From NCBI GenBank assembly GCA_022823665.1, contig JAJEHN010000008.1, positions 129,847-193,846 on the forward strand: 64,000 nt of DNA, in the 5' to 3' direction. Of this stretch, positions 1-64,000 are shown in pieces. The position numbers were made by a program, and so were the translations under genes. How positions within the stretch are numbered: the first letter of the stretch is position 1; every line of letters begins with the position of its first letter. The notes under the pieces are model-generated. The model was not told where the DNA came from. It worked only from the letters and a program-made list of their open reading frames with translations, and made no database searches. Source of the DNA: Thermoanaerobaculia bacterium (lineage in GTDB: Bacteria > Acidobacteriota > Thermoanaerobaculia > Multivoradales > Multivoraceae).

Positions 1-558
1 GTAGAGGTCGTGGTCCCGTACGAGGAGGCTGTAGGCCCCGTCGGGAGATGGCAAGGGCGGCGTCTCGTCCTTCTTCCCGTCCTTCTCGTCAGCCGGGGCG
101 GCCGGCGTTTCGACGCGCGAGCATTCGGCCCCGTCAACGGTGCACCGGAACGACTCGGGCCCCTCCTCGCCGGCGATCTGGAACGACACGTGGCCCTCGG
201 CCGACAGGTCGATGCTCTCGAACGGCAGCGCCAGCGGGTCCGCCGGTTCGTCGCGAAGCGCGCTCAGGGACGCCGCCAGCCGTGCGTGATCGAAGGCCGG
301 ACGCCGCCGCTCGCCGCTCGCCAGCGGCTCGACCCGCCAGTAGCGGTGACCGTCGCGGTCGTCGCTGCGATACCAGAACGCCTCGCCGTCGCCGATCCAG
401 TGCGGCGTCACCGTCTCGTTGAAGATCAGCGACGCAACGCCGAGCATCTTCGCCGCCCGGTCGTAGGCCGAGGCGGGCACCTCGTCCTGCGCCGCAAGGG
501 CAACCGCCGGCCCGGCCAGCACGATGAGTATCGCCGTCGGCAGGACGGCGCCTCGCAT
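1..558 (-). CDS. 5'-partial secreted protein (N-terminal 186 aa in window; Sec signal peptide MRGAVLPTAILIVLAGPAVALAAQD); possibly the N-terminal propeller region of an S9/DPP-IV-like peptidase
   Basis: Open frame on the minus strand from ATG at 556-558 to the window edge, with no stop; signal-peptide-like N-terminus. The track's 134..619 ORF in another frame carries no motif and is likely spurious. Peptidase assignment is a weak guess from sequence resemblance. Confidence 0.45.
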   Translation of the reverse strand, partial: MRGAVLPTAILIVLAGPAVALAAQDEVPASAYDRAAKMLGVASLIFNETVTPHWIGDGEAFWYRSDDRDGHRYWRVEPLASGERRRPAFDHARLAASLSALRDEPADPLALPFESIDLSAEGHVSFQIAGEEGPESFRCTVDGAECSRVETPAAPADEKDGKKDETPPLPSPDGAYSLLVRDHDLY

Positions 559-687
559 CCTCATTCCCGTCATTCTTCTCAAGACCCCTCAACTCAGCCG
601 CAGCCGGCCCGCGGTCCACGCCCCGGCACGTTCACGTTTGGTTACAGTCGTATACCAGTTTCACCGACCAGGAGTGCAACGGAACCG

Positions 688-1758
688 ATGTCTGAACTAC
701 CCCTCCCCCGTCCCCGCCTGCTCGTGTTTCTGCTCGCCGGCACGATCGGCGCCCTGGCGGCCGCACCGGCTTCGGCCTCCGACCGCCTCGAGATCCTGGG
801 CGACGATCCCGGCCTGAAACACCTGGGCGCCGAGATCGAACGTCTCGCCGAAGCCAGCCTCGGCACGGTGGGAGTCGCCGCGATCCACCTCGAGTCCGGA
901 CGCGGCGTGCTGCTCAACGGCGGCGAGCGGTTCCCGATGGCCAGCACCTACAAGGTGCCGATCGCCGTCGAGATCCTCGCCCAGGTCGACGAGGGCAAGC
1001 GATCGCTCGACGACCTCATCACGATGCAGACCGGCGATCACGTCGTCACGCACGGCGCCCTCAGCGACTTCTTCGACACGCCGGGCTCCCGCCTGACGAT
1101 CCAGAACGTCCTCGGCCTGATGCTGCGGATCAGCGACAACATCGCCACCGACCTCCTGTTTCGCGAGGCCGGCGGCGCCGAGGCCATCACAGAGCGGATG
1201 AGAGCTTCCGGCGCCGGGGGAATCCGTGTTGACCGGACGACCCGCGCATACATCGCGAACTGGCTCGGCCGCGACGACGCCACGGTCGCCAGGCCGATGC
1301 CGCCGGCCGAGTACAACCGCTTGGTGACCGGCGGCAACTCGAGTCAAGTGGACGAGCGCCGGCTGACCGAGCTGAAGCAGGCGTTCAACGCCGATCCGCG
1401 CGACACCGCGACACCCCGGGCGATGGCCGCTCTTCTGGGGAAGATCTGGAAACGGCAGATCCTCAGCGAGAAGAGCTCGGCCCTGCTGATCGACATCATG
1501 GCCCGCTGCGAGACCGGCGCGAACCGGATCCCGGGAGCGCTGCCGCCGGGCACGCCCGTCGCCCACAAGACCGGCACGATCGGCGAGTCGACGAACGACG
1601 TGGGCGTCATCACCCTGCCGGGCGACGCGGGGCACGTGATCACGGTCGTCTTCGTCAAGGAGTCCAAGCTGCCTTCCAACGAGGCGATGGAACCGGTGAT
1701 CGCGGAGATCGCGCGGGCCTCGCACGACTACTTCGTCTTTAATCGCGGCACCTCCTGA
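688..1758 (+). CDS. class A beta-lactamase family serine hydrolase (Sec signal peptide)
   Basis: Internal ATG of track ORF 10..1758. Motifs: SxxK (MASTYKVPIA), SDN (RISDNIATD), KTG (HKTGTIG), RDTATP omega-loop end. The canonical E166 position appears substituted (RRLTELK instead of RWEPELN), so it may not be a classical penicillinase. Confidence 0.85.
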   Translation: MSELPLPRPRLLVFLLAGTIGALAAAPASASDRLEILGDDPGLKHLGAEIERLAEASLGTVGVAAIHLESGRGVLLNGGERFPMASTYKVPIAVEILAQVDEGKRSLDDLITMQTGDHVVTHGALSDFFDTPGSRLTIQNVLGLMLRISDNIATDLLFREAGGAEAITERMRASGAGGIRVDRTTRAYIANWLGRDDATVARPMPPAEYNRLVTGGNSSQVDERRLTELKQAFNADPRDTATPRAMAALLGKIWKRQILSEKSSALLIDIMARCETGANRIPGALPPGTPVAHKTGTIGESTNDVGVITLPGDAGHVITVVFVKESKLPSNEAMEPVIAEIARASHDYFVFNRGTS

Positions 1759-2507
1759 TGCCCGAGGCCAGGGCCTCCACCCGTCTGCGGATCGCGGGCA
1801 TGCCGCGGCGACCCGCCGCCTTCCACGAGGCGCTGGCGGCCGAGGAGGGCCTCCGGAAGGCCAAGGGCGAACGGACGCGGGTTCGCCTGATGGCGTCCGG
1901 CTGCGAGCTGCTGCAGACGACCACCGTCGACTCGCTGATGATCAGCCGGGTCAGCAAACAGGCAGGAGTGGCGAAGGGCGCCTTCTACATCTACTTCGAC
2001 AGCAGGAGCGCCTTTCTCGAGGAGCTGTGCCGGGAGTACGTCGCCTACGAGATGTCGACGTTCCCCGAGTTGGAAGTCGACATGGACGCCTACGACATGG
2101 TGCGCACGATCGTCGCCTGGTACGCGGACGTCTTCCGGAAGAACTCCGGGATGATCCGCTGCCTGGTGCGCATGACCGATGTCGAGGAGACGTTCGCGGA
2201 GATCTGGAACCACAGGAACCGCGAGATCGCCGACCGGATCGTGTCGTTCCTGTGCTCCTTTCTCGACATCCGCCCGAACAGCGCGGGACCTTTGCGGGAA
2301 CTGGTGAACGCGCTCGGCGACGGCATGGACCAGGCGCTGTTCGCGCGACACCGCATCGACGATGCCTGGCACCACACGCCGGCAAAGCGGCGCTCGTTCG
2401 TCGACCTGCACAGCCTGATCATCTACCGGGCCGCGTTCGGAGGCGACCCCGAGTTGCCGAAGTCGTCCAGGTTCCGGCGGCTGGTGGAGCAGACGGGTCG
2501 GCGCTAG
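1758..2507 (+). CDS. TetR/AcrR family transcriptional regulator
   Basis: N-terminal TetR HTH (TVDSLMISRVSKQAGVAKGAFYIYFDSRSAFLEEL). Its start overlaps the stop of the beta-lactamase gene (ATGA), implying translational coupling. Confidence 0.8.
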   Translation: MPEARASTRLRIAGMPRRPAAFHEALAAEEGLRKAKGERTRVRLMASGCELLQTTTVDSLMISRVSKQAGVAKGAFYIYFDSRSAFLEELCREYVAYEMSTFPELEVDMDAYDMVRTIVAWYADVFRKNSGMIRCLVRMTDVEETFAEIWNHRNREIADRIVSFLCSFLDIRPNSAGPLRELVNALGDGMDQALFARHRIDDAWHHTPAKRRSFVDLHSLIIYRAAFGGDPELPKSSRFRRLVEQTGRR

Positions 2508-3709
2508 AAGTCCAGCGGCCGGCCGTCGAGCGTCGTGTACGGCGGAATCGGGTCGGTGGCGTGGAAGCCGAAGATCATGTCGCCGTGGTTCCCGTCCGGG
2601 ATCGCGGTCACGTCGGGCAGCCGGTGCTCCTCGACGAAGTCGGGGTCGAGATCGATGCCGAGACCGGGGCGGCGTCCCAGGTCCAACAGGCCGTCCTCGA
2701 CGGTCAGCGGCTCGCCCAGCAGGCCTTCGATGAAGCGGTTGCCGGTCTGGTCGACCTCCACGGTCAACCCGTGCCGGTGGGCCGCGACGACGTGGCCGTT
2801 GGCGATGACCGCCACCGGATCGCACCAACTGTGCGGAGCGAACTGGAGCCCCGCGTTCTTCGTCATCTCCGCGATCCTGTTCAGCTCGCTGATGCCGCCG
2901 CAGCGGCTGGCGTCGGCCTGCAGGATGTCCGCGGCGCCGCAGCGGATCAGCTCGCGGAAACCCTCGACGCCGAACTCGCACTCTCCCACCGCGATCGGCA
3001 GGCCGGCGACCTGCCGCAGCGCCACCAGGTCGTCGATCTCGAGCGGCTGGAACGGTTCCTCGAACCAGAAGATCCGGTGCTCCACCAGGTGCCGCGCCAG
3101 CGAGGTCGCCATCTCCAGGTTGTAGCGCCGGGTTCCGTCGGCCATCAGGTCGATCTTCGGGCCGACGGCGGCGCGGGTCAGGCTGACGGTTTCGCGGTCG
3201 TACTGCTCGTCGACGCCGGTGCGGAACTTGACCCGCCGGAAGCCCTTTTCGACCATGCGGACCGCCGTATCGGCGACGGTCTCGGGTGAGCTGTAGAGCA
3301 GGCCGCTGGCGTAGGCCGGCACGCGGGAGTCCTCGCCGCCGAGCAGTTCCCAGACCGGCTTGCCCTCCTGCTGGCCGAGAAGGTCCCAGAACGCCTGGTC
3401 GAGGCCGCCCATCGTCGTCAGCGCGACGCCCTTGCGGCCGTACCAGTTGGTGCGGAAGAACAGCCGCCACCACAGCCGCTCGATCTGGAGCGGATCGAGA
3501 CCGATGAGGAACGGGCGCAGGTGCTTGACGGTCACCTCCACCAGCTCGGGGTGGGAGTAGGCGGAGCCCGTCCCGACGCGGCCGTCGTCGGTGTGCACCC
3601 GGATCAGCGAAGCGAGGCGGCCCTTGACCCTGCCCCAGGGCCCCACCCAGCCCTTCCCCTCCGGGTATTCGAAGTAGAGATGGATGGTCTCGACGCGGTC
3701 GATTCGCAT
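2504..3709 (-). CDS. enolase-superfamily enzyme (mandelate racemase / muconate lactonizing enzyme family; sugar-acid dehydratase-like)
   Basis: MRIDRVETIHLYFEY N-terminus and MR/MLE C-terminal barrel motifs (EEP, AVGECEFG, DILQAD). GGAGG RBS 4 nt upstream of ATG 3709. The track ORF extends to 3748 but the MRIDR start is the family-typical one. Confidence 0.8.
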   Translation of the reverse strand: MRIDRVETIHLYFEYPEGKGWVGPWGRVKGRLASLIRVHTDDGRVGTGSAYSHPELVEVTVKHLRPFLIGLDPLQIERLWWRLFFRTNWYGRKGVALTTMGGLDQAFWDLLGQQEGKPVWELLGGEDSRVPAYASGLLYSSPETVADTAVRMVEKGFRRVKFRTGVDEQYDRETVSLTRAAVGPKIDLMADGTRRYNLEMATSLARHLVEHRIFWFEEPFQPLEIDDLVALRQVAGLPIAVGECEFGVEGFRELIRCGAADILQADASRCGGISELNRIAEMTKNAGLQFAPHSWCDPVAVIANGHVVAAHRHGLTVEVDQTGNRFIEGLLGEPLTVEDGLLDLGRRPGLGIDLDPDFVEEHRLPDVTAIPDGNHGDMIFGFHATDPIPPYTTLDGRPLDF

Positions 3710-3790
3710 GACGCCTCCGCGAAGATCGAAACATGACTCACGGGTCACTTCTGACTATACTGAACCCGATCACGGCAAGGAGAACGACGC

Positions 3791-5173
3791 TTGGCCAAGC
3801 GGGTCCCGCTGCGACATCTGCTGTTCTACGCCAGCCCGGGGATCCCGCTCGCGCTGTTCATCCCGCCGATGCCGGCGATCCTGGCCGCCTTCTACGCCCA
3901 GCACACAGCGGCGACCACTGCCGGCATCGGCACGGCGATGCTCGTCGCTCGGGTGGCGGACGCCCTGACCGATCCGCCGATGGGCTACCTGTCGGACGCG
4001 ACGAAGAGTCCCTGGGGCCGCCGCAAGCCGTGGCTCCTGGCGGGGGCCCTGCTCGGCATGGTCGCCATGTTGGTCTTCTTCATGCCGCCCGGGAGCGCCG
4101 GCAACTGGTACTTCCTCCTGGGGCTGCTCCTCTACTACGTCGCGATGACGGTCATGAACATCCCGCTCCGGGCATGGTCCAGCGAACTCTCCGACGACTA
4201 CAGCGAGCGCTCGCGACTGTCGCTCTACCTGACGACTGCGCTGCTCGTCGGGGGTCTCCTCTTCTTCATCCTGCCGCCGCTCCTTGCCCACGAATCCGTC
4301 GGACTCCTGTCGTCCGCCGAGTTCGACCTCGAGACGATGGCCCTGTTCGGCTGGATCGGCATCGTGCTGCTCCCGCTCCTGCTCGGGGCGGCCTGCGCCG
4401 GCACGCCGGTCGGTCGGAGCGCCGGCGAGTCCCAAACGTCGATCCTCGAGTCGTTCAAGGCCGTCCGCGGCAACGGCCCGTTCTGGTCGCTGATGACCGC
4501 GGAGTCGCTGAACTACATCGCCTCGGGCGTCTCGTACTCCGTGCTCATCCTGGCCCTGTCGAACTACTGGGGCTTCGGCGACCGGGTAGCCATCTTCCTG
4601 CTCATCGTCATCGTGATTCAGGTCATCGCGATGCCGCCGACCGGCTGGCTGGCGGTCAAGCTAGGCAAGCACCGGACGTGGGCGTTCGGCGTCCTCGGCC
4701 AGGCCCTCGTCTTCCCCCTGATCTTCGTCATGCCGCCCGGCGCTACGCCGTTCTTCGTCATCGCGCTGTTCGGCGCCGCGATCTCCATCTTCCAGGCCCC
4801 GCACATGATGATGCCGATGGCCATGCTGACGGACACCGCCGACTACGACCTGATGAAGAGCGGCAAGCAGCGCACCGGCAACTACTTCGCCCTCCAGCAC
4901 CTGATCTACAAGGGCATGAACGCGGTCGGCTACTCGCTGGGCTACTTCCTGCTCGCCTGGGTCGGCTACGACCCGGCCATCTCCGAGAACACGGCGTCGG
5001 CGAACGTCGGCCTCCAGGTCATCGTCGGCGTGGTCGCGCCGGTGTTCCTGCTCGCCTGCGGAATCGTCCTGTTCCGCTATCCGCTGACCGCGGAGCGCCA
5101 CGCCGTCATCCAGCGCTTCATCCGCCGCCGCGAGGAGCGGCTGGCGGCCGCTGACTCGCCACTGCCCCAATGA
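3791..5173 (+). CDS. MFS transporter, glycoside-pentoside-hexuronide (GPH/MelB-like) cation symporter family
   Basis: About 12 predicted TM helices and GPH-like motifs (DALTDPPMGYLSDAT, GRRKPWLLAG). Confidence 0.75.
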   Translation: MAKRVPLRHLLFYASPGIPLALFIPPMPAILAAFYAQHTAATTAGIGTAMLVARVADALTDPPMGYLSDATKSPWGRRKPWLLAGALLGMVAMLVFFMPPGSAGNWYFLLGLLLYYVAMTVMNIPLRAWSSELSDDYSERSRLSLYLTTALLVGGLLFFILPPLLAHESVGLLSSAEFDLETMALFGWIGIVLLPLLLGAACAGTPVGRSAGESQTSILESFKAVRGNGPFWSLMTAESLNYIASGVSYSVLILALSNYWGFGDRVAIFLLIVIVIQVIAMPPTGWLAVKLGKHRTWAFGVLGQALVFPLIFVMPPGATPFFVIALFGAAISIFQAPHMMMPMAMLTDTADYDLMKSGKQRTGNYFALQHLIYKGMNAVGYSLGYFLLAWVGYDPAISENTASANVGLQVIVGVVAPVFLLACGIVLFRYPLTAERHAVIQRFIRRREERLAAADSPLPQ

Positions 5174-6363
5174 CGCAGCCCGCGCAACCCGCGAACGCCG
5201 CCACGAGCATCGACCGCGAGCTCGACTCGCTGCTCGAAGGCCAGTTCGCGTCCGGCGCCAGGAACGCGGTGGCCCGGATCGAGGCGCCGGCGGCGGGCTT
5301 CGCCTGGGAACACGCCGCCGGCGTCGCGCGCGAGGACACCGGCGAGGCGATGACGCCGGAGCACCGCTTCCACACCGCGAGCGTCAGCAAGTCGATGACC
5401 GCGCTCCTCGTCGTGCAACTCGCCGACGAGGGCGCTCTCGGCCCCGAGGGCGTGGACGCGCACTACGTCGAGTTCGAGGTCTTCCCCGACGAAGTCCAGG
5501 AGCGCCTTCTCACCCGTGGCGGGGAGCCCGCCTTCTCCGGCGTCACGCTCCGGCACATGCTGTCGCACACGTCGGGCTTCCGGGACGCCTTCGTCGACGA
5601 CGGTTCCCGGACCTCGAGGGAAACCGGGCGGCCGGCGCCGGGATCGATCATCGGCAGCGACGCGACCCGCAACTTCACCGCCGCGTGGTCGCCCTGGCTG
5701 CCGGAGGGCGACTCGGCGGAAGAGCGCGGCGTCATCAACCACTACCTGTCGCAGCCCGGCATGAGCGAGGCCCTGTCCGAGCCCGGCACCACGTTCCACT
5801 ACAGCGACACCGCCTTCGTCCTGCTGACGCTGCTGGTCGAACGGGTGACGGGCAAGAGCTACCACGCCAACCTGAGAGACCGGATTCTCGCGCCCTGCGA
5901 TCTACGGGACAGCTACCTGGCCTACCGGGACGATCCGCCATTGGGGCCTCGCCGCCAGCCCGAGTCCGACGTCCATGCCTACGGCATACCGATGCTGAGT
6001 TCAGGCAAGAACCTGTCCTTCGACTGGGGCGGCGGCGGACTGGTCACGACCGCCGGGGACCTGGCCCGGTTTCAACGGGCCTTGGCGGAGCAGCGGCTGC
6101 CCGGGTCGAACCGGATCCTGCCCCGTATGATCGCCTGGACCCGGCCCGCCGGCCTGGCCGGGCTGCGAACGGGCGTCGGCCTCGGCCTGTTCCGCACCCG
6201 CTACCCCGGCGGCGAGCTGTGGGGCCACTCCGGCGCCTGGGGCGCCAAGATGGATTGCGACCAGGCTGCCGGCATCTACTTCGCCGGCACCGTCAACCAG
6301 GCGGGCGCAGCCGCCGGCTGGCACCACCCGTTGATCGCCCGGGTCGCCGAGCACATCCGATGA
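5170..6363 (+). CDS. beta-lactamase-fold serine hydrolase (class C / PBP4-like family)
   Basis: SxxK (HTASVSKSMTAL) and YxN-type context (HMLSHTSGF). Start overlaps the upstream MFS stop (ATGA). Confidence 0.8.
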   Translation: MTQPAQPANAATSIDRELDSLLEGQFASGARNAVARIEAPAAGFAWEHAAGVAREDTGEAMTPEHRFHTASVSKSMTALLVVQLADEGALGPEGVDAHYVEFEVFPDEVQERLLTRGGEPAFSGVTLRHMLSHTSGFRDAFVDDGSRTSRETGRPAPGSIIGSDATRNFTAAWSPWLPEGDSAEERGVINHYLSQPGMSEALSEPGTTFHYSDTAFVLLTLLVERVTGKSYHANLRDRILAPCDLRDSYLAYRDDPPLGPRRQPESDVHAYGIPMLSSGKNLSFDWGGGGLVTTAGDLARFQRALAEQRLPGSNRILPRMIAWTRPAGLAGLRTGVGLGLFRTRYPGGELWGHSGAWGAKMDCDQAAGIYFAGTVNQAGAAAGWHHPLIARVAEHIR

Positions 6364-6380
6364 GGTGAGGAGAAGAGACC

Positions 6381-7448
6381 ATGCGCCAGTTCATTCGACG
6401 ACACCCCTTCTGGAGCTTCTACGCGGCCGCCTTCCTGGTCGGCCTCCTGGCCTGGGTCTACCTGATGACGGTGGAGCTCGTGCTGCAGGGCGAGCGCGGC
6501 CCCGACTACAGCGCCTACGGCGAGTTCGTGGGCTACCGGGACGCGACCCGGGCGGCGCACCCGATCCTCCACCACCACGGCGACAGCGTCCTGCTGTACA
6601 TGCAGGCCGCCGCCAGCAAGATGCCGATCCTGCTGCCGATGTTCTCCTTCCCCTTCGCGCCGACGCTGGCCGCGCTCCTGATCGTGGGGATCGGCTGGAA
6701 ACGGCTCGGGCTGCGGGCGCTAGTCGGCCTCTACCGCCCGATCCGGGGCAACGTGAGCGCGCGGGAGGGAGCGCAGCTCTACGCCATCCTGGTCGGCTTC
6801 CTGGTCACGTTCGTGAGCAGCCTGCTGATCTTCGAGCAGCTCTTCGGCGACCCGGCGAAGGTACAGAACGCGGTCGCGCACATCGGCCTGCTCGACTGGC
6901 GGACCTTCATCGCGACCCTGCTGGTCGCAGGCTTCCTCAACCAGGGCGCGCTGCTCGAGGAACTCGGCTGGCGCGGCTACGCGCTGCCGCTACTCGTCCG
7001 CAAGTGGAGCAACCCGCTGCTCGCCTGCGTCGTGCTCGGCGTCCTCTGGGCGCTGTGGCACTTCCCGCGTGAGATCCCGGGGATCCTCTCCGGCCAGTCT
7101 CTGGCCGCCCTGGTGCAATGGCACCTGATCTTCTTCCTGTCGACCATCGGCATGACGATCGTCGCGTTCTACTTCGTCAATGCCGCCGGCGGCAGTGTCA
7201 TCCCGGCGATCCTCATCCACGGCGTCCTCAACCACGTCGGCAACATGTTCGGCGCCGAGCAGCTCGTGGGCCGCTCCTACGGCGGCATGATCGGGCCGGT
7301 CGGCTGGGCGATCGCCGGCGTCGTGGTCATCGCGCTGGTCGGACCGGACCTCGGCTGGAAGCGCCGGATCGAGGCCCTGGGCGACTCCGATCCGAGCCTG
7401 ATCTGGGCCGGTTCCGGCGAGACCGCGCCCTCGTCGTCAAAGGCCTGA
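6381..7448 (+). CDS. CPBP family intramembrane glutamic endopeptidase (CAAX protease / Abi-like)
   Basis: EExxxR motif (LLEELGWRGYA), FxxxH (LWALWHFP), HxxxN (IHGVLNHV); multi-TM. Strong RBS GAGGTGAGGAGAAGAGACC before the ATG. Confidence 0.8.
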   Translation: MRQFIRRHPFWSFYAAAFLVGLLAWVYLMTVELVLQGERGPDYSAYGEFVGYRDATRAAHPILHHHGDSVLLYMQAAASKMPILLPMFSFPFAPTLAALLIVGIGWKRLGLRALVGLYRPIRGNVSAREGAQLYAILVGFLVTFVSSLLIFEQLFGDPAKVQNAVAHIGLLDWRTFIATLLVAGFLNQGALLEELGWRGYALPLLVRKWSNPLLACVVLGVLWALWHFPREIPGILSGQSLAALVQWHLIFFLSTIGMTIVAFYFVNAAGGSVIPAILIHGVLNHVGNMFGAEQLVGRSYGGMIGPVGWAIAGVVVIALVGPDLGWKRRIEALGDSDPSLIWAGSGETAPSSSKA

Positions 7449-7461
7449 AGGGAGGCGAGCG

Positions 7462-8730
7462 ATGGATGTCCGTCACGACCTGATCGAACGTAGCGTCGCG
7501 CCCGACGCCTCCTGGATCCGGCCCGACATCTTCTCGGACGAAGCGCTCTACCGCCTGGAGCAGGAGAGGATCTTCGGCCGCTGCTGGCTTCTCCTCGGAC
7601 ACGAGAGCCAGTTGCCGGAGCCCGGCTCGTTCTTCCGTACTTACATGGGCGAGGAGCCGATTCTCGTCACCCGCACGCAGGAAGGCGAAATCCGCGCATT
7701 CCTCAACCTCTGTCGGCACCGGGGCGCCCAGCTCTGCCACGAGGATCGCGGCGTGGCGAAGTCCTTCAACTGCCGCTATCACGGCTGGGCCTACGCCTGC
7801 GACGGCAAGCTGCTGGCGGCGCCCGGGGAGCAGCAGCTCTACTACGGCGAGCTGGACAGGGAGGAGTGGGGCCTCATCCGGGTGGCGCAGGTCGAGAGCT
7901 ACAAGGGCCTCGTCTTCGGCAACTTCGACCCGGACGCCCCGCCGCTCGCCGACTACCTGGGCAACATGGCCTGGTACCTCGACATCCTGCTCGACCGCCG
8001 TTCGGGGGGCACCGAACTGCTCGGCGTGCAGCGCTGGCGAATCCCCGCAAACTGGAAGATCGTCGCCGAGAACCACGTGGGCGACGAGTACCACGTCGGC
8101 TTCACCCACGGGTCGCAACTGACGCGGCCCATCGAGAGTCGCGCGGCGCCGGCTCCGCTGGCCCGCGAGATCCGCCCCGAACTCGGCCACGGCATCGGCG
8201 TCGACATCATCCCCGAGGACCTTTCCCCCGGCGAGCGCGGCGGCTTCGACGAAGAGGTCAACGAGTACCTGCGGTCGATCGCCGGGGAGATGACGGAGCG
8301 CCTGGGCGAGATGAGGCCGCGCCTGTTCCCGATCCACGGTCTCGTCTTCCCCACCCTGGGCATGGTCCCGATCCTCAACTCGATCCGGGTGATCCACCCG
8401 AAGGGCCCCAACGAAATCGAACTCTGGTCCTACTGCATGGTGGACCGGGACGCGCCGAAGCGGGTTAAGGAGATCCTGGTCCAGCGATCCGTCTCGGCTT
8501 TCGGCCCGGCCGGCTCCTTCGAGCAGGACGATTCCGCCAACTGGACCGGCGTGACCCGAAACACAGCCGGCCACCAGGCCCGCAAACACCGCCTCAACCT
8601 GTCGATGGGACTGGGGCATGAAGGGGAGGTCGACGGACTGCGGGGCGAGGTGGGACTGACCGCGAGCGACATCAACCAGCGGGGCTTCTACCTGCGCTGG
8701 GTCCAGGAGATGACCGGGGGCCAGGCATGA
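7462..8730 (+). CDS. aromatic ring-hydroxylating (Rieske non-heme iron) dioxygenase, alpha subunit
   Basis: Rieske CxH...CxxH (CRHRG...CRYHGW) plus catalytic-domain His/Asp motifs (NHVGDEYHVGFTH). Confidence 0.9.
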   Translation: MDVRHDLIERSVAPDASWIRPDIFSDEALYRLEQERIFGRCWLLLGHESQLPEPGSFFRTYMGEEPILVTRTQEGEIRAFLNLCRHRGAQLCHEDRGVAKSFNCRYHGWAYACDGKLLAAPGEQQLYYGELDREEWGLIRVAQVESYKGLVFGNFDPDAPPLADYLGNMAWYLDILLDRRSGGTELLGVQRWRIPANWKIVAENHVGDEYHVGFTHGSQLTRPIESRAAPAPLAREIRPELGHGIGVDIIPEDLSPGERGGFDEEVNEYLRSIAGEMTERLGEMRPRLFPIHGLVFPTLGMVPILNSIRVIHPKGPNEIELWSYCMVDRDAPKRVKEILVQRSVSAFGPAGSFEQDDSANWTGVTRNTAGHQARKHRLNLSMGLGHEGEVDGLRGEVGLTASDINQRGFYLRWVQEMTGGQA

Positions 8731-9266
8731 CCCTCGTTGACGCGCAACTGCTGGCCGACCTGCAGTTCTGGTACGCGCGCGAGGCCCGCCTGCTCGACGA
8801 GCGCCGCTACGACCTCTGGCTCGAGACGGTGGACGTTGCGATCCGCTACCAGGTCCCGACCCGCTACTTCACCGCGCAGGCCGACATCACCGACTTCGGC
8901 GCCTGGACGGTCGACCGGGAACTCGCCCAGGCTTCCGACGTGCTGCTCATCGACGACGACCACGCCGGGATCAGCAAGCGGATCGAGCGGCTGCAGTCGG
9001 GGATGGCCTGGGCCGAGATGCCGCCGTCCATCACCCGCCGGATCGTCTCGAACATCGAGCCGGGCGAGGCGCAGGAAGACGGCGGCATCGAGGTCTTCTC
9101 CGCGCTGCTGGCGTTCAAGAGCCGCGGCCCGGACGAGCGGAGTTTCCTCACCGCCCAGCGCCGCGATCTCCTGATCCCCGCCGACGGCGACTTCCGCCTG
9201 CGCCGCCGCCTGGTGATCATCGACGATACGGTGCTCATGGGCGAGAATCTGTCGATCGTCCTCTGA
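8727..9266 (+). CDS. ring-hydroxylating dioxygenase beta subunit (SnoaL/NTF2-like fold)
   Basis: Size, position and ATGA overlap with the alpha subunit; NTF2-like beta-subunit sequence character. Confidence 0.75.
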   Translation: MTLVDAQLLADLQFWYAREARLLDERRYDLWLETVDVAIRYQVPTRYFTAQADITDFGAWTVDRELAQASDVLLIDDDHAGISKRIERLQSGMAWAEMPPSITRRIVSNIEPGEAQEDGGIEVFSALLAFKSRGPDERSFLTAQRRDLLIPADGDFRLRRRLVIIDDTVLMGENLSIVL

Positions 9267-9279
9267 GGAGAAAGCCGTC

Positions 9280-10050
9280 GTGTTCAAGTTCGATCAGAAG
9301 ATCTGCCTCGTCACCGGCGGCGGGTCCGGCATCGGCAGGGCCACCTGTCAGGCGCTGGCCGCCCGGGGTGCCCATGTCGTCGTCACGGACATCGACGAAG
9401 CCGCGGGATGCGAGGTCGCCGACGCGGTCGGCGGCGAGTTCGCGCATCTCGACGTCAGCGACCGGGACGCCTGGACGCGCGTTGTTGCCGAAATCGTCAG
9501 GGAGCACGGCGGGCTCGATCTGGTCCACCTCAACGCCGGCGTCACGACCTATCCAGCGGCCGGGGGTGGCTTCCCCGCCGTCGACATCGCCGCCATGCCG
9601 GCGGACGTCTACCGCCGGGTCATGAGCGCCAACGTCGACGGAGTCGTCTTCGGCGTGGGCGCGACCGTGCAGGCGCTGGAGAACCGGGGCGGCGGAGCGA
9701 TCGTCGTGACGGCCTCGGTTGCCGGGCTCGGCACGTGGGAAGTGGACCCCCTCTACACGATGACCAAGCACGCCGTGGTCGGCCTGGTGCGCGCTCTCGC
9801 ACCGTCTCTCGGCCAGCGCGGGATCACGCTCAACGCGATCTGCCCGGCCGCCGTCGACACGAAGATCTTCGGCCCCGAAGCCGAGGACTTCGTGAGGGAG
9901 ACCGGCCTTCGACTCATGCCGCCTTCCCAGGTGGCGGATGCCGTCGTCGAGGCAGTGGCCGGCGGCGAGACCGGCCAGTGCTGGGTCTGCTACGACGGCC
10001 ACGATCCGAAGCTCTACGTACCGGCTCCGCTTCCGGGCCTGGACGACTAG
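9280..10050 (+). CDS. SDR family oxidoreductase (cis-dihydrodiol dehydrogenase-like position)
   Basis: GTG start with GAGGAG RBS; TGGGSGIG Rossmann motif; catalytic YTMTK (YxxxK). Confidence 0.85.
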   Translation: MFKFDQKICLVTGGGSGIGRATCQALAARGAHVVVTDIDEAAGCEVADAVGGEFAHLDVSDRDAWTRVVAEIVREHGGLDLVHLNAGVTTYPAAGGGFPAVDIAAMPADVYRRVMSANVDGVVFGVGATVQALENRGGGAIVVTASVAGLGTWEVDPLYTMTKHAVVGLVRALAPSLGQRGITLNAICPAAVDTKIFGPEAEDFVRETGLRLMPPSQVADAVVEAVAGGETGQCWVCYDGHDPKLYVPAPLPGLDD

Positions 10051-10087
10051 GCGTCAGTGCCGCGTCCTGCGGCCGGCGCGAAGTACC

Positions 10088-11731
10088 CTAGTTCTCTTCG
10101 GCACCGGTGGCTGCAGCCGGGAACAGCACGCTGGCGACGCCCGGGAAGCGGCCGCCCAGTTCCTGCAGGATCCGCGTCGCTTCCTCCTCGCTCACCTTGC
10201 ACAGCTCCGAGGCCCAGAAGCCGGTGACCGCCGCGTAGCCGAAGCCGGCGCGCAGGATGTCGGCGACGCCCTGGCGAAAGGCCTCCACGTCCCAATCGTC
10301 TCGCGCGCCTTCGAGAACGCGCGTCGACTCGAGGGCCCGGTCGAGCTCGGCCTGCGGCATCTCGCCAGGCACGCCCACGTACATCCTGAACATCGCGGCG
10401 TAGACGACGCCGCGCACGTACGAGACCTTCCACGTCCAGTCCTCGGAAGTCGGTGAAACGTCGAAGTCCGGTCCGGTCCACAGCATCCAGTTCTCGATGA
10501 ACGGCGGAATCAGGGAGACGTCGGCCGCGCTGTCGGGCAGGCTCCACTGGTTCGACGCGACCATCAAGGAGACGTCCAGGTCGGGCCAGCCCCAGCCGTC
10601 GGTGCGCCAGCCGAACATGTGGCCGCCGGCGTGGCTGAAGGACATCGTCGGCTGGCCGTGGTCGCGAAGCAGCCAGACCAGCCCCAGGTCGAGGCCGGGC
10701 CCCAGCTCCTCGTGCTGGGGGGTGAGCATCTGTTCGACGGTTTCCGGCTGGAGGACCTGATAGTCGTTGTAACTCCCGCTCGCGAGCATGGCCATCAGCA
10801 GTCGCAGATGGTCGGCCGGTTTCGCCAGCACGCCGCCGGCAGGGTAGTGGCTGAAGTAGAGCGGAATCGTGGGAATGAGCGCCCCGCCCATCCGTGCGTA
10901 GCCGGTGCTCATCTGCTCCCAGATCTCGGGGCGCACGTAGTCCCGGCGCTGCGCTGGCGGGTACTGGGACGACTCCATGCCCAGCGGGTCCATCACGTGC
11001 TTCTGCACGTACTCCGCGAACGAAAGCTCTTCTGGGTTCGCGGTCTCGACGATCAGGCCGAGCGTTGCCAGGCCCGGGTTCGAGTAGTTGTAGCGCTCGC
11101 CGACCGGCGCGACCCAGAACGGGGCGACGCCGCCGCCGACAGGGCTGGTCGTCGAGTCGAAACTCTCCTTGAGCGCCTGAGCAAGCGGGACCGGCTTGTG
11201 CCAGACGCCGCCGGCGCCGCCGGTCGAGATCCCCGAGCGATGCGTCAGCAGGTCGTGCACCGTGATGTCGCGCGCACCGAGCGGATTGTGCACCTCGAAG
11301 GGCAGGTGGTCGTTGATCGGATCGTCGAGCGACAGCACGCCGCGATCCACGAGTTGCATGACAGCGGTGGCGGTGTAGGTCTTGCCCAGGGAACCGGAGT
11401 GGTACACCGTCTCCGGGGTCATCGGCCTGGTGCTCGCAACGTCGGCGTAGCCGAAGCCCGCCTCCCAGATGAGCCTCCCCTTATAGCCCAGGGCCAGATT
11501 GAGTCCGGGCGTACCCTGGGCGCGCAGGACGTGCGGTACGAAGTCCCGCAGGGCGTCGATCAGCCGGAGCTCGAAGGCGCGTTCCGTGTGCACGGCCTCG
11601 GTGATGGGAATCGTCCGCTCGGTCTGGGCTCCGGCAGTCGTCAGCGTCGAACTCAGGAGGATCGCTCCCAGAAGAAGACGGCAGGCGGGGAGCTTCCCCG
11701 CGGTGGATCGGGTGTTGCGGTGGGCATGCAT
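10088..11731 (-). CDS. beta-lactamase-fold serine hydrolase with signal peptide and C-terminal extension domain
   Basis: Internal ATG (MHAHRNTRSTAGKLPACRLLLGAILL signal peptide) of track ORF 10088..12226. SxxK (HSGSLGKTY). The track's 712-aa version runs into the next gene. Confidence 0.8.
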   Translation of the reverse strand: MHAHRNTRSTAGKLPACRLLLGAILLSSTLTTAGAQTERTIPITEAVHTERAFELRLIDALRDFVPHVLRAQGTPGLNLALGYKGRLIWEAGFGYADVASTRPMTPETVYHSGSLGKTYTATAVMQLVDRGVLSLDDPINDHLPFEVHNPLGARDITVHDLLTHRSGISTGGAGGVWHKPVPLAQALKESFDSTTSPVGGGVAPFWVAPVGERYNYSNPGLATLGLIVETANPEELSFAEYVQKHVMDPLGMESSQYPPAQRRDYVRPEIWEQMSTGYARMGGALIPTIPLYFSHYPAGGVLAKPADHLRLLMAMLASGSYNDYQVLQPETVEQMLTPQHEELGPGLDLGLVWLLRDHGQPTMSFSHAGGHMFGWRTDGWGWPDLDVSLMVASNQWSLPDSAADVSLIPPFIENWMLWTGPDFDVSPTSEDWTWKVSYVRGVVYAAMFRMYVGVPGEMPQAELDRALESTRVLEGARDDWDVEAFRQGVADILRAGFGYAAVTGFWASELCKVSEEEATRILQELGGRFPGVASVLFPAAATGAEEN

Positions 11732-11733
11732 GC

Positions 11734-12987
11734 TCAGGCTCCTTCCTCTGCCGGCAGAATCCGCACTCCGCGGTGCCCCGCGAGGTCGACGTAGCTTGAC
11801 CGGTCCACCCGGCCGTTGAGGTCCTGGCTCACGCAACCGTGCTCGACGTAGTCGACAACCTCCCTGCCCTCCGGCGTCTCCGGATCGACCGCTCGCACCG
11901 CGCCCTCCGGGTTCAGGCGGCAGGGCACGAAGCCGAACTCGGCCGGTTCGCCGCCGGCGAGCTTGACGAAGCCCAAGGCCGTCATCCGCGCCTCCGGGTG
12001 CAGCGGCATCAGCGGCCAGCCCTTGCGCGGCGCCACGGCGTAGGTGTCCGCGCTGTCGTCCAGCACGGACATGGCGGCGACCACCTCCGGCGGCCACTTG
12101 TCGACGCGGACGTCGAAGACGAAGTGGCCGAGCCCGTAGAAGACCGGCCGGCCACGGTACCACTCCATGCCGCGCAGCACATGCTGGTGATGGCCCACGA
12201 CGATGTCGACGCCTTCGTCGATGCACAGCCGGGCCGTGCGCAGCTCGTGGTCGGTCAGGTGGTAGGCCTTGAAGTGATCACCCCAGTGGAAGCTGGCGAC
12301 CACCAGGTCCGCCTGCTCCTTCGCGCCAGCGATGTCGGCCTTGAGATTGTCGTGGTCGGCCTTGTCCGGCACGGTGGAAACGCGCGGGTCGGCGCCGGGC
12401 GTGTAGGCGTCGTCGATCAGGTCCTGGTAGAAGTTGTGCGCCCTGAGCGGCGCCAGCCCGGCGAGGCTGCCGCGGGCCTCGTAGCCCTTGGGAAAGACCG
12501 ACGCGTAGCCCAGGAACGCGACCTTCAGGCCGCCCGCCTCGAGGACGGCCGGCGCGCGGGCCTCCTCCAGACTGCCGCCCGCGCCGCAGGTGGCGACGCC
12601 CTGCTCGTTGAGGCGCCGCCGAGTCTCGAGCATCGCGTCGCGGCCGCCGTCGAGAATGTGGTTGTTGGCCAGCGACAGCACGTCGAAGCCCACGCGGCTG
12701 AAGACATCGAGGTTGTGCGCCGGCGGCACCAGGGCCAGCCCGGCACTGGGCACGGACTGCGGATGGTCGGAGTACGGCCCCTCCAGGTTGCCGAACAGTA
12801 GGTCCGGCGCGGCGAGGAGATCGAGCACCGGTGCGTATGCCTCGTCCGGGTCGTCGCGGTCGGTCAGCAGGTCGCCGACGAAGCCGAGGAGAGCATCGCC
12901 GTCGGCGGCTCGAACCGAACGCGGGCCGCCAAGCAGGCCGAGCACTCCGGCCGCCGCACCCGACTTGAGGAATTGCCGTCGATTCAT
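11734..12987 (-). CDS. CapA/PgsA-family metallophosphatase-like protein with Tat signal
   Basis: Start MNRRQFLKSGAAAGVLG (twin-arginine motif). CapA motifs LANNHILDGG and VVGHHQHV. Confidence 0.8.
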   Translation of the reverse strand: MNRRQFLKSGAAAGVLGLLGGPRSVRAADGDALLGFVGDLLTDRDDPDEAYAPVLDLLAAPDLLFGNLEGPYSDHPQSVPSAGLALVPPAHNLDVFSRVGFDVLSLANNHILDGGRDAMLETRRRLNEQGVATCGAGGSLEEARAPAVLEAGGLKVAFLGYASVFPKGYEARGSLAGLAPLRAHNFYQDLIDDAYTPGADPRVSTVPDKADHDNLKADIAGAKEQADLVVASFHWGDHFKAYHLTDHELRTARLCIDEGVDIVVGHHQHVLRGMEWYRGRPVFYGLGHFVFDVRVDKWPPEVVAAMSVLDDSADTYAVAPRKGWPLMPLHPEARMTALGFVKLAGGEPAEFGFVPCRLNPEGAVRAVDPETPEGREVVDYVEHGCVSQDLNGRVDRSSYVDLAGHRGVRILPAEEGA

Positions 12988-13048
12988 GTCTCTTCCTCCC
13001 GGAACCTCGTCCGTGCGCCTTCTCCGTGCCTCGGTGCCTCCGTGCCCG

Positions 13049-14197
13049 TCAGCGTTCGATCCACTCGCCGCAGATAGCCACCGCTTCGGCGAGCTTGTCC
13101 GCCTGGCCGATGTAGTAGTGGGTAGCCCCCTCGATCTCGTGGAACTCCCTGTCGCCGTGGGACACGGCGGCGTAGAGCCGCCGCGCGTGGCTGGGCGTGC
13201 ACGCGTCGTCGGCGCCGTTGTTGACCACCAGGACCGGAACGCTGATGTCCGCGGCGCACGCGAGGCCGTCCGCGTTCGACTTCTCCAGGCTCCACTGCGA
13301 CAGCCAGCTCCGCAGCGTCGTGAAGCGCGCAAGACCCGTCGGGCCGTTGTTCACGGTCTCCGGGTCGCCGAGGTAGCACGAGCCCGGCTGGCGGTCGTTC
13401 GGGTCCACCGCCGGATCGAGCCAGCGCGGGTCGGCCATCGTGCCCTGAACGACGAAACAGTGCTCCTTCTGCGCGCCGGCCCGATTTCGGAGATGCTCGA
13501 ACTCCTCCATCGCCCACGCCGTGATCCGCTCGTTGCGCGCGACCTGGGCCCGCCGGTAGCGCTCGAGAAACTCGGTCGAGTACGGCGGCTGGTTGGGATT
13601 GTCCGCGTTGTACAGATCGAGTTCCGGGTCCTTCCGCTGCGGTTCCCGTTCGTCGAGGATCGAGGCGTCCATCCACTCGGTGAGCGTCCCCGCGCGGCTG
13701 ATGTGCGCGGCCAGCAGCATCACCCCGTCGGCGGGAATCAGCTCCGCCGCCGTCAGGTCGTACGGGTCGCCGGCCGGCGTGTGGGTCACCGTCGGCCGCT
13801 CGGCCTGCTGCTGGTAGTAGAGCGACAGCGAGCCGCCGCCGCTCCACCCCCCGAGCAGGACGCGCTCGTAGCCGAGCTCCTCCTTCGCGTAGCGGATCGT
13901 GCGTCCCAGGTCGACCACGCACTTCTCCATGATCAGCGCCGTGTCGTTGCCGCGATACCGCCCGTTGGCGTAGATCACGTGGTGGCCGGCCGCCGCCAGC
14001 GCCCGGACCAGCGGCAGCCAGGCGCCGCCGCCGATCGGGTGGTTGAAGACGACGACCGTCTTCGAGGCGCGCTCGCGCGGCCGCAGCAGGTGGCCATCGA
14101 AGAAGACGAAACCGCCCGGCCCGCCGTAGACGTCGCCGAAATCCGCGTCCTCCCGAAAGAAGACGGGAAAGGGGATCCGATCGTAGGGCTCCATCAT
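13049..14197 (-). CDS. alpha/beta-fold hydrolase
   Basis: Start MMEPYDRIPFP (internal to the track's 566-aa ORF). Nucleophile elbow GGWSGGG; His/Asp downstream. Confidence 0.75.
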   Translation of the reverse strand: MMEPYDRIPFPVFFREDADFGDVYGGPGGFVFFDGHLLRPRERASKTVVVFNHPIGGGAWLPLVRALAAAGHHVIYANGRYRGNDTALIMEKCVVDLGRTIRYAKEELGYERVLLGGWSGGGSLSLYYQQQAERPTVTHTPAGDPYDLTAAELIPADGVMLLAAHISRAGTLTEWMDASILDEREPQRKDPELDLYNADNPNQPPYSTEFLERYRRAQVARNERITAWAMEEFEHLRNRAGAQKEHCFVVQGTMADPRWLDPAVDPNDRQPGSCYLGDPETVNNGPTGLARFTTLRSWLSQWSLEKSNADGLACAADISVPVLVVNNGADDACTPSHARRLYAAVSHGDREFHEIEGATHYYIGQADKLAEAVAICGEWIER

Positions 14198-14211
14198 CGT
14201 CGCGCGTCCGG

Positions 14212-15171
14212 TCAGAACTCGACCGCGGGAAGCGCTGCCTCGATCTTCTCCCGGTGGGGTTCCAGGTGTTTCGGCAGCGAGAGGATCCGCCCCAAGGAGT
14301 CGATCTCCTCGTCCACAGTCCAGCCCGGGTCGAGATTCGACAGCTCCATGTTGATGCCGCCGGGGACGGTGAAGTACGTCGAGTGGAACCAGCCGCGGTC
14401 CCGGGCCCCGGTGACGATCAGGCCCGCGCCGGCGAGGATTCGCGTCCACTTCTCCATGTCCCCGACGCTGTCGACCGTCAGCGCGATGTGGTGCAGGCCG
14501 CCGAGACCGTGCCGGCCCCACGGCCCGTCGCGCCGCTCGACGACATCGATCAGCTTGCCGGGCTCGTTGCCGCCGACCGCGAGACGTGTCCGGCTTCCCT
14601 CGGTGGCGACCACCTCGAAACCGAGGACGCCGACCAGGAACTGAACGGTCAGTTCGGGAATGCGCGGCGCGAGCGTGGCATGGTGGAAGCCGCGTATCTG
14701 GTGCTCGTCGGGAAGATCGGCCAGTTCGGGCATCCGGGCGTCCTCGCACCCGACGAGTTCCGACGAGATGCCGTCGAAGTCCCGGAAGTGGAGCACCGGA
14801 TCGCCGAACCGCGCCGGACGATCGGTGCAGACGCAGCCCGCCGCGGTCAAGCGCCCACGCCAGTACTCCAGGCTTCCGGGCGAGACGGAGTAGCTGACGT
14901 CGGTGATCGAGCCCCGGCCCTCGACCGTCTTCGGCATCGGAACACCCTCGAGGATGATGTTCGTCATGATCGTCCCCGGACTGCCGAGGCGGTCGCCGAA
15001 GAAGAAGTGCCAGCCGGAGGTGGGGTTCTCCTGGTTGCAGGTTCTCTTGATCAGCCGCAGGCCGAGCACGTCGCGGTAGAACCGGAGGTCGTTGGCGGCG
15101 GAACCGACCAGCCCGGTGATGTGGTGGATGCCCCGGATCGGTGACGGACCGCGTCTCCTGACTTCAGCCAT
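14212..15171 (-). CDS. two-domain VOC-superfamily ring-cleaving (extradiol-type, hydroquinone/MhqO/LinE-like) dioxygenase
   Basis: Two tandem glyoxalase/VOC modules (HHITGLV... and HHIALTV...). Product family inferred from architecture. Confidence 0.7.
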   Translation of the reverse strand: MAEVRRRGPSPIRGIHHITGLVGSAANDLRFYRDVLGLRLIKRTCNQENPTSGWHFFFGDRLGSPGTIMTNIILEGVPMPKTVEGRGSITDVSYSVSPGSLEYWRGRLTAAGCVCTDRPARFGDPVLHFRDFDGISSELVGCEDARMPELADLPDEHQIRGFHHATLAPRIPELTVQFLVGVLGFEVVATEGSRTRLAVGGNEPGKLIDVVERRDGPWGRHGLGGLHHIALTVDSVGDMEKWTRILAGAGLIVTGARDRGWFHSTYFTVPGGINMELSNLDPGWTVDEEIDSLGRILSLPKHLEPHREKIEAALPAVEF

Positions 15172-15201
15172 GCAATCTCCTTCTCAACGTGCAGCAGACG
15201 G

Positions 15202-16101
15202 ATGTTACGTTCCCGGCAAATGAGCGACTCATCTCCGGCGACGCGACTGCGGGCCCTCCTCGACGCCCCCGGCCTTCGGGTCATGCCCTGCTGCTTCGAC
15301 GCGCTCTCCGCGCGGCTGATCGAGCAGGCCGGCTTCGAGTTGACCTTCATGAGCGGCTTCGCCGTGTCCGCCAGCCGGATCGGCATGCCGGACACCGGCC
15401 TGATCTCCTTCGGCGAGATGCTCGACCAGGGCCGCAACATCTGTGCGGCAACGGGGCTGCCGGTGATCGGCGACGGCGACACGGGTTACGGCAACGCGCT
15501 GAACGTCAAGCGCACGGTCAGGAGCTATGCCAGCGCCGGCTTCGGCGGCGTGATGATCGAGGACCAGGAGGCGCCCAAGCGCTGCGGACACACGCGGGGC
15601 AAGCGCGTCGTCTCCCGCGCGGAGGCCCTGTCGCGGGTGGGCGCCGCGGTGGACGCCCGGGACGAGGGCGCCGACATTCTGATCCTGGCCCGCACCGACG
15701 CCCGGGCCACCGACGGCCTGGACGAAGCGATCGCCCGCTGCCAGGCGTTCGCCGGCATCGGCGCGGACATCCTCTTCCTCGAGGCCCCGCGGTCGGAGAG
15801 CGAGATGGCCGCGTTCTGCGAGGCGGTCCCCGGCCCGAAGCTGGCAAACCTCGTCGAGGGCGGCGACACGCCACTGCTGCCGCCGGCCCGGCTCGAGGAG
15901 ATCGGCTACAAGATCGCGGCCTACCCGCTGACGCTCCTGTCCGCCGCGACCGCGGCGATGCTCGACGCCCTGCAAGCCTTGGGGAACAGCGAGCGGCCTG
16001 AGCACATCCTGGATTTCGAACGGCTGCGCGACATCGTCGGCTTCGAGGACTACGATGCCGAGGCCCAGCGCTACCGCATCGACGACGAGGACGAACGATG
16101 A
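15202..16101 (+). CDS. isocitrate lyase/PEP mutase family enzyme (carboxyvinyl-carboxyphosphonate phosphorylmutase / methylisocitrate lyase-like)
   Basis: PEP-mutase family motifs (VMPCCFDALSARL, GDGDTGYGN, KRCGH). The start could instead be the ATG at 15220. Confidence 0.8.
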   Translation: MLRSRQMSDSSPATRLRALLDAPGLRVMPCCFDALSARLIEQAGFELTFMSGFAVSASRIGMPDTGLISFGEMLDQGRNICAATGLPVIGDGDTGYGNALNVKRTVRSYASAGFGGVMIEDQEAPKRCGHTRGKRVVSRAEALSRVGAAVDARDEGADILILARTDARATDGLDEAIARCQAFAGIGADILFLEAPRSESEMAAFCEAVPGPKLANLVEGGDTPLLPPARLEEIGYKIAAYPLTLLSAATAAMLDALQALGNSERPEHILDFERLRDIVGFEDYDAEAQRYRIDDEDER

Positions 16102-17822
16102 CTCGACACAGGAACGACGTCGACGTGCTGATCGTCGGGGCCGGCCCGGTCGGCCTCTGCTGCTCCCGGCTCCTCAGCAGGCTCGGCGTGTCCAACCGGG
16201 TGCTGGAGCGCCGGCCCGGCCTCCACACGGCGCCGCAGGCGCACGTCGTCTCGTCGAGGACGCTCGAGGTCTTCCGGGCCGCGGGCATCGACGCCGGGAA
16301 GCTGGTCGCGGCCGCCACGCGGCGGGAGGACCAGGGCGCGGTCCTCTGGGTCCACACGCTGGCCGGCCCGGTGCTCGGCCGTCTCGCTCTGGGCACGCCC
16401 GAGCGCATCATGAAGACGCTGTCGTCGACGCCGGCGCCCACCCTGAACATCCCCCAGCATCGCCTGGAGCCGATCCTCTTCGAGGCGGCCCGCGACGCCG
16501 GAGCGACGGTCGACTTCGAGGTCGAGTGGCTCGGCGCCATGCAGACCGAAGCCGGCGTCGTCTCGGAAGCCCGGGACCACGCGAGCGGTGAGACCCTCGA
16601 GTTCCGCAGCCGCTACGTCCTCGGCTGCGACGGCGCGGGCAGTCCGGTACGCCACGCGCTCGGCATCGGCATGCAGGGACCGGCCCACGTGCAGAGCTAC
16701 CTCTCCGTCTTCGTCGAGGCCGAACTCCGGCACGTCGTGAGGGAGCATCCCGGCCTTCTCTTCTGGCACCTCGATCCGCTCGAGCCCGCCGTCTTCATCG
16801 CCCACGACCTCGACTCGACCTGGATCTACATGCATCCCTACGATCCGGAACGCGTGAAGCCCGAGTCCTTCACGCCCGAGCGCTGCCGCCAGCTCGTGGC
16901 GAACGCGATCGGCACCGACGCCGACTTCGAGGTCCGCGAGACCGGCTTCTGGCAGATGACCTGCCAGGTGGCCGACCAGTACCGCGACCGGAGGATCTTC
17001 CTGGTGGGCGATGCCGCGCACCGCTTCCCGCCGACGGGAGGCATGGGCATGAACACCGGCATGGCCGACGCCTTCAACCTCGCCTGGAAGATCGCGGCGG
17101 TCTGCGCGGGACGCGCCGGCGACCCGCTGCTGGCCACCTACGACCCGGAGCGGCGACCCGTGGCCGCGGCGGCCGCTCGACAGAGCCTGGAGAACCATCT
17201 GAAGATGCTCGAGGTCGTCGAGGCGCTGCGGATCGAGCCCGGACTGCCACCCGAGGAGGCTCGCTCCGAGATACGGCGGCTGCCAGAGCAGGAGGACCGC
17301 CGGCGGGCAGTCCAGGCCGCCATCGACGCGCAGGGGGAGCACTTCGACATGATGGGACTCGATCTCGGCCATCACTACGAGGACGGCGCCCTGCTTCCCG
17401 ACGGAACACCACCGCCGCCGCCCGCGATGCGCGCTCTCGACTTCGTTCCCTCCACCCGGCCGGGATGCCGCCTGCCCCACGCGTGGGTGGAGTTCGAGGG
17501 CCGAAGGGTCTCCACCCTCGACCTCGTCGATCCGACCGGACTGACCGTCATCTGCGGCGCCGCGGGCGCGCGCTGGATAGCGGCTGCCGAGCCCCTCGGA
17601 CTGCGAGTCCACGCGATCGGCGAGGGCGCGGCGGTGGGAGATTCGGCAGGCGAGTGGGCGGCGGTTGGCGGCGTCGGCCCCGAGGGCGTCGTCGTCGTTC
17701 GCCCGGACGGTCATGTCGCCTGGAGAAACGCGGATGGAAGCTGCGAGCCAGGTCCCGCGCTCGAGGCCGCGCTAGCAGCCATCTACTGCACCGCCGACGA
17801 CGGCCAGACGGAGGCGCCATGA
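16098..17822 (+). CDS. FAD-dependent aromatic monooxygenase (PheA/TfdB-like hydroxylase)
   Basis: GxGxxG FAD fingerprint (VLIVGAGPVGL); DG and GD FAD motifs (GCDGAGSPVR, LVGDAAHRFPPTGGMGMNTG); ATGA overlap with the upstream gene. Confidence 0.85.
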   Translation: MTRHRNDVDVLIVGAGPVGLCCSRLLSRLGVSNRVLERRPGLHTAPQAHVVSSRTLEVFRAAGIDAGKLVAAATRREDQGAVLWVHTLAGPVLGRLALGTPERIMKTLSSTPAPTLNIPQHRLEPILFEAARDAGATVDFEVEWLGAMQTEAGVVSEARDHASGETLEFRSRYVLGCDGAGSPVRHALGIGMQGPAHVQSYLSVFVEAELRHVVREHPGLLFWHLDPLEPAVFIAHDLDSTWIYMHPYDPERVKPESFTPERCRQLVANAIGTDADFEVRETGFWQMTCQVADQYRDRRIFLVGDAAHRFPPTGGMGMNTGMADAFNLAWKIAAVCAGRAGDPLLATYDPERRPVAAAAARQSLENHLKMLEVVEALRIEPGLPPEEARSEIRRLPEQEDRRRAVQAAIDAQGEHFDMMGLDLGHHYEDGALLPDGTPPPPPAMRALDFVPSTRPGCRLPHAWVEFEGRRVSTLDLVDPTGLTVICGAAGARWIAAAEPLGLRVHAIGEGAAVGDSAGEWAAVGGVGPEGVVVVRPDGHVAWRNADGSCEPGPALEAALAAIYCTADDGQTEAP

Positions 17823-18676
17823 AGTTGTTCACGACCACGGACGGAGTCGCCCGCGAGACGGCCGGCGGCGAACTCGAGATCCTCGACCTCCCCTACGCGG
17901 ACATCGGAGAGGCGCTTCGAACGGACCCGGAACTCGCTACCGTTCGCGATGCCCAGGCGAAGCGGCGCTGCGCGACCGGCGACGTGGCCCTCCGCGCGCC
18001 GGTCCTCCGCCCCGGCAAGGTCATCGGCATGGGCATCAACTTCCACAGCCACGTCGAGGAGACCCGCGAGTTCCTCAAGGCCCGGGGCATCGAGCCGCCG
18101 TCCGAGCCGGTGTTCTTCCTGGCGCCGGGCAGCGCGGTCATCGGCCCCGGCGAGGAGATCGTGCTGCCCGAGGTCGCGCCCGATCAGGTCGACTACGAGA
18201 TCGAGCTGGCGGCCGTGATCGGCGTCGGCGGCGCCTCGATCGACGAGGACGACGCGCTGCGGCACGTGGCGGGTTACACGCTCGCCAACGACGTCTCGGC
18301 CCGCGACCTCCAGCGCAAGTCCTTCGAGGGCCCCGAGTACTCCCTCAGTCATGCCAAGGGCCTCGACACGTTCAAGCCGATGGGGCCGGCGCTGGTCACC
18401 ACCGACGAGTTCGCCGAGCCGCTGGACATCCGCCTCCAGGCCCGGGTCAACGGCGAAGTGCGTCAGGACGAGCGCACCACGGACTTCGTTCATTCGGTGG
18501 CCCGCTGCGTGGCGCACGTCTCGCGCTTCATGCAGCTCGAACCGGGCGACGTGATGCTCACCGGCTCGCCGGCCGGCGTCGGCGTGTTCCAGGGCAAGTT
18601 CCTCCGGGCCGGCGACGTCGTCGAGCTCGAGGCCGACCGGATCGGCGTCCTTCGCAACGTCGTGACGGGAGCCTGA
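17819..18676 (+). CDS. fumarylacetoacetate hydrolase (FAH) family protein
   Basis: FAH-family C-terminal fold motifs (DYEIELAAVIG, GDVMLTGSPAGVG). Start MKLFTTTDG overlaps the monooxygenase stop. Confidence 0.85.
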   Translation: MKLFTTTDGVARETAGGELEILDLPYADIGEALRTDPELATVRDAQAKRRCATGDVALRAPVLRPGKVIGMGINFHSHVEETREFLKARGIEPPSEPVFFLAPGSAVIGPGEEIVLPEVAPDQVDYEIELAAVIGVGGASIDEDDALRHVAGYTLANDVSARDLQRKSFEGPEYSLSHAKGLDTFKPMGPALVTTDEFAEPLDIRLQARVNGEVRQDERTTDFVHSVARCVAHVSRFMQLEPGDVMLTGSPAGVGVFQGKFLRAGDVVELEADRIGVLRNVVTGA

Positions 18677-18709
18677 ACCGGCGGGCCGCAAACTTCCCCA
18701 TCCGCAACT

Positions 18710-19375
18710 GTGACCAGCAAGGAGTCCACCGTGTCGAACTCCCCCATCCGCCCCGCCTACATCCACCACATCTTCCTGCGGACGAAGCGATTCGACGCCA
18801 TGTGCGCCTTCTACAAGCTGGTCCTCGGCTGCGAGGCCTTCTTCGAGAACGAGATGTTCTGTTGGCTCAGCTTCGACCAGGAGCACCACAGGATCGCCAT
18901 CGCGAACATGCCCCAGTCACAAGACCAGGCCCCCACCCAGGAGGGCCTCGACCACGTCGGCTACCAGTACACGGGGCCCGAGGACCTCTTCGCCACCTAC
19001 GAGCGTCTCCGCGACTTGGGGATCACGCCCTACTGGTGCACCGACCACGGCGGCACGACGTCCTTCTACTACAAGGACCCCGACAGCAACGGCCTCGAAC
19101 TCCAGTACGACAACTACCCGAACAGGGACGCGCTCCTGGAGTGGATGAAGGGCGGCGACTTCGCCAGGAACCCCATCGGCGTCGACGTGGACCCCGAACG
19201 CCTGATCGAAGCGTTCCGCACCGGACTCGACCGGATGGAGCTGCACCAGCGCTCCCGGCGAGGCGACTTCCTGCCGGAGGGGATGTCAATGGCCGCTCCC
19301 GCAGCGCCGTTCCCGAAGGACCCCAGCGCGTACATGGTGTCGATCCGGCAGGCTGTCGGCGCGGGGCCCGAGTAG
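18710..19375 (+). CDS. VOC family protein (extradiol dioxygenase / glyoxalase-like)
   Basis: VOC-like sequence (IHHIFLRTKRFDAMCAFY). A GTG at 18731 preceded by AAGGAG is an alternative start. Confidence 0.7.
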   Translation: MTSKESTVSNSPIRPAYIHHIFLRTKRFDAMCAFYKLVLGCEAFFENEMFCWLSFDQEHHRIAIANMPQSQDQAPTQEGLDHVGYQYTGPEDLFATYERLRDLGITPYWCTDHGGTTSFYYKDPDSNGLELQYDNYPNRDALLEWMKGGDFARNPIGVDVDPERLIEAFRTGLDRMELHQRSRRGDFLPEGMSMAAPAAPFPKDPSAYMVSIRQAVGAGPE

Positions 19376-19415
19376 GTCAGACCCCTCCGCAGGGCCCAAG
19401 TCCCCTCACAGCCCA

Positions 19416-19625
19416 TCACAAACGGGAAGAGCGAAAGCGGGATCTTCGATTCTCCCGTCTAGGCGCTGCCTGTCCTGCCGGGCACGCCGCCTCATCCTCC
19501 TTCTGCTGCTCGACCAGCGCCGCAACTTCCGCGGTCTGAGACTCCCTGTACTCCCGGATGATCCGCCGCTCCCGGTCCTCATCGATCACCGCTCGCGGGG
19601 CACCTGGCGACACTTCCACCACCAC
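19416..19625 (-). CDS. small hypothetical ORF (69 aa) in the degraded region
   Basis: Open reading frame only; no recognised motif. Confidence 0.15.
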   Translation of the reverse strand: MVVEVSPGAPRAVIDEDRERRIIREYRESQTAEVAALVEQQKEDEAACPAGQAAPRRENRRSRFRSSRL

Positions 19626-19830
19626 CTACTGAGCATAGTCGAGGAGATAGGCGGCCCCGAGGCCCCCTTCGGACAGAGGCGCGAGCCGTCGTGGAGCACG
19701 GCTATGATGGAGACGAGCTTCTCGCCGGTTCCATCGGCACCGCATCTCCCGATCCGCAGGTCATCGGACGGGAACCCGCTCCTCGCCGAGGCGACGTACC
19801 TGCTCCACTACATCGAGAAGATGGGAAACC

Positions 19831-20212
19831 GAAATCGTCGACATGATTCGCCACGGCGACGAAGCGGGCCTGCCGGAGCCCGAGTTCGACGTTGGCTCGG
19901 GCTTCACACTGAGGATCTGGCGACAGGGGGCGACTACCCAGAAGACGAGACCGACTACCCAAAAGACTACCCAGAGAACGGGGCTAAACTACCCAAAACC
20001 CGGTCCAAGAAACCGCCCCGACTACCCAAAAGGCGGTTCGCGACCAGATCCTGGACCACTTGCTGGCCGAGCCCGAGCTCACCCGCAAGGCGCTCGCCGA
20101 GCGAGTCGGCCTGACGCCAGACGGCGTGAAGTACCACTTGGCGGCCCTGAAGGCAGCCGGTGCCCTCCGCCGGGTCGGTTCAGCGCGAGCGGGGCGATGG
20201 GAGGTACTCTGA
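19831..20212 (+). pseudogene. C-terminal remnant of an HATPase_c_4 + winged-HTH ('ATP-dependent DNA helicase RecG-like' / Schlafen-AlbA_2-type) putative transcriptional regulator, frameshifted
   Basis: Frame B encodes ...EIVDMIRHGDEAGLPEPEFDVGSGFTLRIWRQGATTQKTRPTTQKTTQRTG (the typical C-terminal end of the HATPase_c_4 domain followed by TTQK repeats). Frame C continues DQILDHLLAEPELTRKALAERVGLTPDGVKYHLAALKAAGALRRVGSARAGRWEVL* (the family-typical C-terminal wHTH). A 1-nt frameshift lies near 20030-20045. The roughly 350 aa of N-terminal protein expected for this family are absent. Confidence 0.65.
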
Positions 20213-20239
20213 AGGTCGTCCCGCCAGGAGTCGCGAACC

Positions 20240-20446
20240 ATGAGCACAACACGCGTCAGGATTGATCCGGCCGACCCGGCGACCCTTCCCGCTGGGAGGA
20301 TCGACGGTGCCAAGGTGGACCGCACCACCGAGGTGGAGATCGCCTTGCAGCAGCGCGAGGGTGACGCCGAGGAGATGCAGGACGCGGCGCGGTACGCGCG
20401 CCGGGTTCGCAGGCGGCTGAGCGCCGCAACGCGACCTGCCGGTTAG
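20240..20446 (+). CDS. small hypothetical ORF (68 aa)
   Basis: ORF only. It sits with the next small ORF in the style of a TA pair, but no family is recognised. Confidence 0.2.
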   Translation: MSTTRVRIDPADPATLPAGRIDGAKVDRTTEVEIALQQREGDAEEMQDAARYARRVRRRLSAATRPAG

Positions 20447-20460
20447 CAGGTGGAAGACCC

Positions 20461-20679
20461 ATGACGACTCAGCGAACAGAGACGGGCCGTCAGGTCGAAG
20501 CCGCCCTTGGAGAAGTGCTCGCCTATGTGCGCGCCGAAACGCGACTGCCTTGCCGAATCGTGGACGATCCGGCTGCGGAGCGCATCATTCCCCGGAATCG
20601 GCGACGGGACTGCGGCGAGGATCGCTACCGGCTGCGCGGCATGATCGCCGGGCGCCGGTACCGGGACCCGCGCCGCTAG
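20461..20679 (+). CDS. small hypothetical ORF (72 aa); N-terminus resembles XRE/HigA2-type antitoxin N-terminal region
   Basis: GRQVEAALGEVLAYVRAETRLPCRIVDDP resembles the N-terminal segment of MqsA/HigA2-like HTH antitoxins, but no intact HTH follows; possibly decayed. Confidence 0.2.
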   Translation: MTTQRTETGRQVEAALGEVLAYVRAETRLPCRIVDDPAAERIIPRNRRRDCGEDRYRLRGMIAGRRYRDPRR

Positions 20680-21041
20680 CGGAGCAGGTCCTTGAACGCC
20701 ACCGCGACCACCGCGACGCCCACAACAGGTAGACCCGCCGCCAAGTCTTCGCCTCGGTAGAGCAGGATTCCACCGACGGCGACCCCGGCCACAGCCGCCA
20801 CCGCAACCGCCACCGTCAGAATCATCTTCCGGAGGCGGCGTTGCCTGCCCTCCTCCTCCGCCATTCCCATGATCCGATCTGCCGAACCGGGGAGCACCTG
20901 CTCATAGCCACCGTAGAGTTCCGGATGCGGGAGAGGCCCGGCCGTGAACTCGCTGACTTCAACCTGCTGAGACGTGACGGCTACGCCATTCTCACGCTGA
21001 ACTCGCCGCCTCTGCAGCGACCCCTGTTTCTTCCTGGGCAT
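20676..21041 (-). CDS. DUF2335 domain-containing membrane protein
   Basis: GPLPHPELYGGYEQVLPGSADRIMGMAEEE matches the DUF2335 core (GPLPpPeiLkkYeeivPGsAerI..mAE), followed by one C-terminal TM helix. Confidence 0.7.
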   Translation of the reverse strand: MPRKKQGSLQRRRVQRENGVAVTSQQVEVSEFTAGPLPHPELYGGYEQVLPGSADRIMGMAEEEGRQRRLRKMILTVAVAVAAVAGVAVGGILLYRGEDLAAGLPVVGVAVVAVAFKDLLR

Positions 21042-21483
21042 CCTTCTCCTCCGCGAAGCGTTCCAACGACTTGCGGATGTCCCGTCCGACTACCACCCAG
21101 TCACCGCGAAGCGCACGTCCGTCCTGCCGCCACCAATCGTCCGGCTGAACCGGTCGCGACGGTCTCCGTTTCTCCAGACTGCCTGACGCTACACGCCGCT
21201 TCGACGGTTTGCTCATGTCGGTATGCCTCTGGGATGGAAGTTGCTGGATCGTTGCGGCTCGCCAGTGGACGCATGGCGAATCCTCGACTCTACCGGACCA
21301 ACTGCCGCCTACAGCGGACTCGGCGCTCGGAACACATGTTCGTGAGAACAAGCCCGTACAAGCCCGTGCCCCGTTCTCCTATAGGCGACGTACACCTTGT
21401 CGGCGATCATAGCCGCAGAGCGCCGGATCGCAGCGAGGTTGACGCCAGCACCAGCAAATCTAGCGAGACAGCCGGCCCGGAGC

Positions 21484-21529
21484 CCGGCGCTTCGCGCCGG
21501 ATGCCGGCGGGGGCGCCGGCGCACCCAGT
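21484..21529 (+). repeat. 46-bp interspersed repeat, copy A (intergenic, 3' of the MFS gene)
   Basis: ccggcgcttcgcgccggatgccggcgggggcgccggcgcacccagt matches the reverse complement of 41720-41765 at 45/46 nt. Contains the hairpin-capable palindrome ccggcgc-ttc-gcgccgg. Confidence 0.6.
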
Positions 21530-21545
21530 TTCTGCCCTGCTCCCC

Positions 21546-22919
21546 TCAATCCACCTCCCAAGTCCCCGCCTCCTCCATCGCCTTCCGGTACGCCGACAGG
21601 CAGTACCAGAACAGCAACGCTCCCGCCGGCTTGAAGATCGCCTGCATCGTGGCGAGGGAGTAGTGGACCTTGCCGTCGTCCTGGAAGAGGAAATCCGTAA
21701 ACGCGGCCAGGGTGCTGGTGCCGAAGGCCATGCCGATGAAGCTGGTCAGGAAGATGTAGAAGGCCGTGGCCTGGCCTCGCATCTGGTTGGGAGTGATCGG
21801 CTGGAACGCCGCCGCCATGACGCCGAGGTAGGCGCCCGAGAAGATCATCGCGGGCACGAGCAGCAGGAGGGTCATCGTCGCGCTGCCCACGAGCGGCGCC
21901 GCGATCGAGGGCAACGTGGCGATCAGGGTCGTGGCCAGCAGGGTGCGCACGTAGGCGTCCCTGTAGCCGCGCGCCGCGAGGCGGTTGGCGATCCACGGCG
22001 CGACCATGATGCCGACGACCCCGGTGATGATCGAGATCGTGCCGTAGCTCGTCCCGGCTTCCCCCCGGCTCAGGCCGTAGTTGCGGACGAGAAACTCGGG
22101 GTACCACGCGGAGGAGCCGTAGCCGGCCATCGCCAGCATCGACGAACCGACGAACAGCGGCAGGTAGCAGCGCTTGCGCTGCCAGATGAACCTGACGAAC
22201 TCGCGGACCGGCAGGCGCTCCCGGCCGCTCCGCGAAACCGCCAGTTCCTTGCGCCGCGGCTCGACCATCGTCAGCAGCAGGAGCGCCAGCAGGACCCCGG
22301 GCAGTCCGACCGTCACCAGCGTCGCCTGCCAGGGCTGGAGCGTGCCGATGAGCGGGACCTCGAGCGGACCGATGCGGGTGTAGTAGTCGATGAGCAGACC
22401 GCCGATGACCAGGGCGAAACCGCCGCCGACCCGCACGCCCGTCTTGTAAAAGGACATCGCGTAGCCGAAGTGGGCGGGGCGGTAGCTGTCCGTGATGATC
22501 GAGTAGGCGGGCGGCGCGAGCCCGGCCTCGCCGGCGCCGACCGCCATCCGCGAAACGAACAGTTGGGTCACGCTGTTCGCCAGGCCGCCAGCCGCCGTCG
22601 CCAGGCTCCAGAAGGCGACGCTGGCGGCGACGATCAGCCTGCGCGAGTAGTGGTCGGCGAGCCGCCCGAGGGGGAAGCTGGCGAAGCTGTAGACGAGCGC
22701 GAACGCCGCCCCGGCCAGCAGGCTGTACTGGAAGTCGGTGATCCCGAACTGCTCGCGGATCGGACCGACGAGCAGCGAGAGGATGTTGCGGTCGAGAAAC
22801 GACAGCACGTAGGCGAGGAACAGGAGGACGACGCCGTAGTTGGCGGCGCCGAGGGACGGGTAGTCGGCGGACTGTTCGGCCGCGCCGCTACCGCCGGGAG
22901 CCCTGGTCTCGACTGTCAC
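21546..22919 (-). CDS. MFS transporter (spinster-like/MFS_1)
   Basis: 12-TM architecture; MFS signature-like loop (GRLADHYSRRLIV). Confidence 0.8.
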   Translation of the reverse strand: MTVETRAPGGSGAAEQSADYPSLGAANYGVVLLFLAYVLSFLDRNILSLLVGPIREQFGITDFQYSLLAGAAFALVYSFASFPLGRLADHYSRRLIVAASVAFWSLATAAGGLANSVTQLFVSRMAVGAGEAGLAPPAYSIITDSYRPAHFGYAMSFYKTGVRVGGGFALVIGGLLIDYYTRIGPLEVPLIGTLQPWQATLVTVGLPGVLLALLLLTMVEPRRKELAVSRSGRERLPVREFVRFIWQRKRCYLPLFVGSSMLAMAGYGSSAWYPEFLVRNYGLSRGEAGTSYGTISIITGVVGIMVAPWIANRLAARGYRDAYVRTLLATTLIATLPSIAAPLVGSATMTLLLLVPAMIFSGAYLGVMAAAFQPITPNQMRGQATAFYIFLTSFIGMAFGTSTLAAFTDFLFQDDGKVHYSLATMQAIFKPAGALLFWYCLSAYRKAMEEAGTWEVD

Positions 22920-22947
22920 GCCGGCAACTGGCTACGGCGGGCGGTTC

Positions 22948-24492
22948 TCAGGGCTGCGCGGCGTAGCGGCCGACGATCGGGCGGCCGGGGCTGACTCCCT
23001 CGACCGTCTCGCCGTCGCGGACGACGAACACCCCGTTCACCATCGTGTGGACGATTCCCTCCGAGAACGAGAGTCCGCCTTCGAAGGTGGCGGTGTCGAT
23101 CACCGTGTCCGGGTCGAAGACCACGATGTCCGCGTCGGCGCCGACCTGGATCTTCCCCTTGTTCCTCATCTGGTCGGACATCGTCGCCACCCGGTCCGCC
23201 GGCAGCAGGCTCATCTTCCGGATGGCCGTCATCAGGTCGATCGTGCCCCGTTCGCGCACGTAGCGCCCCAGAATCCGAGAGTAGGTGCCGGCCGTCCGCG
23301 GGTGGGCCCCGGGCGCATACGGCATGCCGTCGGAGGCGACGATGACCCAGTCGTTGGCGAGGGCCGTCTCGATCCACTCCTCCTTCATGAAGTGGAGGAT
23401 CACCGTGCCGCCCTCGCGGCGGTACCGGTCGAAGGTCTCCTTCGTCAGCCTCTCCCCCGTCTCCTCCCACTGCAGGTCGCCGTAGTCGATTCCAAGACGG
23501 TCCTGCCAGCCCTCGTCGAAGATCGACGACTCGAGGCTGGTCGAACCGGCCGTGTAGGGGTAGGCCTCGGTCGAGACGTCGAGGCCCAGGCGGCGCGCGC
23601 CGTCGATCAGGCCGAGCACCGTGTCGATCTCGCCGAGCGCCATGCTGTTGACGTGGACGATGTGCAGCGGCGCCCCGGTGCCGACCGCGTTGGCCAGGAC
23701 TTCCTGCATCGCGTCGATCGACATGGAGCGGACGTGGGTGTGGATGGTGGCCCGTTTCTCGCCGGCAAACCGGAAGACCTCGAAGATCTCCCGGCGGGTG
23801 GCCCCGGGGTAGTACTGGGTGGCGAGCCCGATGCCCAGCGCGCCCTCGTCGAGTCCGCGCTGCAGATGCTCCAGCATGGCCGGGAAGCTCTCGGGCGGCA
23901 GCTCCGAGTAGTACGTCCTTGCCCCGGCGTCTCGCATGGAATCGAGCGGTTCGTCCTCGGCGCTGGCTGCCGCGAAGGCCGCCGCGAGATCCGCACGTTC
24001 CTCCTCCGGGACGATCTCCAGGCCCCTGAGGGCGCCGTGGTTGACGGTGGCGCCGTAGTTCACGAGCGACCTTCCCCGCCTGGAGTCCAGGAACGACTTG
24101 ACGTCGGGTACGCCCCACTCCAGTTCGAGGGCCGTGGTCACTCCGTCCCTCGCCTGGTACTCGTGCGCCTTCGGGCCCTGACCGTGGGCGTGGAGGTCGA
24201 CGAAGCCCGGCGCCAGCACGAGTCCGGCGGCGTCGATCAGGACGCCTCCGTCGGCGAGCGCGTCGGCCAGGGGCTCCTCCGTCAGGGCGGCGATGACGTC
24301 GCCGCGGATGCCGACGTTCCTGACCTCGTCGAGCCGCCTCTCGGGGTCGATGACGCGGGCGTCCCGAAAGACGACGTCGAACTCCCCGGTGTCGGCGTCG
24401 CCGCTGCCGTCGGTGGCGGGGTTGCAGCCCAGGAGGAGAAGCGCCGCGAGGAACGACGCGGCTCTGGCTGCCGACGAGTGGATGATGATCAA
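22948..24492 (-). CDS. amidohydrolase family lipoprotein (N-acyl-D-amino-acid deacylase / D-aminoacylase-like)
   Basis: Amidohydro_3 motifs (APGFVDLHAHGQ, HIVHVNS, VASDGMPY). Predicted TTG start giving MIIIHSSAARAASFLAALLLLGCNP (lipobox LLGC). The track's ATG at 24615 would add a 41-aa leader without signal character. Confidence 0.75.
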   Translation of the reverse strand: MIIIHSSAARAASFLAALLLLGCNPATDGSGDADTGEFDVVFRDARVIDPERRLDEVRNVGIRGDVIAALTEEPLADALADGGVLIDAAGLVLAPGFVDLHAHGQGPKAHEYQARDGVTTALELEWGVPDVKSFLDSRRGRSLVNYGATVNHGALRGLEIVPEEERADLAAAFAAASAEDEPLDSMRDAGARTYYSELPPESFPAMLEHLQRGLDEGALGIGLATQYYPGATRREIFEVFRFAGEKRATIHTHVRSMSIDAMQEVLANAVGTGAPLHIVHVNSMALGEIDTVLGLIDGARRLGLDVSTEAYPYTAGSTSLESSIFDEGWQDRLGIDYGDLQWEETGERLTKETFDRYRREGGTVILHFMKEEWIETALANDWVIVASDGMPYAPGAHPRTAGTYSRILGRYVRERGTIDLMTAIRKMSLLPADRVATMSDQMRNKGKIQVGADADIVVFDPDTVIDTATFEGGLSFSEGIVHTMVNGVFVVRDGETVEGVSPGRPIVGRYAAQP

Positions 24493-24590
24493 TGGAGCGT
24501 CTCCCTTGGACCGCGAGTCTGGCCGATGGTATACACCCTGCTGCGCTACTCCCTGCACGTACCGACGACCTCGACCAAGGAGCCCACCCA

Positions 24591-25783
24591 TGCCAAAGGC
24601 GACTCCCGGCGACACCCGCCTGTCACGCAGAACGCTGGTAGGGCACGGCGCCAGGGCGGGCGCCCTCCTCGCCGCCTCGACGGTCGGCGCGCCGTACCTC
24701 GCCTTCGGCCGGCACCGGCTGTTCGCCCAGAGCGAGGAGCGCTACTCGACGCGGGCGGTCGACCTGGTCGGCGACTCGCTGGTCATCGACATGCTGAGTC
24801 CGCTCACGCTGGCGTCCTCGACCATGCGGTCCTGGTACGGCAACCCCGAGAACATTCCCGAGTCCTTCTGGGACGATCTCGATCTCTCCGGAATCGACGC
24901 CGTTCTCGACGCCGTGGGAACCGGCCCGTTCGGGGCACGTGAATCCGTCCTCGAGCGGGTGGCGGGAGTCAACGGCATCGTCGCGCACAACGGACACCGG
25001 ATGCTCCGCGTCGCTCGAGCCGCGGACCTCGACGAGGCGGCGCGAAGCGGCCGCGCCGGCATGATCTTCGGCGTGCAGAACGCCGATCACTTCCACTCGC
25101 TGGACGACGTGGACTACTTCTACGGGCTCGGCCAGCGCGTGTCGCAGTTGACCTACAACGCGCGCAACCTGATCGGCACCGGCTCGACCGACCGGATCGA
25201 CGGCGGCCTGTCGGACTGGGGCGTCGCGATCGTCGAGCGCATGAACGACGTCGGGATGGCCGTGGACGTGTCCCACTGCGGCGACCGCACCTCGCTCGAC
25301 GCCTTCGAGGCCTCAAAGAAGCCCGTCCTCGTCACCCACTCGAACGTCCGGGCGCTCGCGGACGGCCACGTCCGCTGCAAGCCGGACGAGGTGATCGACG
25401 CCGTCGGAGAGGCCGGTAGCGTCTTCGGCGTCACCGGCGTACGGATGTTCGTCAAGGCCGACGAGCCGACCACCGTCGAGCACTTCCTCGACCACTTCGA
25501 CTACCTGACGAAGCGGATCGGCGCCGAGCACGTCGGCATCGGCAGCGACATCGACCTCTACGGCTACGACGACATGCCCGAAGAGGACATGACGCGGCTC
25601 AGGGCCGCCTACACCAAGGGCAAGTACCACTTCCGGGACCAGATCGACATCCCGGAAGTCGCCCACCCGCAACGGGTCTTCGACCTCACCGAGGGCCTGA
25701 TCCGGCGCGGCTACACCGACCCCGACATCCGGGGCATCCTCGGCGGCAACTTCCGCCGGGTTCTGGAGGAGATCTGGGGATGA
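24591..25783 (+). CDS. membrane/renal-type dipeptidase (peptidase M19) with Tat signal
   Basis: M19 motifs (HLDHFDYLTKRIGAEHVGIGSDIDL, VSHCGDRT). N-terminal SRRTLVGHGARAGALLAA; internal ATG of track ORF 24293..25783. Confidence 0.85.
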
Positions 25784-27327
25784 GACTTCCGCGCTATACA
25801 CTGCTGGTTCTTGCGCTGGCCCTCGCCGTCGTCGCCGGCCCTCTTTCGGCCGCGCCCGTCGACGAACGCCTCCAGGGATTCGACGAATGGGTCGAATCGA
25901 TCATGAAGGAGTGGAAGGTGCCGGGCCTCGGCGTGGCGATCGTCGAGGACGGCAAGACGGTCTTCGCCAGGGGCTACGGCTGGCGCAACGTCGAGGAGGA
26001 GCTGCCGGTGACTCCGGACACGCTCTTCGCGATCGGCTCGAACACGAAGTCCTTCACGGCGACGCTCCTGGCCATGCAGGTGGACGACGGCGCCCTGACG
26101 TGGACCGACCCGGTCCGCAATGTCGTGCCCGAGTTCCGGCTCCACGATCCGATAGCGACGGACGAGATGACCGCCGCCGACCTGCTGACGCACCGCTCGG
26201 GCCTGCCCAGGCACGACTCGTACTGGTACGCGACGGGCAAGAGCCGCGCCGAGCTGCTGGCCGGGCTCCACCACCTGGAGCCGTCCGCCTCCTTCAGGGG
26301 CAGGTACCAGTACCAGAACCTCATGTTCATGACCGCCGGCATCGTCTCCGAGCGGATCGGCGGCAAGTCCTGGGAGGAGCTCGTCCGGGAGCGCATCCTG
26401 ACTCCGCTCGGCATCGACCGGGCCACCTTCTCGGTGATCCAGATGCAGGAGGACGACGACTTCTCCTACGGCTACACCGCGGACGAGGAGATCGAACGCC
26501 TGCCCTTCCGCAACATCGACGCGATCGGCCCGGCCGGTTCGATCAACATGTCGGCCCGGGACCTCGCCACCTACGTGCAGTTCCACATCGCCTACGGCAA
26601 GGTCGGCGACAAGCAGCTCCTCAAGGAGGCGTCTGCCAGGTACATGCAGCTACCGCAGATGGTGATGACCGGCCCGCTGCAGGCGCGCCTGCAGAACGGT
26701 CCGGAGATCGGGGACCCCACCTACGGTCTCGGCCTCATGGTGAGCAGCTACCGCGGGCGCAAGCACGTCAGCCACGGCGGCGGCATCGACGGTTTCATCT
26801 CGGCGATGGAGTGGCTGCCCGACGAGAAGATCGGCGTCGTCGCGCTGTCCAACACCACCTACTCCGGAACGGTGCCCTCGCTCGTCGTGCGTAACGCGTT
26901 CGACCGCATGCTCGGCCTCGAGCCGATCGACTGGGCGGAGAGGACGCGCAAGCAGATCGCGGAAGCGGAAGAGAAAGCCGAGGAAGCGAAGAAGAAGGAC
27001 CTCGCGGCCGCCGTGCCGGGCACGAGTCCCTCCCACCCGCTCGCCGACCACGCGGGCGAGTACGCGCATCCCGGCTACGGCAAGTCGACCGTGCGACTGG
27101 AGGACGACGGCCTGGTCGTCGAGGTCACCGGCGTCGAGTTCCCGCTCCAGCACTACCACTACGACGTGTGGATGGTCCCCTACGATCTTCCGGGCGGCTC
27201 GCCGGGGGCGGACCGCGGCGGCGCCAAGGTCCGCTTCGACTACGGCAACGACGGGAAGATCAACGTCGTCTACCTGCCGCTCGAGCCGTCCCTCCCGCCG
27301 ATCCGCTTCCAGCGCGCCGGCGACTGA
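25780..27327 (+). CDS. beta-lactamase-fold serine hydrolase with signal peptide and C-terminal beta-domain
   Basis: SxxK (IGSNTKSF); YxN-like region; ATGA overlap with the dipeptidase gene. Confidence 0.8.
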   Translation: MRLPRYTLLVLALALAVVAGPLSAAPVDERLQGFDEWVESIMKEWKVPGLGVAIVEDGKTVFARGYGWRNVEEELPVTPDTLFAIGSNTKSFTATLLAMQVDDGALTWTDPVRNVVPEFRLHDPIATDEMTAADLLTHRSGLPRHDSYWYATGKSRAELLAGLHHLEPSASFRGRYQYQNLMFMTAGIVSERIGGKSWEELVRERILTPLGIDRATFSVIQMQEDDDFSYGYTADEEIERLPFRNIDAIGPAGSINMSARDLATYVQFHIAYGKVGDKQLLKEASARYMQLPQMVMTGPLQARLQNGPEIGDPTYGLGLMVSSYRGRKHVSHGGGIDGFISAMEWLPDEKIGVVALSNTTYSGTVPSLVVRNAFDRMLGLEPIDWAERTRKQIAEAEEKAEEAKKKDLAAAVPGTSPSHPLADHAGEYAHPGYGKSTVRLEDDGLVVEVTGVEFPLQHYHYDVWMVPYDLPGGSPGADRGGAKVRFDYGNDGKINVVYLPLEPSLPPIRFQRAGD

Positions 27328-27345
27328 GGCCCGCGACCCGCGCAC

Positions 27346-28491
27346 ATGCAGGGCCGGGCGCCGACGCGCTTCCACACCCTCCTCCTGCCGGCGATCATCG
27401 CGCAGTCGATGATCATCGGCGGCGGCTACGCCACGGGCCGGGAGGTCGTCGAGTACGCCGGCCGCTTCGGGAACCGGGGCTGGCTGGCCGTCGCGATCAT
27501 CGCCGTCTGCTTCTCGATCGTCATGGCGCTGGCCTTCGAGCTGGCGCGGCTGGCCGGCGCGTACGACTACAAGGCCTGGAGCCGGAACCTGGTGGGGCCG
27601 TTCTGGTGGCTGGTCGACATCCTCTTCCTGACCATGATGATGCTCGTCATCGCGGTGATGACGGCGGCCATCGGCGAGGTCCTCCAGCAGACCCTCGGCT
27701 TTCCGAAGCCGCTCAGCCTGGTCCTCGCCCTCGCATGCGTCGGTTTCCTGTCGTGGCGCGGGTCCGGCTTCATCGAACGGGCGAAGACCTGGGGCTCGGC
27801 GGCCCTCTACCTGGGCTACTGCGCCTTCTCGGTCCTCGTGCTGACGGCGCCGGTCGGGGAAGGCGCCGCGGCCGCTCAGCCACCGCCCGGCTCAGAGGCC
27901 GGCACTCTGGAGGTGACGATCGCCGCGCTGCTGTATGTCGCCTACAACGTCGCCGTGGTGCCGGCCGTCCTCTTCTGCCTGCACCGTCAGACCCGTCGCA
28001 GCGAGACGTTCACATCCGGGATCCTCTCCGGCCTCGCGATGACGATTCCGTTCGCCCTGACGCTCGCCTGCCTCCTGCGGTTCGCCCAACCTTCCGTGAT
28101 GGAGGCGGAAGTGCCCTGGCTGCGGCTGATCACCTCCGCCGCCGACGGACGCGCCGGCGGCGCGGCGCTCTGGATCGCCGTCTTCGGCGTGGTCGCCGGC
28201 TGGACCCTCGTAGAGACCGCCGTCGGCTCCATCCACGCCCTCGTCCACCGGGTCGAACGCAACCTGGGCGACCTGCCCCGCCGGTGGCGGCCCGCCTCCG
28301 GCGAACTCACGCCGGGGCAGAAAGCGCTGACCGCCGTGCTCGTCCTCGTGGCCGCCGCCGCGCTTTCCACGGTCGGCATCATCGACCTCGTCGCCCGCGG
28401 CTACGGCACGATCGCCTGGGGCTTCATCGCCCTCATCATTCTGCCGCTGTTCGTCGTCGTGCCATACCGAGCATTCAAGGCCGCCGGCTGA
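27346..28491 (+). CDS. polytopic membrane protein, YkvI-like putative transporter family
   Basis: About 11 TM segments. N-terminal IIGGGYATGREVVEYAGRFG resembles YkvI/amino-acid-permease-like family members. Family assignment is tentative. Confidence 0.55.
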   Translation: MQGRAPTRFHTLLLPAIIAQSMIIGGGYATGREVVEYAGRFGNRGWLAVAIIAVCFSIVMALAFELARLAGAYDYKAWSRNLVGPFWWLVDILFLTMMMLVIAVMTAAIGEVLQQTLGFPKPLSLVLALACVGFLSWRGSGFIERAKTWGSAALYLGYCAFSVLVLTAPVGEGAAAAQPPPGSEAGTLEVTIAALLYVAYNVAVVPAVLFCLHRQTRRSETFTSGILSGLAMTIPFALTLACLLRFAQPSVMEAEVPWLRLITSAADGRAGGAALWIAVFGVVAGWTLVETAVGSIHALVHRVERNLGDLPRRWRPASGELTPGQKALTAVLVLVAAAALSTVGIIDLVARGYGTIAWGFIALIILPLFVVVPYRAFKAAG

Positions 28492-28524
28492 ATCCCCCCA
28501 CTGGGAGCGCGGAAGGCCGCGTCC

Positions 28525-29325
28525 CTAATCCTCCGGTTGACCGGAGTCCAGACTCGCCTGCACCAGCGGCGCCTCGATGCCGAGCTGTCTCGCGACGGCG
28601 AGGCATAGCGAGAGATCCTTGACCGGCATCGCCGGCCAGGTGATCCGCCGGCGAGGCATCGGGAAGCTCTTCGACACGAAGCTCCGGCCGGTCGACTCGT
28701 TCAGAATCTCCATGAAGCGGTCGAGGTCCATGCCATAGGCGCCGACGACTTCGCGCACCTCCTGGATGAGCGCCCAGGTGCCGAGGACGATCGCGTTGTT
28801 GCCGATCTTCATCGCCTGGCCGGCGCCGACGCCGCCGCAGTGCATCGTTTTGCCCAGCACGTCGAAGACCTCCCGGCAACGGTCGATCGTCGCCGCATCG
28901 CCGCCGGCCATCAAGGTGAGCGTGCCCTCGCGCGCGCCGGCCACCAGCCCGCTGACCGGGCAGTCGACCACGTGAAGCCCTCGCGACTCCGCTTCCCTCG
29001 CCAGTTCCTGGCAGTAGACCGGCGACATGGTGCTCATCACCACGATGATCGCGCCCTCGCGCAGCGTGCTCAACGCGCCGTCAGCGCCCCGCAGCACCCG
29101 GTCCGTCTGGTCCTCGTCCCAGACGATCGTCATCAGGATGTCGGCGTGCTCGCCCACTTCGCGCGGCGTCGCGACTTCCTCGATCCCCTTCGCCGCGAGG
29201 CGCTCGATCGCGTCGCGGCTGCGGTTGACGGAACCGACCACCCGATGGCCGGCGTCGAGCAGACGTTCCGCCATCGGCTCGCCCATGGCGCCGAGCCCGA
29301 TGAAACCGATCGTTGGTCGTGGCAT
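28525..29325 (-). CDS. NAD(P)-dependent 3-hydroxyisobutyrate dehydrogenase family oxidoreductase
   Basis: GFIGLGAMGEPMAERL Rossmann motif and HIBADH-family catalytic region (KIGNNAIVLGTWA). Confidence 0.85.
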   Translation of the reverse strand: MPRPTIGFIGLGAMGEPMAERLLDAGHRVVGSVNRSRDAIERLAAKGIEEVATPREVGEHADILMTIVWDEDQTDRVLRGADGALSTLREGAIIVVMSTMSPVYCQELAREAESRGLHVVDCPVSGLVAGAREGTLTLMAGGDAATIDRCREVFDVLGKTMHCGGVGAGQAMKIGNNAIVLGTWALIQEVREVVGAYGMDLDRFMEILNESTGRSFVSKSFPMPRRRITWPAMPVKDLSLCLAVARQLGIEAPLVQASLDSGQPED

Positions 29326-29379
29326 GGTTCCCGTGCTCCTTCTTTACGATTTGGTCTTCTATTGTCTAAACTGTACACC
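29326..29379. promoter_or_regulatory. AT-rich divergent intergenic region (probable promoters/operator for the TetR gene and divergent dehydrogenase)
   Basis: ggttcccgtgctccttctttacgatttggtcttctattgtctaaactgtacacc is markedly AT-rich against a background GC in the high 60s %, between divergently oriented genes. Confidence 0.35.
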
Positions 29380-29949
29380 GTGCCGCAAGCCGATGCCAGC
29401 GACTACAGGACCGCGGAGAACCTGCTCGCGGAGTTCGCGAGTACGGGCTACGCGAAGACGTCGATGACCTCCCTGGCCAAGGCGGCGGGCGTCACGCGGC
29501 AGACGATCTACAACCGGTTCGGGCGCAAGGATGCGGTGCTCGAATGGGCGATCGGCGCCGTCGTACGCTCGCTGCGGGAAGACGCGCTTGCGTGTCTGGC
29601 CGACTCGGAGAGACCGACGGAGGACGCCCTGCTCGACGCGTTCTGCTGCTGGCTGGGACCGGTCGTGAAGTTCGTGCGCGACGGCCGGTACGGCGAGGAG
29701 ATCCTCGGGCTCGGCAACGCCGCCAGACGGCGCGCGGGCGCGTACCCCCTGGACGCCTTCACCGCCGAGGTGACCGACGCCTTGCTGTCGCGCGGAGTCC
29801 GCGAGCAACGCCGGGAAGCCGCCGATCTCGCGTTCGTCCTCGTCATGGCCGCCAAGGGCCTCCTGGCCGACAGCGAAACCGAAACCGACTTCCGCGCCGG
29901 CATGGCGCGCGCCCTGCGCGGAGCCGGAATCAACAGTTCGTCCGAGTGA
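29380..29949 (+). CDS. TetR/AcrR family transcriptional regulator
   Basis: In-frame GTG start within track ORF 28840..29949. TetR HTH (YAKTSMTSLAKAAGVTRQTIYNRFGRKDAVLE). Confidence 0.7.
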   Translation: MPQADASDYRTAENLLAEFASTGYAKTSMTSLAKAAGVTRQTIYNRFGRKDAVLEWAIGAVVRSLREDALACLADSERPTEDALLDAFCCWLGPVVKFVRDGRYGEEILGLGNAARRRAGAYPLDAFTAEVTDALLSRGVREQRREAADLAFVLVMAAKGLLADSETETDFRAGMARALRGAGINSSSE

Positions 29950-29985
29950 GTCAGTAGCCCAACCCCCAAAGGGAGAACCAGATAG

Positions 29986-30822
29986 ATGACCAACCGAACC
30001 GTACTCATTACCGGCTGCTCGACGGGCTTCGGCAAGCTCGCGGCGAAGACCTTCCGGGCCAACGGCTGGAACGTCGTGGCCACCATGCGCTCGCCCGAGA
30101 AGGAAACCGACCTCGCCGGGCTCGACGGAGTTCTCGTCACGAAGTTGGACGTGAAAGACCCGGAGAGCATCGATGCCGCGTTCGAGCGCGGCATCGCCGA
30201 CTTCGGCGCGATTGACGCGGTCGTGAACAACGCCGGCTACGGCAGCAACGCGCTCTTCGAACAGTCGCCCGATGCCTCCGTCCGCGACATCTACGAGACG
30301 AACGTCTTCGGCCTGATGAACGTGATGCGCCGCGCCCTGCCCGACATGCGGGCGCGGGGCGCCGGCTGCATCGTCAACGTGACATCGATGGCGGGCCTGA
30401 TGGGCCTCCTCGGCAACTCGGTCTACTCGTCGTCGAAGTTCGCGGTCGAGGGCCTGACCGAGGCGCTCGCGCTCGAGTACAAGCCACTCGGCATCCGCAT
30501 CGTTTCCGTCGCGCCCGGCGCCTACCTGACGACCGCGTTCGGCGACAACACGGACAACTACATCGAAGCAGGCGACATCCAGCTCGTCGAGCACTCGGAG
30601 AAGCTCCGCGACCACTTCGCCACGATCGTCTCAGGCGGCAAGCCGCAGGACCCGCAGGAAGTGGCCGACAGGATCTACGAATGCGTGACCGCGGACGACG
30701 TCCCGGTCCACAACCCCGTCGGCGCCGATGCCGAGCGGCTCAGCGGCCTGATCGACAGCCTGCCATCGCGACAAGCGTTCGTCGCCGCGATGGAGCAGAT
30801 GCTGCTACCGCCGGCCGGCTAG
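29986..30822 (+). CDS. SDR family oxidoreductase
   Basis: TGCSTGFG cofactor motif; YSSSK catalytic motif. Confidence 0.85.
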   Translation: MTNRTVLITGCSTGFGKLAAKTFRANGWNVVATMRSPEKETDLAGLDGVLVTKLDVKDPESIDAAFERGIADFGAIDAVVNNAGYGSNALFEQSPDASVRDIYETNVFGLMNVMRRALPDMRARGAGCIVNVTSMAGLMGLLGNSVYSSSKFAVEGLTEALALEYKPLGIRIVSVAPGAYLTTAFGDNTDNYIEAGDIQLVEHSEKLRDHFATIVSGGKPQDPQEVADRIYECVTADDVPVHNPVGADAERLSGLIDSLPSRQAFVAAMEQMLLPPAG

Positions 30823-30903
30823 CGCTAGCGTTGGCTAGCGGAAGCAGCGCTCATTTGACAGAAGCCGGTAACCAACGCCTGAGACCTGGTCGGCGTGGAG
30901 TCG

Positions 30904-33900
30904 TTATGGTCCTCGTCGCGCCCCTGCAGTCGAGTGCTCAAACTTGAAACGCACCGAGCCGCGACCGATCTGCTTGAAGCGGTTGCGCGTGTCGTCGCCC
31001 AACGGATTCGGCAACTCAAGGACCATCCAGCGTTCAGGCGAGAAAACGAAGGGAACATAGAGGATCCGATAGCGTCGACGGCCACGCTTCGGCATCCTGG
31101 CCGCCACTCGCATCTCGTTCGGCGTCAACTCAAACTCGCCCGTATCCCCAACCGACGACTTGACTTCATACATCCACTCTGCCTGCGGCGTCTTGACGCA
31201 GAAGTCGTACCCCGCCGCGTCATCGCCTTCACTCCCTCCGAAGAAGTGGACTCGATTCGTTGAAACCCAACAGGTCTCGTCCACGACGTCGCGGTGTCGC
31301 CGTCTCAGGTACTGGAACGCCAGCCACTCGCTGGCGAGCCCCATCGCCCGCCGCTGATCCTCGTGTGGCCTCTTCGCGCGCCGAGTGCCACCGCCAGGCC
31401 CAGCGCCCCTTGTCTGGCCGCCAGCTCGCACTTCGGCCAACCTGGGCCGGCTGCGGCTGCGTGCCCACCAACTATCGTCACGCCTTAGACTCTCCTCGGC
31501 CACTTCCAGGAACGCATGAGGGAAAGTGAGATCTCCTGTATCGAGCCTCGTCCCGCCGAAGCAGACACTGCGTCTATCGACAATCATGCGCTGCCGTTCC
31601 GTCTCTCGTCGCCGTTCCTCCTCGTCGACGGCGGATTGGTCAATCCCAAGTGTCGCGGTGTCCAGCGTTCGCGGCATCGTCTCAGGCCAACAAGCGGAGC
31701 GGAGACAGAGTTCGGGGAGCTGAGCGTCGTCAATCCGCTCGAAATCGAGGAGTCCGGCGTTCTCAAGGTGCCGCGCAACGGCTTGCGGCTCCTTGCTCGA
31801 CCAGTGTTCAGGGACAGGGGCACCAGCGCGGTGACACCAAGCGAGGACGACAGAACTCGCACGAGATGCGAAGTTGCGCACCGCCTTGCGATTCGCTTCC
31901 GACACACTCCGCAACGACTGGAGACTGACATCAACGTCCTCTCCGAGCACCTCGTCGAGTAACTCAAGAACATGGCTCTCGACGATCCGCTGCTCCAAGG
32001 TCTCCTTCGTCTGAATCCACTCGGGATCGAACGCAAGGAACGTGAGCTTCTTACGTTCCACGTAGGCTCCGAGGTCGCGCCCTTCTCGGAAGTCGGCTAC
32101 GTGGCGCCGTCGCAGTCGATCGACGATCGCAGGTCCCATTCCCCGGAGATACGCGTCGTACAGAGACCGAAGATGGGCCTCGTTCGAGAGCGGCCGTTCG
32201 TCCAATGCCAGCAGCGTGCGGTTGAACCGCTTGTAGTCGAGATCAAGCACCCTCCGCACCGCCGCACGATCCGAAGACTGCTCACAGGCGCTAAGCCAAT
32301 TGATCGGCGCGAACTCCAAAGGGGGAAACCGTGAACAGAGCCAGTCGCGCACGTCGAACTCGGCCTTGCTCCGCTCCGCGTCGTCCTCAAACTGTCGAGC
32401 AAGCGCCGTACCGCCGAAGTACGCGACGACGGGAGTCAGCAGGTGCAGAACATGCCCCAGGTCTGTTTGCAGGGCAGCACGATGCTCCTGCAGGGTCTGC
32501 GCGTCACATCGAAGCGCCTTTGCGAGCGCCTCGTCGGACGGAGCATCAAGCCCAACCCCCTCCTGCCCTAGGGCGAGCCGCGGAAGGAGCGACTCGAGAA
32601 ACCGCAACCGAGTGTCTATCAGTCGCGAGATCGGTCGGGAAAGATCCCTTCCCAGCGTCGTCCACGTCAATGGCATGCGATCCGACAGGACTAGGGTGGG
32701 GAACTCGGGATGCTCAAAGCCGTAGAACTCCAGCCTGTCCTTCGGCGACGGTCCCGCCTCGTCGACGACGAACTTGATCGTCCGGCAGTGTCTCACTCTG
32801 ATGGCCCTAACGCGCCGTTCGACGGTGATAGGGAGCACGCCGCGCTCGAGCTGCTCGGCGAGCATCTGATGGCCAAGGATCACCGTCTCCGGCAACCACT
32901 CCAACTCGATAGACGTGAGGAACGGGTCGGCCGCACTGGGCACGAAGGGCTCGCCGTCCACCAACAGCTTCACGTCGGTCCCGCCCAGTTGGCGGGGTAC
33001 GAACCGGCCGGTCGCGTCCAGCTGATCGGCGATTCTCTCGCTCGAGGCGTCGCCGATGTCGAGCAACGCGTGCCCGGCTGAGGAGAGCATGCTCGCCTCG
33101 AGCGTGTTTCCACCTTGGGCGAGAATCACCGTGGTAGGCGTCGCAGCATCGCCGCTCAGATTCTCGTATCGGCCGTCCCGGCTCACTGCGAGACTCAAAT
33201 CAGCGGGCAAAACGGCATCCGTTTGCGCAACGTCGAACCAGGCTCGACGGTACTCCCTGCGGAATGCAGGCCTGTCGTGCCCCGCCAGGGCTGGAGCTAC
33301 TGCCGCAAGCACTTCCAGGCGCTCGGTCGCGGTTCCCTCGTCGTGCCAATCCCGAAGCCCGAGGGTACCGAACACCAGTTTCGAGAGGTCCTCACTGCCC
33401 TCAACGAGACCTGCCAGAGCGTCCGGAAGGCGGTCCACGAATCGCGGCGGACGTTGCCTCCTCGTCTTGGCAGCCCAGCACTCGTGGGGGCTTCGGAAGG
33501 CGGGTTCCTCGCGGGCACCCACGGCAACCCAGGCTCTCGACCGGAGAAATGTAGCGAGCGGCGTCGGAACGTTCCGCTTGTCCCAATAGGGCTGAGTTCG
33601 CTCGAATCGGCCAACGTCGAATGTCAGGAACTCAGCGCCTTGCGCTTCCAGGTGCCTGAATGCAAGCTCGTGGAACATCTCCTTCGCGCCTTCGGGCAGC
33701 TCTTCGTGCTCCATTTGGCCAGGAAACCGCCACGCCTCTCCCTTCCTTTGGTATACGGTGTAGGGATGCCGGAAGGATGTGAGCGACGCCTCCTTGCACC
33801 AGTCCTCGTCAAGGGCCTCTTCGGCGACCCCTTTTCGAACGAACTGGCCCCACCTCCACCCCTCGCCACGCGCTAGCATCTTGCCCGGAACGGGCCTCAG

Positions 33901-36186
33901 CCCGTCCGAAACGCCAAGCAGCGCCAGAAACTCGACCCACCGGCGCTTGCTGCCACCTGGGACCATCGGCCAATCTGAGAAGTCCACGAGAAGTCCCTCA
34001 CGGGCCCGTCGGCAGTCCGGCGACGTGTCGGTCGCCTCCATCAGGAAGTTCTCGAGGATCCGGCCTACAGGCGTCCAGGAAGACGAATACGCCGCCTGAG
34101 TCGCCGGTTGCCAACCGCTCAGCGTCGGTACCCACAGTTCGGCGTTCCGAAGCGCATCCTCTATGGTGCCTCCCTTCGCCCCCCAAACTCTGAACGCCCA
34201 GGTCAAGGCCTCCCGACGACGATTGTCATTGGCTCTGGCGCCCAAGGCGGAGGCGAGCCCGGACAAGGCTTCCACCGGGTCGTACTCGCGGACGAGGTCG
34301 GCCTCGAGCAACGCGTTCAGCGTCTCCCGCCGGAACCGGATCTTCTCGTCGACGAAGCGGTAGCGTCGGGCGAGCGTCGCCGGCGGCAAGGGAACGCCAC
34401 CCTTCGTACGCGTGCGTCTGGGTGTTTCGGTGCGCACGAAGACGCCGCGCCCCGAGGCACCATCCACTCCTGCCGCCCGCAGTCTCTTCGACCGATCCAG
34501 CATGATCCGCTTCCCGGCCAACGCCCGGAGATTCGCGCCGGCAGCCCTGAACACCGGTCCGAGGTCATTGTAGAAGCGTGACCAGGTCCGCGGCTTGGCG
34601 TTCCTTTCTGCAAGAGACCGCGCAAAGGACTCGGACCATTCGGCGAGACGCTCGCCGGACGGCCGCAGATTCCAGTGAATCCGCTTTGCCATGGCTTCGA
34701 GGCGCTCACGCCGGCCTTCGTCAACCACCGTCGACACGAGCTGCGCGCCGGCTCGTCTCGCGACCTCCAAGGCCTTCATCAACGAGAATCTCCCCGCCGG
34801 CCAGACGTGGACTCCAGACAGACTTGACCAGTGGCAACGGTCGACCGGTATCACCGGAACAACGCGTGCGTCCTTCAGCGAACTGCCCATGCCATCCAAG
34901 GCGGCATCCAGCTTTCCGGCGTGTGGACCAGTCCAGGCGAACAGATCGAAGACAGCGCGCTGAAGAGTCGGCGTGTCCGCCTTTCTGGCGATGTGCAGTG
35001 CCGCCCGGGCACTCGCCTCGGCAGCTGCTTCCAGCAGCACCGCGTTCAGTGGGAGGTCGAGGTCCGCCCTGCGGCGGTCGATTCCCGCGAAGAATGGCGC
35101 GTCGAGATGGCCAAGAAGGGGCGCAGGCGCCGCATCGCCCATAGGCAGGAAGTTGTAGAGGCGGCCCTCGGCCACCGCCCCGTGGGAAAGGCCAACAGCG
35201 ACCGAAACCGTCGGCTGGCCCTTCCAGTCGAGCCAGCGCTTGAGCTGTGGTGCTCTCGATATGCTTTCCTTGACCGCCCTGAGTACGAGCGCCTTGTCCA
35301 CTTCGCGTTGGACAACGAGGAAGCGCCGATCCTGGCCGACGCCGACCTCATACAGTCGGCAGCCTGTGGTGCCCGGCACGTCGCGAAATGACCTCTGGCT
35401 GCGAGTCAACCGACGCCGATAACGCCGCCCGTCCGGCGTCTTCACGTCGATGCGGAAGTCCCCGATGCGGTCCAGGAATAGCAAGAGAGGCACATCAAAG
35501 TCCGCAAGCGCCCGCGTTTGGCGCTCCGCCAACGTGATCGCGTCGGGCGCGGACAAAGGCACGACGATGACCGTCGCGTAGCCTCGGCGGGCATAAGCAA
35601 CAACCTCCTCGGGCTGTTCGACGAGTGGCTGAGGGACGAGATAGCGTGGAACCGTATGGGCGACTTCGCGGGCCGTCGTCGCGTCAAGACGCCTAGCGAG
35701 AAGGAGCTTCTCGATCTCGCTCACGGCGGCGAACCTGAAGCAATAGCCATCGAAACGTGTCGACTCGTCCATGCCGACGCGTGAGAAGATGCGTACGTCG
35801 TCTGTCAGCGCTTCAATGCTCCTGAAGCCGAGACCCTTGTTGCCGATGCCCTCGCCGATCTTCTTGGCCGTGGTCGCAAGGTTCTCTATGGCTTCGACAT
35901 CCCTCCTACGGAAGCCGGTGCCTCCGTTGGCCACATACAGGGTGCCCTCGGTCTCGGAGCGCACAACCAGCTCTACGGCAATCCGCCCCTCGCCTTCGTC
36001 CCGATGCGCGTCGTGCGCGTTCTGTATCAGCTCGTACAGAACCCGGTCGCCGTACTCCGTCCCGACCACTTCGTTCAGGTTGCGGAGACTCTCGTAGACC
36101 TTGAGTTTCTTCCCGTGCGCATCCACGGCGTGGTCCAGCACATTGCGGACTTGCCTGTTCAGATCCTGGGCGGGGGCGTGGGTCAT
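30904..36186 (-). CDS. 1760-aa NO VEIN-like protein: N-terminal sacsin/MORC-type GHKL (HATPase_c_3) ATPase + long uncharacterised middle region + C-terminal NOV_C/DUF3883 (restriction-endonuclease-like) domain
   Basis: Single uninterrupted ORF. Bergerat N-box YELIQNAHDA and G2 box GIGNKGLGFRSIEA at the N-terminus. C-terminal DUF3883 signature (GLASEWLAFQYL...GYDFCVKT...YEVKSS...FELTPNEMRVA...YRILYV). No Walker or helicase motifs seen. Confidence 0.85.
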   Translation of the reverse strand: MTHAPAQDLNRQVRNVLDHAVDAHGKKLKVYESLRNLNEVVGTEYGDRVLYELIQNAHDAHRDEGEGRIAVELVVRSETEGTLYVANGGTGFRRRDVEAIENLATTAKKIGEGIGNKGLGFRSIEALTDDVRIFSRVGMDESTRFDGYCFRFAAVSEIEKLLLARRLDATTAREVAHTVPRYLVPQPLVEQPEEVVAYARRGYATVIVVPLSAPDAITLAERQTRALADFDVPLLLFLDRIGDFRIDVKTPDGRRYRRRLTRSQRSFRDVPGTTGCRLYEVGVGQDRRFLVVQREVDKALVLRAVKESISRAPQLKRWLDWKGQPTVSVAVGLSHGAVAEGRLYNFLPMGDAAPAPLLGHLDAPFFAGIDRRRADLDLPLNAVLLEAAAEASARAALHIARKADTPTLQRAVFDLFAWTGPHAGKLDAALDGMGSSLKDARVVPVIPVDRCHWSSLSGVHVWPAGRFSLMKALEVARRAGAQLVSTVVDEGRRERLEAMAKRIHWNLRPSGERLAEWSESFARSLAERNAKPRTWSRFYNDLGPVFRAAGANLRALAGKRIMLDRSKRLRAAGVDGASGRGVFVRTETPRRTRTKGGVPLPPATLARRYRFVDEKIRFRRETLNALLEADLVREYDPVEALSGLASALGARANDNRRREALTWAFRVWGAKGGTIEDALRNAELWVPTLSGWQPATQAAYSSSWTPVGRILENFLMEATDTSPDCRRAREGLLVDFSDWPMVPGGSKRRWVEFLALLGVSDGLRPVPGKMLARGEGWRWGQFVRKGVAEEALDEDWCKEASLTSFRHPYTVYQRKGEAWRFPGQMEHEELPEGAKEMFHELAFRHLEAQGAEFLTFDVGRFERTQPYWDKRNVPTPLATFLRSRAWVAVGAREEPAFRSPHECWAAKTRRQRPPRFVDRLPDALAGLVEGSEDLSKLVFGTLGLRDWHDEGTATERLEVLAAVAPALAGHDRPAFRREYRRAWFDVAQTDAVLPADLSLAVSRDGRYENLSGDAATPTTVILAQGGNTLEASMLSSAGHALLDIGDASSERIADQLDATGRFVPRQLGGTDVKLLVDGEPFVPSAADPFLTSIELEWLPETVILGHQMLAEQLERGVLPITVERRVRAIRVRHCRTIKFVVDEAGPSPKDRLEFYGFEHPEFPTLVLSDRMPLTWTTLGRDLSRPISRLIDTRLRFLESLLPRLALGQEGVGLDAPSDEALAKALRCDAQTLQEHRAALQTDLGHVLHLLTPVVAYFGGTALARQFEDDAERSKAEFDVRDWLCSRFPPLEFAPINWLSACEQSSDRAAVRRVLDLDYKRFNRTLLALDERPLSNEAHLRSLYDAYLRGMGPAIVDRLRRRHVADFREGRDLGAYVERKKLTFLAFDPEWIQTKETLEQRIVESHVLELLDEVLGEDVDVSLQSLRSVSEANRKAVRNFASRASSVVLAWCHRAGAPVPEHWSSKEPQAVARHLENAGLLDFERIDDAQLPELCLRSACWPETMPRTLDTATLGIDQSAVDEEERRRETERQRMIVDRRSVCFGGTRLDTGDLTFPHAFLEVAEESLRRDDSWWARSRSRPRLAEVRAGGQTRGAGPGGGTRRAKRPHEDQRRAMGLASEWLAFQYLRRRHRDVVDETCWVSTNRVHFFGGSEGDDAAGYDFCVKTPQAEWMYEVKSSVGDTGEFELTPNEMRVAARMPKRGRRRYRILYVPFVFSPERWMVLELPNPLGDDTRNRFKQIGRGSVRFKFEHSTAGARRGP

Positions 36187-36295
36187 GCGAGAAGCGCTGT
36201 CCTGTCAACCTGCCGGAGCGCACGGCCGCCGATACGGAATCTCCAAGGCTCTCGGCGCCGAGGGAGAGAGGCTCCTCACACCGGCACCACTGACC

Positions 36296-36781
36296 TCAGT
36301 CGTCGCTCCTCTTGTCGAGGAGCATGTAGACCACGAACGCGATGCGGTCTTTTCGCTGGGCATCCCTGAACTTGGCTACGGCCCGCTCGGCCAAACGGAT
36401 CGTCTGGAGGACATCCGACTTGATGAGGCGCTCGGCGGGGTCGTAGTCCGCCCGGTGGCGAGCTCGCTGGAGGTTGATGAACTCCAGCGCGACGTCCTTG
36501 AGTCCTACCGGGAAGCCCATCTGCTTCTTGCCGGTGATCTCCTTGCACCGGCTCTTCGCCTGACCGTGATTCAGGGCGCGGTACGTCTGCCGCCAAGCTC
36601 GCTCGCTCCGGTCCGACTGGTCTCCACCGACCAGCAGGTCCGCGCCGGACGCGGCGACACAGTGGAACAAGGCGTAGTAGGCGGTGCTGACGGCTCGTCG
36701 CAGGTCTGTCTCTCGAGGCCGACCAGCGCCCTGCTGGGTGACTAGCGAGCGGGCTGTCCTGATGAAGTCATCCGGCTTCAA
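36296..36781 (-). CDS. HEPN-domain protein (PF05168-like)
   Basis: RAVSTAYYALFHCVAA matches the HEPN helix-2 signature (SRAYYAMFHAAKA). C-terminal ...NLQRARHRADYD matches the HEPN C-terminal R/H...DY region. Overlaps the upstream small gene by 14 nt. Confidence 0.6.
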   Translation of the reverse strand: MKPDDFIRTARSLVTQQGAGRPRETDLRRAVSTAYYALFHCVAASGADLLVGGDQSDRSERAWRQTYRALNHGQAKSRCKEITGKKQMGFPVGLKDVALEFINLQRARHRADYDPAERLIKSDVLQTIRLAERAVAKFRDAQRKDRIAFVVYMLLDKRSDD

Positions 36782-37097
36782 CGATGCGCACCTGCTCGCG
36801 ATACCAATCCCAGTCCGCCCTGTCGCTGAAGTGCGGTGCCAGATCGGCGTCCATCCCTTCTTCGCGCAGCCTGTGCAGCACTCGTCTCGTCAGGCCAAGA
36901 GTCCAATCCGGGTCGAGTGCCTCCTGGTCTCCTCGAAACACGATGTCCACTCGAAAGTAGGGATCACCGTCGTGATCGACGAGTTCCCTGACCACGACCG
37001 GGCCGAACTCAAAGGCGTCCCCGAAGTGTCCGGAGAGATCCTCGTGGATCAACCTCTTGATGGAACTCACAAGTTGGCGGTTCATCTCGGCAGTCAT
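36768..37097 (-). CDS. small hypothetical protein (109 aa), upstream overlapping partner of the HEPN gene (possible divergent MNT-like/antitoxin partner)
   Basis: GGAGGAG RBS about 13 nt upstream of the ATG. Position and overlap are typical of MNT-HEPN/TA pairs, but the canonical GS...DxD nucleotidyltransferase motif is not evident (has FGDAFEF...DHDGD). Confidence 0.45.
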   Translation of the reverse strand: MTAEMNRQLVSSIKRLIHEDLSGHFGDAFEFGPVVVRELVDHDGDPYFRVDIVFRGDQEALDPDWTLGLTRRVLHRLREEGMDADLAPHFSDRADWDWYREQVRIVEAG

Positions 37098-37287
37098 GTC
37101 AGACCCAACTCCTCCGTCCCAAGAGCGGCCGCGCTCCTAGCTGTCGCGCGACCGCGGGACTCACCCCGTAACCGAATCCTACATCCGGCCTGCCCCAGTG
37201 ACACGCCTCCGACTACCCGTCGATGACCATCCCGCAACACCCCGCGAACCCGTCCGCGGCCAACTCACTGCCCGCCGGACCGCCCCA

Positions 37288-39603
<2,316 letters not shown>

Positions 39604-39791
39604 TCAGCGGCAATAGAATCTCCAGGTTCATCACGATCTCCGGGGAGGAGCCAGAATGACCAGCACGACCGGCACCACGTCTCGCACCTGGTCGCCCGTT
39701 AGTCTGTGCCGGCACCGGCGCCGTCGCCATCGGCGCTCTGCTCCTGCTCGCCGCCGCCCTGGGCTACCGCACGGGCCTGCTCGGGCTCGGG

Positions 39792-40412
39792 ATGTCCTTC
39801 ACCGTTCTCCGGTGGGGCGCTCTCATCTCGGCAGGCGCGGCGGGCATCGCGTTGATCGCGACGGCTTGGGCCATGTTCCGGCGCCTGCACTGGCAGAACG
39901 TCGCGGCCGGCCTGGTGGCTGCCGCACTGGGAGCGGTTTGCTACATGGTCCCGGCAGGGCAGCAGGCGCTTGCCCGATCGGTCCCGCCGATCCATGACAT
40001 CACGACCGACACCGACGATCCGCCGGCCTTCGTCGCGATTCTCCCCCTCCGGGCCGACGCCCCGAATCCTCCGGAGTACGACCCCGCAGTTGCCGAGCAG
40101 CAGCGCGAGGGATATCCGGATCTCCGTTCGGTGATGCTGGACGCACCGCCCGCCGAAGCGTTCTCCCTGGCGCTGGCCGCAGCCGGGGCAATGGGGTGGG
40201 AGCTGGTGGCTGACGACGCCGCGGCGGGACGCATTGAAGCAACCGACACGACCTTCTGGTACGGCTTCAAGGACGACGTCGTCATTCGGGTGCGCGGGGA
40301 TGGCGCGGGCAGCCGCATTGACGTGCGATCAAAGTCGAGAGTGGGTCGCAGCGATGTCGGCGCGAATGCAGAGCGCATCCGCAAGTACACTGCCCGTCTC
40401 GCGCGCGACTGA
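39792..40412 (+). CDS. DUF1499 domain-containing membrane protein
   Basis: FWYGFKDDVVIRVRGDGAGSRIDVRSKSRVGRSDVGANAERI matches the DUF1499 core; N-terminal TM helix. Confidence 0.65.
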   Translation: MSFTVLRWGALISAGAAGIALIATAWAMFRRLHWQNVAAGLVAAALGAVCYMVPAGQQALARSVPPIHDITTDTDDPPAFVAILPLRADAPNPPEYDPAVAEQQREGYPDLRSVMLDAPPAEAFSLALAAAGAMGWELVADDAAAGRIEATDTTFWYGFKDDVVIRVRGDGAGSRIDVRSKSRVGRSDVGANAERIRKYTARLARD

Positions 40413-40475
40413 TCCCGGTCATCAACGGCTGCGTCCGGGGTGCGCCGGCCCCGTGCGCGAGGCCGAGCCGCCTCC

Positions 40476-41768
40476 TCAATCGAGGATCGCGTCCCGAATG
40501 GCGCTCTCGAAGCCGGATGCCAGGCCCTTGCTGCCCTGCTGGACCATCAGCACCGCGGTGATCCCGTTCGCCGGGTCGGTCCAGGACACGGTGCCGAACG
40601 CTCCGCCCCAACCGAAGGCGCCCTTGCCCCGCGCGCTCTTCGCGGCAGCCGGGTCGAGCACAACGGACACGGCGTAGCCGAACCCCGAGCCGGACTCCTT
40701 GCCTCCCCGGTCGTAGAGCCCGTCGACCTGATCACTGGCCATCCGGGCGACCGACTCCGGGCTCAACAGGCGGTTTCCGAACAGCTCGCCGCCGCCGGCC
40801 AGCATCTGCTCGAAACGAAGAAAGTCCCCGGCGGTGCTGGAGAGCCCGCCGGAGGCCGAGGCGTAGCGGCTCCGCCTGCCCCAGCCTTTCGCCCTGGCGT
40901 CGAGGCCGTGGATCACGACCCGTCTGGGCTCCTTCTCCGCAGGCAGGAAGAAGTGAGTGTCGGCCATGCCGAGCGGCTCGAAGATCCTCTGGCGCAGGAA
41001 CTCGTCGTATGGAACGCCCGAGACGATCTCGATGATCCGGGCCACCACGTCGTGGCCGTAGCGCGGGCTGTAGCCCCATCGCGAGCCGGGCTGAAAGTCG
41101 AGCGGCATGGCGGCGTACAGGGGCACGCGACTCGCCAGGGTGTCGTCCGGGCCGACGTCCGGGAGCTTCGCGACCGCCGTGCCCAGGCCGTAGCTGCCCA
41201 ACCCCGAGGTGTGGGTGAGGAGGTCGTGAATCGTGATCGGCCGCTTCGCCGGCACCAGACGGTGCTCGGGCTCCTGCCCCGGCACGACGAATTCGGGAAT
41301 GACGTCCTCGTCCGCCGGCTCCTTGAGCACCGCGACCCGCATGTTCTCGAACTCCGGCAGGTACTGCGCGACGTCGTCGGCCGGATCGAAGAGGCCTTCT
41401 TCGATCATCATCATCGCCGCCACGCCGAGCACGGGCTTGGACGAGGAGGCCATCCGGAAGATCGCGTCCTTCTCCATGGGCCGGGCCCGCTCAACGTCCA
41501 TCAGGCCGTACGCCTCGAAGTGGACGACCTTCCCGCGCCGGGCGACGGCCGTCACCGCGCCCTGGATCTCGCCCGCGTCGATGTGCCGTTTCATGACGGC
41601 GTCGATCTCGCGCAGGCGCTCGCTCGACATGCCGACATCCTCGGGCGGGGCCGTCGGAATCTCCTGAGCAGGCAGCGCAGTCGCCGCGGCCGCCGCCAGC
41701 AGGACGCCGCTCACCAGCCACTGGGTGCGCCGGCGCCCTCGCCGGCATCCGGCGCGAAGCGCCGGCAT
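40476..41768 (-). CDS. beta-lactamase-fold serine hydrolase with signal peptide
   Basis: Start MPALRAGCRRGRRRTQWLVSGVLLAAAAATALPAQE (internal to the track ORF). SxxK (MASSSKPV). The first roughly 16 codons are made of repeat copy B. Confidence 0.8.
   Translation of the reverse strand: MPALRAGCRRGRRRTQWLVSGVLLAAAAATALPAQEIPTAPPEDVGMSSERLREIDAVMKRHIDAGEIQGAVTAVARRGKVVHFEAYGLMDVERARPMEKDAIFRMASSSKPVLGVAAMMMIEEGLFDPADDVAQYLPEFENMRVAVLKEPADEDVIPEFVVPGQEPEHRLVPAKRPITIHDLLTHTSGLGSYGLGTAVAKLPDVGPDDTLASRVPLYAAMPLDFQPGSRWGYSPRYGHDVVARIIEIVSGVPYDEFLRQRIFEPLGMADTHFFLPAEKEPRRVVIHGLDARAKGWGRRSRYASASGGLSSTAGDFLRFEQMLAGGGELFGNRLLSPESVARMASDQVDGLYDRGGKESGSGFGYAVSVVLDPAAAKSARGKGAFGWGGAFGTVSWTDPANGITAVLMVQQGSKGLASGFESAIRDAILD
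41720..41765 (-). repeat. 46-bp interspersed repeat, copy B (inverted relative to copy A; forms the 5' end of the serine hydrolase CDS)
   Basis: The reverse complement matches 21484-21529 with one mismatch. Confidence 0.6.
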
Positions 41769-41817
41769 CCGGGACTTCTGCCCCACCACGCAACCGGTCC
41801 TGACGAGTCTCTTCTTC

Positions 41818-42468
41818 TCAATCATCCTCCGCACCCTTTCTCAAGACGTTGTCAGTCGCCGTCTCACCTTCGCACGAAGCCGCCCAGTAGAAGTAGGTGA
41901 TCGCCTGGCGCGGCCGCTCGCTACGGTTCGCTTCCGACCAGTGCACGGTACGGGAGTTGTGGATCGTTGCGTCGCCCGGCTCGACTTCTATCGCCACCGC
42001 CCCCTCGGACTCGGCGCCGAAGCCCTCCAGGCCGACAACGCTCGGCAGGTCCTGCCGGTGGGTGCCCTTCACGTAGAAGAGACAACCGTTCTCCCGGTCC
42101 GCGCGATCCAGGGCGATCCACGCCGTCGCGCCCCTGCGCCGGTTGCCGATCGCATCGATGTGGGGCCTGATCCCCGATGTCTCGCCCGGAATCCTCTCGA
42201 AGCAGCCGGCGCTGGCCGGCTCCAGGTCGTCCTCCAGCAGCGCCGAAACCAGCTCGGCCTGCTTGCCGCGCCGGAGCTGGTCCTCGAACCAGGGATCGAT
42301 CCCGTTCAGGTTCTTGACGACGCCCGGGTACTCCTCGCTTCTCCTGACCTCGCTGAGGCATCCCGCGGCGCGGGCACGCAGTTCCTCGAGTTCCTCGGGC
42401 GAAAGAAAGCCGCGCAGGACGACGTAGCCGTCCCGGTCGAAGTCCCGCTTGAGCTGCTCCAGGCTCAT
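41818..42468 (-). CDS. phytanoyl-CoA dioxygenase (PhyH) family Fe(II)/2-oxoglutarate-dependent oxygenase
   Basis: PhyH-like HxD...H arrangement (PHIDAIGN... HNSRTVHWSEAN) and overall family resemblance. Confidence 0.7.
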   Translation of the reverse strand: MSLEQLKRDFDRDGYVVLRGFLSPEELEELRARAAGCLSEVRRSEEYPGVVKNLNGIDPWFEDQLRRGKQAELVSALLEDDLEPASAGCFERIPGETSGIRPHIDAIGNRRRGATAWIALDRADRENGCLFYVKGTHRQDLPSVVGLEGFGAESEGAVAIEVEPGDATIHNSRTVHWSEANRSERPRQAITYFYWAASCEGETATDNVLRKGAEDD

Positions 42469-43964
42469 CCGCCGCCGCCCCCGGTCGCGCCTGCCACGCG
42501 CCGCGCCTCCAGCACGGTCAGGATCTCCTCATGCCTGGCGGCGTTCAGGCGATACATCGTCATGAACAGGATGCCGACGCCGTAGATCACGAGGCAGAGC
42601 GGTCCGCTCATCACGAGCAGGCCGGTGAGGGTCCCCGCCGACACTCCCTCCGCTTCGGCGTTCTGCGGGAACCGGATCAGCTCCAGTCCGAAGCCTCCGA
42701 TCAGACCGCCGAACCCTTCCGTCGCCTTCATCGCGAACTCCCGAACCGAGAAGATCGTGCCCTCGGCCCGGCTGCCGGTCCGGAGCTCGTGGTCGTCCGC
42801 GATGTCGACCAACTGGGAGTCGACCACGATGGCCATCACCGTCACCAGGGCGTAGCCGATGAACAGCGGCCCGAACAGCAGGGGCAGCAGCAACGCCGAG
42901 TCGTTCCCCGGAAACAGGCCCGCCAGGCGCAGGACGTGAGGAAAGGCCACCAGCACGGCCGAGGTCGCGCTGCAGATGATCACCGTCGGCTTCTTGTCGA
43001 AACGGCGCGTCAGCCAGGTGGCGAGGCGCAGGGCCACGAAGATCCCGGGGATCTTGGCGAAGGCCAGGACCGAGAACTGCTCGGTCGACAGGTCGTAGAC
43101 CCAGATCCAGGTGTAGAGGCTGACCATGTCCAGCACGCCCTGTGCCGCGGCGATGGTCAGCCAGGAGACGGTCACCGACAGGAAGGACCGGTTCGCGAAG
43201 AGCTGCCGCAGCTCTCCGTAGTGGTCGCGGAACTTGAAGCGCCGGCGCGATGTCGGGTGCAGATGGGGAATCTGGTCGACCGTGCCGAAGGTCGAGCCGA
43301 GAACGGCCGCCAGCACCACGATGGAGCCGAACCCGGCCAGGATGACGTAGCGGCTCGGATCGAGAAGCCCGTTGAGGTAGTCCGGCGTGGACGGAAAGAT
43401 CGCGTTCAGAACGAGCAGGCTCAGTCCGACCGCGGCGCCCGTGGCGAAGACGTTGTACCAACCGAAGACCGAGGTCCGCTCGTGGTAGTCGTCGGTGAGC
43501 TCCGCGCCCAGCGCGTCCCGCGGGATGTTGTGAAAGGACGTGGAAATGCGGAGCAGGACCAGGAAGCCAAGCAGCCACCAGAACAGGCCGCCCTCTCCGA
43601 GTCCGGAGACGGGCTGATACAGGAAGTAGAAGGAGATCGTGAGCGGCAGGGCCGACATCAGCATCAACGGGTGACGACGCCCCCAGCGGCTCCGGAAGCG
43701 ATCCGAGATCGCCCCGACCAGCGGATCGGAAACCGCGTCGACGATGCTCGCGACCAGGTAGGCGACGCCGCAAAGAGCCGCCGGAACGCCAAGCACCTGG
43801 TTGTAGAAGATCAGGGTCGTGATCCGGCCGGCGACCACCATCCCCTCCTGGAACGCGCCGGAAGAGAAGGCCAGCTTGGTCCGCAGCGGCACGATTCGCC
43901 GACGATCGGAGCGCCGGCGGCCGGGGGAGTCGGCGGCGGTCTGAGGCTGGGTGTCGTCCGTCAT
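42465..43964 (-). CDS. MFS transporter, GPH (glycoside/cation symporter) family
   Basis: 12-TM; GPH-like N-terminal motifs (DAVSDPLVGAISDRFRSRWGRRHP). Confidence 0.8.
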   Translation of the reverse strand: MTDDTQPQTAADSPGRRRSDRRRIVPLRTKLAFSSGAFQEGMVVAGRITTLIFYNQVLGVPAALCGVAYLVASIVDAVSDPLVGAISDRFRSRWGRRHPLMLMSALPLTISFYFLYQPVSGLGEGGLFWWLLGFLVLLRISTSFHNIPRDALGAELTDDYHERTSVFGWYNVFATGAAVGLSLLVLNAIFPSTPDYLNGLLDPSRYVILAGFGSIVVLAAVLGSTFGTVDQIPHLHPTSRRRFKFRDHYGELRQLFANRSFLSVTVSWLTIAAAQGVLDMVSLYTWIWVYDLSTEQFSVLAFAKIPGIFVALRLATWLTRRFDKKPTVIICSATSAVLVAFPHVLRLAGLFPGNDSALLLPLLFGPLFIGYALVTVMAIVVDSQLVDIADDHELRTGSRAEGTIFSVREFAMKATEGFGGLIGGFGLELIRFPQNAEAEGVSAGTLTGLLVMSGPLCLVIYGVGILFMTMYRLNAARHEEILTVLEARRVAGATGGGGG

Positions 43965-44017
43965 CGCCGCGCGTCACAAACTTGGAACAGCGTACCACTT
44001 GGAGTAACTTACGGCCC

Positions 44018-44929
44018 ATGGAGTTTGGCGCCCAGCTCAGCAGCTACCGCGTGCCGTGGTCGGAGACAGAGGCCACGGTCCAGGCGATCGAGAACGGCAC
44101 CTGGAGCAGCCTGTGGTTCTCGGACCACTTCCTGCCGCCGGCCGCTCCCAACGACGAACACCTGTCGGCCCTCGAGGTGTGGACCCTGATCACCGCGGCG
44201 GCGGTGGTGACCGAGCGGGTTCGTCTCGGCACGCTCGCCTGCGGCGTGACCTACCGGAACCCGGCCCTGCTGGCGAAGATCTGCGCCAGCGTCGACCACA
44301 TCAGCGGCGGGCGGATGGAACTGGGGATCGGCGCCGCCTGGTTCGAGCGCGAACACCAGGCCTACGGCTGGGACTTCCCCACCCTGCGCGAGCGCTCCGA
44401 CCGTCTGGAGGAGGCGGCGCAGCTCATCCGCCTGCTGTTCACCGCGGAAGAGGGCGAGAAGGTCACCTTCGAGGGCAAGCACTACCGCCTGGACGAGGCG
44501 CCGCTCGTGCCGGGCTCGACCAACAAGCCTCATATCCCGATCCTGATCGGCGGCAACGGCGAGAAGCGGACGCTCCGCACCTGCGCCCGCTACGGCGACA
44601 TCAGCAACCTGGACTTCTGGCACCCGGCCGGGGTCGACGTCTTCAGGCACAAGCAGACCGTCCTCGACCGCCACTGCGAGGATGCCGACCGCGATCCGGC
44701 GGAGATCAAGAGAACGGTCGGCCTGCCCTTCCGGCTCTTCGCGAACGACGAGGAAGCCGCGAAGTCGCCGGGCCAGCCCTGGTACTGCTGGGGCACCGCT
44801 TCCTACGTGCAGGACCTGCTCCAGCAGTACGTCGAAGCCGGCGCCGAGGAGATCGTCCTCTGCGGCGTCGGCAACCGGCCGGAGGCCTGGCAGCAAATCG
44901 ACGAAGAGATCCTCGCGGCGTTCCGGTGA
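44018..44929 (+). CDS. LLM-class (luciferase-like) flavin/F420-dependent oxidoreductase
   Basis: MEFGAQLSSY... typical LLM N-terminus and TIM-barrel motifs (GGRMELGIGAAWFEREH). The track start at 43982 adds 12 aa. Confidence 0.8.
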   Translation: MEFGAQLSSYRVPWSETEATVQAIENGTWSSLWFSDHFLPPAAPNDEHLSALEVWTLITAAAVVTERVRLGTLACGVTYRNPALLAKICASVDHISGGRMELGIGAAWFEREHQAYGWDFPTLRERSDRLEEAAQLIRLLFTAEEGEKVTFEGKHYRLDEAPLVPGSTNKPHIPILIGGNGEKRTLRTCARYGDISNLDFWHPAGVDVFRHKQTVLDRHCEDADRDPAEIKRTVGLPFRLFANDEEAAKSPGQPWYCWGTASYVQDLLQQYVEAGAEEIVLCGVGNRPEAWQQIDEEILAAFR

Positions 44930-44978
44930 GGGCTACAATCGCCGCGTCCACGGACTCGCACCGCCCAAGGAGAAACCC

Positions 44979-46337
44979 ATGAAGTCCCGCCTCCCCCTCC
45001 TCGCTCTCGCCCTAGCCTTCCTCGCGGACGCCGCCCTCGCCGCGCCGCCCGCCAACAACGCGGCGGACCCCTCCGAAGTGACCTGGGCGGACCACGTAGC
45101 GCCCATCCTCCACGAGAACTGCGTGAGCTGTCATCGGCCCGGCCAGACCGCGCCGATGTCGCTCCTGACCTACGGCGAGACCCGCCCCTGGGCGAAGTCG
45201 ATCCGTAGGGTCACGAGCGAGCGCACGATGCCGCCCTGGTTCGCCAACCCGGAGCACGGCGAGTTCGTGGAGGACCCGAGCCTCACCGACGCCGAGATCG
45301 AGACCCTGACCAACTGGGTGGCCGCGGGCGCGCCGGCCGGCGACCTCTCGCAGACGCCGGAGCCCCCCACCTTCAGTTCGGAGTGGAAGCTCGGACAGCC
45401 GGACATGGTCTACACGGCGCCGGCGTTCCACGTCTCCGATGACATCGAGGATCACTACGAGTGGCTCCAGGTGGACAACCCGGTCGACGAAGAGCGCTGG
45501 ATCCGGGCGATCGAGATCCACCCCGGATTCGTCGAGGCCGTGCACCACCAGTTGACCTATCTCGCGCCGCCCGACGCCACCCTCGCGGGCGTACAGAGCC
45601 GGACCGGAACCCTGGACCTCACCTTCGTCGGCGGCTGGGGGCCGGGCGTGGCGCCGCTCCAGTTCGCGGAAGGACACGGAATGCGCCTGCCGCCGAACAG
45701 CACCGTTTTCTTCCAGATGCATTACCACAAGACTCCGGGCCCGGGGACCGGCGGCACCGACCAGACGACGATGGGCCTCTATTTCCACGACGAGAAGCCC
45801 GAGAACGTGGTGGAAACGCTGTGGCTGGTCGACCCGACCCTCAACATCCCGGCGGGCGAGAGCGACTACCACTCCTGGTCGGCGTTCACCACGGAACACG
45901 AAGCCGTCCTCTTCGACTTCACGCCCCACATGCACCTGCGGGGCAAGTCGATGACGTTCACCGCCGAGTACCCGGACGGCCGCAAGGAAGTCCTGCTCGA
46001 CGTGCCGAACTACGACTTCAACTGGCAGCTCACGTACACGCCGACGGCGCCCAGGGTGATCCCGGCCGGAACGACGATTCGCGTCGACGCGAAGTTCGAC
46101 AACTCGGCCGACAACCTGGCGAACCCCGATCCGACGTCGAACGTGACCTGGGGCGAGGCGACGACCGACGAGATGATGGTCGGCTTCATCCACTACACGT
46201 TCAGCGACAAGACCCAGCAGACCGACATGCCCACGTTCATCGTGCCCGAGCAGTTGAGGCAGCAGATGGAGATGCTGCGCGAGTTCCGGCGCAAGCAGAG
46301 GGAAGCCGCAGCGGCAGCCGAAACCAGCGGCGGCTGA
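44979..46337 (+). CDS. secreted fusion protein: Planctomycete-type cytochrome c (PSCyt1, CxxCH) domain + copper type II ascorbate-dependent (PHM/DBH-like) monooxygenase-like domain
   Basis: AAGGAG RBS before ATG 44979; signal peptide; haem motif CVSCH within an ADHVAPILHENCVSCHRPG PSCyt1-like segment. Downstream HH...H and HMH...M spacing resembles the CuH/CuM sites of PHM. Confidence 0.7.
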   Translation: MKSRLPLLALALAFLADAALAAPPANNAADPSEVTWADHVAPILHENCVSCHRPGQTAPMSLLTYGETRPWAKSIRRVTSERTMPPWFANPEHGEFVEDPSLTDAEIETLTNWVAAGAPAGDLSQTPEPPTFSSEWKLGQPDMVYTAPAFHVSDDIEDHYEWLQVDNPVDEERWIRAIEIHPGFVEAVHHQLTYLAPPDATLAGVQSRTGTLDLTFVGGWGPGVAPLQFAEGHGMRLPPNSTVFFQMHYHKTPGPGTGGTDQTTMGLYFHDEKPENVVETLWLVDPTLNIPAGESDYHSWSAFTTEHEAVLFDFTPHMHLRGKSMTFTAEYPDGRKEVLLDVPNYDFNWQLTYTPTAPRVIPAGTTIRVDAKFDNSADNLANPDPTSNVTWGEATTDEMMVGFIHYTFSDKTQQTDMPTFIVPEQLRQQMEMLREFRRKQREAAAAAETSGG

Positions 46338-46338
46338 T

Positions 46339-47073
46339 CTAGCGACCCAACACGCCGTACGTCCCGTCCAGAACGAGGCGGATCGCTACGTACAGCCCGA
46401 ACATCGGGACGACGACCCAGATCGTATTGGGCGCCCACACCCAGAGAAGTCGATCCAACCGACCGATGGCCCGGTGCCCGCCGGAGATGTAGAAGCTCAC
46501 CATGTAGAGCGAGCTGACGTAGACCCACTGCCAGAACAGCGCGACCCCGAGGATCCCCGCGACGACGGCCGGCAGGAATCCGGTGGTCATCGAAAGAAGC
46601 AGGATCATCGACGGGATCGGCGTGGCGAAGCCGTTGCCCACGTCGCAGTTGAAGCCGAACGTCCGCCGGTCCGTGTAGGCGTCGTCGTACACGCAGTAGG
46701 CAGCCCAGACATCCGCCCATGCCGTCGGCGACAGGATGCTCCCGACCGGGATCCCGGAGAACAGGAACAGGATGGCCGCCGGCCGGCCGGCCGCAGCACC
46801 GCGTTCCCGCCAGTACTCCGCCCGCTGCGCGATGTAGTCGCGCCGCAGGTACAGGCAGGCCTCCCAGTAACAGATCAGCAGGTTGATCGACAGGAAGAGG
46901 CTGAGCACGAAGTAGATCGGATCGACGCTTCCGTGCAGCCGGTAACTCGCCACGTTCCAGGCCGCGGCCTGGAGAGCGACGACAATGACGACGAAGACCG
47001 CGACCGGGATCTTCGGCCCCTTCCTGCTCCCTTGTTCACTCCCCGCCGTCCCGGCGGTCTCGCGCACATCCAT
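46339..47073 (-). CDS. hypothetical polytopic membrane protein (possible EXPERA/EBP-like 4-6 TM)
   Basis: Long ORF with several hydrophobic helices and aromatic-rich loops (CYWEACLYLRRDY). Family assignment is speculative. Confidence 0.5.
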   Translation of the reverse strand: MDVRETAGTAGSEQGSRKGPKIPVAVFVVIVVALQAAAWNVASYRLHGSVDPIYFVLSLFLSINLLICYWEACLYLRRDYIAQRAEYWRERGAAAGRPAAILFLFSGIPVGSILSPTAWADVWAAYCVYDDAYTDRRTFGFNCDVGNGFATPIPSMILLLSMTTGFLPAVVAGILGVALFWQWVYVSSLYMVSFYISGGHRAIGRLDRLLWVWAPNTIWVVVPMFGLYVAIRLVLDGTYGVLGR

Positions 47074-47079
47074 CCCCGA

Positions 47080-49185
47080 CTAGCCGGTGCTCTCGCCGGT
47101 CTCCTCGACTGCCCCGTCGTCTTCCGACCCCGGAGCCGTCTCCCACTCGTACTCGATGCCCCGGACGTGGCGTTCGAACCAGTCGATCTCCACGTTCACC
47201 TTGAACAGCTCGTGGCGGAGCTCCCGCCAGCCGTGGGGCTCCCGCGGCGCGATGTAGAGGTGGGTATCCACTCCGTTCGCCTTCAGCGCCCGGTAGAGCT
47301 CCACCGACTGGGGCGGGGGCACCCGAACGTCGTTCTCCCCCACCAGGACGAGAGTCGGAGTCGTCACCTTGTAGATGTCCCGGAGCGGCGAGTTCTCCCA
47401 GTAGACCCCGATCGGGGCGTCCTCCTGCCACGGAGTACCCCCGAACCAGGGAGTGCGGTACGTCCGCACGTCGCTCTGGCCGTACATCGAGATCCAGTTC
47501 ACCGCGCCGGCGCCTGACGACGCCGCCTTGAAGCGGTCGGTGTGGGTGATGATCTTGTTCGTCATGTGACCGCCGCCGCTCCAGCCCATCTTGGCCATGC
47601 GGTCGCCGTCCACGAGCCCAAGCTCGATCAGGTGGTCGACACCGGTCATCACGTCGAGGTGCGCCTGGTGGAAGTAGTGGCCGACCATGTCGCGCAGGAA
47701 CGGGTCGCCGTAGCCGGTGCTGCCCCGGTAGTTCGGCTTGAAGACGAAGTAGCCGCGAGCGGCCAGCACCTGGACGTAGTTGGACCAGCGGCCGAAGCCG
47801 AACTTGTCGGAGGCCGCGGGTCCGCCGTGCGTCTGCACGACCACGGGGTACCGGTTGCCCTCCTCGTATTCGAGCGGGTAGTAGAGGAGGCCTTCGACTT
47901 CGACGCCGTCCTCGCCCGGCCAGCGGATCGCTTCCTGGCGGGGCAGCATGAAGGTCTCGTCGAGGTAGTCGTAGGCCGCGGTCACCTTGCTCGGAGTCCC
48001 GCCGCCGGCCGGCATCACGTGGATGTCGCCGGCGTTCTCGCGGCGGTTGATCCCGAAGGCGTGCAGACCCGCGTCCTTCGAGTAACTCCAGGAGCCCAGC
48101 GCGTGGTCGCCCTCGGTGAGCGGCACGGGCTGAGAATCGCCGACCGCGGCGTGGAAGAGCTGGTTGCGCACCCCGGTGTTCGCGGTGAAGTAGATCGTGC
48201 CGTCAGCCGCCCAGCGGGCGCCGTTGACCTCGTGCGGCATGTCCTCGTACAGCAGGCGGTGCGCTCCGCCGGCGGCCGGCACCACGAAGATGTTGCCGTT
48301 GTAGTACGTCTCCAGATCGGCACTGGAGGTGGAGGTGAACAGAACCCACTGCCCGTCCGGCGACAGCTCGGCGCCGGACTCGGTCACCGTGTTGTCGGTG
48401 AGCTGGAGGGCGTCGCCGCCGCCGGCATCCATGAGCCAGACCTCGCCCTCGTCCCGGTTGTCGAAGAGCGGCGAAGGCGCCCGGTGGTGCGCGATCCGCG
48501 CGCCGTCCGCCGAGATCCGGAAACCGACGACCGAGAAGTCGCCCTCGGTGATCCGCTCGACGCCGCCCCGGGCGTCGCCGGTCCAGGCGACCCGGAAGAC
48601 GTGGCGCTGCTTGTAGTCCTCGTCGAAGGCGAAGACGTCGTCCTTCAGTTCGTCCTTCTTCTTCTCCTCGGGAGTCTCCGGGTCGGCAGCGACGAAGAAG
48701 ATGTGCTTCCCGTCCGGCGAGAACTCGAAGCTCTGAACGGAACTCTCGTGACTGGTCAACGGCGCGGCTTCCCCGCCTCCGTTCGGCAGAAGGTAGATCT
48801 GCGTCGTCTCCTCCTCGCCGCGATTCGCGAGGAAGGCCACGTAGTTCCCGTCCGGGGACCAGCGCGGACTACGCTCCCCCTTCTCGCCGTAGGTCAACCG
48901 AACGTCTCCCGTGCCGTCCATCCCGATCCGGCGGATGTGGGTGGTGCGGCCGTTCTTCTTCCAGTCCGTGTCGCTGCGCGTGTAGAGGAGCTGGCCGCCG
49001 TCCGGGGAGATGCGCGGACTGCCGATCCCCGGTACGTCGATCAGGTCGACGATCGTCATCGGCCGCTTGTCCTCGGCGAAGCCGGCGGACGCGACCAGGG
49101 CGGCAGCCAGGAACACAAGGGGCCGTGGCCCGGGGCTGCCGCCGCCCAGGTACCGCCTCGGGTTGTGCGTCATCGGGCGTAGCAT
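47080..49185 (-). CDS. S9 family serine peptidase (prolyl oligopeptidase/acylaminoacyl-peptidase-like) with N-terminal beta-propeller
   Basis: GWSGGG nucleophile elbow, C-terminal Asp/His, repeated SPDG propeller motifs. The start is set at MLRPMTHNP because the track start (49236) would overlap the divergent gene. Confidence 0.85.
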   Translation of the reverse strand: MLRPMTHNPRRYLGGGSPGPRPLVFLAAALVASAGFAEDKRPMTIVDLIDVPGIGSPRISPDGGQLLYTRSDTDWKKNGRTTHIRRIGMDGTGDVRLTYGEKGERSPRWSPDGNYVAFLANRGEEETTQIYLLPNGGGEAAPLTSHESSVQSFEFSPDGKHIFFVAADPETPEEKKKDELKDDVFAFDEDYKQRHVFRVAWTGDARGGVERITEGDFSVVGFRISADGARIAHHRAPSPLFDNRDEGEVWLMDAGGGDALQLTDNTVTESGAELSPDGQWVLFTSTSSADLETYYNGNIFVVPAAGGAHRLLYEDMPHEVNGARWAADGTIYFTANTGVRNQLFHAAVGDSQPVPLTEGDHALGSWSYSKDAGLHAFGINRRENAGDIHVMPAGGGTPSKVTAAYDYLDETFMLPRQEAIRWPGEDGVEVEGLLYYPLEYEEGNRYPVVVQTHGGPAASDKFGFGRWSNYVQVLAARGYFVFKPNYRGSTGYGDPFLRDMVGHYFHQAHLDVMTGVDHLIELGLVDGDRMAKMGWSGGGHMTNKIITHTDRFKAASSGAGAVNWISMYGQSDVRTYRTPWFGGTPWQEDAPIGVYWENSPLRDIYKVTTPTLVLVGENDVRVPPPQSVELYRALKANGVDTHLYIAPREPHGWRELRHELFKVNVEIDWFERHVRGIEYEWETAPGSEDDGAVEETGESTG

Positions 49186-49234
49186 CGTATCGTGCTCGGC
49201 CTTGCGATCCTGATCAGGCAGAGGAGATCGAAAC

Positions 49235-50977
49235 ATGAGGCATGACCCTCTCCGTCACCCGAACACACGCCGGCGCCGGACCTTCCCCGGGTATCTGCTC
49301 CTCGGCTTGACGGTCTGCGCCGGCGCCTCGGCTCAGGACGTCGAGGAGTCGCCGCCAACGGTGGCGGAACAGGTCGACGCGGTCTTCAAGGCCTGGGACC
49401 GGGACGACACGGCCGGCTGCGCCGTCTCCATCACCAGGGCCGGCGAGACCGCCTACGCCCGCGGCTTCGGCATGGCGCACCTGGAGCAGCCCGCCCCCAT
49501 CACGCCCGAGACGATCTTCGAGGCCGGCTCTGTCTCCAAGCAGTTCACCGCCGCCACGATCGTGCTCCTCGCCCTGGACGGCGAACTCTCGCTCGACGAT
49601 CCGGTGCGCGACTACCTGCCCGAGCTGCCCGATTTCGGCGCGCAGATCACGATCCGCCATCTCCTGACCCACACCAGCGGGCTCAGGACGTTCCGTCCGC
49701 TGGTCGCGTTGCGGGGACGGCCCGACGGCCTTGCCGTGCATACGAACGCCGAGATCCTGGCCCTCATGGCCCGCCAGCGTGATCTCAACTTCCCGCCCGG
49801 CGAGGAGTACCTCTACAGCAACGCCCCCTACATCCTGAGCGTCGTGCTCGCCGAGCGCGTCTCGGGCCAGTCGTTCAACGAGTTCACGACCGAGCGGATC
49901 TTCGGGCCCCTGGGCATGGCGAGCACACTCTGGCGGGACGACTTCACCCAGATCGTCAAGGGTCGCGCTACGGCTTACGGAAGCGGCAGGAGCGGCGGGC
50001 TCCACACCAACATGGCGAACACCGACGTCTTCGGCAACGGCGGCCTGCTGACGACGGTGGGCGACCTGCAGCGCTGGAACCAGGAGCTCGACGAGCCGAA
50101 GGTCCTCGGGCAGCGATTCGTCGACATGCTGGAGACTCCGGGACGCTTCAATGACGGGACCGAGAACGACTACGCGCTCGGCCTCCAGATCGGCGAGTAC
50201 CGCGGCGAACGGGAGATCTCGCACAGCGGCGGCACCGCCGGCTACCGCGCCTGGCTGGCCCGCTATCCCGACCGCGACCGCCTGTCGCTCGCTCTCCTGT
50301 GCAACCACGGTGACATCAATCCGGTCGCCGTCGGTCGCCGCGCGATCGACGTCTTCCTCGGGCCGGAAGACGAGGCCGCCGACGCGGAGAGTCCACAGCC
50401 GAGCGTCGAGGTTCCGCTGGAAGACCTGGAACACTGGGCGGACCCCTACCTCCATACCCACACCGACTCGATGGTCCGGATCAGCGTCCGAAACGGCGGG
50501 CTCTACTTCGGCGCGGTGAGAGCAAGGCCCCTGGGCGAGGACCGGTTCGCGGTCGGCCTGTCCGGCCTCGTCGTCGCGTTCGACACGGAAGCAGACGGTA
50601 CGAGGGCGGCGACCCTGGCGGACGATCCGAAGCGGCGCTACCGGGCGATGCCCGCGGTCACTCCGACGCCCGAGGAGCTGGCGGAGTACGTCGGCTCCTA
50701 CACGAGCGACGAACTCGACGTGACGTACTCGGTCGAGTTCCGGGACGGCGAGCTGCTGTTCCGCCGCCCGCTCCACGAGCCGCGCACACTCGAGCCCCTG
50801 TTCAGGGACGCTTTCGCACTGAGTGATCCGCTGCTGGAGAGGTTCCCGGCCCGAGCACTGTTCGCCACCTTCGTCGCGTGGCCCGCGCGCTTCGAGCGGG
50901 ACGTCTCAGGCAGGGTGACTGCCCTCTACATCAGCGATTCGTCCCGGGTGCGGCGGCTGCGGTTCGACCGCCGCTAG
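49235..50977 (+). CDS. beta-lactamase-fold serine hydrolase with signal peptide and C-terminal domain
   Basis: SxxK (AGSVSKQF); YxN-like (HLLTHTSGL). Confidence 0.8.
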   Translation: MRHDPLRHPNTRRRRTFPGYLLLGLTVCAGASAQDVEESPPTVAEQVDAVFKAWDRDDTAGCAVSITRAGETAYARGFGMAHLEQPAPITPETIFEAGSVSKQFTAATIVLLALDGELSLDDPVRDYLPELPDFGAQITIRHLLTHTSGLRTFRPLVALRGRPDGLAVHTNAEILALMARQRDLNFPPGEEYLYSNAPYILSVVLAERVSGQSFNEFTTERIFGPLGMASTLWRDDFTQIVKGRATAYGSGRSGGLHTNMANTDVFGNGGLLTTVGDLQRWNQELDEPKVLGQRFVDMLETPGRFNDGTENDYALGLQIGEYRGEREISHSGGTAGYRAWLARYPDRDRLSLALLCNHGDINPVAVGRRAIDVFLGPEDEAADAESPQPSVEVPLEDLEHWADPYLHTHTDSMVRISVRNGGLYFGAVRARPLGEDRFAVGLSGLVVAFDTEADGTRAATLADDPKRRYRAMPAVTPTPEELAEYVGSYTSDELDVTYSVEFRDGELLFRRPLHEPRTLEPLFRDAFALSDPLLERFPARALFATFVAWPARFERDVSGRVTALYISDSSRVRRLRFDRR

Positions 50978-51831
50978 AGCGGCGTCTTCAGCCGATGTCG
51001 CCGGTGTTCCCCGCCATCAGCCGGATCGCCGCCCCGCGCGGCAGCAGGCGTGAGCAGCACGGCGACCAGGCGGTTGACCAGCCCCGGCACGAACCGGGGA
51101 CCCTTGCCGAGCGCGTCGAGCGTTCGCCGCGCCACGGCCTCGGGATCGAGCATGCCCGGCACGCGGCCCTTTCCCGAGCGCAGGTAACCCGGGGTCTCGA
51201 CGGCGCCGGCGCAGCAGGCGACCACGTCGACACCCTGCTCGCGGAGTTCCTGCCACAGGCCTTCGCCGAGGATCGCGTTGAAGGCCTTGGTGGCGGCGTA
51301 GGCCGCGACCCGCGGCGTCCCCTGCAAGCCCGCCAGCGAGGACATCAGGATCACCGCGCCCCGACCGCGCCGCTCGAGACCCGGCAGCAGGGTGTGCAGC
51401 ATGACGACGGGCGCCCGGACATTGACGTCCACCGCCCGCTCGAGCGAATCGGCGTCGGCCTCGACGAAGCGACCCACCGGCACGAAGGCCGCGTTGTAGA
51501 CGAGCACGCCCAGGTCGAGGTCCGCGGTGGCGGCAACGAGAGCGTCGGCGAGATCGGGACTGGCGAGGTCCATCGCAACCGGCCGCACCTCGACGCCGTA
51601 GCGCTCGCGAAGCCGGCCCGCCAGGTCGTCGAGCAACGACTCGCGCCGGGCGATCAGCACGAGATCCATGCCGCGCTCGGCGAGGCACTCCGCGAACGCG
51701 GCACCGAGCCCCTCGGAGGCGCCGGCGACGAGCGCCCAGCCGCCGTAGCGGTCGCGGAACCGGGTCACGCCGGCACCGGTCCGCAAGCGTTCTCCGCTAC
51801 CCTGCGGGGCACCGCTCGCTCTTGGAAACAC
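50974..51831 (-). CDS. SDR family oxidoreductase
   Basis: GASEGLG cofactor motif; YAATK catalytic motif. The true start may lie about 60 nt downstream of the track ATG. Confidence 0.8.
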   Translation of the reverse strand: MFPRASGAPQGSGERLRTGAGVTRFRDRYGGWALVAGASEGLGAAFAECLAERGMDLVLIARRESLLDDLAGRLRERYGVEVRPVAMDLASPDLADALVAATADLDLGVLVYNAAFVPVGRFVEADADSLERAVDVNVRAPVVMLHTLLPGLERRGRGAVILMSSLAGLQGTPRVAAYAATKAFNAILGEGLWQELREQGVDVVACCAGAVETPGYLRSGKGRVPGMLDPEAVARRTLDALGKGPRFVPGLVNRLVAVLLTPAAARGGDPADGGEHRRHRLKTPL

Positions 51832-51850
51832 CTACCATGGAGACTCGATC

Positions 51851-53674
51851 GTGAGGCTAGCAACGTCTCTTCCCGGCGTTCTGCTGTTCGCGCTCGCCGC
51901 GACCACCTTCGCGCAGGCTCCCAACGTCGTCATCGTGATGACGGACGATCAGGGCTACGGCGAAATCTCCGCCCACGGCAACCCCGTGCTCGAGACGCCG
52001 CATCTCGACCGCCTGCGGGCCGAAAGCGTGCGTCTGGACGACTTCCACGTCGCGCCGATGTGCACGCCGACCCGTGGACAACTGCTGACCGGCATGGACG
52101 CCGCCCGGAACGGGGCGATCAACGTCAGCAGCGGCCGGGCGCTCCTGCGGCCGGAGATCCCGACGATGGCCGACATCTTCGCCGAGACGGGTTACAGCAC
52201 CGGCGTGTTCGGCAAGTGGCATCTCGGCGACAACTACCCCTTCCGGCCCGAAGACCGCGGCTTCCACGAGACCGTGTGGTTCCCCTCGTCCCACATCGGC
52301 TCGGTTCCCGACTTCTGGGGCAACGACTACTTCGACGACACCTACATCCGCAACGGCAAGCGGGAGGCGTTCGATGGCTACTGCACGGACATCTTCTTCG
52401 ACGAAGCGATCGACCACATGAAGCGCGCCACGGAGACCGGAACGCCCTTCCTGACCTACATCGCCCCGAACACGCCTCACGGCCCGCTGATCGCCAAGGA
52501 GGAGGACGAAGCCGCTCTCGCGGCCGCGCTGGCCCGGCCCGAGTTCGCCGACATGAGTTCGGCGCTGAAGACCCGGCTGAGCAGGTACCTGGGGATGGTC
52601 CGGAACATCGACACGAACATGGGCCGGCTTCTCGACTTCCTCGAGGACGAGGGGCTGAGAGAGAACACGATCGTGATCTTCATGACGGACAACGGCAGCA
52701 CGCACGGCCCGCTCTACTTCAACGCCGGCATGCGCGGGATGAAGACCGAGCTGTGGGAAGGGGGCCATCGCGTGCCGTTCTTCATCAGTTGGCCGAACGG
52801 CGGCCTGGCGGACCCGCGGGACGTGACCGGCCTGACCCAGGTCCAGGACGTCCTGCCGACCCTCCTGGACCTCACCGGAATCGAAACGGCGGCAGCGGCG
52901 AACTTCAACGGCACGAGTCTCGCCCCCGTCCTGCGCGGAGAGGCGAGCGTTCCGGAAGACCGCATGCTGATCATCAACTACAGCCGCATGCCGTCCGGTT
53001 TCAACTACCCGTCGCCGTACACCCAGTCGATCCTCACGCGCAGTCACGCGGGGGTCCTGTGGAAGGGCTGGCGCCTGCTCGAGGATCGCGAGCTCTACGA
53101 CCTGGAGTCCGATCCGCTGCAGACGACGAACGTGATCGAAGAGCACCCGGAAGTGGTCGCCAGAATGCGGGACCACCTCTACGAATGGTGGGACGAAGTG
53201 GCTCCGACCGCCAACGAGCCCCAGCGGATCGTCATCGGCGACGACATCGAGAACCCGATGATGCTGACCGGCTGCGAGTGGCTCGACGTGTTCGTCGACC
53301 AGCAGAGGCAGATCCGCGTCGGCACGCGGAAGACCGGCTACTGGCTGCTCGACGTGGCCGAGGCGGGCGAGTACGAGTTCGCGCTCCGGCGCTGGCCCCG
53401 GGAGATCGACGTGCCGCTCGCATCGGCGCCCGAGGGCGGCACGGCGCTGCCCATCACCTCGGCCCGCATGTTCATCAGCGACCACCACCACCTGGAGATC
53501 GGCGACAAGCCGCCCTACGGCTTCGAAGGGCTCAGGAGGGAGGTCGACTCGGACGACACGGAGGCCACCTTCACCGTGACCTTGCCCGAGGGGCCGATGG
53601 CGCTGCACACCTGGTTCGACGAAGGCCGCGAGGTCATCGCGAGCGCCTACTACGTCTACGTGACGAGGAAGTAG
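51851..53674 (+). CDS. arylsulfatase (sulfatase family, formylglycine-dependent)
   Basis: Signal peptide; CTPTRGQLLTG (C-x-P-x-R FGly motif); metal-binding DDQG and GKWH motifs. Confidence 0.9.
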   Translation: MRLATSLPGVLLFALAATTFAQAPNVVIVMTDDQGYGEISAHGNPVLETPHLDRLRAESVRLDDFHVAPMCTPTRGQLLTGMDAARNGAINVSSGRALLRPEIPTMADIFAETGYSTGVFGKWHLGDNYPFRPEDRGFHETVWFPSSHIGSVPDFWGNDYFDDTYIRNGKREAFDGYCTDIFFDEAIDHMKRATETGTPFLTYIAPNTPHGPLIAKEEDEAALAAALARPEFADMSSALKTRLSRYLGMVRNIDTNMGRLLDFLEDEGLRENTIVIFMTDNGSTHGPLYFNAGMRGMKTELWEGGHRVPFFISWPNGGLADPRDVTGLTQVQDVLPTLLDLTGIETAAAANFNGTSLAPVLRGEASVPEDRMLIINYSRMPSGFNYPSPYTQSILTRSHAGVLWKGWRLLEDRELYDLESDPLQTTNVIEEHPEVVARMRDHLYEWWDEVAPTANEPQRIVIGDDIENPMMLTGCEWLDVFVDQQRQIRVGTRKTGYWLLDVAEAGEYEFALRRWPREIDVPLASAPEGGTALPITSARMFISDHHHLEIGDKPPYGFEGLRREVDSDDTEATFTVTLPEGPMALHTWFDEGREVIASAYYVYVTRK

Positions 53675-53721
53675 GTGCCACCGCGGCTTGGTAAACTGCG
53701 CCGTTCAGTTCTGAGCCTTCA

Positions 53722-56703
53722 ATGATCCGCGCTGCGCCCTTCCTCCTTGCCTGGCTGGCGGCGGTCGGAACGGTCGCCGGCGCGTCGGAGATCGATCCCG
53801 CCGACCTCGAGTTCTTCGAGTCGAAGATCCGGCCGGTCCTCGTCGAGCGCTGCTACCAGTGCCACGGCGGCGATCCAGCGAAGATCCGCGGCGGGCTGAT
53901 CCTGCTCGACGCGGAGGGCGTGCGCGCCGGCGGGGACAGCGGCGCCGTGATCGTCCCGGGGTCGCCCGAGGAAAGCCTGATGATCGAGGCGCTCCACTAC
54001 GAGGGTCTCACCCAGATGCCGCCGGACGGCAAGCTGCCGGCGCACGTCATCGCCGACTTCGAGCAGTGGATCCGCCGCGGAGCGCCCGACCCGCGAACCG
54101 GCGGGGAGCAGACGGTGGTCGCCACGAGAACTGCCGAGACGTTCGACTACGGCCCCGGCCGCGAGCACTGGGCCTTCCGGCGAGTCGAAGACCCGGCGCT
54201 TCCCGACGTCGAGAACGAGGCCTGGGTGAGCCATGCCCTCGATCGCTTCATCCTGGCGCGCCTCGAGGAACGCGGCCTCGCGCCGGTGGCGCCAGCCGAC
54301 AGGCGCACGCTCCTCCGCCGAGCCACCTTCGACCTGATCGGCCTGGCCCCGTCGGAAGCCGAGATCGAGGACTTTCTCGCCGATGAGAGCCCCGAAGCCT
54401 TCGCCAAGGTCGTCGACCGGCTTCTCGCATCGCCTCACTACGGCGAACGCTGGGGCCGCCACTGGCTCGACATCGCCCGCTACGCCGACTCGAACGGTCT
54501 CGACGAGAACATCGCCTTCCCCAACGCCTTCCGCTACCGCGACTACGTCGTCGACTCCCTGAACCGGGACAAGCCCTTCGACCGCTTCGTCCGCGAGCAG
54601 ATCGCGGGCGACCTGATGCCGGCGGACACCGACGCGCAGCGCTTCGAGCAGATCACCGCCACCGGTTTCCTCATGCTGGGCCCCAAGGTGCTTGCCGAGC
54701 AGGACGTGGACAAGATGCTGATCGACATCGTCGACGAGCAGGTCAACACCGTGGGCCGCGCCTTTCTCGCCCTGCCGGTCGGGTGCGCCCGCTGCCACGA
54801 CCACAAGTTCGACCCGATCCCCACGGCCGACTACTACGCGATGGCCGGCGTCCTGCGCTCGACCGCGACGATGAGCGACGCCGCCGGCATGCGCTGGCTG
54901 GAGCGGCCGCTGGCCCCGGACGACGAACTCGCCGAGTACGAGGCGGCCCGGAAGCTCGTCGCCGAAGCGCAGGAGAAAGTCGACGATGTGGTCGAGGAGC
55001 AGAACGACGTCCTGCGCCGTCCGCGCCGCGCGGCCCTCGCCGAGTACCTGCTCGCCGTGGAAGAGGCCTACCCGAGCTGGAGCGACGACGAGGCGAAGCA
55101 GGAGAAGGCGCGCGAGACGATCGCCGAGGTCGCCGGCGACCGCGGGCTGGAACCTCCGGTCCTGGAGCGCTGGGTCAGGGCCTTCTACCGCTACCGGGAA
55201 GGCCCGCCGGTCGAGGGGGATGCCCCGAGCCCGAGCACGGTCTTCGTCATCTGGAACGCCTACGCCGCCGCCTCGCCCAATCGCTACGAGGAGGTGACCG
55301 AAGAGCTGCGGGCGATCATCGCCTCGGAGAAGGTGCTGACGGCGCCGCTGACCCGGAGCCTCGTCCGCGGGCCGGCGCCGAAGACGCTGGAAGAGGTCGC
55401 CTGGCGCTACGCGAGCCTCTTCGCGACGATCGAGATCGCCTGGGAAGAGCACCTCATGCGACTCGGCCTCAAGGACGAGGACGAGCTCGCGCCGTCGGAC
55501 TTCAGGCTGCCGCGTGAGCAGGAGGAGTTGCGCTGGCTGGTCTACGACGGCTACTTCTGCATCCCCTGCCTCGACCAGGAAGAGGAGGAGAAGCTCTACC
55601 CGCCGGAGGTGCTGGAGCGGCTCGCCGAGCTGCGCACCGAAGTCGAACGCCTGGAGGAGGCATCGCCGCCCGCACCGCCGTACGCGATGGCGGTGGAGGA
55701 AGCGGAGATCGTCGATCTGCCGGTGCACATCCGCGGCAGCCACGTGAACCTCGCGGAGAAACCGGAGCCGCGCGGATTCCTGAAGGTCACGGACCACCTC
55801 GTGCCGCCTCCGCCGGTAGCCGCGGGCGCCAGCGGCCGGCTCGAACTGGCGCGCTGGATCACCCACCCCGAGCACCCGCTCACCGCCCGCGTCATCGTCA
55901 ACCGCGTCTGGCACTGGCACTTCGGCCGCGGCCTCGTCGACACACCGAGCAACTTCGGCGCGATCGGCAGCAAACCGACGCATCCTGAGCTTCTCGACTG
56001 GCTGGCGCGGCGCTTCGTCGAGGGCGGGTGGTCGCTGAAGAACCTGCACCGCGACATCATGCTGTCGAGCACCTACCGGCTGTCGAGCGACTACGACGCC
56101 GCCAGCGCCGCGGTCGACGAGGAGAACCTCCTCCTCTGGCGCAACAACCGGCGCCGCCTGGAGGTCGAGCCGATCCGGGACGCCCTGCTGCAGCTCGCCG
56201 GCCGGCTCGACCTGACGATCGGAGGACGGGTCGAGGAGTACGACGCAAGGGGATACGTCTTCGGCGAAACCGGCACCCTCGGCCGGATCGACATCTACGA
56301 CGCGCCCAGGCGTTCGATCTACATGCCGGTGGTGCGCACCGCCATCTACAACATCTTCGGCGGCTTCGACTTCGGCGACGCGAGCGACTCGGTCGGCGAT
56401 CGATCCGAGACGGTCGTGCCGCGCCAGGCGCTCCTGATGATGAACAGTCCCTTCGTCGAAGAGGCGGCGCTCGGCTTCGCCAGGCAACTGCTGGAGATCG
56501 ACGGCGCAAGCGCCGCGGATCGAATCGACACCGCCTTCGTCCGCGCCTACGGCCGCCCGGCCGACGATGTCGAAATCGAAGACAGCCTCGCCTTCCTCGA
56601 CGAGATGCGTCGCGGAGCGCCGGCGGACGAGGCCGAGATCTACGCCTGGACCCGCCTCGCCCACGTCATCCTCGCGGCCAGCGAGTTCATCTACATCAAC
56701 TAG
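53722..56703 (+). CDS. PSCyt2 (cytochrome c) + DUF1549 + DUF1553 (PSD1) domain protein
   Basis: CYQCH haem motif in a PSCyt2 context; DUF1549 and DUF1553 signature stretches. Characteristic PVC-type gene. Confidence 0.85.
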   Translation: MIRAAPFLLAWLAAVGTVAGASEIDPADLEFFESKIRPVLVERCYQCHGGDPAKIRGGLILLDAEGVRAGGDSGAVIVPGSPEESLMIEALHYEGLTQMPPDGKLPAHVIADFEQWIRRGAPDPRTGGEQTVVATRTAETFDYGPGREHWAFRRVEDPALPDVENEAWVSHALDRFILARLEERGLAPVAPADRRTLLRRATFDLIGLAPSEAEIEDFLADESPEAFAKVVDRLLASPHYGERWGRHWLDIARYADSNGLDENIAFPNAFRYRDYVVDSLNRDKPFDRFVREQIAGDLMPADTDAQRFEQITATGFLMLGPKVLAEQDVDKMLIDIVDEQVNTVGRAFLALPVGCARCHDHKFDPIPTADYYAMAGVLRSTATMSDAAGMRWLERPLAPDDELAEYEAARKLVAEAQEKVDDVVEEQNDVLRRPRRAALAEYLLAVEEAYPSWSDDEAKQEKARETIAEVAGDRGLEPPVLERWVRAFYRYREGPPVEGDAPSPSTVFVIWNAYAAASPNRYEEVTEELRAIIASEKVLTAPLTRSLVRGPAPKTLEEVAWRYASLFATIEIAWEEHLMRLGLKDEDELAPSDFRLPREQEELRWLVYDGYFCIPCLDQEEEEKLYPPEVLERLAELRTEVERLEEASPPAPPYAMAVEEAEIVDLPVHIRGSHVNLAEKPEPRGFLKVTDHLVPPPPVAAGASGRLELARWITHPEHPLTARVIVNRVWHWHFGRGLVDTPSNFGAIGSKPTHPELLDWLARRFVEGGWSLKNLHRDIMLSSTYRLSSDYDAASAAVDEENLLLWRNNRRRLEVEPIRDALLQLAGRLDLTIGGRVEEYDARGYVFGETGTLGRIDIYDAPRRSIYMPVVRTAIYNIFGGFDFGDASDSVGDRSETVVPRQALLMMNSPFVEEAALGFARQLLEIDGASAADRIDTAFVRAYGRPADDVEIEDSLAFLDEMRRGAPADEAEIYAWTRLAHVILAASEFIYIN

Positions 56704-56728
56704 ATTCCGGTCTCAGGACCGCCAGACG

Positions 56729-58156
56729 ATGCGCTACCCCCACTACCAGCCGCCACCGCTGACCCGCCGCCAGATGCTGAAGACCTGCGGCTGCGGCTTC
56801 GGCGGCCTGGCGCTCTCCTCGCTGCTGCAGCGCGACCTCCTGGCCGCTGAGCCCGGGAACCCCCTCGCGCCCCGCCCGCCGCACTTCGCCCCGAAGGCCA
56901 AGCGGATCATCTTCCTGCACATGCACGGCGGTCCGTCGCAGCATGACCTCTTCGAGTACAAGCCGCTTCTCATCCGCGACGACAACAAGCCGCTGCCTTT
57001 CGCCAAGCCCCGCGTGCAGTTCAACGAAACCGGCAACCTGTTCAAGAGCCCCTGGGAGTTCAAACAGCACGGCCAGTCCGGCGCCTGGGTGAGCGAACTC
57101 ATGCCCAACATCGCCTCGGTGGTCGACGACCTCTGCTTCATCCGCTCGATGTGGGGCACGAACGCCGCCCACGGCGGCGCCATCCTGGCGATGAACACCG
57201 GCAGCGACCGCTTCGTCCGCCCGTCGATGGGCTCGTGGATCGCCTATGGCCTCGGCACCGAGAACGAGAACCTGCCCGGGTTCATCACGATCTGCCCCTC
57301 GTACCAGCACGGCGGCGTCCAGAACTACTCGTCGGCCTTCCTGCCCGCCGCCTACAACGGCACGGCGATCGGCACGACGCGGATGAAGACGGAAGACGCC
57401 ACGATCGACTTCCTCGACAACGAGACCGTGTCGCCGGAGGTCCAGCGAAGCGAACTCGACCTCCTGCAGCGCTGGCAGCGCCGCCAGCTCGAGCAGACCG
57501 GCCCCGACCAGGCGCTCGAGGGCCGCATCGAGTCCTTCGAGCTGGCGTTCCGCATGCAGACCGAGGCGCCCGAGCTGATGAGCATCGAAGGCGAGTCCGA
57601 GGCGACCAGGCGGCTCTACGGCCTCGACGACCCGGTGGCCCGGAACTTCGGGCTCCGCTGCCTGCTTGCCCGACGCTTCTCGGAATCCGGCGTCCGCTTC
57701 GTGCAGGCGACCCACGGACCGGACTCGAAGTGGGACCACCACTCCGGCCTCATCACCGGCCTGCCGCAGAGTTGCGCCGAGGTCGACCGGCCGGTGGCCG
57801 GGCTGATCAAGGACCTCAAGTCACGGGGGCTGCTGGACGAGACCCTCGTCCTCTGGGGCGGCGAGTTCGGCCGCACTCCCGGCGCCGAAGCCGGCGCCCG
57901 CAACGGCCGCGACCACAACCCCCACGGCTACACGATGTTCATGGCCGGCGGCGGCGTGAAGCCCGGCCACAGCCACGGCCGCACCGACGACTACGGTTAC
58001 TACGCGATCGAGGACAAGGTCCACATCCACGACCTCCACGCCACGATCCTGCATCTGCTGGGCCTCGACCACGAGCGGCTGACGTACCGCTCCCAGGGGC
58101 GCGACTTCCGGTTGACGGACGTCGAGGGCCTGGTCGTCGACGACATCATCGTCTGA
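56729..58156 (+). CDS. DUF1501 domain-containing protein (sulfatase-like fold) with Tat signal
   Basis: Start MRYPHYQPPPLTRRQMLKTCGCGFGG. Canonical partner of the preceding DUF1549/DUF1553 gene. Confidence 0.85.
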   Translation: MRYPHYQPPPLTRRQMLKTCGCGFGGLALSSLLQRDLLAAEPGNPLAPRPPHFAPKAKRIIFLHMHGGPSQHDLFEYKPLLIRDDNKPLPFAKPRVQFNETGNLFKSPWEFKQHGQSGAWVSELMPNIASVVDDLCFIRSMWGTNAAHGGAILAMNTGSDRFVRPSMGSWIAYGLGTENENLPGFITICPSYQHGGVQNYSSAFLPAAYNGTAIGTTRMKTEDATIDFLDNETVSPEVQRSELDLLQRWQRRQLEQTGPDQALEGRIESFELAFRMQTEAPELMSIEGESEATRRLYGLDDPVARNFGLRCLLARRFSESGVRFVQATHGPDSKWDHHSGLITGLPQSCAEVDRPVAGLIKDLKSRGLLDETLVLWGGEFGRTPGAEAGARNGRDHNPHGYTMFMAGGGVKPGHSHGRTDDYGYYAIEDKVHIHDLHATILHLLGLDHERLTYRSQGRDFRLTDVEGLVVDDIIV

Positions 58157-58191
58157 GCCCGCCGGCGACGACGGCGTCCGGATCCAAGCCC

Positions 58192-59832
58192 ATGACCATC
58201 GCGGCCGTCGATCTCTTCATCATCATCGTCTACCTGCTGGGCATCCTGTTCGTCGGCCTGTGGTCGGTGCGCAAGATCAAGCGGCAGACCAGCGAGTCGT
58301 ACTTCCTGGCGAGCCGCAACCTGAAGTGGCCCGTGGTGGGGGCCGCGCTATTCGCCTCGAACATCTCGACGATTCACCTGGTCGGGCTCGCGGAGAGCGG
58401 CTTCGGCGTCGGCATGGTCGTGGGCAACTACGAGTGGATGGCGTCTTTCACGATCATCCTGCTCAGTCTCGTCTTCGTGCCGATCTACTTCAGGAGCCGG
58501 ATCACGACGCTGCCGGAGTTCATGGAGCGGCGCTACAGCCCCGCCGCCCGGACCACGCTGTCCTTCATGTTCATCATGTCGGCGATGCTGATCCACATCG
58601 GCATCAGCCTCTACGCCGGCGCAGCGGTGTTCGAACGGTTCTTCGGCATCCCGTCACTGGCGTCGATCGCGATGATCTCGATCATCACGGTGATCTACAC
58701 CGTGGTCGGCGGCCTGCGGGCAGTCGTCGTCACGGAGACGATCCAGACCGTCATCCTGCTGGGCGGCGCCATCCTGATCACGGTCATCGCGATGACCAGG
58801 CTCCCCGGCGTGGGAATCGACTCCTATGGGGACCTTCTTGCCGCCACGAAGCCGAACCAGCTCAGCATGATTCACCTCCCCGGGGAAGAGGGCTTCGACC
58901 CCGGATCGATCTGGTACGGCTTCCTGCTGGGCTTCCCCATCCTCGGCCTCTGGTACTGGTGCACCGACCAGACGATCGTCCAGCGGGTGCTGGGCGCGGG
59001 GACCCTGCGGGACGCGCAGCACGGCGCGCTGTTCGCCTCGCTGCTCAAGTTCCTGCCCCCGCTGTTCATGGTCCTGCCGGGCGTGCTGGCCTACGTGCTG
59101 TTCAAGGACATCATCGACCAGCCGACCGACGCCCTGCCGACGCTGATCACCGAGCTGCTGCCGACCGGCCTCATCGGCATCATGGCGGCGGCGCTGCTCG
59201 CGGCGCTGATGAGCACGATCGCCGCCGCGGTGAACAGCACGGGGACGCTCGTCGCCGTCGACATCGCCAAGCACTTCCGGCCCGGCCTGTCCGAGACCTC
59301 GCAGGTGCGCATCGGACGGATCAGCTCCGTCGTCGTCATGTCCGTCGCGATCGCCTGGTCCACCCAGGGAGAGCGCTTCGGCTCCATCTTCGAGGCGATC
59401 AACAAGTTGCCGGCGCAGTTCATCGCGCCTCCGATCGCGACGGTGCTCCTCTGGGGCGTCTTCTGGCGCCGCGGAACGCGTCAGGCCGGCACGTTCACGC
59501 TGCTCTTCGGCTTCGTCGCCGGCTTCATCATCTTCCTGTTCGACATGGGCTTCGGCTTCCTCGGCGGCGTCCAGTACGTCTCCGATCCCGTGAACGGCCT
59601 GGGGATCCCGTTCCTGCTGCAGGCGTGGTGGTACTTCTGCATCCTGAGCGTCATCTACGTGGCCGTCAGTCTGGCGACGCCGCCGCCGAAAGCCGAGCAG
59701 ATCGACGGCCTGACCTGGGACAAACCGTACGCGTTCCTGACCCGGTCGGAGATCCGCGGCGCCCTGGATCCGCGACTGCTGGCGGCGCTGCTGGCCGTTG
59801 CCCTGGTCGTGATGTACGTCCTGGTTCGGTAG
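58192..59832 (+). CDS. sodium:solute symporter (SSF/SGLT-like) family transporter
   Basis: 13-14 TM helices; SSF-family motifs; internal ATG of track ORF 57151..59832. Confidence 0.85.
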   Translation: MTIAAVDLFIIIVYLLGILFVGLWSVRKIKRQTSESYFLASRNLKWPVVGAALFASNISTIHLVGLAESGFGVGMVVGNYEWMASFTIILLSLVFVPIYFRSRITTLPEFMERRYSPAARTTLSFMFIMSAMLIHIGISLYAGAAVFERFFGIPSLASIAMISIITVIYTVVGGLRAVVVTETIQTVILLGGAILITVIAMTRLPGVGIDSYGDLLAATKPNQLSMIHLPGEEGFDPGSIWYGFLLGFPILGLWYWCTDQTIVQRVLGAGTLRDAQHGALFASLLKFLPPLFMVLPGVLAYVLFKDIIDQPTDALPTLITELLPTGLIGIMAAALLAALMSTIAAAVNSTGTLVAVDIAKHFRPGLSETSQVRIGRISSVVVMSVAIAWSTQGERFGSIFEAINKLPAQFIAPPIATVLLWGVFWRRGTRQAGTFTLLFGFVAGFIIFLFDMGFGFLGGVQYVSDPVNGLGIPFLLQAWWYFCILSVIYVAVSLATPPPKAEQIDGLTWDKPYAFLTRSEIRGALDPRLLAALLAVALVVMYVLVR

Positions 59833-59938
59833 AGCCGTCTCCGCCGGCACACGAACACAGAATCCGTCCTGGTCCTATGTGGGACAACGTCCGCGCAGGG
59901 TGGGCGGCGTCCAGCTCCACCAGCACAAGGACCCGGAG

Positions 59939-60568
59939 ATGCAGAGCACAGCAGTACAATGGAACGAAGTCAGGCGCAGCCTCGAGCAGGTCGGGTTCGA
60001 ACCGAACCAGGCCGAGGCGTTGGTCGACATGGTGAGAAGAAGAGAGCAGCGACTCGCGACAAAGGACGACATGGCCGTCCTGAACGTAGATGTCACCACC
60101 CTCGACGCGCTCAGACAGGAAGTGCGAGATCGCCACGAGAGCCTCAGGCAGGAACTCCACGCACGAATCGATGCGCTGGATAGCAGCGTCAACGCGCGAA
60201 TCGACGCCCTGGACAGCAGCGTCAACGCGCGAATCGACGCCCTGGACAGCAGTGTCAACGCACGAATCGACGCCCTGGACAGCAAGCTCAGCGGTCAAAT
60301 GGAGACGCTGAGCAGCACTCTGAACGGCCGGATGGACGCGCTGGAAGGCGGCCAATCCGTTCTGGAAAGCGGTCTGTCCGGTCGGATGGACGGTCTAGCC
60401 GGTCGGATGGACGCGCTGGAAAGCGGTCTGTCCGGTCGGATGGATGGGCTAGCCGGTCGAATGGACGGGCTAGAAGGTCAACTGACGACGATCAAGTGGT
60501 TCCTCGGGGCCATGCTCGCCATGATGACCCCGGCCGCGGCCGCACTCGTCCGCCTCGCATTCCTGTAA
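59939..60568 (+). CDS. coiled-coil repeat protein with C-terminal transmembrane anchor (DUF1640-like)
   Basis: AAGGA RBS-like sequence 9 nt upstream of ATG 59939 (the track GTG at 59879 has none). EPNQAEALVDMVRRREQRLATKDDMAV resembles DUF1640 N-terminal regions. 11-residue repeats ARIDALDSSVN x4 and GLSGRMDGLAGRMDALES x2; C-terminal helix WFLGAMLAMMTPAAAALVRLAFL. Confidence 0.6.
   Translation: MQSTAVQWNEVRRSLEQVGFEPNQAEALVDMVRRREQRLATKDDMAVLNVDVTTLDALRQEVRDRHESLRQELHARIDALDSSVNARIDALDSSVNARIDALDSSVNARIDALDSKLSGQMETLSSTLNGRMDALEGGQSVLESGLSGRMDGLAGRMDALESGLSGRMDGLAGRMDGLEGQLTTIKWFLGAMLAMMTPAAAALVRLAFL
60161..60292 (+). repeat. in-frame tandem repeat, 4 x 33 bp (intragenic)
   Basis: Units at 60161-60193, 60194-60226, 60227-60259 and 60260-60292 differ at 1-4 positions. 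Confidence 0.85.
60371..60478 (+). repeat. in-frame tandem repeat, 2 x 54 bp (intragenic)
   Basis: Units at 60371-60424 and 60425-60478 share about 90% identity. Confidence 0.8.
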
Positions 60569-60574
60569 GGCGTT

Positions 60575-61978
60575 GTGCCCCTGCGCCTGGCTCGCCGCGA
60601 TCTTCTCAAGGCGTCTCTCGCCGGGTTCGGCGCCTGCCTCGGACTGCCGGCCCGGGCAGCGCAGACGACCGCCGATCGCGACCGCTTCGGCGGCTGGACC
60701 GAACTCGAGTTCAACGCCACCGGTTTCTTTCGCACCGAGCACGACGGCCAGCGCTGGTGGCTGGTCACTCCCGAAGGCCACGCGTTCATCAGTTGGGGCG
60801 TCAACCACTACCACGCGTCCTGGTGGGCGCAGGACTACAACCGCGATCACTGGCTGCGGCGATTCGGCGCGGAGGAGGTCCACGACCGGGCCTGGAACCG
60901 GGGATTTCGCGAGGCGGCCCTGGCCGATCTGCGAAGGCTGGGCCTCAACACCCTGGGCATTCACACGAACGCCACGATGCTCACCCACCCGCCTGGTCAG
61001 GCCCGGTTCCCCTTCGTCGCTCCCTACGAGCCGCTGGTGCTGTCGCACTACCTCAAGCCCCAGCCCGACGCCTACACGGACATCTTCGCCCCCGAGTTCG
61101 AGGCGCTATGCGAGCGCACGGCCCGGCGCGTCGCGGCCCCCTACCGTGACGACCCCATGGTGCTGGGCTACTGCATGGCGGACTGCCCTCCCCTGACCGA
61201 CAACGAAGCGGAGTGGAACGGCAGCACGACGTGGCCTCGCCGGCTGCGCAGCTTCGCGGCCCAGGCGCCCGGCAAGCAGGCCTACGTCGACTGCATGCGC
61301 GAGCGCTATGGCGACGTGTCCGGTTTCAACGCCACCTACGGCACAGGCTTCGCCGCGTGGGCGGATCTGCTCGCGGCAACGGACTGGCGACCCGATCAGG
61401 CGCCCGCGAACGAGGCGGAGCGCCGTGACAACGCGGCCTTCCTGCTGCCCTGCGTCGAGCGCTACTACTCCGTCGCCAGGGCCGCCCTCCGCCGCGCCGA
61501 CCCGAACCACCTCTTCCTCGGCGACAAGATCAACGGCGACACGGACGGCCTCCACTCGATCGCCGCCACGACAAGCCGCTACACCGACCTCGTGAACACC
61601 CAGCACTACGCCCGCTGGGAAGGCCAGCGCGACACGATGGACCGGCTGACCGACGTCGTGGGGCAACCCTTCCTCAACGGCGACGCCGCCTACACGACGC
61701 CGACCGGGACGATGCCCAATCCCCATGGCCAGCACGCGCGAGACATGGCGGAACGTGCCATCTGGACGCGGGAGTTCATGGAGAACGCCACCGCCCGCGC
61801 CGACTTTGTCGGCTGGCACATGTGCGGGATGATCGACACGGCGAACACGATGCCCGGCAAGGAACAGGCCCAGCACCAGGGTCTGATGACCACCCGGGGC
61901 AAGTTCTACCCGGAGATGGAAGCGGCGGTCCGCGACATCTCGGACCGCCTCTACGTCATCGCCGCATCAAGCGGCTGA
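60575..61978 (+). CDS. Tat-exported putative glycoside hydrolase (TIM-barrel, GH5-like)
   Basis: GTG start; RRDLLK twin-arginine signal; candidate NE(A) acid/base motif (LTDNEAEW). Family assignment is tentative. Confidence 0.5.
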   Translation: MPLRLARRDLLKASLAGFGACLGLPARAAQTTADRDRFGGWTELEFNATGFFRTEHDGQRWWLVTPEGHAFISWGVNHYHASWWAQDYNRDHWLRRFGAEEVHDRAWNRGFREAALADLRRLGLNTLGIHTNATMLTHPPGQARFPFVAPYEPLVLSHYLKPQPDAYTDIFAPEFEALCERTARRVAAPYRDDPMVLGYCMADCPPLTDNEAEWNGSTTWPRRLRSFAAQAPGKQAYVDCMRERYGDVSGFNATYGTGFAAWADLLAATDWRPDQAPANEAERRDNAAFLLPCVERYYSVARAALRRADPNHLFLGDKINGDTDGLHSIAATTSRYTDLVNTQHYARWEGQRDTMDRLTDVVGQPFLNGDAAYTTPTGTMPNPHGQHARDMAERAIWTREFMENATARADFVGWHMCGMIDTANTMPGKEQAQHQGLMTTRGKFYPEMEAAVRDISDRLYVIAASSG

Positions 61979-61994
61979 ACGGCGCGGGGCTCGG

Positions 61995-63207
61995 TCAGCC
62001 GAGCGCCTGGAACGCCTTCTCGGTTCCGGCGAGCGCCTGCTCGATGTCGGACTCCGTGTGCGCGACCGACAGGAACATGTTGTGCCAGGGGTGCAGGTAC
62101 ACGCCGTGGTCGAGAGCGTGGCTGCAGAAGGCGAAGCCCTTCTCCCGCCTGTCGTCGTCTTCGAACAGCACGGTCGGCATCTGCGGCGGTCCGGTCTGGC
62201 GGATCGCGTGACCGTGGCGACGCGCCTGTTCCTCCAGACCGTCCCGGAACTGCTGCCCCAGGCGCTCCACGACGGCCGGAGCGTCGACTTCGGCCAGCAG
62301 ATCGAGGGTCTCGATCGCCGCGGCGAAGGGCGCGGCCTGGTACCAGAACGAGCCCGTCACGAAGACCCGCGTCGCGGCCTCGCGGTACGCCTCGCTGCCG
62401 AGAATCGCCGCCACGGGTTCGCCGTTGCCGATCGCCTTGCCCCAGGCCGAGAGGTCCGGCTGGACACCGAACGCGGACCAGCTCGCGTCGAGCGAGAGGC
62501 GCAGCCCGGCCCGCACGTCGTCCAGGATCAGCGCCGCGCCTTCGGAGTCGCAGATCTCGCGGACGCGGCGCGCGAAGGCGATGTCGGGCAGCTCCTGGTC
62601 GTAGCCCGCGTCGTGCTTGAAGGCGGAGACGACGATGCCTGCCAGGTCGCCGGTCGCCGCGTCGGCGGCCGCTTCCAGGCTGGCTACGTCGTTGTAGCGA
62701 TACGTCGGGAAGTGGACGTGATCCTCCGCCGGCGTGCCGCGCGAGATGTGGTTGGTCCACGGCGCCGCACCGTGGTACGCGCCCCTGGCCACGAGGATCT
62801 TCCGCTTCTCGTTCCGCGCCCGAGCCACCATGTTGCAGACGGTCGTCGCGTCGTTGCCGTTCTTCGCGAAGATGGCCCACTCCGCGTGGCCGACCTGCCG
62901 CACCAGGCGCTCGGCCAGGTCGACGATAAGCGGCGGAGGCCCGTTCGCGATGTCGAGCCGGTCGCGCTGCGCGTCCGCGGCGGCACGAATCCGTGGATTG
63001 CCGTAGCCGGCGATCATCGGCCCGAACGAGCACATGAAGTCGATGTACTCGTTGCCGTCGGCGTCCCAGAGCCGGCAGCCCTCCGCCCGCTCGAAGTACT
63101 GCGGGTACCGGGGCGGCAGGAGCCGGTAGGTGGACATGTGCCCGTACATGCCACCCGGGATCACCCGCTCGCCCCGGGACTTGAGCGCCCGGTTCCGATC
63201 GAGCAAG
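61995..63207 (-). CDS. class III pyridoxal-phosphate-dependent aminotransferase (GSA aminomutase-like)
   Basis: Aminotran_3 motifs (VIPGG, DEVRAGLRL, SAWGKAIGNG with PLP lysine). The start is inferred as in-frame TTG 63207, because the track's 657-aa ORF overruns the neighbouring gene. Confidence 0.75.
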
Positions 63208-63211
63208 AAGG

Positions 63212-63742
63212 TCAGCCCGCCTTCTTCACCTCGAAGGGCACGGCAAGCCGCTCCCACTGGAGCGCGACCCACGAATCCACGATCACGAACTCCATCTCCT
63301 CCACGTGCTCGCCGATCGTCTTCGGCGTAGCGGACACGCGCAGCGCATCCTGGCCGGCGTCGTGCCGGAAGGAGCCCCACTGCTGCGCGACCTTGTTGAA
63401 GATGACGGTCCACTCGTTCTCGCCCGGCTCGGTGAACAGCGCGTAGGTGCCGGCGGCCAGCTTCTGCCCGCCTATCTCGACGTCGGCGCTGAAGGTGATC
63501 GTGGTCGCCTCGTCGGCGCCGGTGCGCCAGACCTGGCCGTAGGGAACCAGGCCGCCCCAGATCGTCCGGCCCTTCACCTTGGGACGTCCGTACTCGAGGG
63601 TGACGGTGACGCCGTCGATCATCCCTTCGACCTTGCCGTTCTTGCTCGCCCGGTCGGCGTCGTCCGCGCGCTGCGCCAGGGCGGGAAGAGCGGTGACCAG
63701 GAGGGCCGTGAAGATCAGGGGAATCGTTGCTCGGAACTTGTG
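63212..63742 (-). CDS. DUF2911 domain-containing secreted protein
   Basis: Signal peptide; VTLEYGRPKVKGRTIWGGLVPYGQVWRTGADEATTITF matches the DUF2911 core. Confidence 0.65.
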   Translation of the reverse strand, partial: HKFRATIPLIFTALLVTALPALAQRADDADRASKNGKVEGMIDGVTVTLEYGRPKVKGRTIWGGLVPYGQVWRTGADEATTITFSADVEIGGQKLAAGTYALFTEPGENEWTVIFNKVAQQWGSFRHDAGQDALRVSATPKTIGEHVEEMEFVIVDSWVALQWERLAVPFEVKKAG

Positions 63743-63803
63743 CATGTTGTCCTCCAACTAGAGAGTGTTGTGTCGGCTCGCGACCGTAGGATAGACGGAA
63801 ACC

Positions 63804-64000
63804 ATGAAGTATCTCGCACCTCTCCTCGCGACGCTGCTGATTCCGGTCGTCGGCTGCCAACCTACGGCCGTCGAAGATGCTCCACCCAACGTCGTGCTGC
63901 TGATGGCCGACGACATGGGCTGGGCCCAGACCGGTTACTACGGCCATCCCGTGCTCCGGACGCCCCACCTCGACGCGATGGCCGAGGCCGGCCTGCGCAT
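63804..64000 (+). CDS. 3'-partial arylsulfatase (N-terminal 65 aa in window)
   Basis: Lipoprotein-like signal (LLIPVVGC) followed by the sulfatase N-terminal motif NVVLLMADDMGW. Confidence 0.7.
   Translation, partial: MKYLAPLLATLLIPVVGCQPTAVEDAPPNVVLLMADDMGWAQTGYYGHPVLRTPHLDAMAEAGLR

Follow-up and report, generated by a model that had tools for sequence, protein, structure and literature searches.

A full-length Tiamat gene beside a HEPN gene pair at a katG-adjacent accessory site in a Thermoanaerobaculia bacterium

The anti-phage system Tiamat consists of one gene, TmtA (Millman et al. 2022, as cited in PMC10482375 and PMC12926258). The literature describes a gene with a PD-(D/E)XK domain and leaves its mechanism open, and bioRxiv 10.1101/2024.10.26.620412 lists Tiamat among PD-(D/E)XK single-gene systems. 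Our literature search retrieved no paper on the mechanism of Tiamat and none on UPF0332; the 2022 preprint of the Tiamat paper predates the name, which is absent there. In PADLOC, TmtA is represented by the models PDLC03964-03972. Two other architectures bear on the locus described here. The HEPN-MNT modules (HepT-MntA), which are type II toxin-antitoxin systems, combine a COG2250/UPF0332 HEPN protein with a COG1708 MNT protein, and the eukaryotic protein sacsin carries sacsin-type GHKL repeats together with DnaJ and HEPN-T domains. We analysed a 64,000-nt stretch of a Thermoanaerobaculia contig (hereafter the window), in which a first-pass annotation had singled out about 6.5 kb next to katG as a candidate undescribed three-gene defence system. 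The window also has a match in NCBI assembly GCA_022820205.1, on contig JAJEFX010000048.1.

Gene layout and the accessory segment beside katG

The 6.5-kb stretch is flanked by an SDR gene on the plus strand (29986..30822) and by katG on the minus strand (37288..39495), and Pfam matches bear out both identifications. Between them lie three minus-strand genes. The small gene (36768..37097) encodes an acidic alpha/beta protein of 109 aa, a putative antitoxin or partner, and its last 14 nt overlap a gene with a TTG start (36296..36781) for a basic, AF0298/UPF0332-like HEPN-T protein of 161 aa, a putative toxin. These two genes are referred to as module A. The third gene, tmtA (30904..36186), encodes the Tiamat defence protein of 1760 aa and constitutes module B. 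A GGAGGAG sequence lies 8-14 nt upstream of the small-gene ATG at 37097, and 190 intergenic nt (37098..37287, minus strand) separate this gene from the katG stop. The HEPN stop and the tmtA ATG are 109 nt apart (36187..36295, minus strand), and the convergent SDR and tmtA stops are separated by an 81-nt spacer (30823..30903) that forms the other boundary of the segment. The ORF coordinates agree with the tight minus-strand arrangement and 14-nt overlap described in the first-pass annotation, with a gap of 109 nt. On the relevant strand of the spacers we found no sigma-70 promoter or intrinsic terminator consensus. The 109-nt spacer folds no better than shuffled sequences (z=+1.36), and Rfam returned a single sub-threshold miRNA chance match and hence gave no support for an RNA antitoxin.

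The base composition of the stretch is distinct. Its GC content is 0.638 compared with 0.684 in the remaining window, the lowest value among all 6.5-kb windows of the 64 kb and 3.3 sd under the mean. The dip is therefore real and the profile is not flat, but the contrast first given (57-65% vs 68-70%) was slightly overstated because 500-nt windows range over 0.61-0.67 inside the stretch and 0.65-0.73 outside. The signal is far stronger at third codon positions: GC3 is 0.742 in tmtA, 0.709 in the small gene and 0.827 in the HEPN gene vs 0.873-0.930 in five flanking genes, a depression of 10-20 points in all three genes. A second low-GC patch at ~58-60 kb holds ordinary DUF1501 and sodium:solute symporter genes and is no island.

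Comparison with relatives places a boundary exactly at the end of katG. Two related loci (L162 and L163) share ~88% nucleotide identity with the window across katG; the homology ends at window position 37287/37288, which is the katG stop, and unrelated cargo follows. The cargo is an M78 peptidase with a DUF4411 gene in L162 and a PIN-domain gene in L163, and one of the two loci retains a 134-nt SDR remnant ~1 kb downstream of katG. By these alignments 37287/37288 is the right boundary of the accessory segment. At least six cargo states occur at the katG-adjacent site in the lineage, and the presence/absence polymorphism at exact boundaries supports an accessory, foreign-looking insertion, as the first-pass annotation had proposed.

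It could be argued that the low GC reflects gene composition or expression only and that the stretch is ancestral core genome with no insertion. The dip is indeed modest (about 4.5 percentage points), and the window's copy offers neither an integrase nor a tRNA as integration target and, as att-like flanking repeats, only short imperfect two-copy matches around the stretch. The several cargo states with their exact boundaries argue against this explanation, as does the lowered GC3 of all three genes. So does the placement of the closest TmtA relatives (66-69% identity, among the best 120 of 907 homologues), which occur in distant phyla in integrative-element or defence-island contexts: with GmrSD, integrase and type IV secretion genes, with BREX PglZ and PLD, or with a RelE-type pair and IS21. 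We regard an ancestral core origin as extremely unlikely. A 23-nt repeat, 83% identical, that brackets tmtA (30719-30741 and 36252-36274) was judged to be due to chance.

The large gene as a member of Tiamat

Residues 4-1750 of the 1760-aa protein align with positions 12-1779 of the 1782-position PADLOC TmtA model PDLC03971 (E=0, 1669.4 bits), an end-to-end match. PADLOC models of the remaining TmtA subfamilies cover only about its first 450 residues. By the PDLC03971 match the protein is a TmtA of full length and belongs to the published Tiamat system, whose only gene is tmtA, so 'undescribed' does not hold for this part of the locus; PADLOC and DefenseFinder would already label it as Tiamat. 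We detected 907 TmtA homologues at E<=1e-10, and the best 120 of these include full-length homologues at 54-69% identity.

The domains proposed for the two ends of the protein were recovered, since NF047352 and PF13020 both score above their cutoffs. The N-terminal domain, a sacsin-type GHKL (Bergerat-fold) ATP-binding domain, spans residues 39-136 (35779..36072, minus strand). NCBIfam NF047352 P_loop_sacsin matches residues 47-133 with 66.1 bits (cutoff 50), and Pfam SACS spans residues 39-135. A profile alignment with the crystal structure of sacsin (5v47; E=0.046) misses the default threshold of 0.001 and matches the segments ELIQNAhDA and GnkGlGFrS. The N-box and G-box residues E52, N56, D59, N87, G88, G89, G91 and G115-F121 are invariant in 24 TmtA homologues. 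The first-pass annotation had also called the ATPase MORC-type. Curated cutoffs assign it to the sacsin type instead: MORC-type HATPase_c_3 (PF13589) stays at 16.8 bits, under its cutoff of 25, and no individual stretch passes, whereas NF047352 does.

At the C-terminus, residues 1654-1711 (31054..31227, minus strand) form a NOV_C/DUF3883 domain of the PD-(D/E)XK nuclease fold, matched by Pfam PF13020 NOV_C with 23.5 bits (cutoff 22.1). PMC3710099 refers to DUF3883 as a restriction-endonuclease (REase) domain. The D...ExK triad is intact, with D1661 and E1674-V-K1676 invariant in the 24 homologues, and the likely catalytic residues of the window's Tiamat subfamily can now be stated at the sequence level. 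The ~1500 residues between the GHKL and nuclease domains carry no domain assignment.

The window's gene shares with Tiamat the end-to-end model match, the stand-alone organization without a conserved partner, the PD-(D/E)XK C-terminus and chromosomal, defence-island-like contexts. Nothing structural sets it apart, and the protein is a further member of one TmtA subfamily. Anti-phage activity is presumed for this subfamily. The GHKL head, by binding and hydrolysing ATP, may control how invading nucleic acid is recognised or clamped, and would then license the C-terminal nuclease to cut it.

The HEPN gene and its small partner

The 161-aa protein has a HEPN helical-bundle fold, and AF0298 (PDB 2hsb) is both its top sequence-profile match and its top fold match. 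Pfam HEPN models gave no match to it up to E=10, so that the PF05168 gathering threshold is not reached; PF05168 weakly matches 13 of 42 homologues (best E=6e-4). The end of helix 3 lacks the canonical Rx4-6H endoRNase motif. In its place the protein has R108-H-R-A-D112-Y113-D, with no His 4-6 residues after R108. Invariant residues include R108, which closes helix 92-113, H72, which lies in the helix 2-3 insert (residues 60-83), and H40. The protein thus displays the variant of the AF0298 subgroup, in which the Arg is kept, the His of the motif is lost and an alternative His comes from the helix 2-3 insert. Its R-x3-D-Y aligns with R-E-E-S-D-Y of AF0298, and its conserved His N-terminal to the motif sits in that insert, as described for the subgroup. 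The two proteins differ in that they are only 22% identical and the window's protein is ~35 residues longer, with extra helices. We note that the likeness to AF0298 is one of sequence and fold and assigns no function.

The partner is of a different kind from that of HEPN-MNT modules. The 109-aa protein had no sequence match in Pfam, NCBIfam, PADLOC, PHROG or PDB. It has a KH-II/OsmC-like topology, with OsmC-like and RbfA/KH-like proteins among its best fold matches. An MNT nucleotidyltransferase identity was considered and rejected, as neither the GS...DxD motif nor the pol-beta fold was found. Longer members of the family carry tandem duplications or an unannotated helical N-terminal extension and give no functional hint. 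The protein lacks a DNA-binding domain, unlike typical type II antitoxins. Its pI is 4.8 vs 9.9 for the HEPN protein (family medians 4.7 vs 9.8), and this charge complementarity is the sole pointer toward a growth-arresting toxin that its partner would bind and neutralise.

The pair forms a large family. We examined 69 HEPN loci with enough upstream DNA, where the upstream ORFs mostly measure about 95-210 codons between stops. In most of these loci a co-directional ORF ends -22 to +25 nt from the HEPN start, and 33 to 45 of the upstream ORFs show recognisable homology to the 109-aa protein. The overlap of 14 nt in the window is commonly about 13 nt in homologous loci. Overall there are >2,000 HEPN clusters and ~155 partner clusters, in a family without a model in Pfam, NCBIfam or PADLOC. 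A distant pair (L007; small protein 45% and HEPN protein 54% identical to those of the window) illustrates the range, and the neighbours in L006-L008 are an S9 peptidase and an RND efflux operon. The pair also occurs in diverse metagenomes in variable contexts and on 30 plasmid records (27 from Rhizobium, 20 predicted to be conjugative). On one inspected plasmid it lies ~3 kb from repC, with no TmtA-sized gene annotated within 4 kb. GenBank phages contain no homologue of the HEPN protein and IMG/VR has one on only 3 contigs, so the HEPN gene is not a typical phage gene.

The conserved operon of overlapping small genes and the patchy mobile distribution match the generic architecture of type II toxin-antitoxin systems, in line with the defence or toxin-antitoxin-like content first suspected for the stretch. 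As a translationally coupled two-gene operon, module A may be a type II toxin-antitoxin or addiction-type module. In such a module the HEPN protein would serve as a toxin directed at RNA, acting through R108 with H72 or H40 as the alternative histidine, and the acidic 109-aa protein would neutralise it by direct binding, in the role that the MNT protein has in classical HEPN-MNT pairs. A tentative reading, to which we give slightly less than an even chance, takes the pair for a widespread HEPN toxin-antitoxin family that has not been described before, with an acidic KH-II/OsmC-like neutraliser replacing MNT. The pair is a modestly novel candidate module, in which both the toxicity of the HEPN protein and its neutralisation by the small protein are presumed.

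Because the canonical Rx4-6H is missing, the HEPN domain may instead be non-catalytic, and PMC3710099 proposes motif-less HEPN domains as non-catalytic binders. The pair would then consist of an RNA- or nucleotide-binding HEPN protein and a KH-II-like partner, a notion that the OsmC-like and RbfA/KH-like folds of the small protein would suit, with a stress or regulatory role possibly related to katG and oxidative stress, since at least five related lineages show this linkage of the pair with katG. We consider this account unlikely. PMC3710099 also states that AF0298-like HEPN-T proteins retain an alternative conserved His from the helix 2-3 insert, and H72 and H40 are invariant here. The unrelated neighbours outside the clade, including plasmid repC, indicate that the katG linkage is local synteny, and there are relatives with a katG ~88% identical at the nucleotide level that lack the pair. 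Finally, the mobile distribution, the overlapping genes and the acidic/basic contrast are typical of toxin-antitoxin systems, which favours reading the pair as such a module.

Two modules or one system

Loci related to the window document how the pair and tmtA come and go. The trio is present in the window, in L001-L004 and in L005. In L005 the pair and TmtA occupy the same junctions at ~80-86% nucleotide identity, the 109-nt spacer is conserved (including TTGA(C/T)AGG just upstream of the ATG), and homology stops at window position 30930, inside the 3' end of tmtA, after which an amidohydrolase replaces the SDR gene. TmtA is cleanly absent from L165, where an amidohydrolase directly follows the pair, and also from L080, where the pair is followed by an integrase and IS elements. 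Homology with these two TmtA-less loci ends at window position 36291/36292, placing the left edge of the tmtA cassette ~10 nt past the HEPN stop. In L166 and L167 the pair is intact and TmtA has decayed through deletions of 540 nt and 270 nt. L166 has the SDR junction in common with the window; it is ~92% identical at the nucleotide level over the pair and 5' tmtA and ~83% over the 3' part into the SDR end. In L081 the HEPN protein is truncated at residue ~86.

We searched the neighbourhoods of TmtA for the window's HEPN family and for the family of the 109-aa partner. No homologue of either was present near TmtA in any of 36 other full-length loci (34 from one genome per species and 2 metagenome contigs) up to 10 kb away (6 kb for L077 and L078), and across 38 distinct loci the DNA within 4 kb of TmtA shows no recurring gene family. 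Conversely, TmtA is missing from all 50 metagenome HEPN loci whose flanks extend to 1.5 kb or more. The recurring small-partner or HEPN genes that the first-pass annotation proposed to look for around homologues of the giant gene are not seen in these loci outside the window's clade.

These data bear on whether the three genes constitute one defence system. On that view the HEPN RNase would carry out abortive infection, with the small protein as inhibitor or sensor of the RNase, and the giant GHKL-nuclease protein would serve either for sensing or for targeting DNA. The genes are on the same strand, with a 14-nt overlap and a 109-nt gap without a recognisable terminator, and this tight co-directional spacing counts against two modules, as do the low GC3 of all three genes and the retention of the trio with the same junctions in L005. 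Against one system stand the zero co-occurrence outside the clade, the want of a recurrent TmtA neighbour, the intact pair where TmtA is absent or decayed, the plasmid-borne pairs and the faster divergence of TmtA (76% amino acid identity in L005, compared with 88-97% for the pair). One system is therefore very unlikely, and the proposed three-gene module gives way to two independently distributed parts. The stretch is most likely accessory hotspot DNA that holds two independent modules, a Tiamat tmtA and a separate HEPN pair. Their adjacency is the usual clustering of defence and toxin-antitoxin genes, with no obligate three-gene machine.

Since TmtA could have been lost secondarily in every state that lacks it, cooperation in the window's lineage is compatible with the comparative data. 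The HEPN pair and TmtA might be functionally coupled in this clade, with the HEPN RNase as an abortive-infection back-up freed when TmtA is triggered or inhibited. We think this very improbable; the reading of the pair as a new toxin-antitoxin family claims less and is much the more probable of the two. Such coupling would be a prokaryotic split-gene counterpart of sacsin's combination of GHKL ATPase and HEPN-T. TmtA differs from sacsin in having a nuclease C-terminus and no DnaJ, and here GHKL and HEPN-T are encoded by separate genes without conserved linkage. The resemblance is probably coincidental.

The analysis does not uphold the proposal of an undescribed three-gene defence system, and the Tiamat part of the locus is ordinary. 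What the locus offers is a natural series at one katG-adjacent hotspot, in which TmtA and the HEPN pair were gained, lost and decayed independently, and a large two-gene family in which the partner of an AF0298-type HEPN protein is not an MNT. Should the pair prove to be a toxin-antitoxin or abortive-infection module, its control of HEPN would differ from the AMPylation of HepT-MntA.

Layout and base composition of the insertion

The insertion (30823-37287) lies between a short-chain dehydrogenase (SDR) gene (29986-30822, plus strand) and katG (37288-39495, minus strand), both confirmed by domain matches. ORF analysis recovered the three minus-strand genes at the positions reported in the first-pass annotation: a small gene of 109 aa (36768-37097), a HEPN gene of 161 aa with a TTG start (36296-36781), and a giant gene of 1760 aa (30904-36186). 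The small gene has a Shine-Dalgarno sequence (GGAGGAG) 8-14 nt 5′ of it and overlaps the HEPN gene by 14 nt. Read from the TTG codon, the HEPN protein begins M-K-P-D-D-F, in agreement with its family consensus. From the HEPN stop codon to the ATG of the giant gene there are 109 nt, in which we detected no stable structure. Neither a promoter nor a terminator consensus was seen on the coding strand, and searches for a tRNA, an Rfam family and att-like repeats at the insertion were likewise negative. A 23-nt imperfect direct repeat (19/23 matches) brackets the giant gene, with copies at the SDR 3′ end (30719-30741) and in the HEPN–giant gene spacer (36252-36274). It was not found at the indel junctions between two related loci, L005 and L165, and is probably due to chance.

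The GC content of the insertion is 0.638 vs 0.684 in the remaining window, the minimum among all 6.5-kb windows in the 64 kb and 3.3 standard deviations under the mean. Third codon positions show a larger contrast (GC3 of 0.742 for the giant gene, 0.709 for the small gene and 0.827 for the HEPN gene vs 0.873-0.930 for five flanking genes). Together these values support the low GC first noticed from the sequence, although the GC ranges quoted at that point were slightly too strong. A mild GC dip at 58-60 kb was rejected as an island; it carries a sodium:solute symporter gene. The window also encodes DUF1549/DUF1553/Planctomycete-cytochrome-C and DUF1501 genes (53722-58156), a pairing typical of Planctomycetota, Acidobacteriota and Verrucomicrobiota. 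Taken with a best match of the giant protein in a Vicinamibacterales MAG (see below), this gives a hint of the phylum to which the host belongs.

The giant protein and the Tiamat system

The first-pass annotation had proposed an undescribed defence system. In PADLOC-DB, the giant protein matches model PDLC03971 (TmtA, the single gene of the Tiamat anti-phage system) almost end to end (E = 0, 1669 bits; residues 4-1750 on model positions 12-1779 of 1782), and seven further TmtA sub-models match over shorter stretches, the four strongest at approximately residues 29-480. Judged by sequence, the centrepiece of the insertion is a member of this already described system. The MORC-type ATPase that had been suggested was not borne out, as HATPase_c_3 scored under the Pfam cutoff and the sacsin-type ATP-binding domain NF047352 scored above that of NCBI (66.1 vs 50). 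The expected C-terminal NOV_C/DUF3883 domain is present (23.5 vs a Pfam cutoff of 22.1). Aligned with one another, 24 homologues of 54-69% identity show no variation in the GHKL N-box (E52, N56, D59), the G-boxes (N87-G88-G89-x-G91 and G115-N-K-G-L-G-F121) or a D1661...E1674-x-K1676 triad, and the N-terminal motifs can be aligned to sacsin crystal structures. We infer that TmtA may be an ATP-gated nuclease that would act on invading DNA. One NCBI record (P0125) gives a TmtA of 1552 aa that is 100% identical over 88% of the query, which looks like an N-terminal truncation or a mis-called start in the public annotation; the full 1760-aa form is also present in NCBI, Logan and ENA.

Two papers credit Tiamat, as one of several defence systems, to Millman et al. 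2022, and describe an enrichment in Actinobacteria, a location that is nearly always chromosomal and an unknown mechanism (PMC10482375, PMC12926258). Tiamat has been reported as a single gene with a PD-(D/E)XK domain (bioRxiv 10.1101/2024.10.26.620412), and island hotspots in Pseudomonas are reported to carry it frequently (PMC12629846).

We scanned one genome per species and retrieved 34 full-length TmtA loci from Acidobacteriota, Alpha- and Gammaproteobacteria, Streptomyces, Binatia, Methylomirabilota and others, with the best match in a Vicinamibacterales MAG. Three look-ups of the closest orthologues added two loci (L077 and L078; L079 is on the same contig as L010), giving 36 distinct loci. 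Homologues of the 161-aa and 109-aa proteins were absent from all 36 over flanks of up to 10 kb (6 kb at L077 and L078), and all-against-all clustering of ORFs within 4 kb yielded no recurrent neighbour family. The nearest orthologues (66-69% identity) occur in three different settings: beside GmrSD, integrase and type IV secretion genes; beside BREX PglZ, a methylase and a PLD protein; and beside a RelE/HTH toxin–antitoxin pair and IS21. TmtA behaves as a single-gene defence cassette in defence islands.

Variable cargo at katG in related genomes

The genes of the insertion are identical in a second NCBI assembly (GCA_022820205.1, contig JAJEFX010000048.1). We compared further relatives in which katG is 85-88% identical to that of the window at the DNA level, and in every one the cargo begins at the katG stop codon. 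In L005, katG is followed by the small and HEPN genes (the pair), tmtA (76% amino acid identity to the window) and an amidohydrolase gene, and in L165 by the pair and then directly the amidohydrolase gene. The 5.5-kb tmtA cassette of L005 is cleanly missing from L165, whose homology to the window breaks about 5-10 nt past the HEPN stop. L080 has the pair followed by an integrase and IS elements, with window homology ending at 36291. In L166/L167, from two independent assemblies, the pair is intact, deletions interrupt tmtA (from window 35491 to 34951 and from 32500 to 32229) and the SDR flank is as in the window; nucleotide identity is ~92% over the pair and 5′ tmtA and ~83% further on. In L081, HEPN is truncated at about residue 86, and an AAA_14/DUF4143 gene, transposases and a gene for a TIR protein come next. 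The cargo is an M78 peptidase and DUF4411 in L162, and a 182-aa gene, a 134-nt SDR remnant and a PIN-domain gene in L163; window homology ends at 37287/37288 in both, and the whole island is absent from L163. This variation supports the earlier proposal of a cargo insertion between katG and SDR, and the insertion is real as accessory, defence-flavoured DNA. The site is a hotspot at which the pair and TmtA vary independently, and the pair persists without TmtA.

The SDR remnant (L163:12237-12370), ~1 kb downstream of katG, is 81% identical to window 30025-30158 (5′ SDR) and suggests that katG formerly lay close to the SDR gene. Right after the HEPN stop and just ahead of the tyrosine-integrase gene, L080 carries a 106-nt copy (10814-10919), 82% identical, of an internal 3′-proximal katG segment (window 37553-37658); an integrative element targeting katG may have left this copy behind as an att-like duplication. 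A Gabija-like pair (DUF2813/AAA_15 ATPase and UvrD_C_2 protein) lies a few kb upstream of katG in two relatives (L005:1-2851, L081:1-3819), and L081 also has a Type ISP restriction enzyme on that side and, downstream of katG, a TIR protein of the CAP12/PCTIR type. In this clade, though not in the window itself, the surroundings of katG are therefore a defence island of wider extent.

The small protein and the HEPN protein as a two-gene module

The 161-aa sequence itself had no match in Pfam. Its family comprises more than 2216 clusters, some members of which are labelled UPF0332 by JGI, and 13 out of 42 members have a weak Pfam HEPN match. The family profile reached PDB entries 2hsb (AF0298, UPF0332; E = 8e-4) and 9xbd (“HEPN domain-containing protein”; E = 0.026). 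The canonical Rx4-6H motif is absent; invariant are R108, D112 and Y113 at the end of helix 92-113, plus H40 and H72, the latter in the insert between helices 2 and 3. This agrees with the published description of AF0298-like HEPN-T proteins, which keep the Arg, have lost the His and have an alternative conserved His from the helix 2-3 insert (PMC3710099). The original HEPN assignment thus holds, and the domain is of the AF0298/UPF0332 type. The protein also matches phrog_5176 (PHROG, unknown function; E = 1.3e-8); homologues were absent from GenBank phage records and rare in IMG/VR (3 contigs).

For the 109-aa protein, word-indexed search returned only 4 close homologues and exhaustive phmmer 155 representative clusters, mostly of 100-125 aa. 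Its sequence had no match in Pfam, NCBIfam, PADLOC, PHROG or PDB, and its model (pLDDT 93.9) has an alpha-beta-beta-alpha-alpha-beta-alpha topology. A GS...DxD motif is absent, and across 60 aligned family sequences no residue is invariant; an MNT identity was rejected. The classical COG2250-type HEPN protein pairs with MNT COG1708 (PMC2701414), whereas the partner here is non-MNT and is therefore a substitution. The family is acidic (median pI 4.7) vs the basic HEPN family (9.8). Some members have tandem duplications of the domain (P0247, P0258) or a helical N-terminal extension of ~120 aa without a Pfam match (P0267, P0276, P0329).

The overlapping pair recurs in L006-L009 (HEPN 54% and small protein 45% identical to those of the window, E = 2e-24) with an S9 peptidase gene on one side and an RND efflux operon on the other, and with no full-length TmtA gene within 8 kb; L007 ends in the first part of an unrelated HATPase_c_3 gene of 852 aa. 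Among 80 metagenome HEPN loci, 69 extend 330 nt or more upstream of HEPN, and most of these have a co-directional ORF ending -22 to +25 nt from the HEPN start (commonest offset -13), mostly about 95-210 codons between stops. Between 33 (global search) and about 45 (targeted search) of these ORFs are recognisable 109-aa homologues. The pair is also found in 30 plasmid records (27 Rhizobium, 20 predicted conjugative); in pRL23b2 it consists of adjacent genes for 117 and 153 aa, annotated “hypothetical protein”, ~3 kb from repC.

The three genes stand together in the window’s own clade, where they might cooperate functionally. We consider this very improbable: the pair is intact where TmtA is absent (L165, L080) or interrupted (L166/L167), its homologues were found at 0 of the 36 TmtA loci, and TmtA at 0 of 50 metagenome HEPN loci that have 1.5 kb or more of flank. 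The proposed three-gene module is a juxtaposition seen only in this clade, and the pair forms an autonomous and mobile module of two genes. These genes are small and overlap, their products are complementary in charge, and the pair is patchily distributed and resides on plasmids, all of which would fit a type II toxin–antitoxin or addiction module. The pair, in which a small acidic protein is combined with a HEPN protein of the AF0298 type, is not covered by any curated family and is best regarded as a candidate HEPN toxin–antitoxin family whose partner is not an MNT.

Follow-up and report, generated by a model that had tools for sequence, protein, structure and literature searches.

What does a protein of 1760 residues do in an acidobacterial genome when its two ends resemble an ATPase and a nuclease and its neighbours are metabolic genes? 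The question is posed by a gene on the minus strand of the window (the whole stretch of 64,000 nucleotides of Thermoanaerobaculia DNA analysed here), at 30904..36186, which is complete as a single uninterrupted frame with an ATG start. A first-pass annotation, made from the letters alone, had described its product as a sacsin-type GHKL head and a DUF3883/NOV_C restriction-endonuclease-like tail around a middle devoid of Walker or helicase motifs, and had considered the bacterial versions of this architecture uncharacterised. The frame and its length are confirmed, and every motif string cited there has been located in the protein: VLYELIQNAHDA (aa 49-60) and GIGNKGLGFRSIEA (aa 113-126) in the head, and GYDFCVKT (1659-1666), YEVKSS (1673-1678), FELTPNEM (1685-1692) and YRILYV (1706-1711) in the tail. 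The existence of more than 100 full-length homologues (~1770 aa, 54-69% identity, aligned nearly without indels) and of an identical 1760-aa product in public collections indicates that the gene is not an assembly artefact. Across 29 full-length relatives, with identity down to 24%, 62 positions are invariant, and these concentrate in the ATP site, in a loop around R371 and in the nuclease site.

Going by its sequence, the gene is a member of Tiamat, an already named single-gene anti-phage system, whose protein is TmtA. PADLOC holds nine TmtA models, and the window protein matches one of them, PDLC03971, over its full length (E=0, 1669 bits, aa 4-1750 on profile positions 12-1779 of 1782); its head, middle and tail each match that model when searched separately. 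In the supplement of Millman et al. (bioRxiv 10.1101/2022.05.11.491447), TmtA is given as the sole gene of Tiamat with the domains "Hsp90, DUF3684, DUF3883", the homologue from Bacillus cereus FORC_005 (gene 2641244160, 1590 aa) is marked "Verified" and the second one tested, from Enterobacter, carries an "x" in the same table, which we take to mean not verified. The bacterial versions of the architecture therefore have a name, since TmtA is the Tiamat gene and defence was verified for the B. cereus homologue, and the earlier view that they were uncharacterised is not supported. Regarding the mechanism or structure of Tiamat, nothing past surveys was found in the literature.

How much of the verified protein is then recognizable in the window protein? 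The best model for the N-terminus of the B. cereus TmtA is PDLC03964 (E 1.4e-138), which also matches the head (E 3e-26) and the tail (E 6.6e-13) of the window protein, and a direct comparison with the first 399 residues of the B. cereus protein gives 26% identity over aa 44-255 (E 2e-9). In contrast, the middle of the window protein (aa 482-1599) gave no match to PDLC03964 in a profile search. Regarding the domain set of Millman et al., the Hsp90/sacsin-like head is present, DUF3883/NOV_C is present after a marginal pass (Pfam PF13020, 23.5 bits where the gathering score is 22.1; E 5.8e-5), and DUF3684 gives no Pfam match at E<=1. A homologue search with the B. cereus N-terminus returned only fragments of at most 687 aa. 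The verified TmtA and the PDLC03971 subfamily thus appear to share, as far as the profiles detect, the head and the tail alone, and because only these two regions unite the TmtA "family", the phage protection obtained with B. cereus TmtA is not automatically valid for the PDLC03971 subfamily.

The head is a two-domain module, whose first part (aa ~30-235; 35482..36099, minus strand) is a Bergerat-fold ATP-binding domain resembling sacsin SR1. The sacsin-type assignment is upheld by the NCBIfam model NF047352, "sacsin N-terminal ATP-binding-like domain" (66.1 bits, cutoff 50), and by fold comparison, in which sacsin SR1 is the closest fold; it was also the sole match, and a weak one, when PDB sequences were searched with the protein itself and with a 36-sequence profile. 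The Pfam models stay below their gathering scores on the head (SACS, E 6e-6; HATPase_c, E 1.7e-4; HATPase_c_3, E 7e-3). The last of them, the MORC-type PF13589 proposed as a check in the first-pass annotation, reaches 16.8 bits where 25 are required for gathering; support for the head comes instead from the models specific to sacsin and from the comparison of folds.

Each residue of the ATP site has its counterpart in the list of ATP-binding residues of Hsp90 and sacsin. Motif I, VLYELIQNAHDA (36007..36042, minus strand), contains the ExxxNAxD pattern as YELIQNAHDA, with E52 as putative catalytic base, N56 as Mg ligand and D59, all three invariant in the 29 sequences down to 24% identity and equivalent to E33, N37 and D40 of Hsp90 and to E116, N120 and D123 of sacsin (PMC9880540). 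Motif III, at the end of the lid (GIGNKGLGFRS; 35818..35850, minus strand), follows the GxxGxGF pattern of the Bergerat fold; G115, N116, K117, G118, G120, F121 and S123 are invariant in the same set, as is the preceding lid residue K108, and their equivalents are G118, G121, G123 and F124 of Hsp90 and K180 of sacsin (PMC9880540). The lid (aa 107-116) is modelled with low pLDDT. Motif II departs from the canonical DxGxG, whose Asp contacts adenine: it reads YVANGGTGF (35911..35937, minus strand), where ANGGTGF carries Asn87 in place of the usual Asp, with N87 and G89 invariant and F92 nearly so. The sacsin counterparts of N87 and F92 are Asn160 and Phe164, and all three sacsin SR1 domains share the Asp-to-Asn substitution (PMC9880540); at the sequence level, motif II of the window protein is the sacsin-type variant and not the canonical motif.

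The second domain of the module (aa ~236-400; 34987..35481, minus strand) is transducer or Hsp90-middle-like. It holds the conserved loop GRLYNFLPMG...FFAGIDRRRADLDLPLN (aa 341-381; 35044..35166, minus strand), in which P348, F365, R371 and N381 never vary, even in relatives with only 24% identity, although the pLDDT of the loop is 30-41, and this block also aligns with B. cereus TmtA. R371 is the candidate catalytic arginine, and it may be the counterpart of R380 in Hsp90 and R474 in sacsin. Would such a head work as an ATPase? ATP binding by the sacsin-type domain is presented as debated in PMC9880540, and both this debate and the missing Asp of motif II have been counted against the ATPase reading. 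TmtA could, in turn, be used to settle whether the sacsin pocket hydrolyses ATP, because its head has the unusual substitutions of that pocket.

At the opposite end, the NOV_C/DUF3883 domain, of the PD-(D/E)XK nuclease type, occupies aa 1609-1750 (30937..31362, minus strand), in agreement with the restriction-endonuclease-like tail read initially. The active-site block GYDF...YEVKSS...TPNEM (31111..31212, minus strand) contributes D1661, E1674, K1676 and E1691, accompanied by E1620 in the first helix; none of the five varies among the 29 sequences, even at 24% identity, which favours a working nuclease. In the NOV_C domain of HmaA, mutating the same D/E/K/E quartet abolished Mn-dependent nicking and defence, and this domain nicked supercoiled plasmid DNA and spared linear lambda DNA (PMC11232893).

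The family-specific middle (aa 401-1590; 31417..34986, minus strand) is mixed alpha/beta to ~aa 990, beta-rich at ~998-1170 and, at ~1175-1580, large and all-helical, and is followed by a Gly/Arg-rich disordered linker (aa 1591-1608; 31363..31416, minus strand; pLDDT <50 at model residues 691-702), the sole notable indel site across the family. The absence of Walker and helicase motifs stated at the outset is supported. No solved-structure neighbour was found for these ~1200 residues, Foldseek of the C half against the PDB gave no match at E<=1e-3, and a profile-profile comparison of nine segments detected no internal repeats in the protein (maximum probability 2.7%); from aa ~600, most of the middle is modelled with confidence.

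Comparison with a close relative (L075) shows where the gene changes. The flanks are 96-98% identical to those of the window, whereas tmtA is only 63-93% identical (73% is the identity given for the window and L075 alleles), and dS amounts to 0.58 in tmtA and to 0.01-0.14 in the flanks. As tmtA is far more diverged than its flanks and its dS is several-fold higher, the comparison points to an allele replacement at this locus. Weak codon bias is not the cause of the high dS, since the low-GC3 neighbour orf109 has a dS of only 0.014. Positive selection in situ as the source of the divergence is ruled out by the contrast in dS and by the dN/dS of tmtA (0.1-0.5, staying <0.55), which indicates purifying selection. 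The replaced stretch is mostly the middle and the 3' part, the 3' two-thirds of the middle having been exchanged between near-identical genomes, and for this reason the middle and the 3' part of tmtA are singled out as a candidate specificity determinant. A bolder reading, which we put forward tentatively and would not yet bet on, is that the middle has a new fold and confers specificity: it would recognise the invader and link the ATPase cycle, of sacsin type, to nicking by the NOV_C domain. On this reading, Tiamat-type proteins would also be the prokaryotic stock of the eukaryotic sacsin/NO VEIN ATPase (and NOV_C) modules. It draws on that exchange and on the lack of a solved-structure neighbour for a region mostly modelled with confidence. 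Were it true, an allele given the middle of another would defend against different targets, and the disputed ATPase chemistry of sacsin could be studied in TmtA as a tractable bacterial model.

What, then, does the protein do? The gene probably encodes TmtA, the one component of a Tiamat-type system that defends against phages (mobile elements). The two-domain GHKL module would bind and hydrolyse ATP (by means of E52/N56/D59, N87, K108, GxxGxGF and the candidate R371), and ATP-driven closure or dimerisation would serve as a switch, as in the GHL ATPases MutL, MORC, SMCHD1 and Hsp90. The middle would be a scaffold that senses the invader, the cue being DNA or a phage product. The switch would then allow the C-terminal PD-(D/E)XK domain, through D1661/E1674/K1676/E1691, to cleave or nick DNA, which could be that of the phage (direct immunity) or of the host (abortive infection, the phenotype reported with the NOV_C-bearing HmaA). 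Dimerisation, DNA binding and the coupling between ATPase and nuclease are presumed for TmtA.

In the window, the neighbours of tmtA are metabolic genes (SDR, TetR, KatG, beta-lactamase-fold) and none is a defence gene, which has been counted against the defence reading. Phage protection by this subfamily is predicted from the surroundings of its homologues: one (P0002) lies among BREX PglX/PglZ, PLD and DpnII-like genes, another (P0004) among the GmrSD, integrase and T4SS genes of an ICE, and others adjoin type IIG R-M, Mokosh-like, mad3/8-like ATPase and SoFic genes. Eight full-length copies are plasmid-borne, and three occur on IMG/VR contigs. Conserved partner genes were sought and rejected, as an all-versus-all comparison of flanking ORFs over 33 full-length loci and the window revealed no neighbour common to more than five loci, nor any that kept a constant position; tmtA is a stand-alone, single-gene unit with no obligatory partner. 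Two small ORFs upstream of it are kept in close relatives, and are not part of the system because distant homologues lack them alongside.

The same surroundings bear on another explanation, namely that plasmids or other mobile elements, and not phages, are the main target of the protein, or that it is addiction/stabilisation cargo of such elements, with the same ATPase-gated nuclease enzymology. Full-length homologues are carried by large conjugative plasmids and by the ICE with its T4SS genes and integrase, and the NOV_C domain of HmaA nicks supercoiled plasmid and not linear lambda DNA (PMC11232893). However, anti-phage systems typically ride on mobile genetic elements as well, and we consider this explanation unlikely, if worth keeping in mind. 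Might the gene instead be silent in this genome? Its GC3 of 0.74 makes it a low-GC3 islet among surrounding genes at 0.907 +/- 0.027, and such a composition marks tmtA as horizontally acquired (foreign) at this locus. No tRNA was found in the window, nor convincing direct or inverted repeats flanking tmtA, nor was an integrase noticed among the window ORFs examined. Upstream of tmtA, there is no obvious Shine-Dalgarno sequence and no promoter-like site in a scan for the sigma-70 consensus only, the promoter/terminator scan being uninformative. The foreign GC3, the lack of these upstream signals and the broken copies found in the genomes of several relatives would suit a horizontally acquired, unexpressed or decaying passenger, yet the 5.3-kb ORF is intact with all its catalytic residues, two related genomes keep the katG-orf109-orf161-tmtA order, each with an intact 1761-aa tmtA, and the dN/dS speaks of purifying selection, so this is improbable. 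Still less plausible is a housekeeping enzyme for DNA repair or chromosome organisation, in the manner of a GHL ATPase resembling MutL, MORC or SMCHD1 and bringing along an endonuclease, as homologues are patchy over phyla at 55-69% identity, GC3 is strongly deviant, the allele is swapped between close relatives, several genomes have interrupted copies, and others are found on plasmid, ICE and prophage with defence-gene neighbours. That the protein is a chaperone driven by ATP, or a factor of protein quality control, in the manner of sacsin and with a vestigial or regulatory nuclease tail, is hardly credible, given the nuclease quartet and E1620 invariant to 24% identity, the absence of DnaJ, UBL and HEPN domains and of SIRPT-like repeats, and the defence or mobile context of the homologues.

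The defence reading of TmtA does not overturn current views, and the locus is an annotated, testable example and not a new kind of system. What it provides is a domain map for the largest Tiamat subfamily, with a two-domain sacsin-like ATPase module, an Hjc-like NOV_C nuclease tail and both predicted active sites invariant over deep divergence. The B. cereus FORC_005 TmtA is likewise a one-gene system of similar size, with an Hsp90/sacsin-like GHKL head, ~250 residues after it and a DUF3883/NOV_C tail, both ends being detectably homologous; it differs in its subfamily (PDLC03964 instead of PDLC03971), in its ~1100-aa middle, with no detectable sequence similarity to that of the window protein, and in its Bacillus host, as opposed to the high-GC Gram-negative or acidobacterial hosts of the window subfamily. 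Sacsin is a eukaryotic protein of 4579 aa with three SIRPT repeats and UBL, DnaJ and HEPN domains, and it lacks a PD-(D/E)XK nuclease. Compared with its repeat unit (SR1/HSP-NRD plus HSP-MRD; human SACS, PDB 5v44), TmtA has one head, no repeats and a nuclease tail, and the window protein is not a sacsin proper, having none of those Pfam matches and no internal repeats. NO VEIN (NOV/EMB2597), an Arabidopsis nuclear protein and the eponym of Pfam NOV_C, is a much longer eukaryotic developmental factor that carries a GHKL-type ATPase region and a C-terminal NOV_C in one very large polypeptide, which makes it a fair architectural analogy. The DNA-acting GHL ATPases (MutL/PMS1, MORC2/3, SMCHD1, GyrB/ParE, Topo VI-B) differ from TmtA in its motif II Asn instead of Asp, in its unrelated middle and PD-(D/E)XK nuclease type, and in its sub-threshold MORC-type HATPase_c_3. 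Finally, HmaA of the Hma system of Halomonas meridiana also fuses an N-terminal ATPase to a NOV_C with the same D/E/K/E quartet and an Hjc-like fold, a Mn-dependent DNA nickase needed for defence with an abortive-infection phenotype (PMC11232893), but its motor is an SF2 Snf2 helicase instead of a GHKL ATPase, it is half the size, and it is usually encoded with HmaB and HmaC.

tmtA is a single ORF of 1760 codons on the minus strand (30904..36186) of a window with a G+C content of about 68%, and all the peptides quoted in the first-pass annotation are found in its product where that annotation had read them. Its domain calls, i.e., a sacsin-type GHKL ATPase head and a NOV_C/DUF3883 tail, were also correct: the head matches NCBIfam NF047352 (“sacsin N-terminal ATP-binding-like domain”) with 66.1 bits for a cutoff of 50, and the tail passes the Pfam NOV_C (former DUF3883) gathering score of 22.1 with 23.5 bits. 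The Pfam families SACS, HATPase_c and HATPase_c_3 match the head, all of them under threshold, and because the proposed PF13589 (HATPase_c_3) check fails in this way, it is fold comparison and the sacsin-specific model that carry the assignment of the head. In a metagenome-assembled copy (L001:1-4927; GCA_022820205.1, JAJEFX010000041.1), corresponding to window positions of about 30904-35830, the contig ends within tmtA, which explains why the recorded product has 1552 aa, begins at an internal GTG (V209) and is without the Bergerat ATP-binding domain. Other public records hold the identical full 1760-aa product.

Against PADLOC-DB, TmtA matches the model PDLC03971 (TmtA) over aa 4-1750 (E=0, 1669 bits). 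Tiamat is a single-gene system, consisting of TmtA, from the screen of Millman et al. (bioRxiv 10.1101/2022.05.11.491447), whose supplementary table includes two tested Tiamat genes: one from Bacillus cereus FORC_005 (gene 2641244160, 1590 aa, “Hsp90, DUF3684, DUF3883”), marked as verified, and one from Enterobacter (1429 aa), marked “x”, which is read here as not verified. Since the bacterial versions have been named and one of them verified, the earlier statement that they are uncharacterised is out of date; this is a known kind of gene, and the claim of novelty is not right. Later surveys list the Tiamat mechanism as unknown, while noting that it is enriched among Actinobacteria and has a PD-(D/E)XK domain, and our literature searches found no mechanistic or structural paper on it. 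How is tmtA related to the verified gene? The comparison covers residues 1-399 of the B. cereus protein, which align with aa 44-255 of the window TmtA at 26% identity (E 2e-9) and which, among the PADLOC models, score best against PDLC03964 (E 1.4e-138). When the window protein was scanned in three pieces, this same model was matched by the head (aa 43-404, E 3e-26) and the tail (aa 1606-1720, E 6.6e-13), and the middle (aa 482-1599) matched no PADLOC model besides its own, PDLC03971. Given that the family was built from gene clusters alike in domain organisation, size and defence score (methods in bioRxiv 10.1101/2022.05.11.491447), these sequence matches make tmtA very probably a Tiamat member as computationally defined, in a subfamily other than that of the verified protein.

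The homologue search returned 910 relatives, the best 120 of which share 54-69% identity with TmtA and, with few exceptions, have 1750-1810 aa; a 36-sequence alignment shows uniform conservation from end to end and hardly any indels. A query with the middle only (aa 400-1599) against 1.8 billion representatives gave 614 clusters and, among the 150 matches listed, the full-length ones have 1740-1840 aa and match at the same position. Full-length relatives with 25-66% identity occur in named genomes of, among others, Vicinamibacterales, Binatia, Paracoccaceae, Bordetella, Methylocapsa, Ensifer, Rhizobium, Caulobacter, Streptomyces and Terrabacter. Copies of full length are also found on eight plasmids and on three IMG/VR contigs (L069-L071; 42-50 kb, 39-57% identity). 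Another full-length relative (28.5% identity) lies at 11377-16599 of MT835712.1 (H16), an unannotated 20.7-kb record from human faeces titled “Bacteriophage sp.”. At five loci (L004, L007, L030, L035 and L036), tblastn matches cover the whole protein and the longest ORF has just 516-1489 aa; these copies are frameshifted, pseudogenised or assembly errors, and the complete Methylocapsa polymorpha RX1 genome has one of them.

The neighbours of tmtA in the window encode an SDR, a TetR regulator, a hydroxyacid dehydrogenase, beta-lactamase-fold proteins and KatG; neither a tRNA nor a clear flanking repeat was found around it, and no integrase was noticed among the window ORFs examined. Between the SDR gene and katG there is a low-GC3 stretch (30904-37097) comprising tmtA (GC3 0.74) and two small upstream ORFs on the minus strand, orf161 (36296-36781, 0.83) and orf109 (36768-37097, 0.71), which overlap by 14 nt. 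Compared with 0.907 +/- 0.027 for 30 other window genes, these values mark the three as a foreign islet of roughly 6 kb. Neither small ORF matches Pfam or NCBIfam even at E<=10; the homologues of orf161, about 157 aa in length, number over 2200, and two of them carry the JGI name “UPF0332 family”, a HEPN-type family; the two ORFs may form a toxin-antitoxin-like pair. The pair adjoins tmtA in two close relatives and is absent next to distant homologues. No neighbour is conserved across the 33 homologous loci, as expected for a single-gene system. Beside other homologues there are type IIG R-M systems, Mokosh-like helicases, mad3/8-like ATPases and SoFic; BREX PglX/PglZ, a PLD nuclease and a DpnII-like enzyme surround the homologue P0002 (69% identical), and GmrSD, an integrase, T4SS genes and HigB surround the homologue P0004. 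Elsewhere in the window, a 381-aa ORF (27346-28491, plus strand) has a gene-like GC3 of 0.93, is called as a gene in the metagenome-assembled copy too, and has no meaningful match in Pfam or NCBIfam.

The order katG, small ORF, UPF0332-like ORF, tmtA is preserved in two related metagenomic contigs. When window 30043-40277 is compared with a close relative (L075:1-10239), the KatG, orf109 and orf161 proteins are 97-98% identical and the SDR side shows about 96% DNA identity, whereas the TmtA proteins are 73% identical. The drop is sharp and confined to tmtA (flanks 96-98%), with DNA identity of 83-93% in the first ~1.8 kb and 63-77% over most of the remainder. Nei-Gojobori dS is 0.01-0.14 in the flanks and 0.58 in tmtA, rising from 0.19-0.36 in codons 1-600 to 0.84-0.98 in codons 800-1590, values near saturation and hence approximate; dN/dS in tmtA is 0.12-0.52. 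Faster evolution of tmtA in place was set aside, since dS itself is raised and orf109, its low-GC3 neighbour, has a dS of 0.014. The simplest reading of these alignments is that the allele, or its 3' two-thirds, was replaced by recombination; tmtA would have an exchanged allele or be a mosaic gene. Such an exchange offers a concrete way to approach specificity; the middle of TmtA is without structural relative.

TmtA joins an intact sacsin-type two-domain GHKL module and an intact NOV_C nuclease to a large family-specific middle, in a single-gene organisation with a mobile, defence-associated distribution. Two overlapping AlphaFold models cover aa 1-960 (mean pLDDT 77) and aa 900-1760 (mean pLDDT 88), and an alignment of 29 full-length relatives taken from the homologous loci, the most distant of them at 24% identity, has 62 invariant positions, which fall into three clusters: the ATP site (E52, L53, N56, D59, N87, G89, K108, G115, N116, K117, G118, G120, F121), a loop at aa 341-381 (P348, F365, R371, N381) and the nuclease (E1620, D1661, E1674, V1675, K1676, E1691). 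Those kept in the middle are mostly tryptophans. The block aa 339-374 (window 35065-35172) is among the most conserved of the family, yet its pLDDT is 30-41; it may fold only upon nucleotide binding, dimerisation or substrate contact. R371, in this poorly modelled loop, would by inference be the counterpart of Hsp90 R380 and sacsin R474. In the proposed mechanism, the middle would sense the invader, and the head would bind and hydrolyse ATP and thereby change conformation or dimerise. This switch, of the kind found in MutL, MORC, SMCHD1 and Hsp90, would license the NOV_C nuclease, and the outcome may be either cutting of the phage DNA or abortive infection. An ATPase-gated nuclease in this form is a tentative proposal, a little short of an even chance; the overall explanation, combining Tiamat membership and mechanism, is moderately probable. 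In the NOV_C domain of HmaA, mutating the catalytic set ended both the Mn-dependent nicking of supercoiled DNA and defence (PMC11232893). The ATP-site residues of TmtA correspond to the Hsp90/sacsin ATP-binding list, and the peculiarities of sacsin are present as well, namely Asn in place of the motif II Asp, the Phe that follows it and the lid Lys (PMC9880540).
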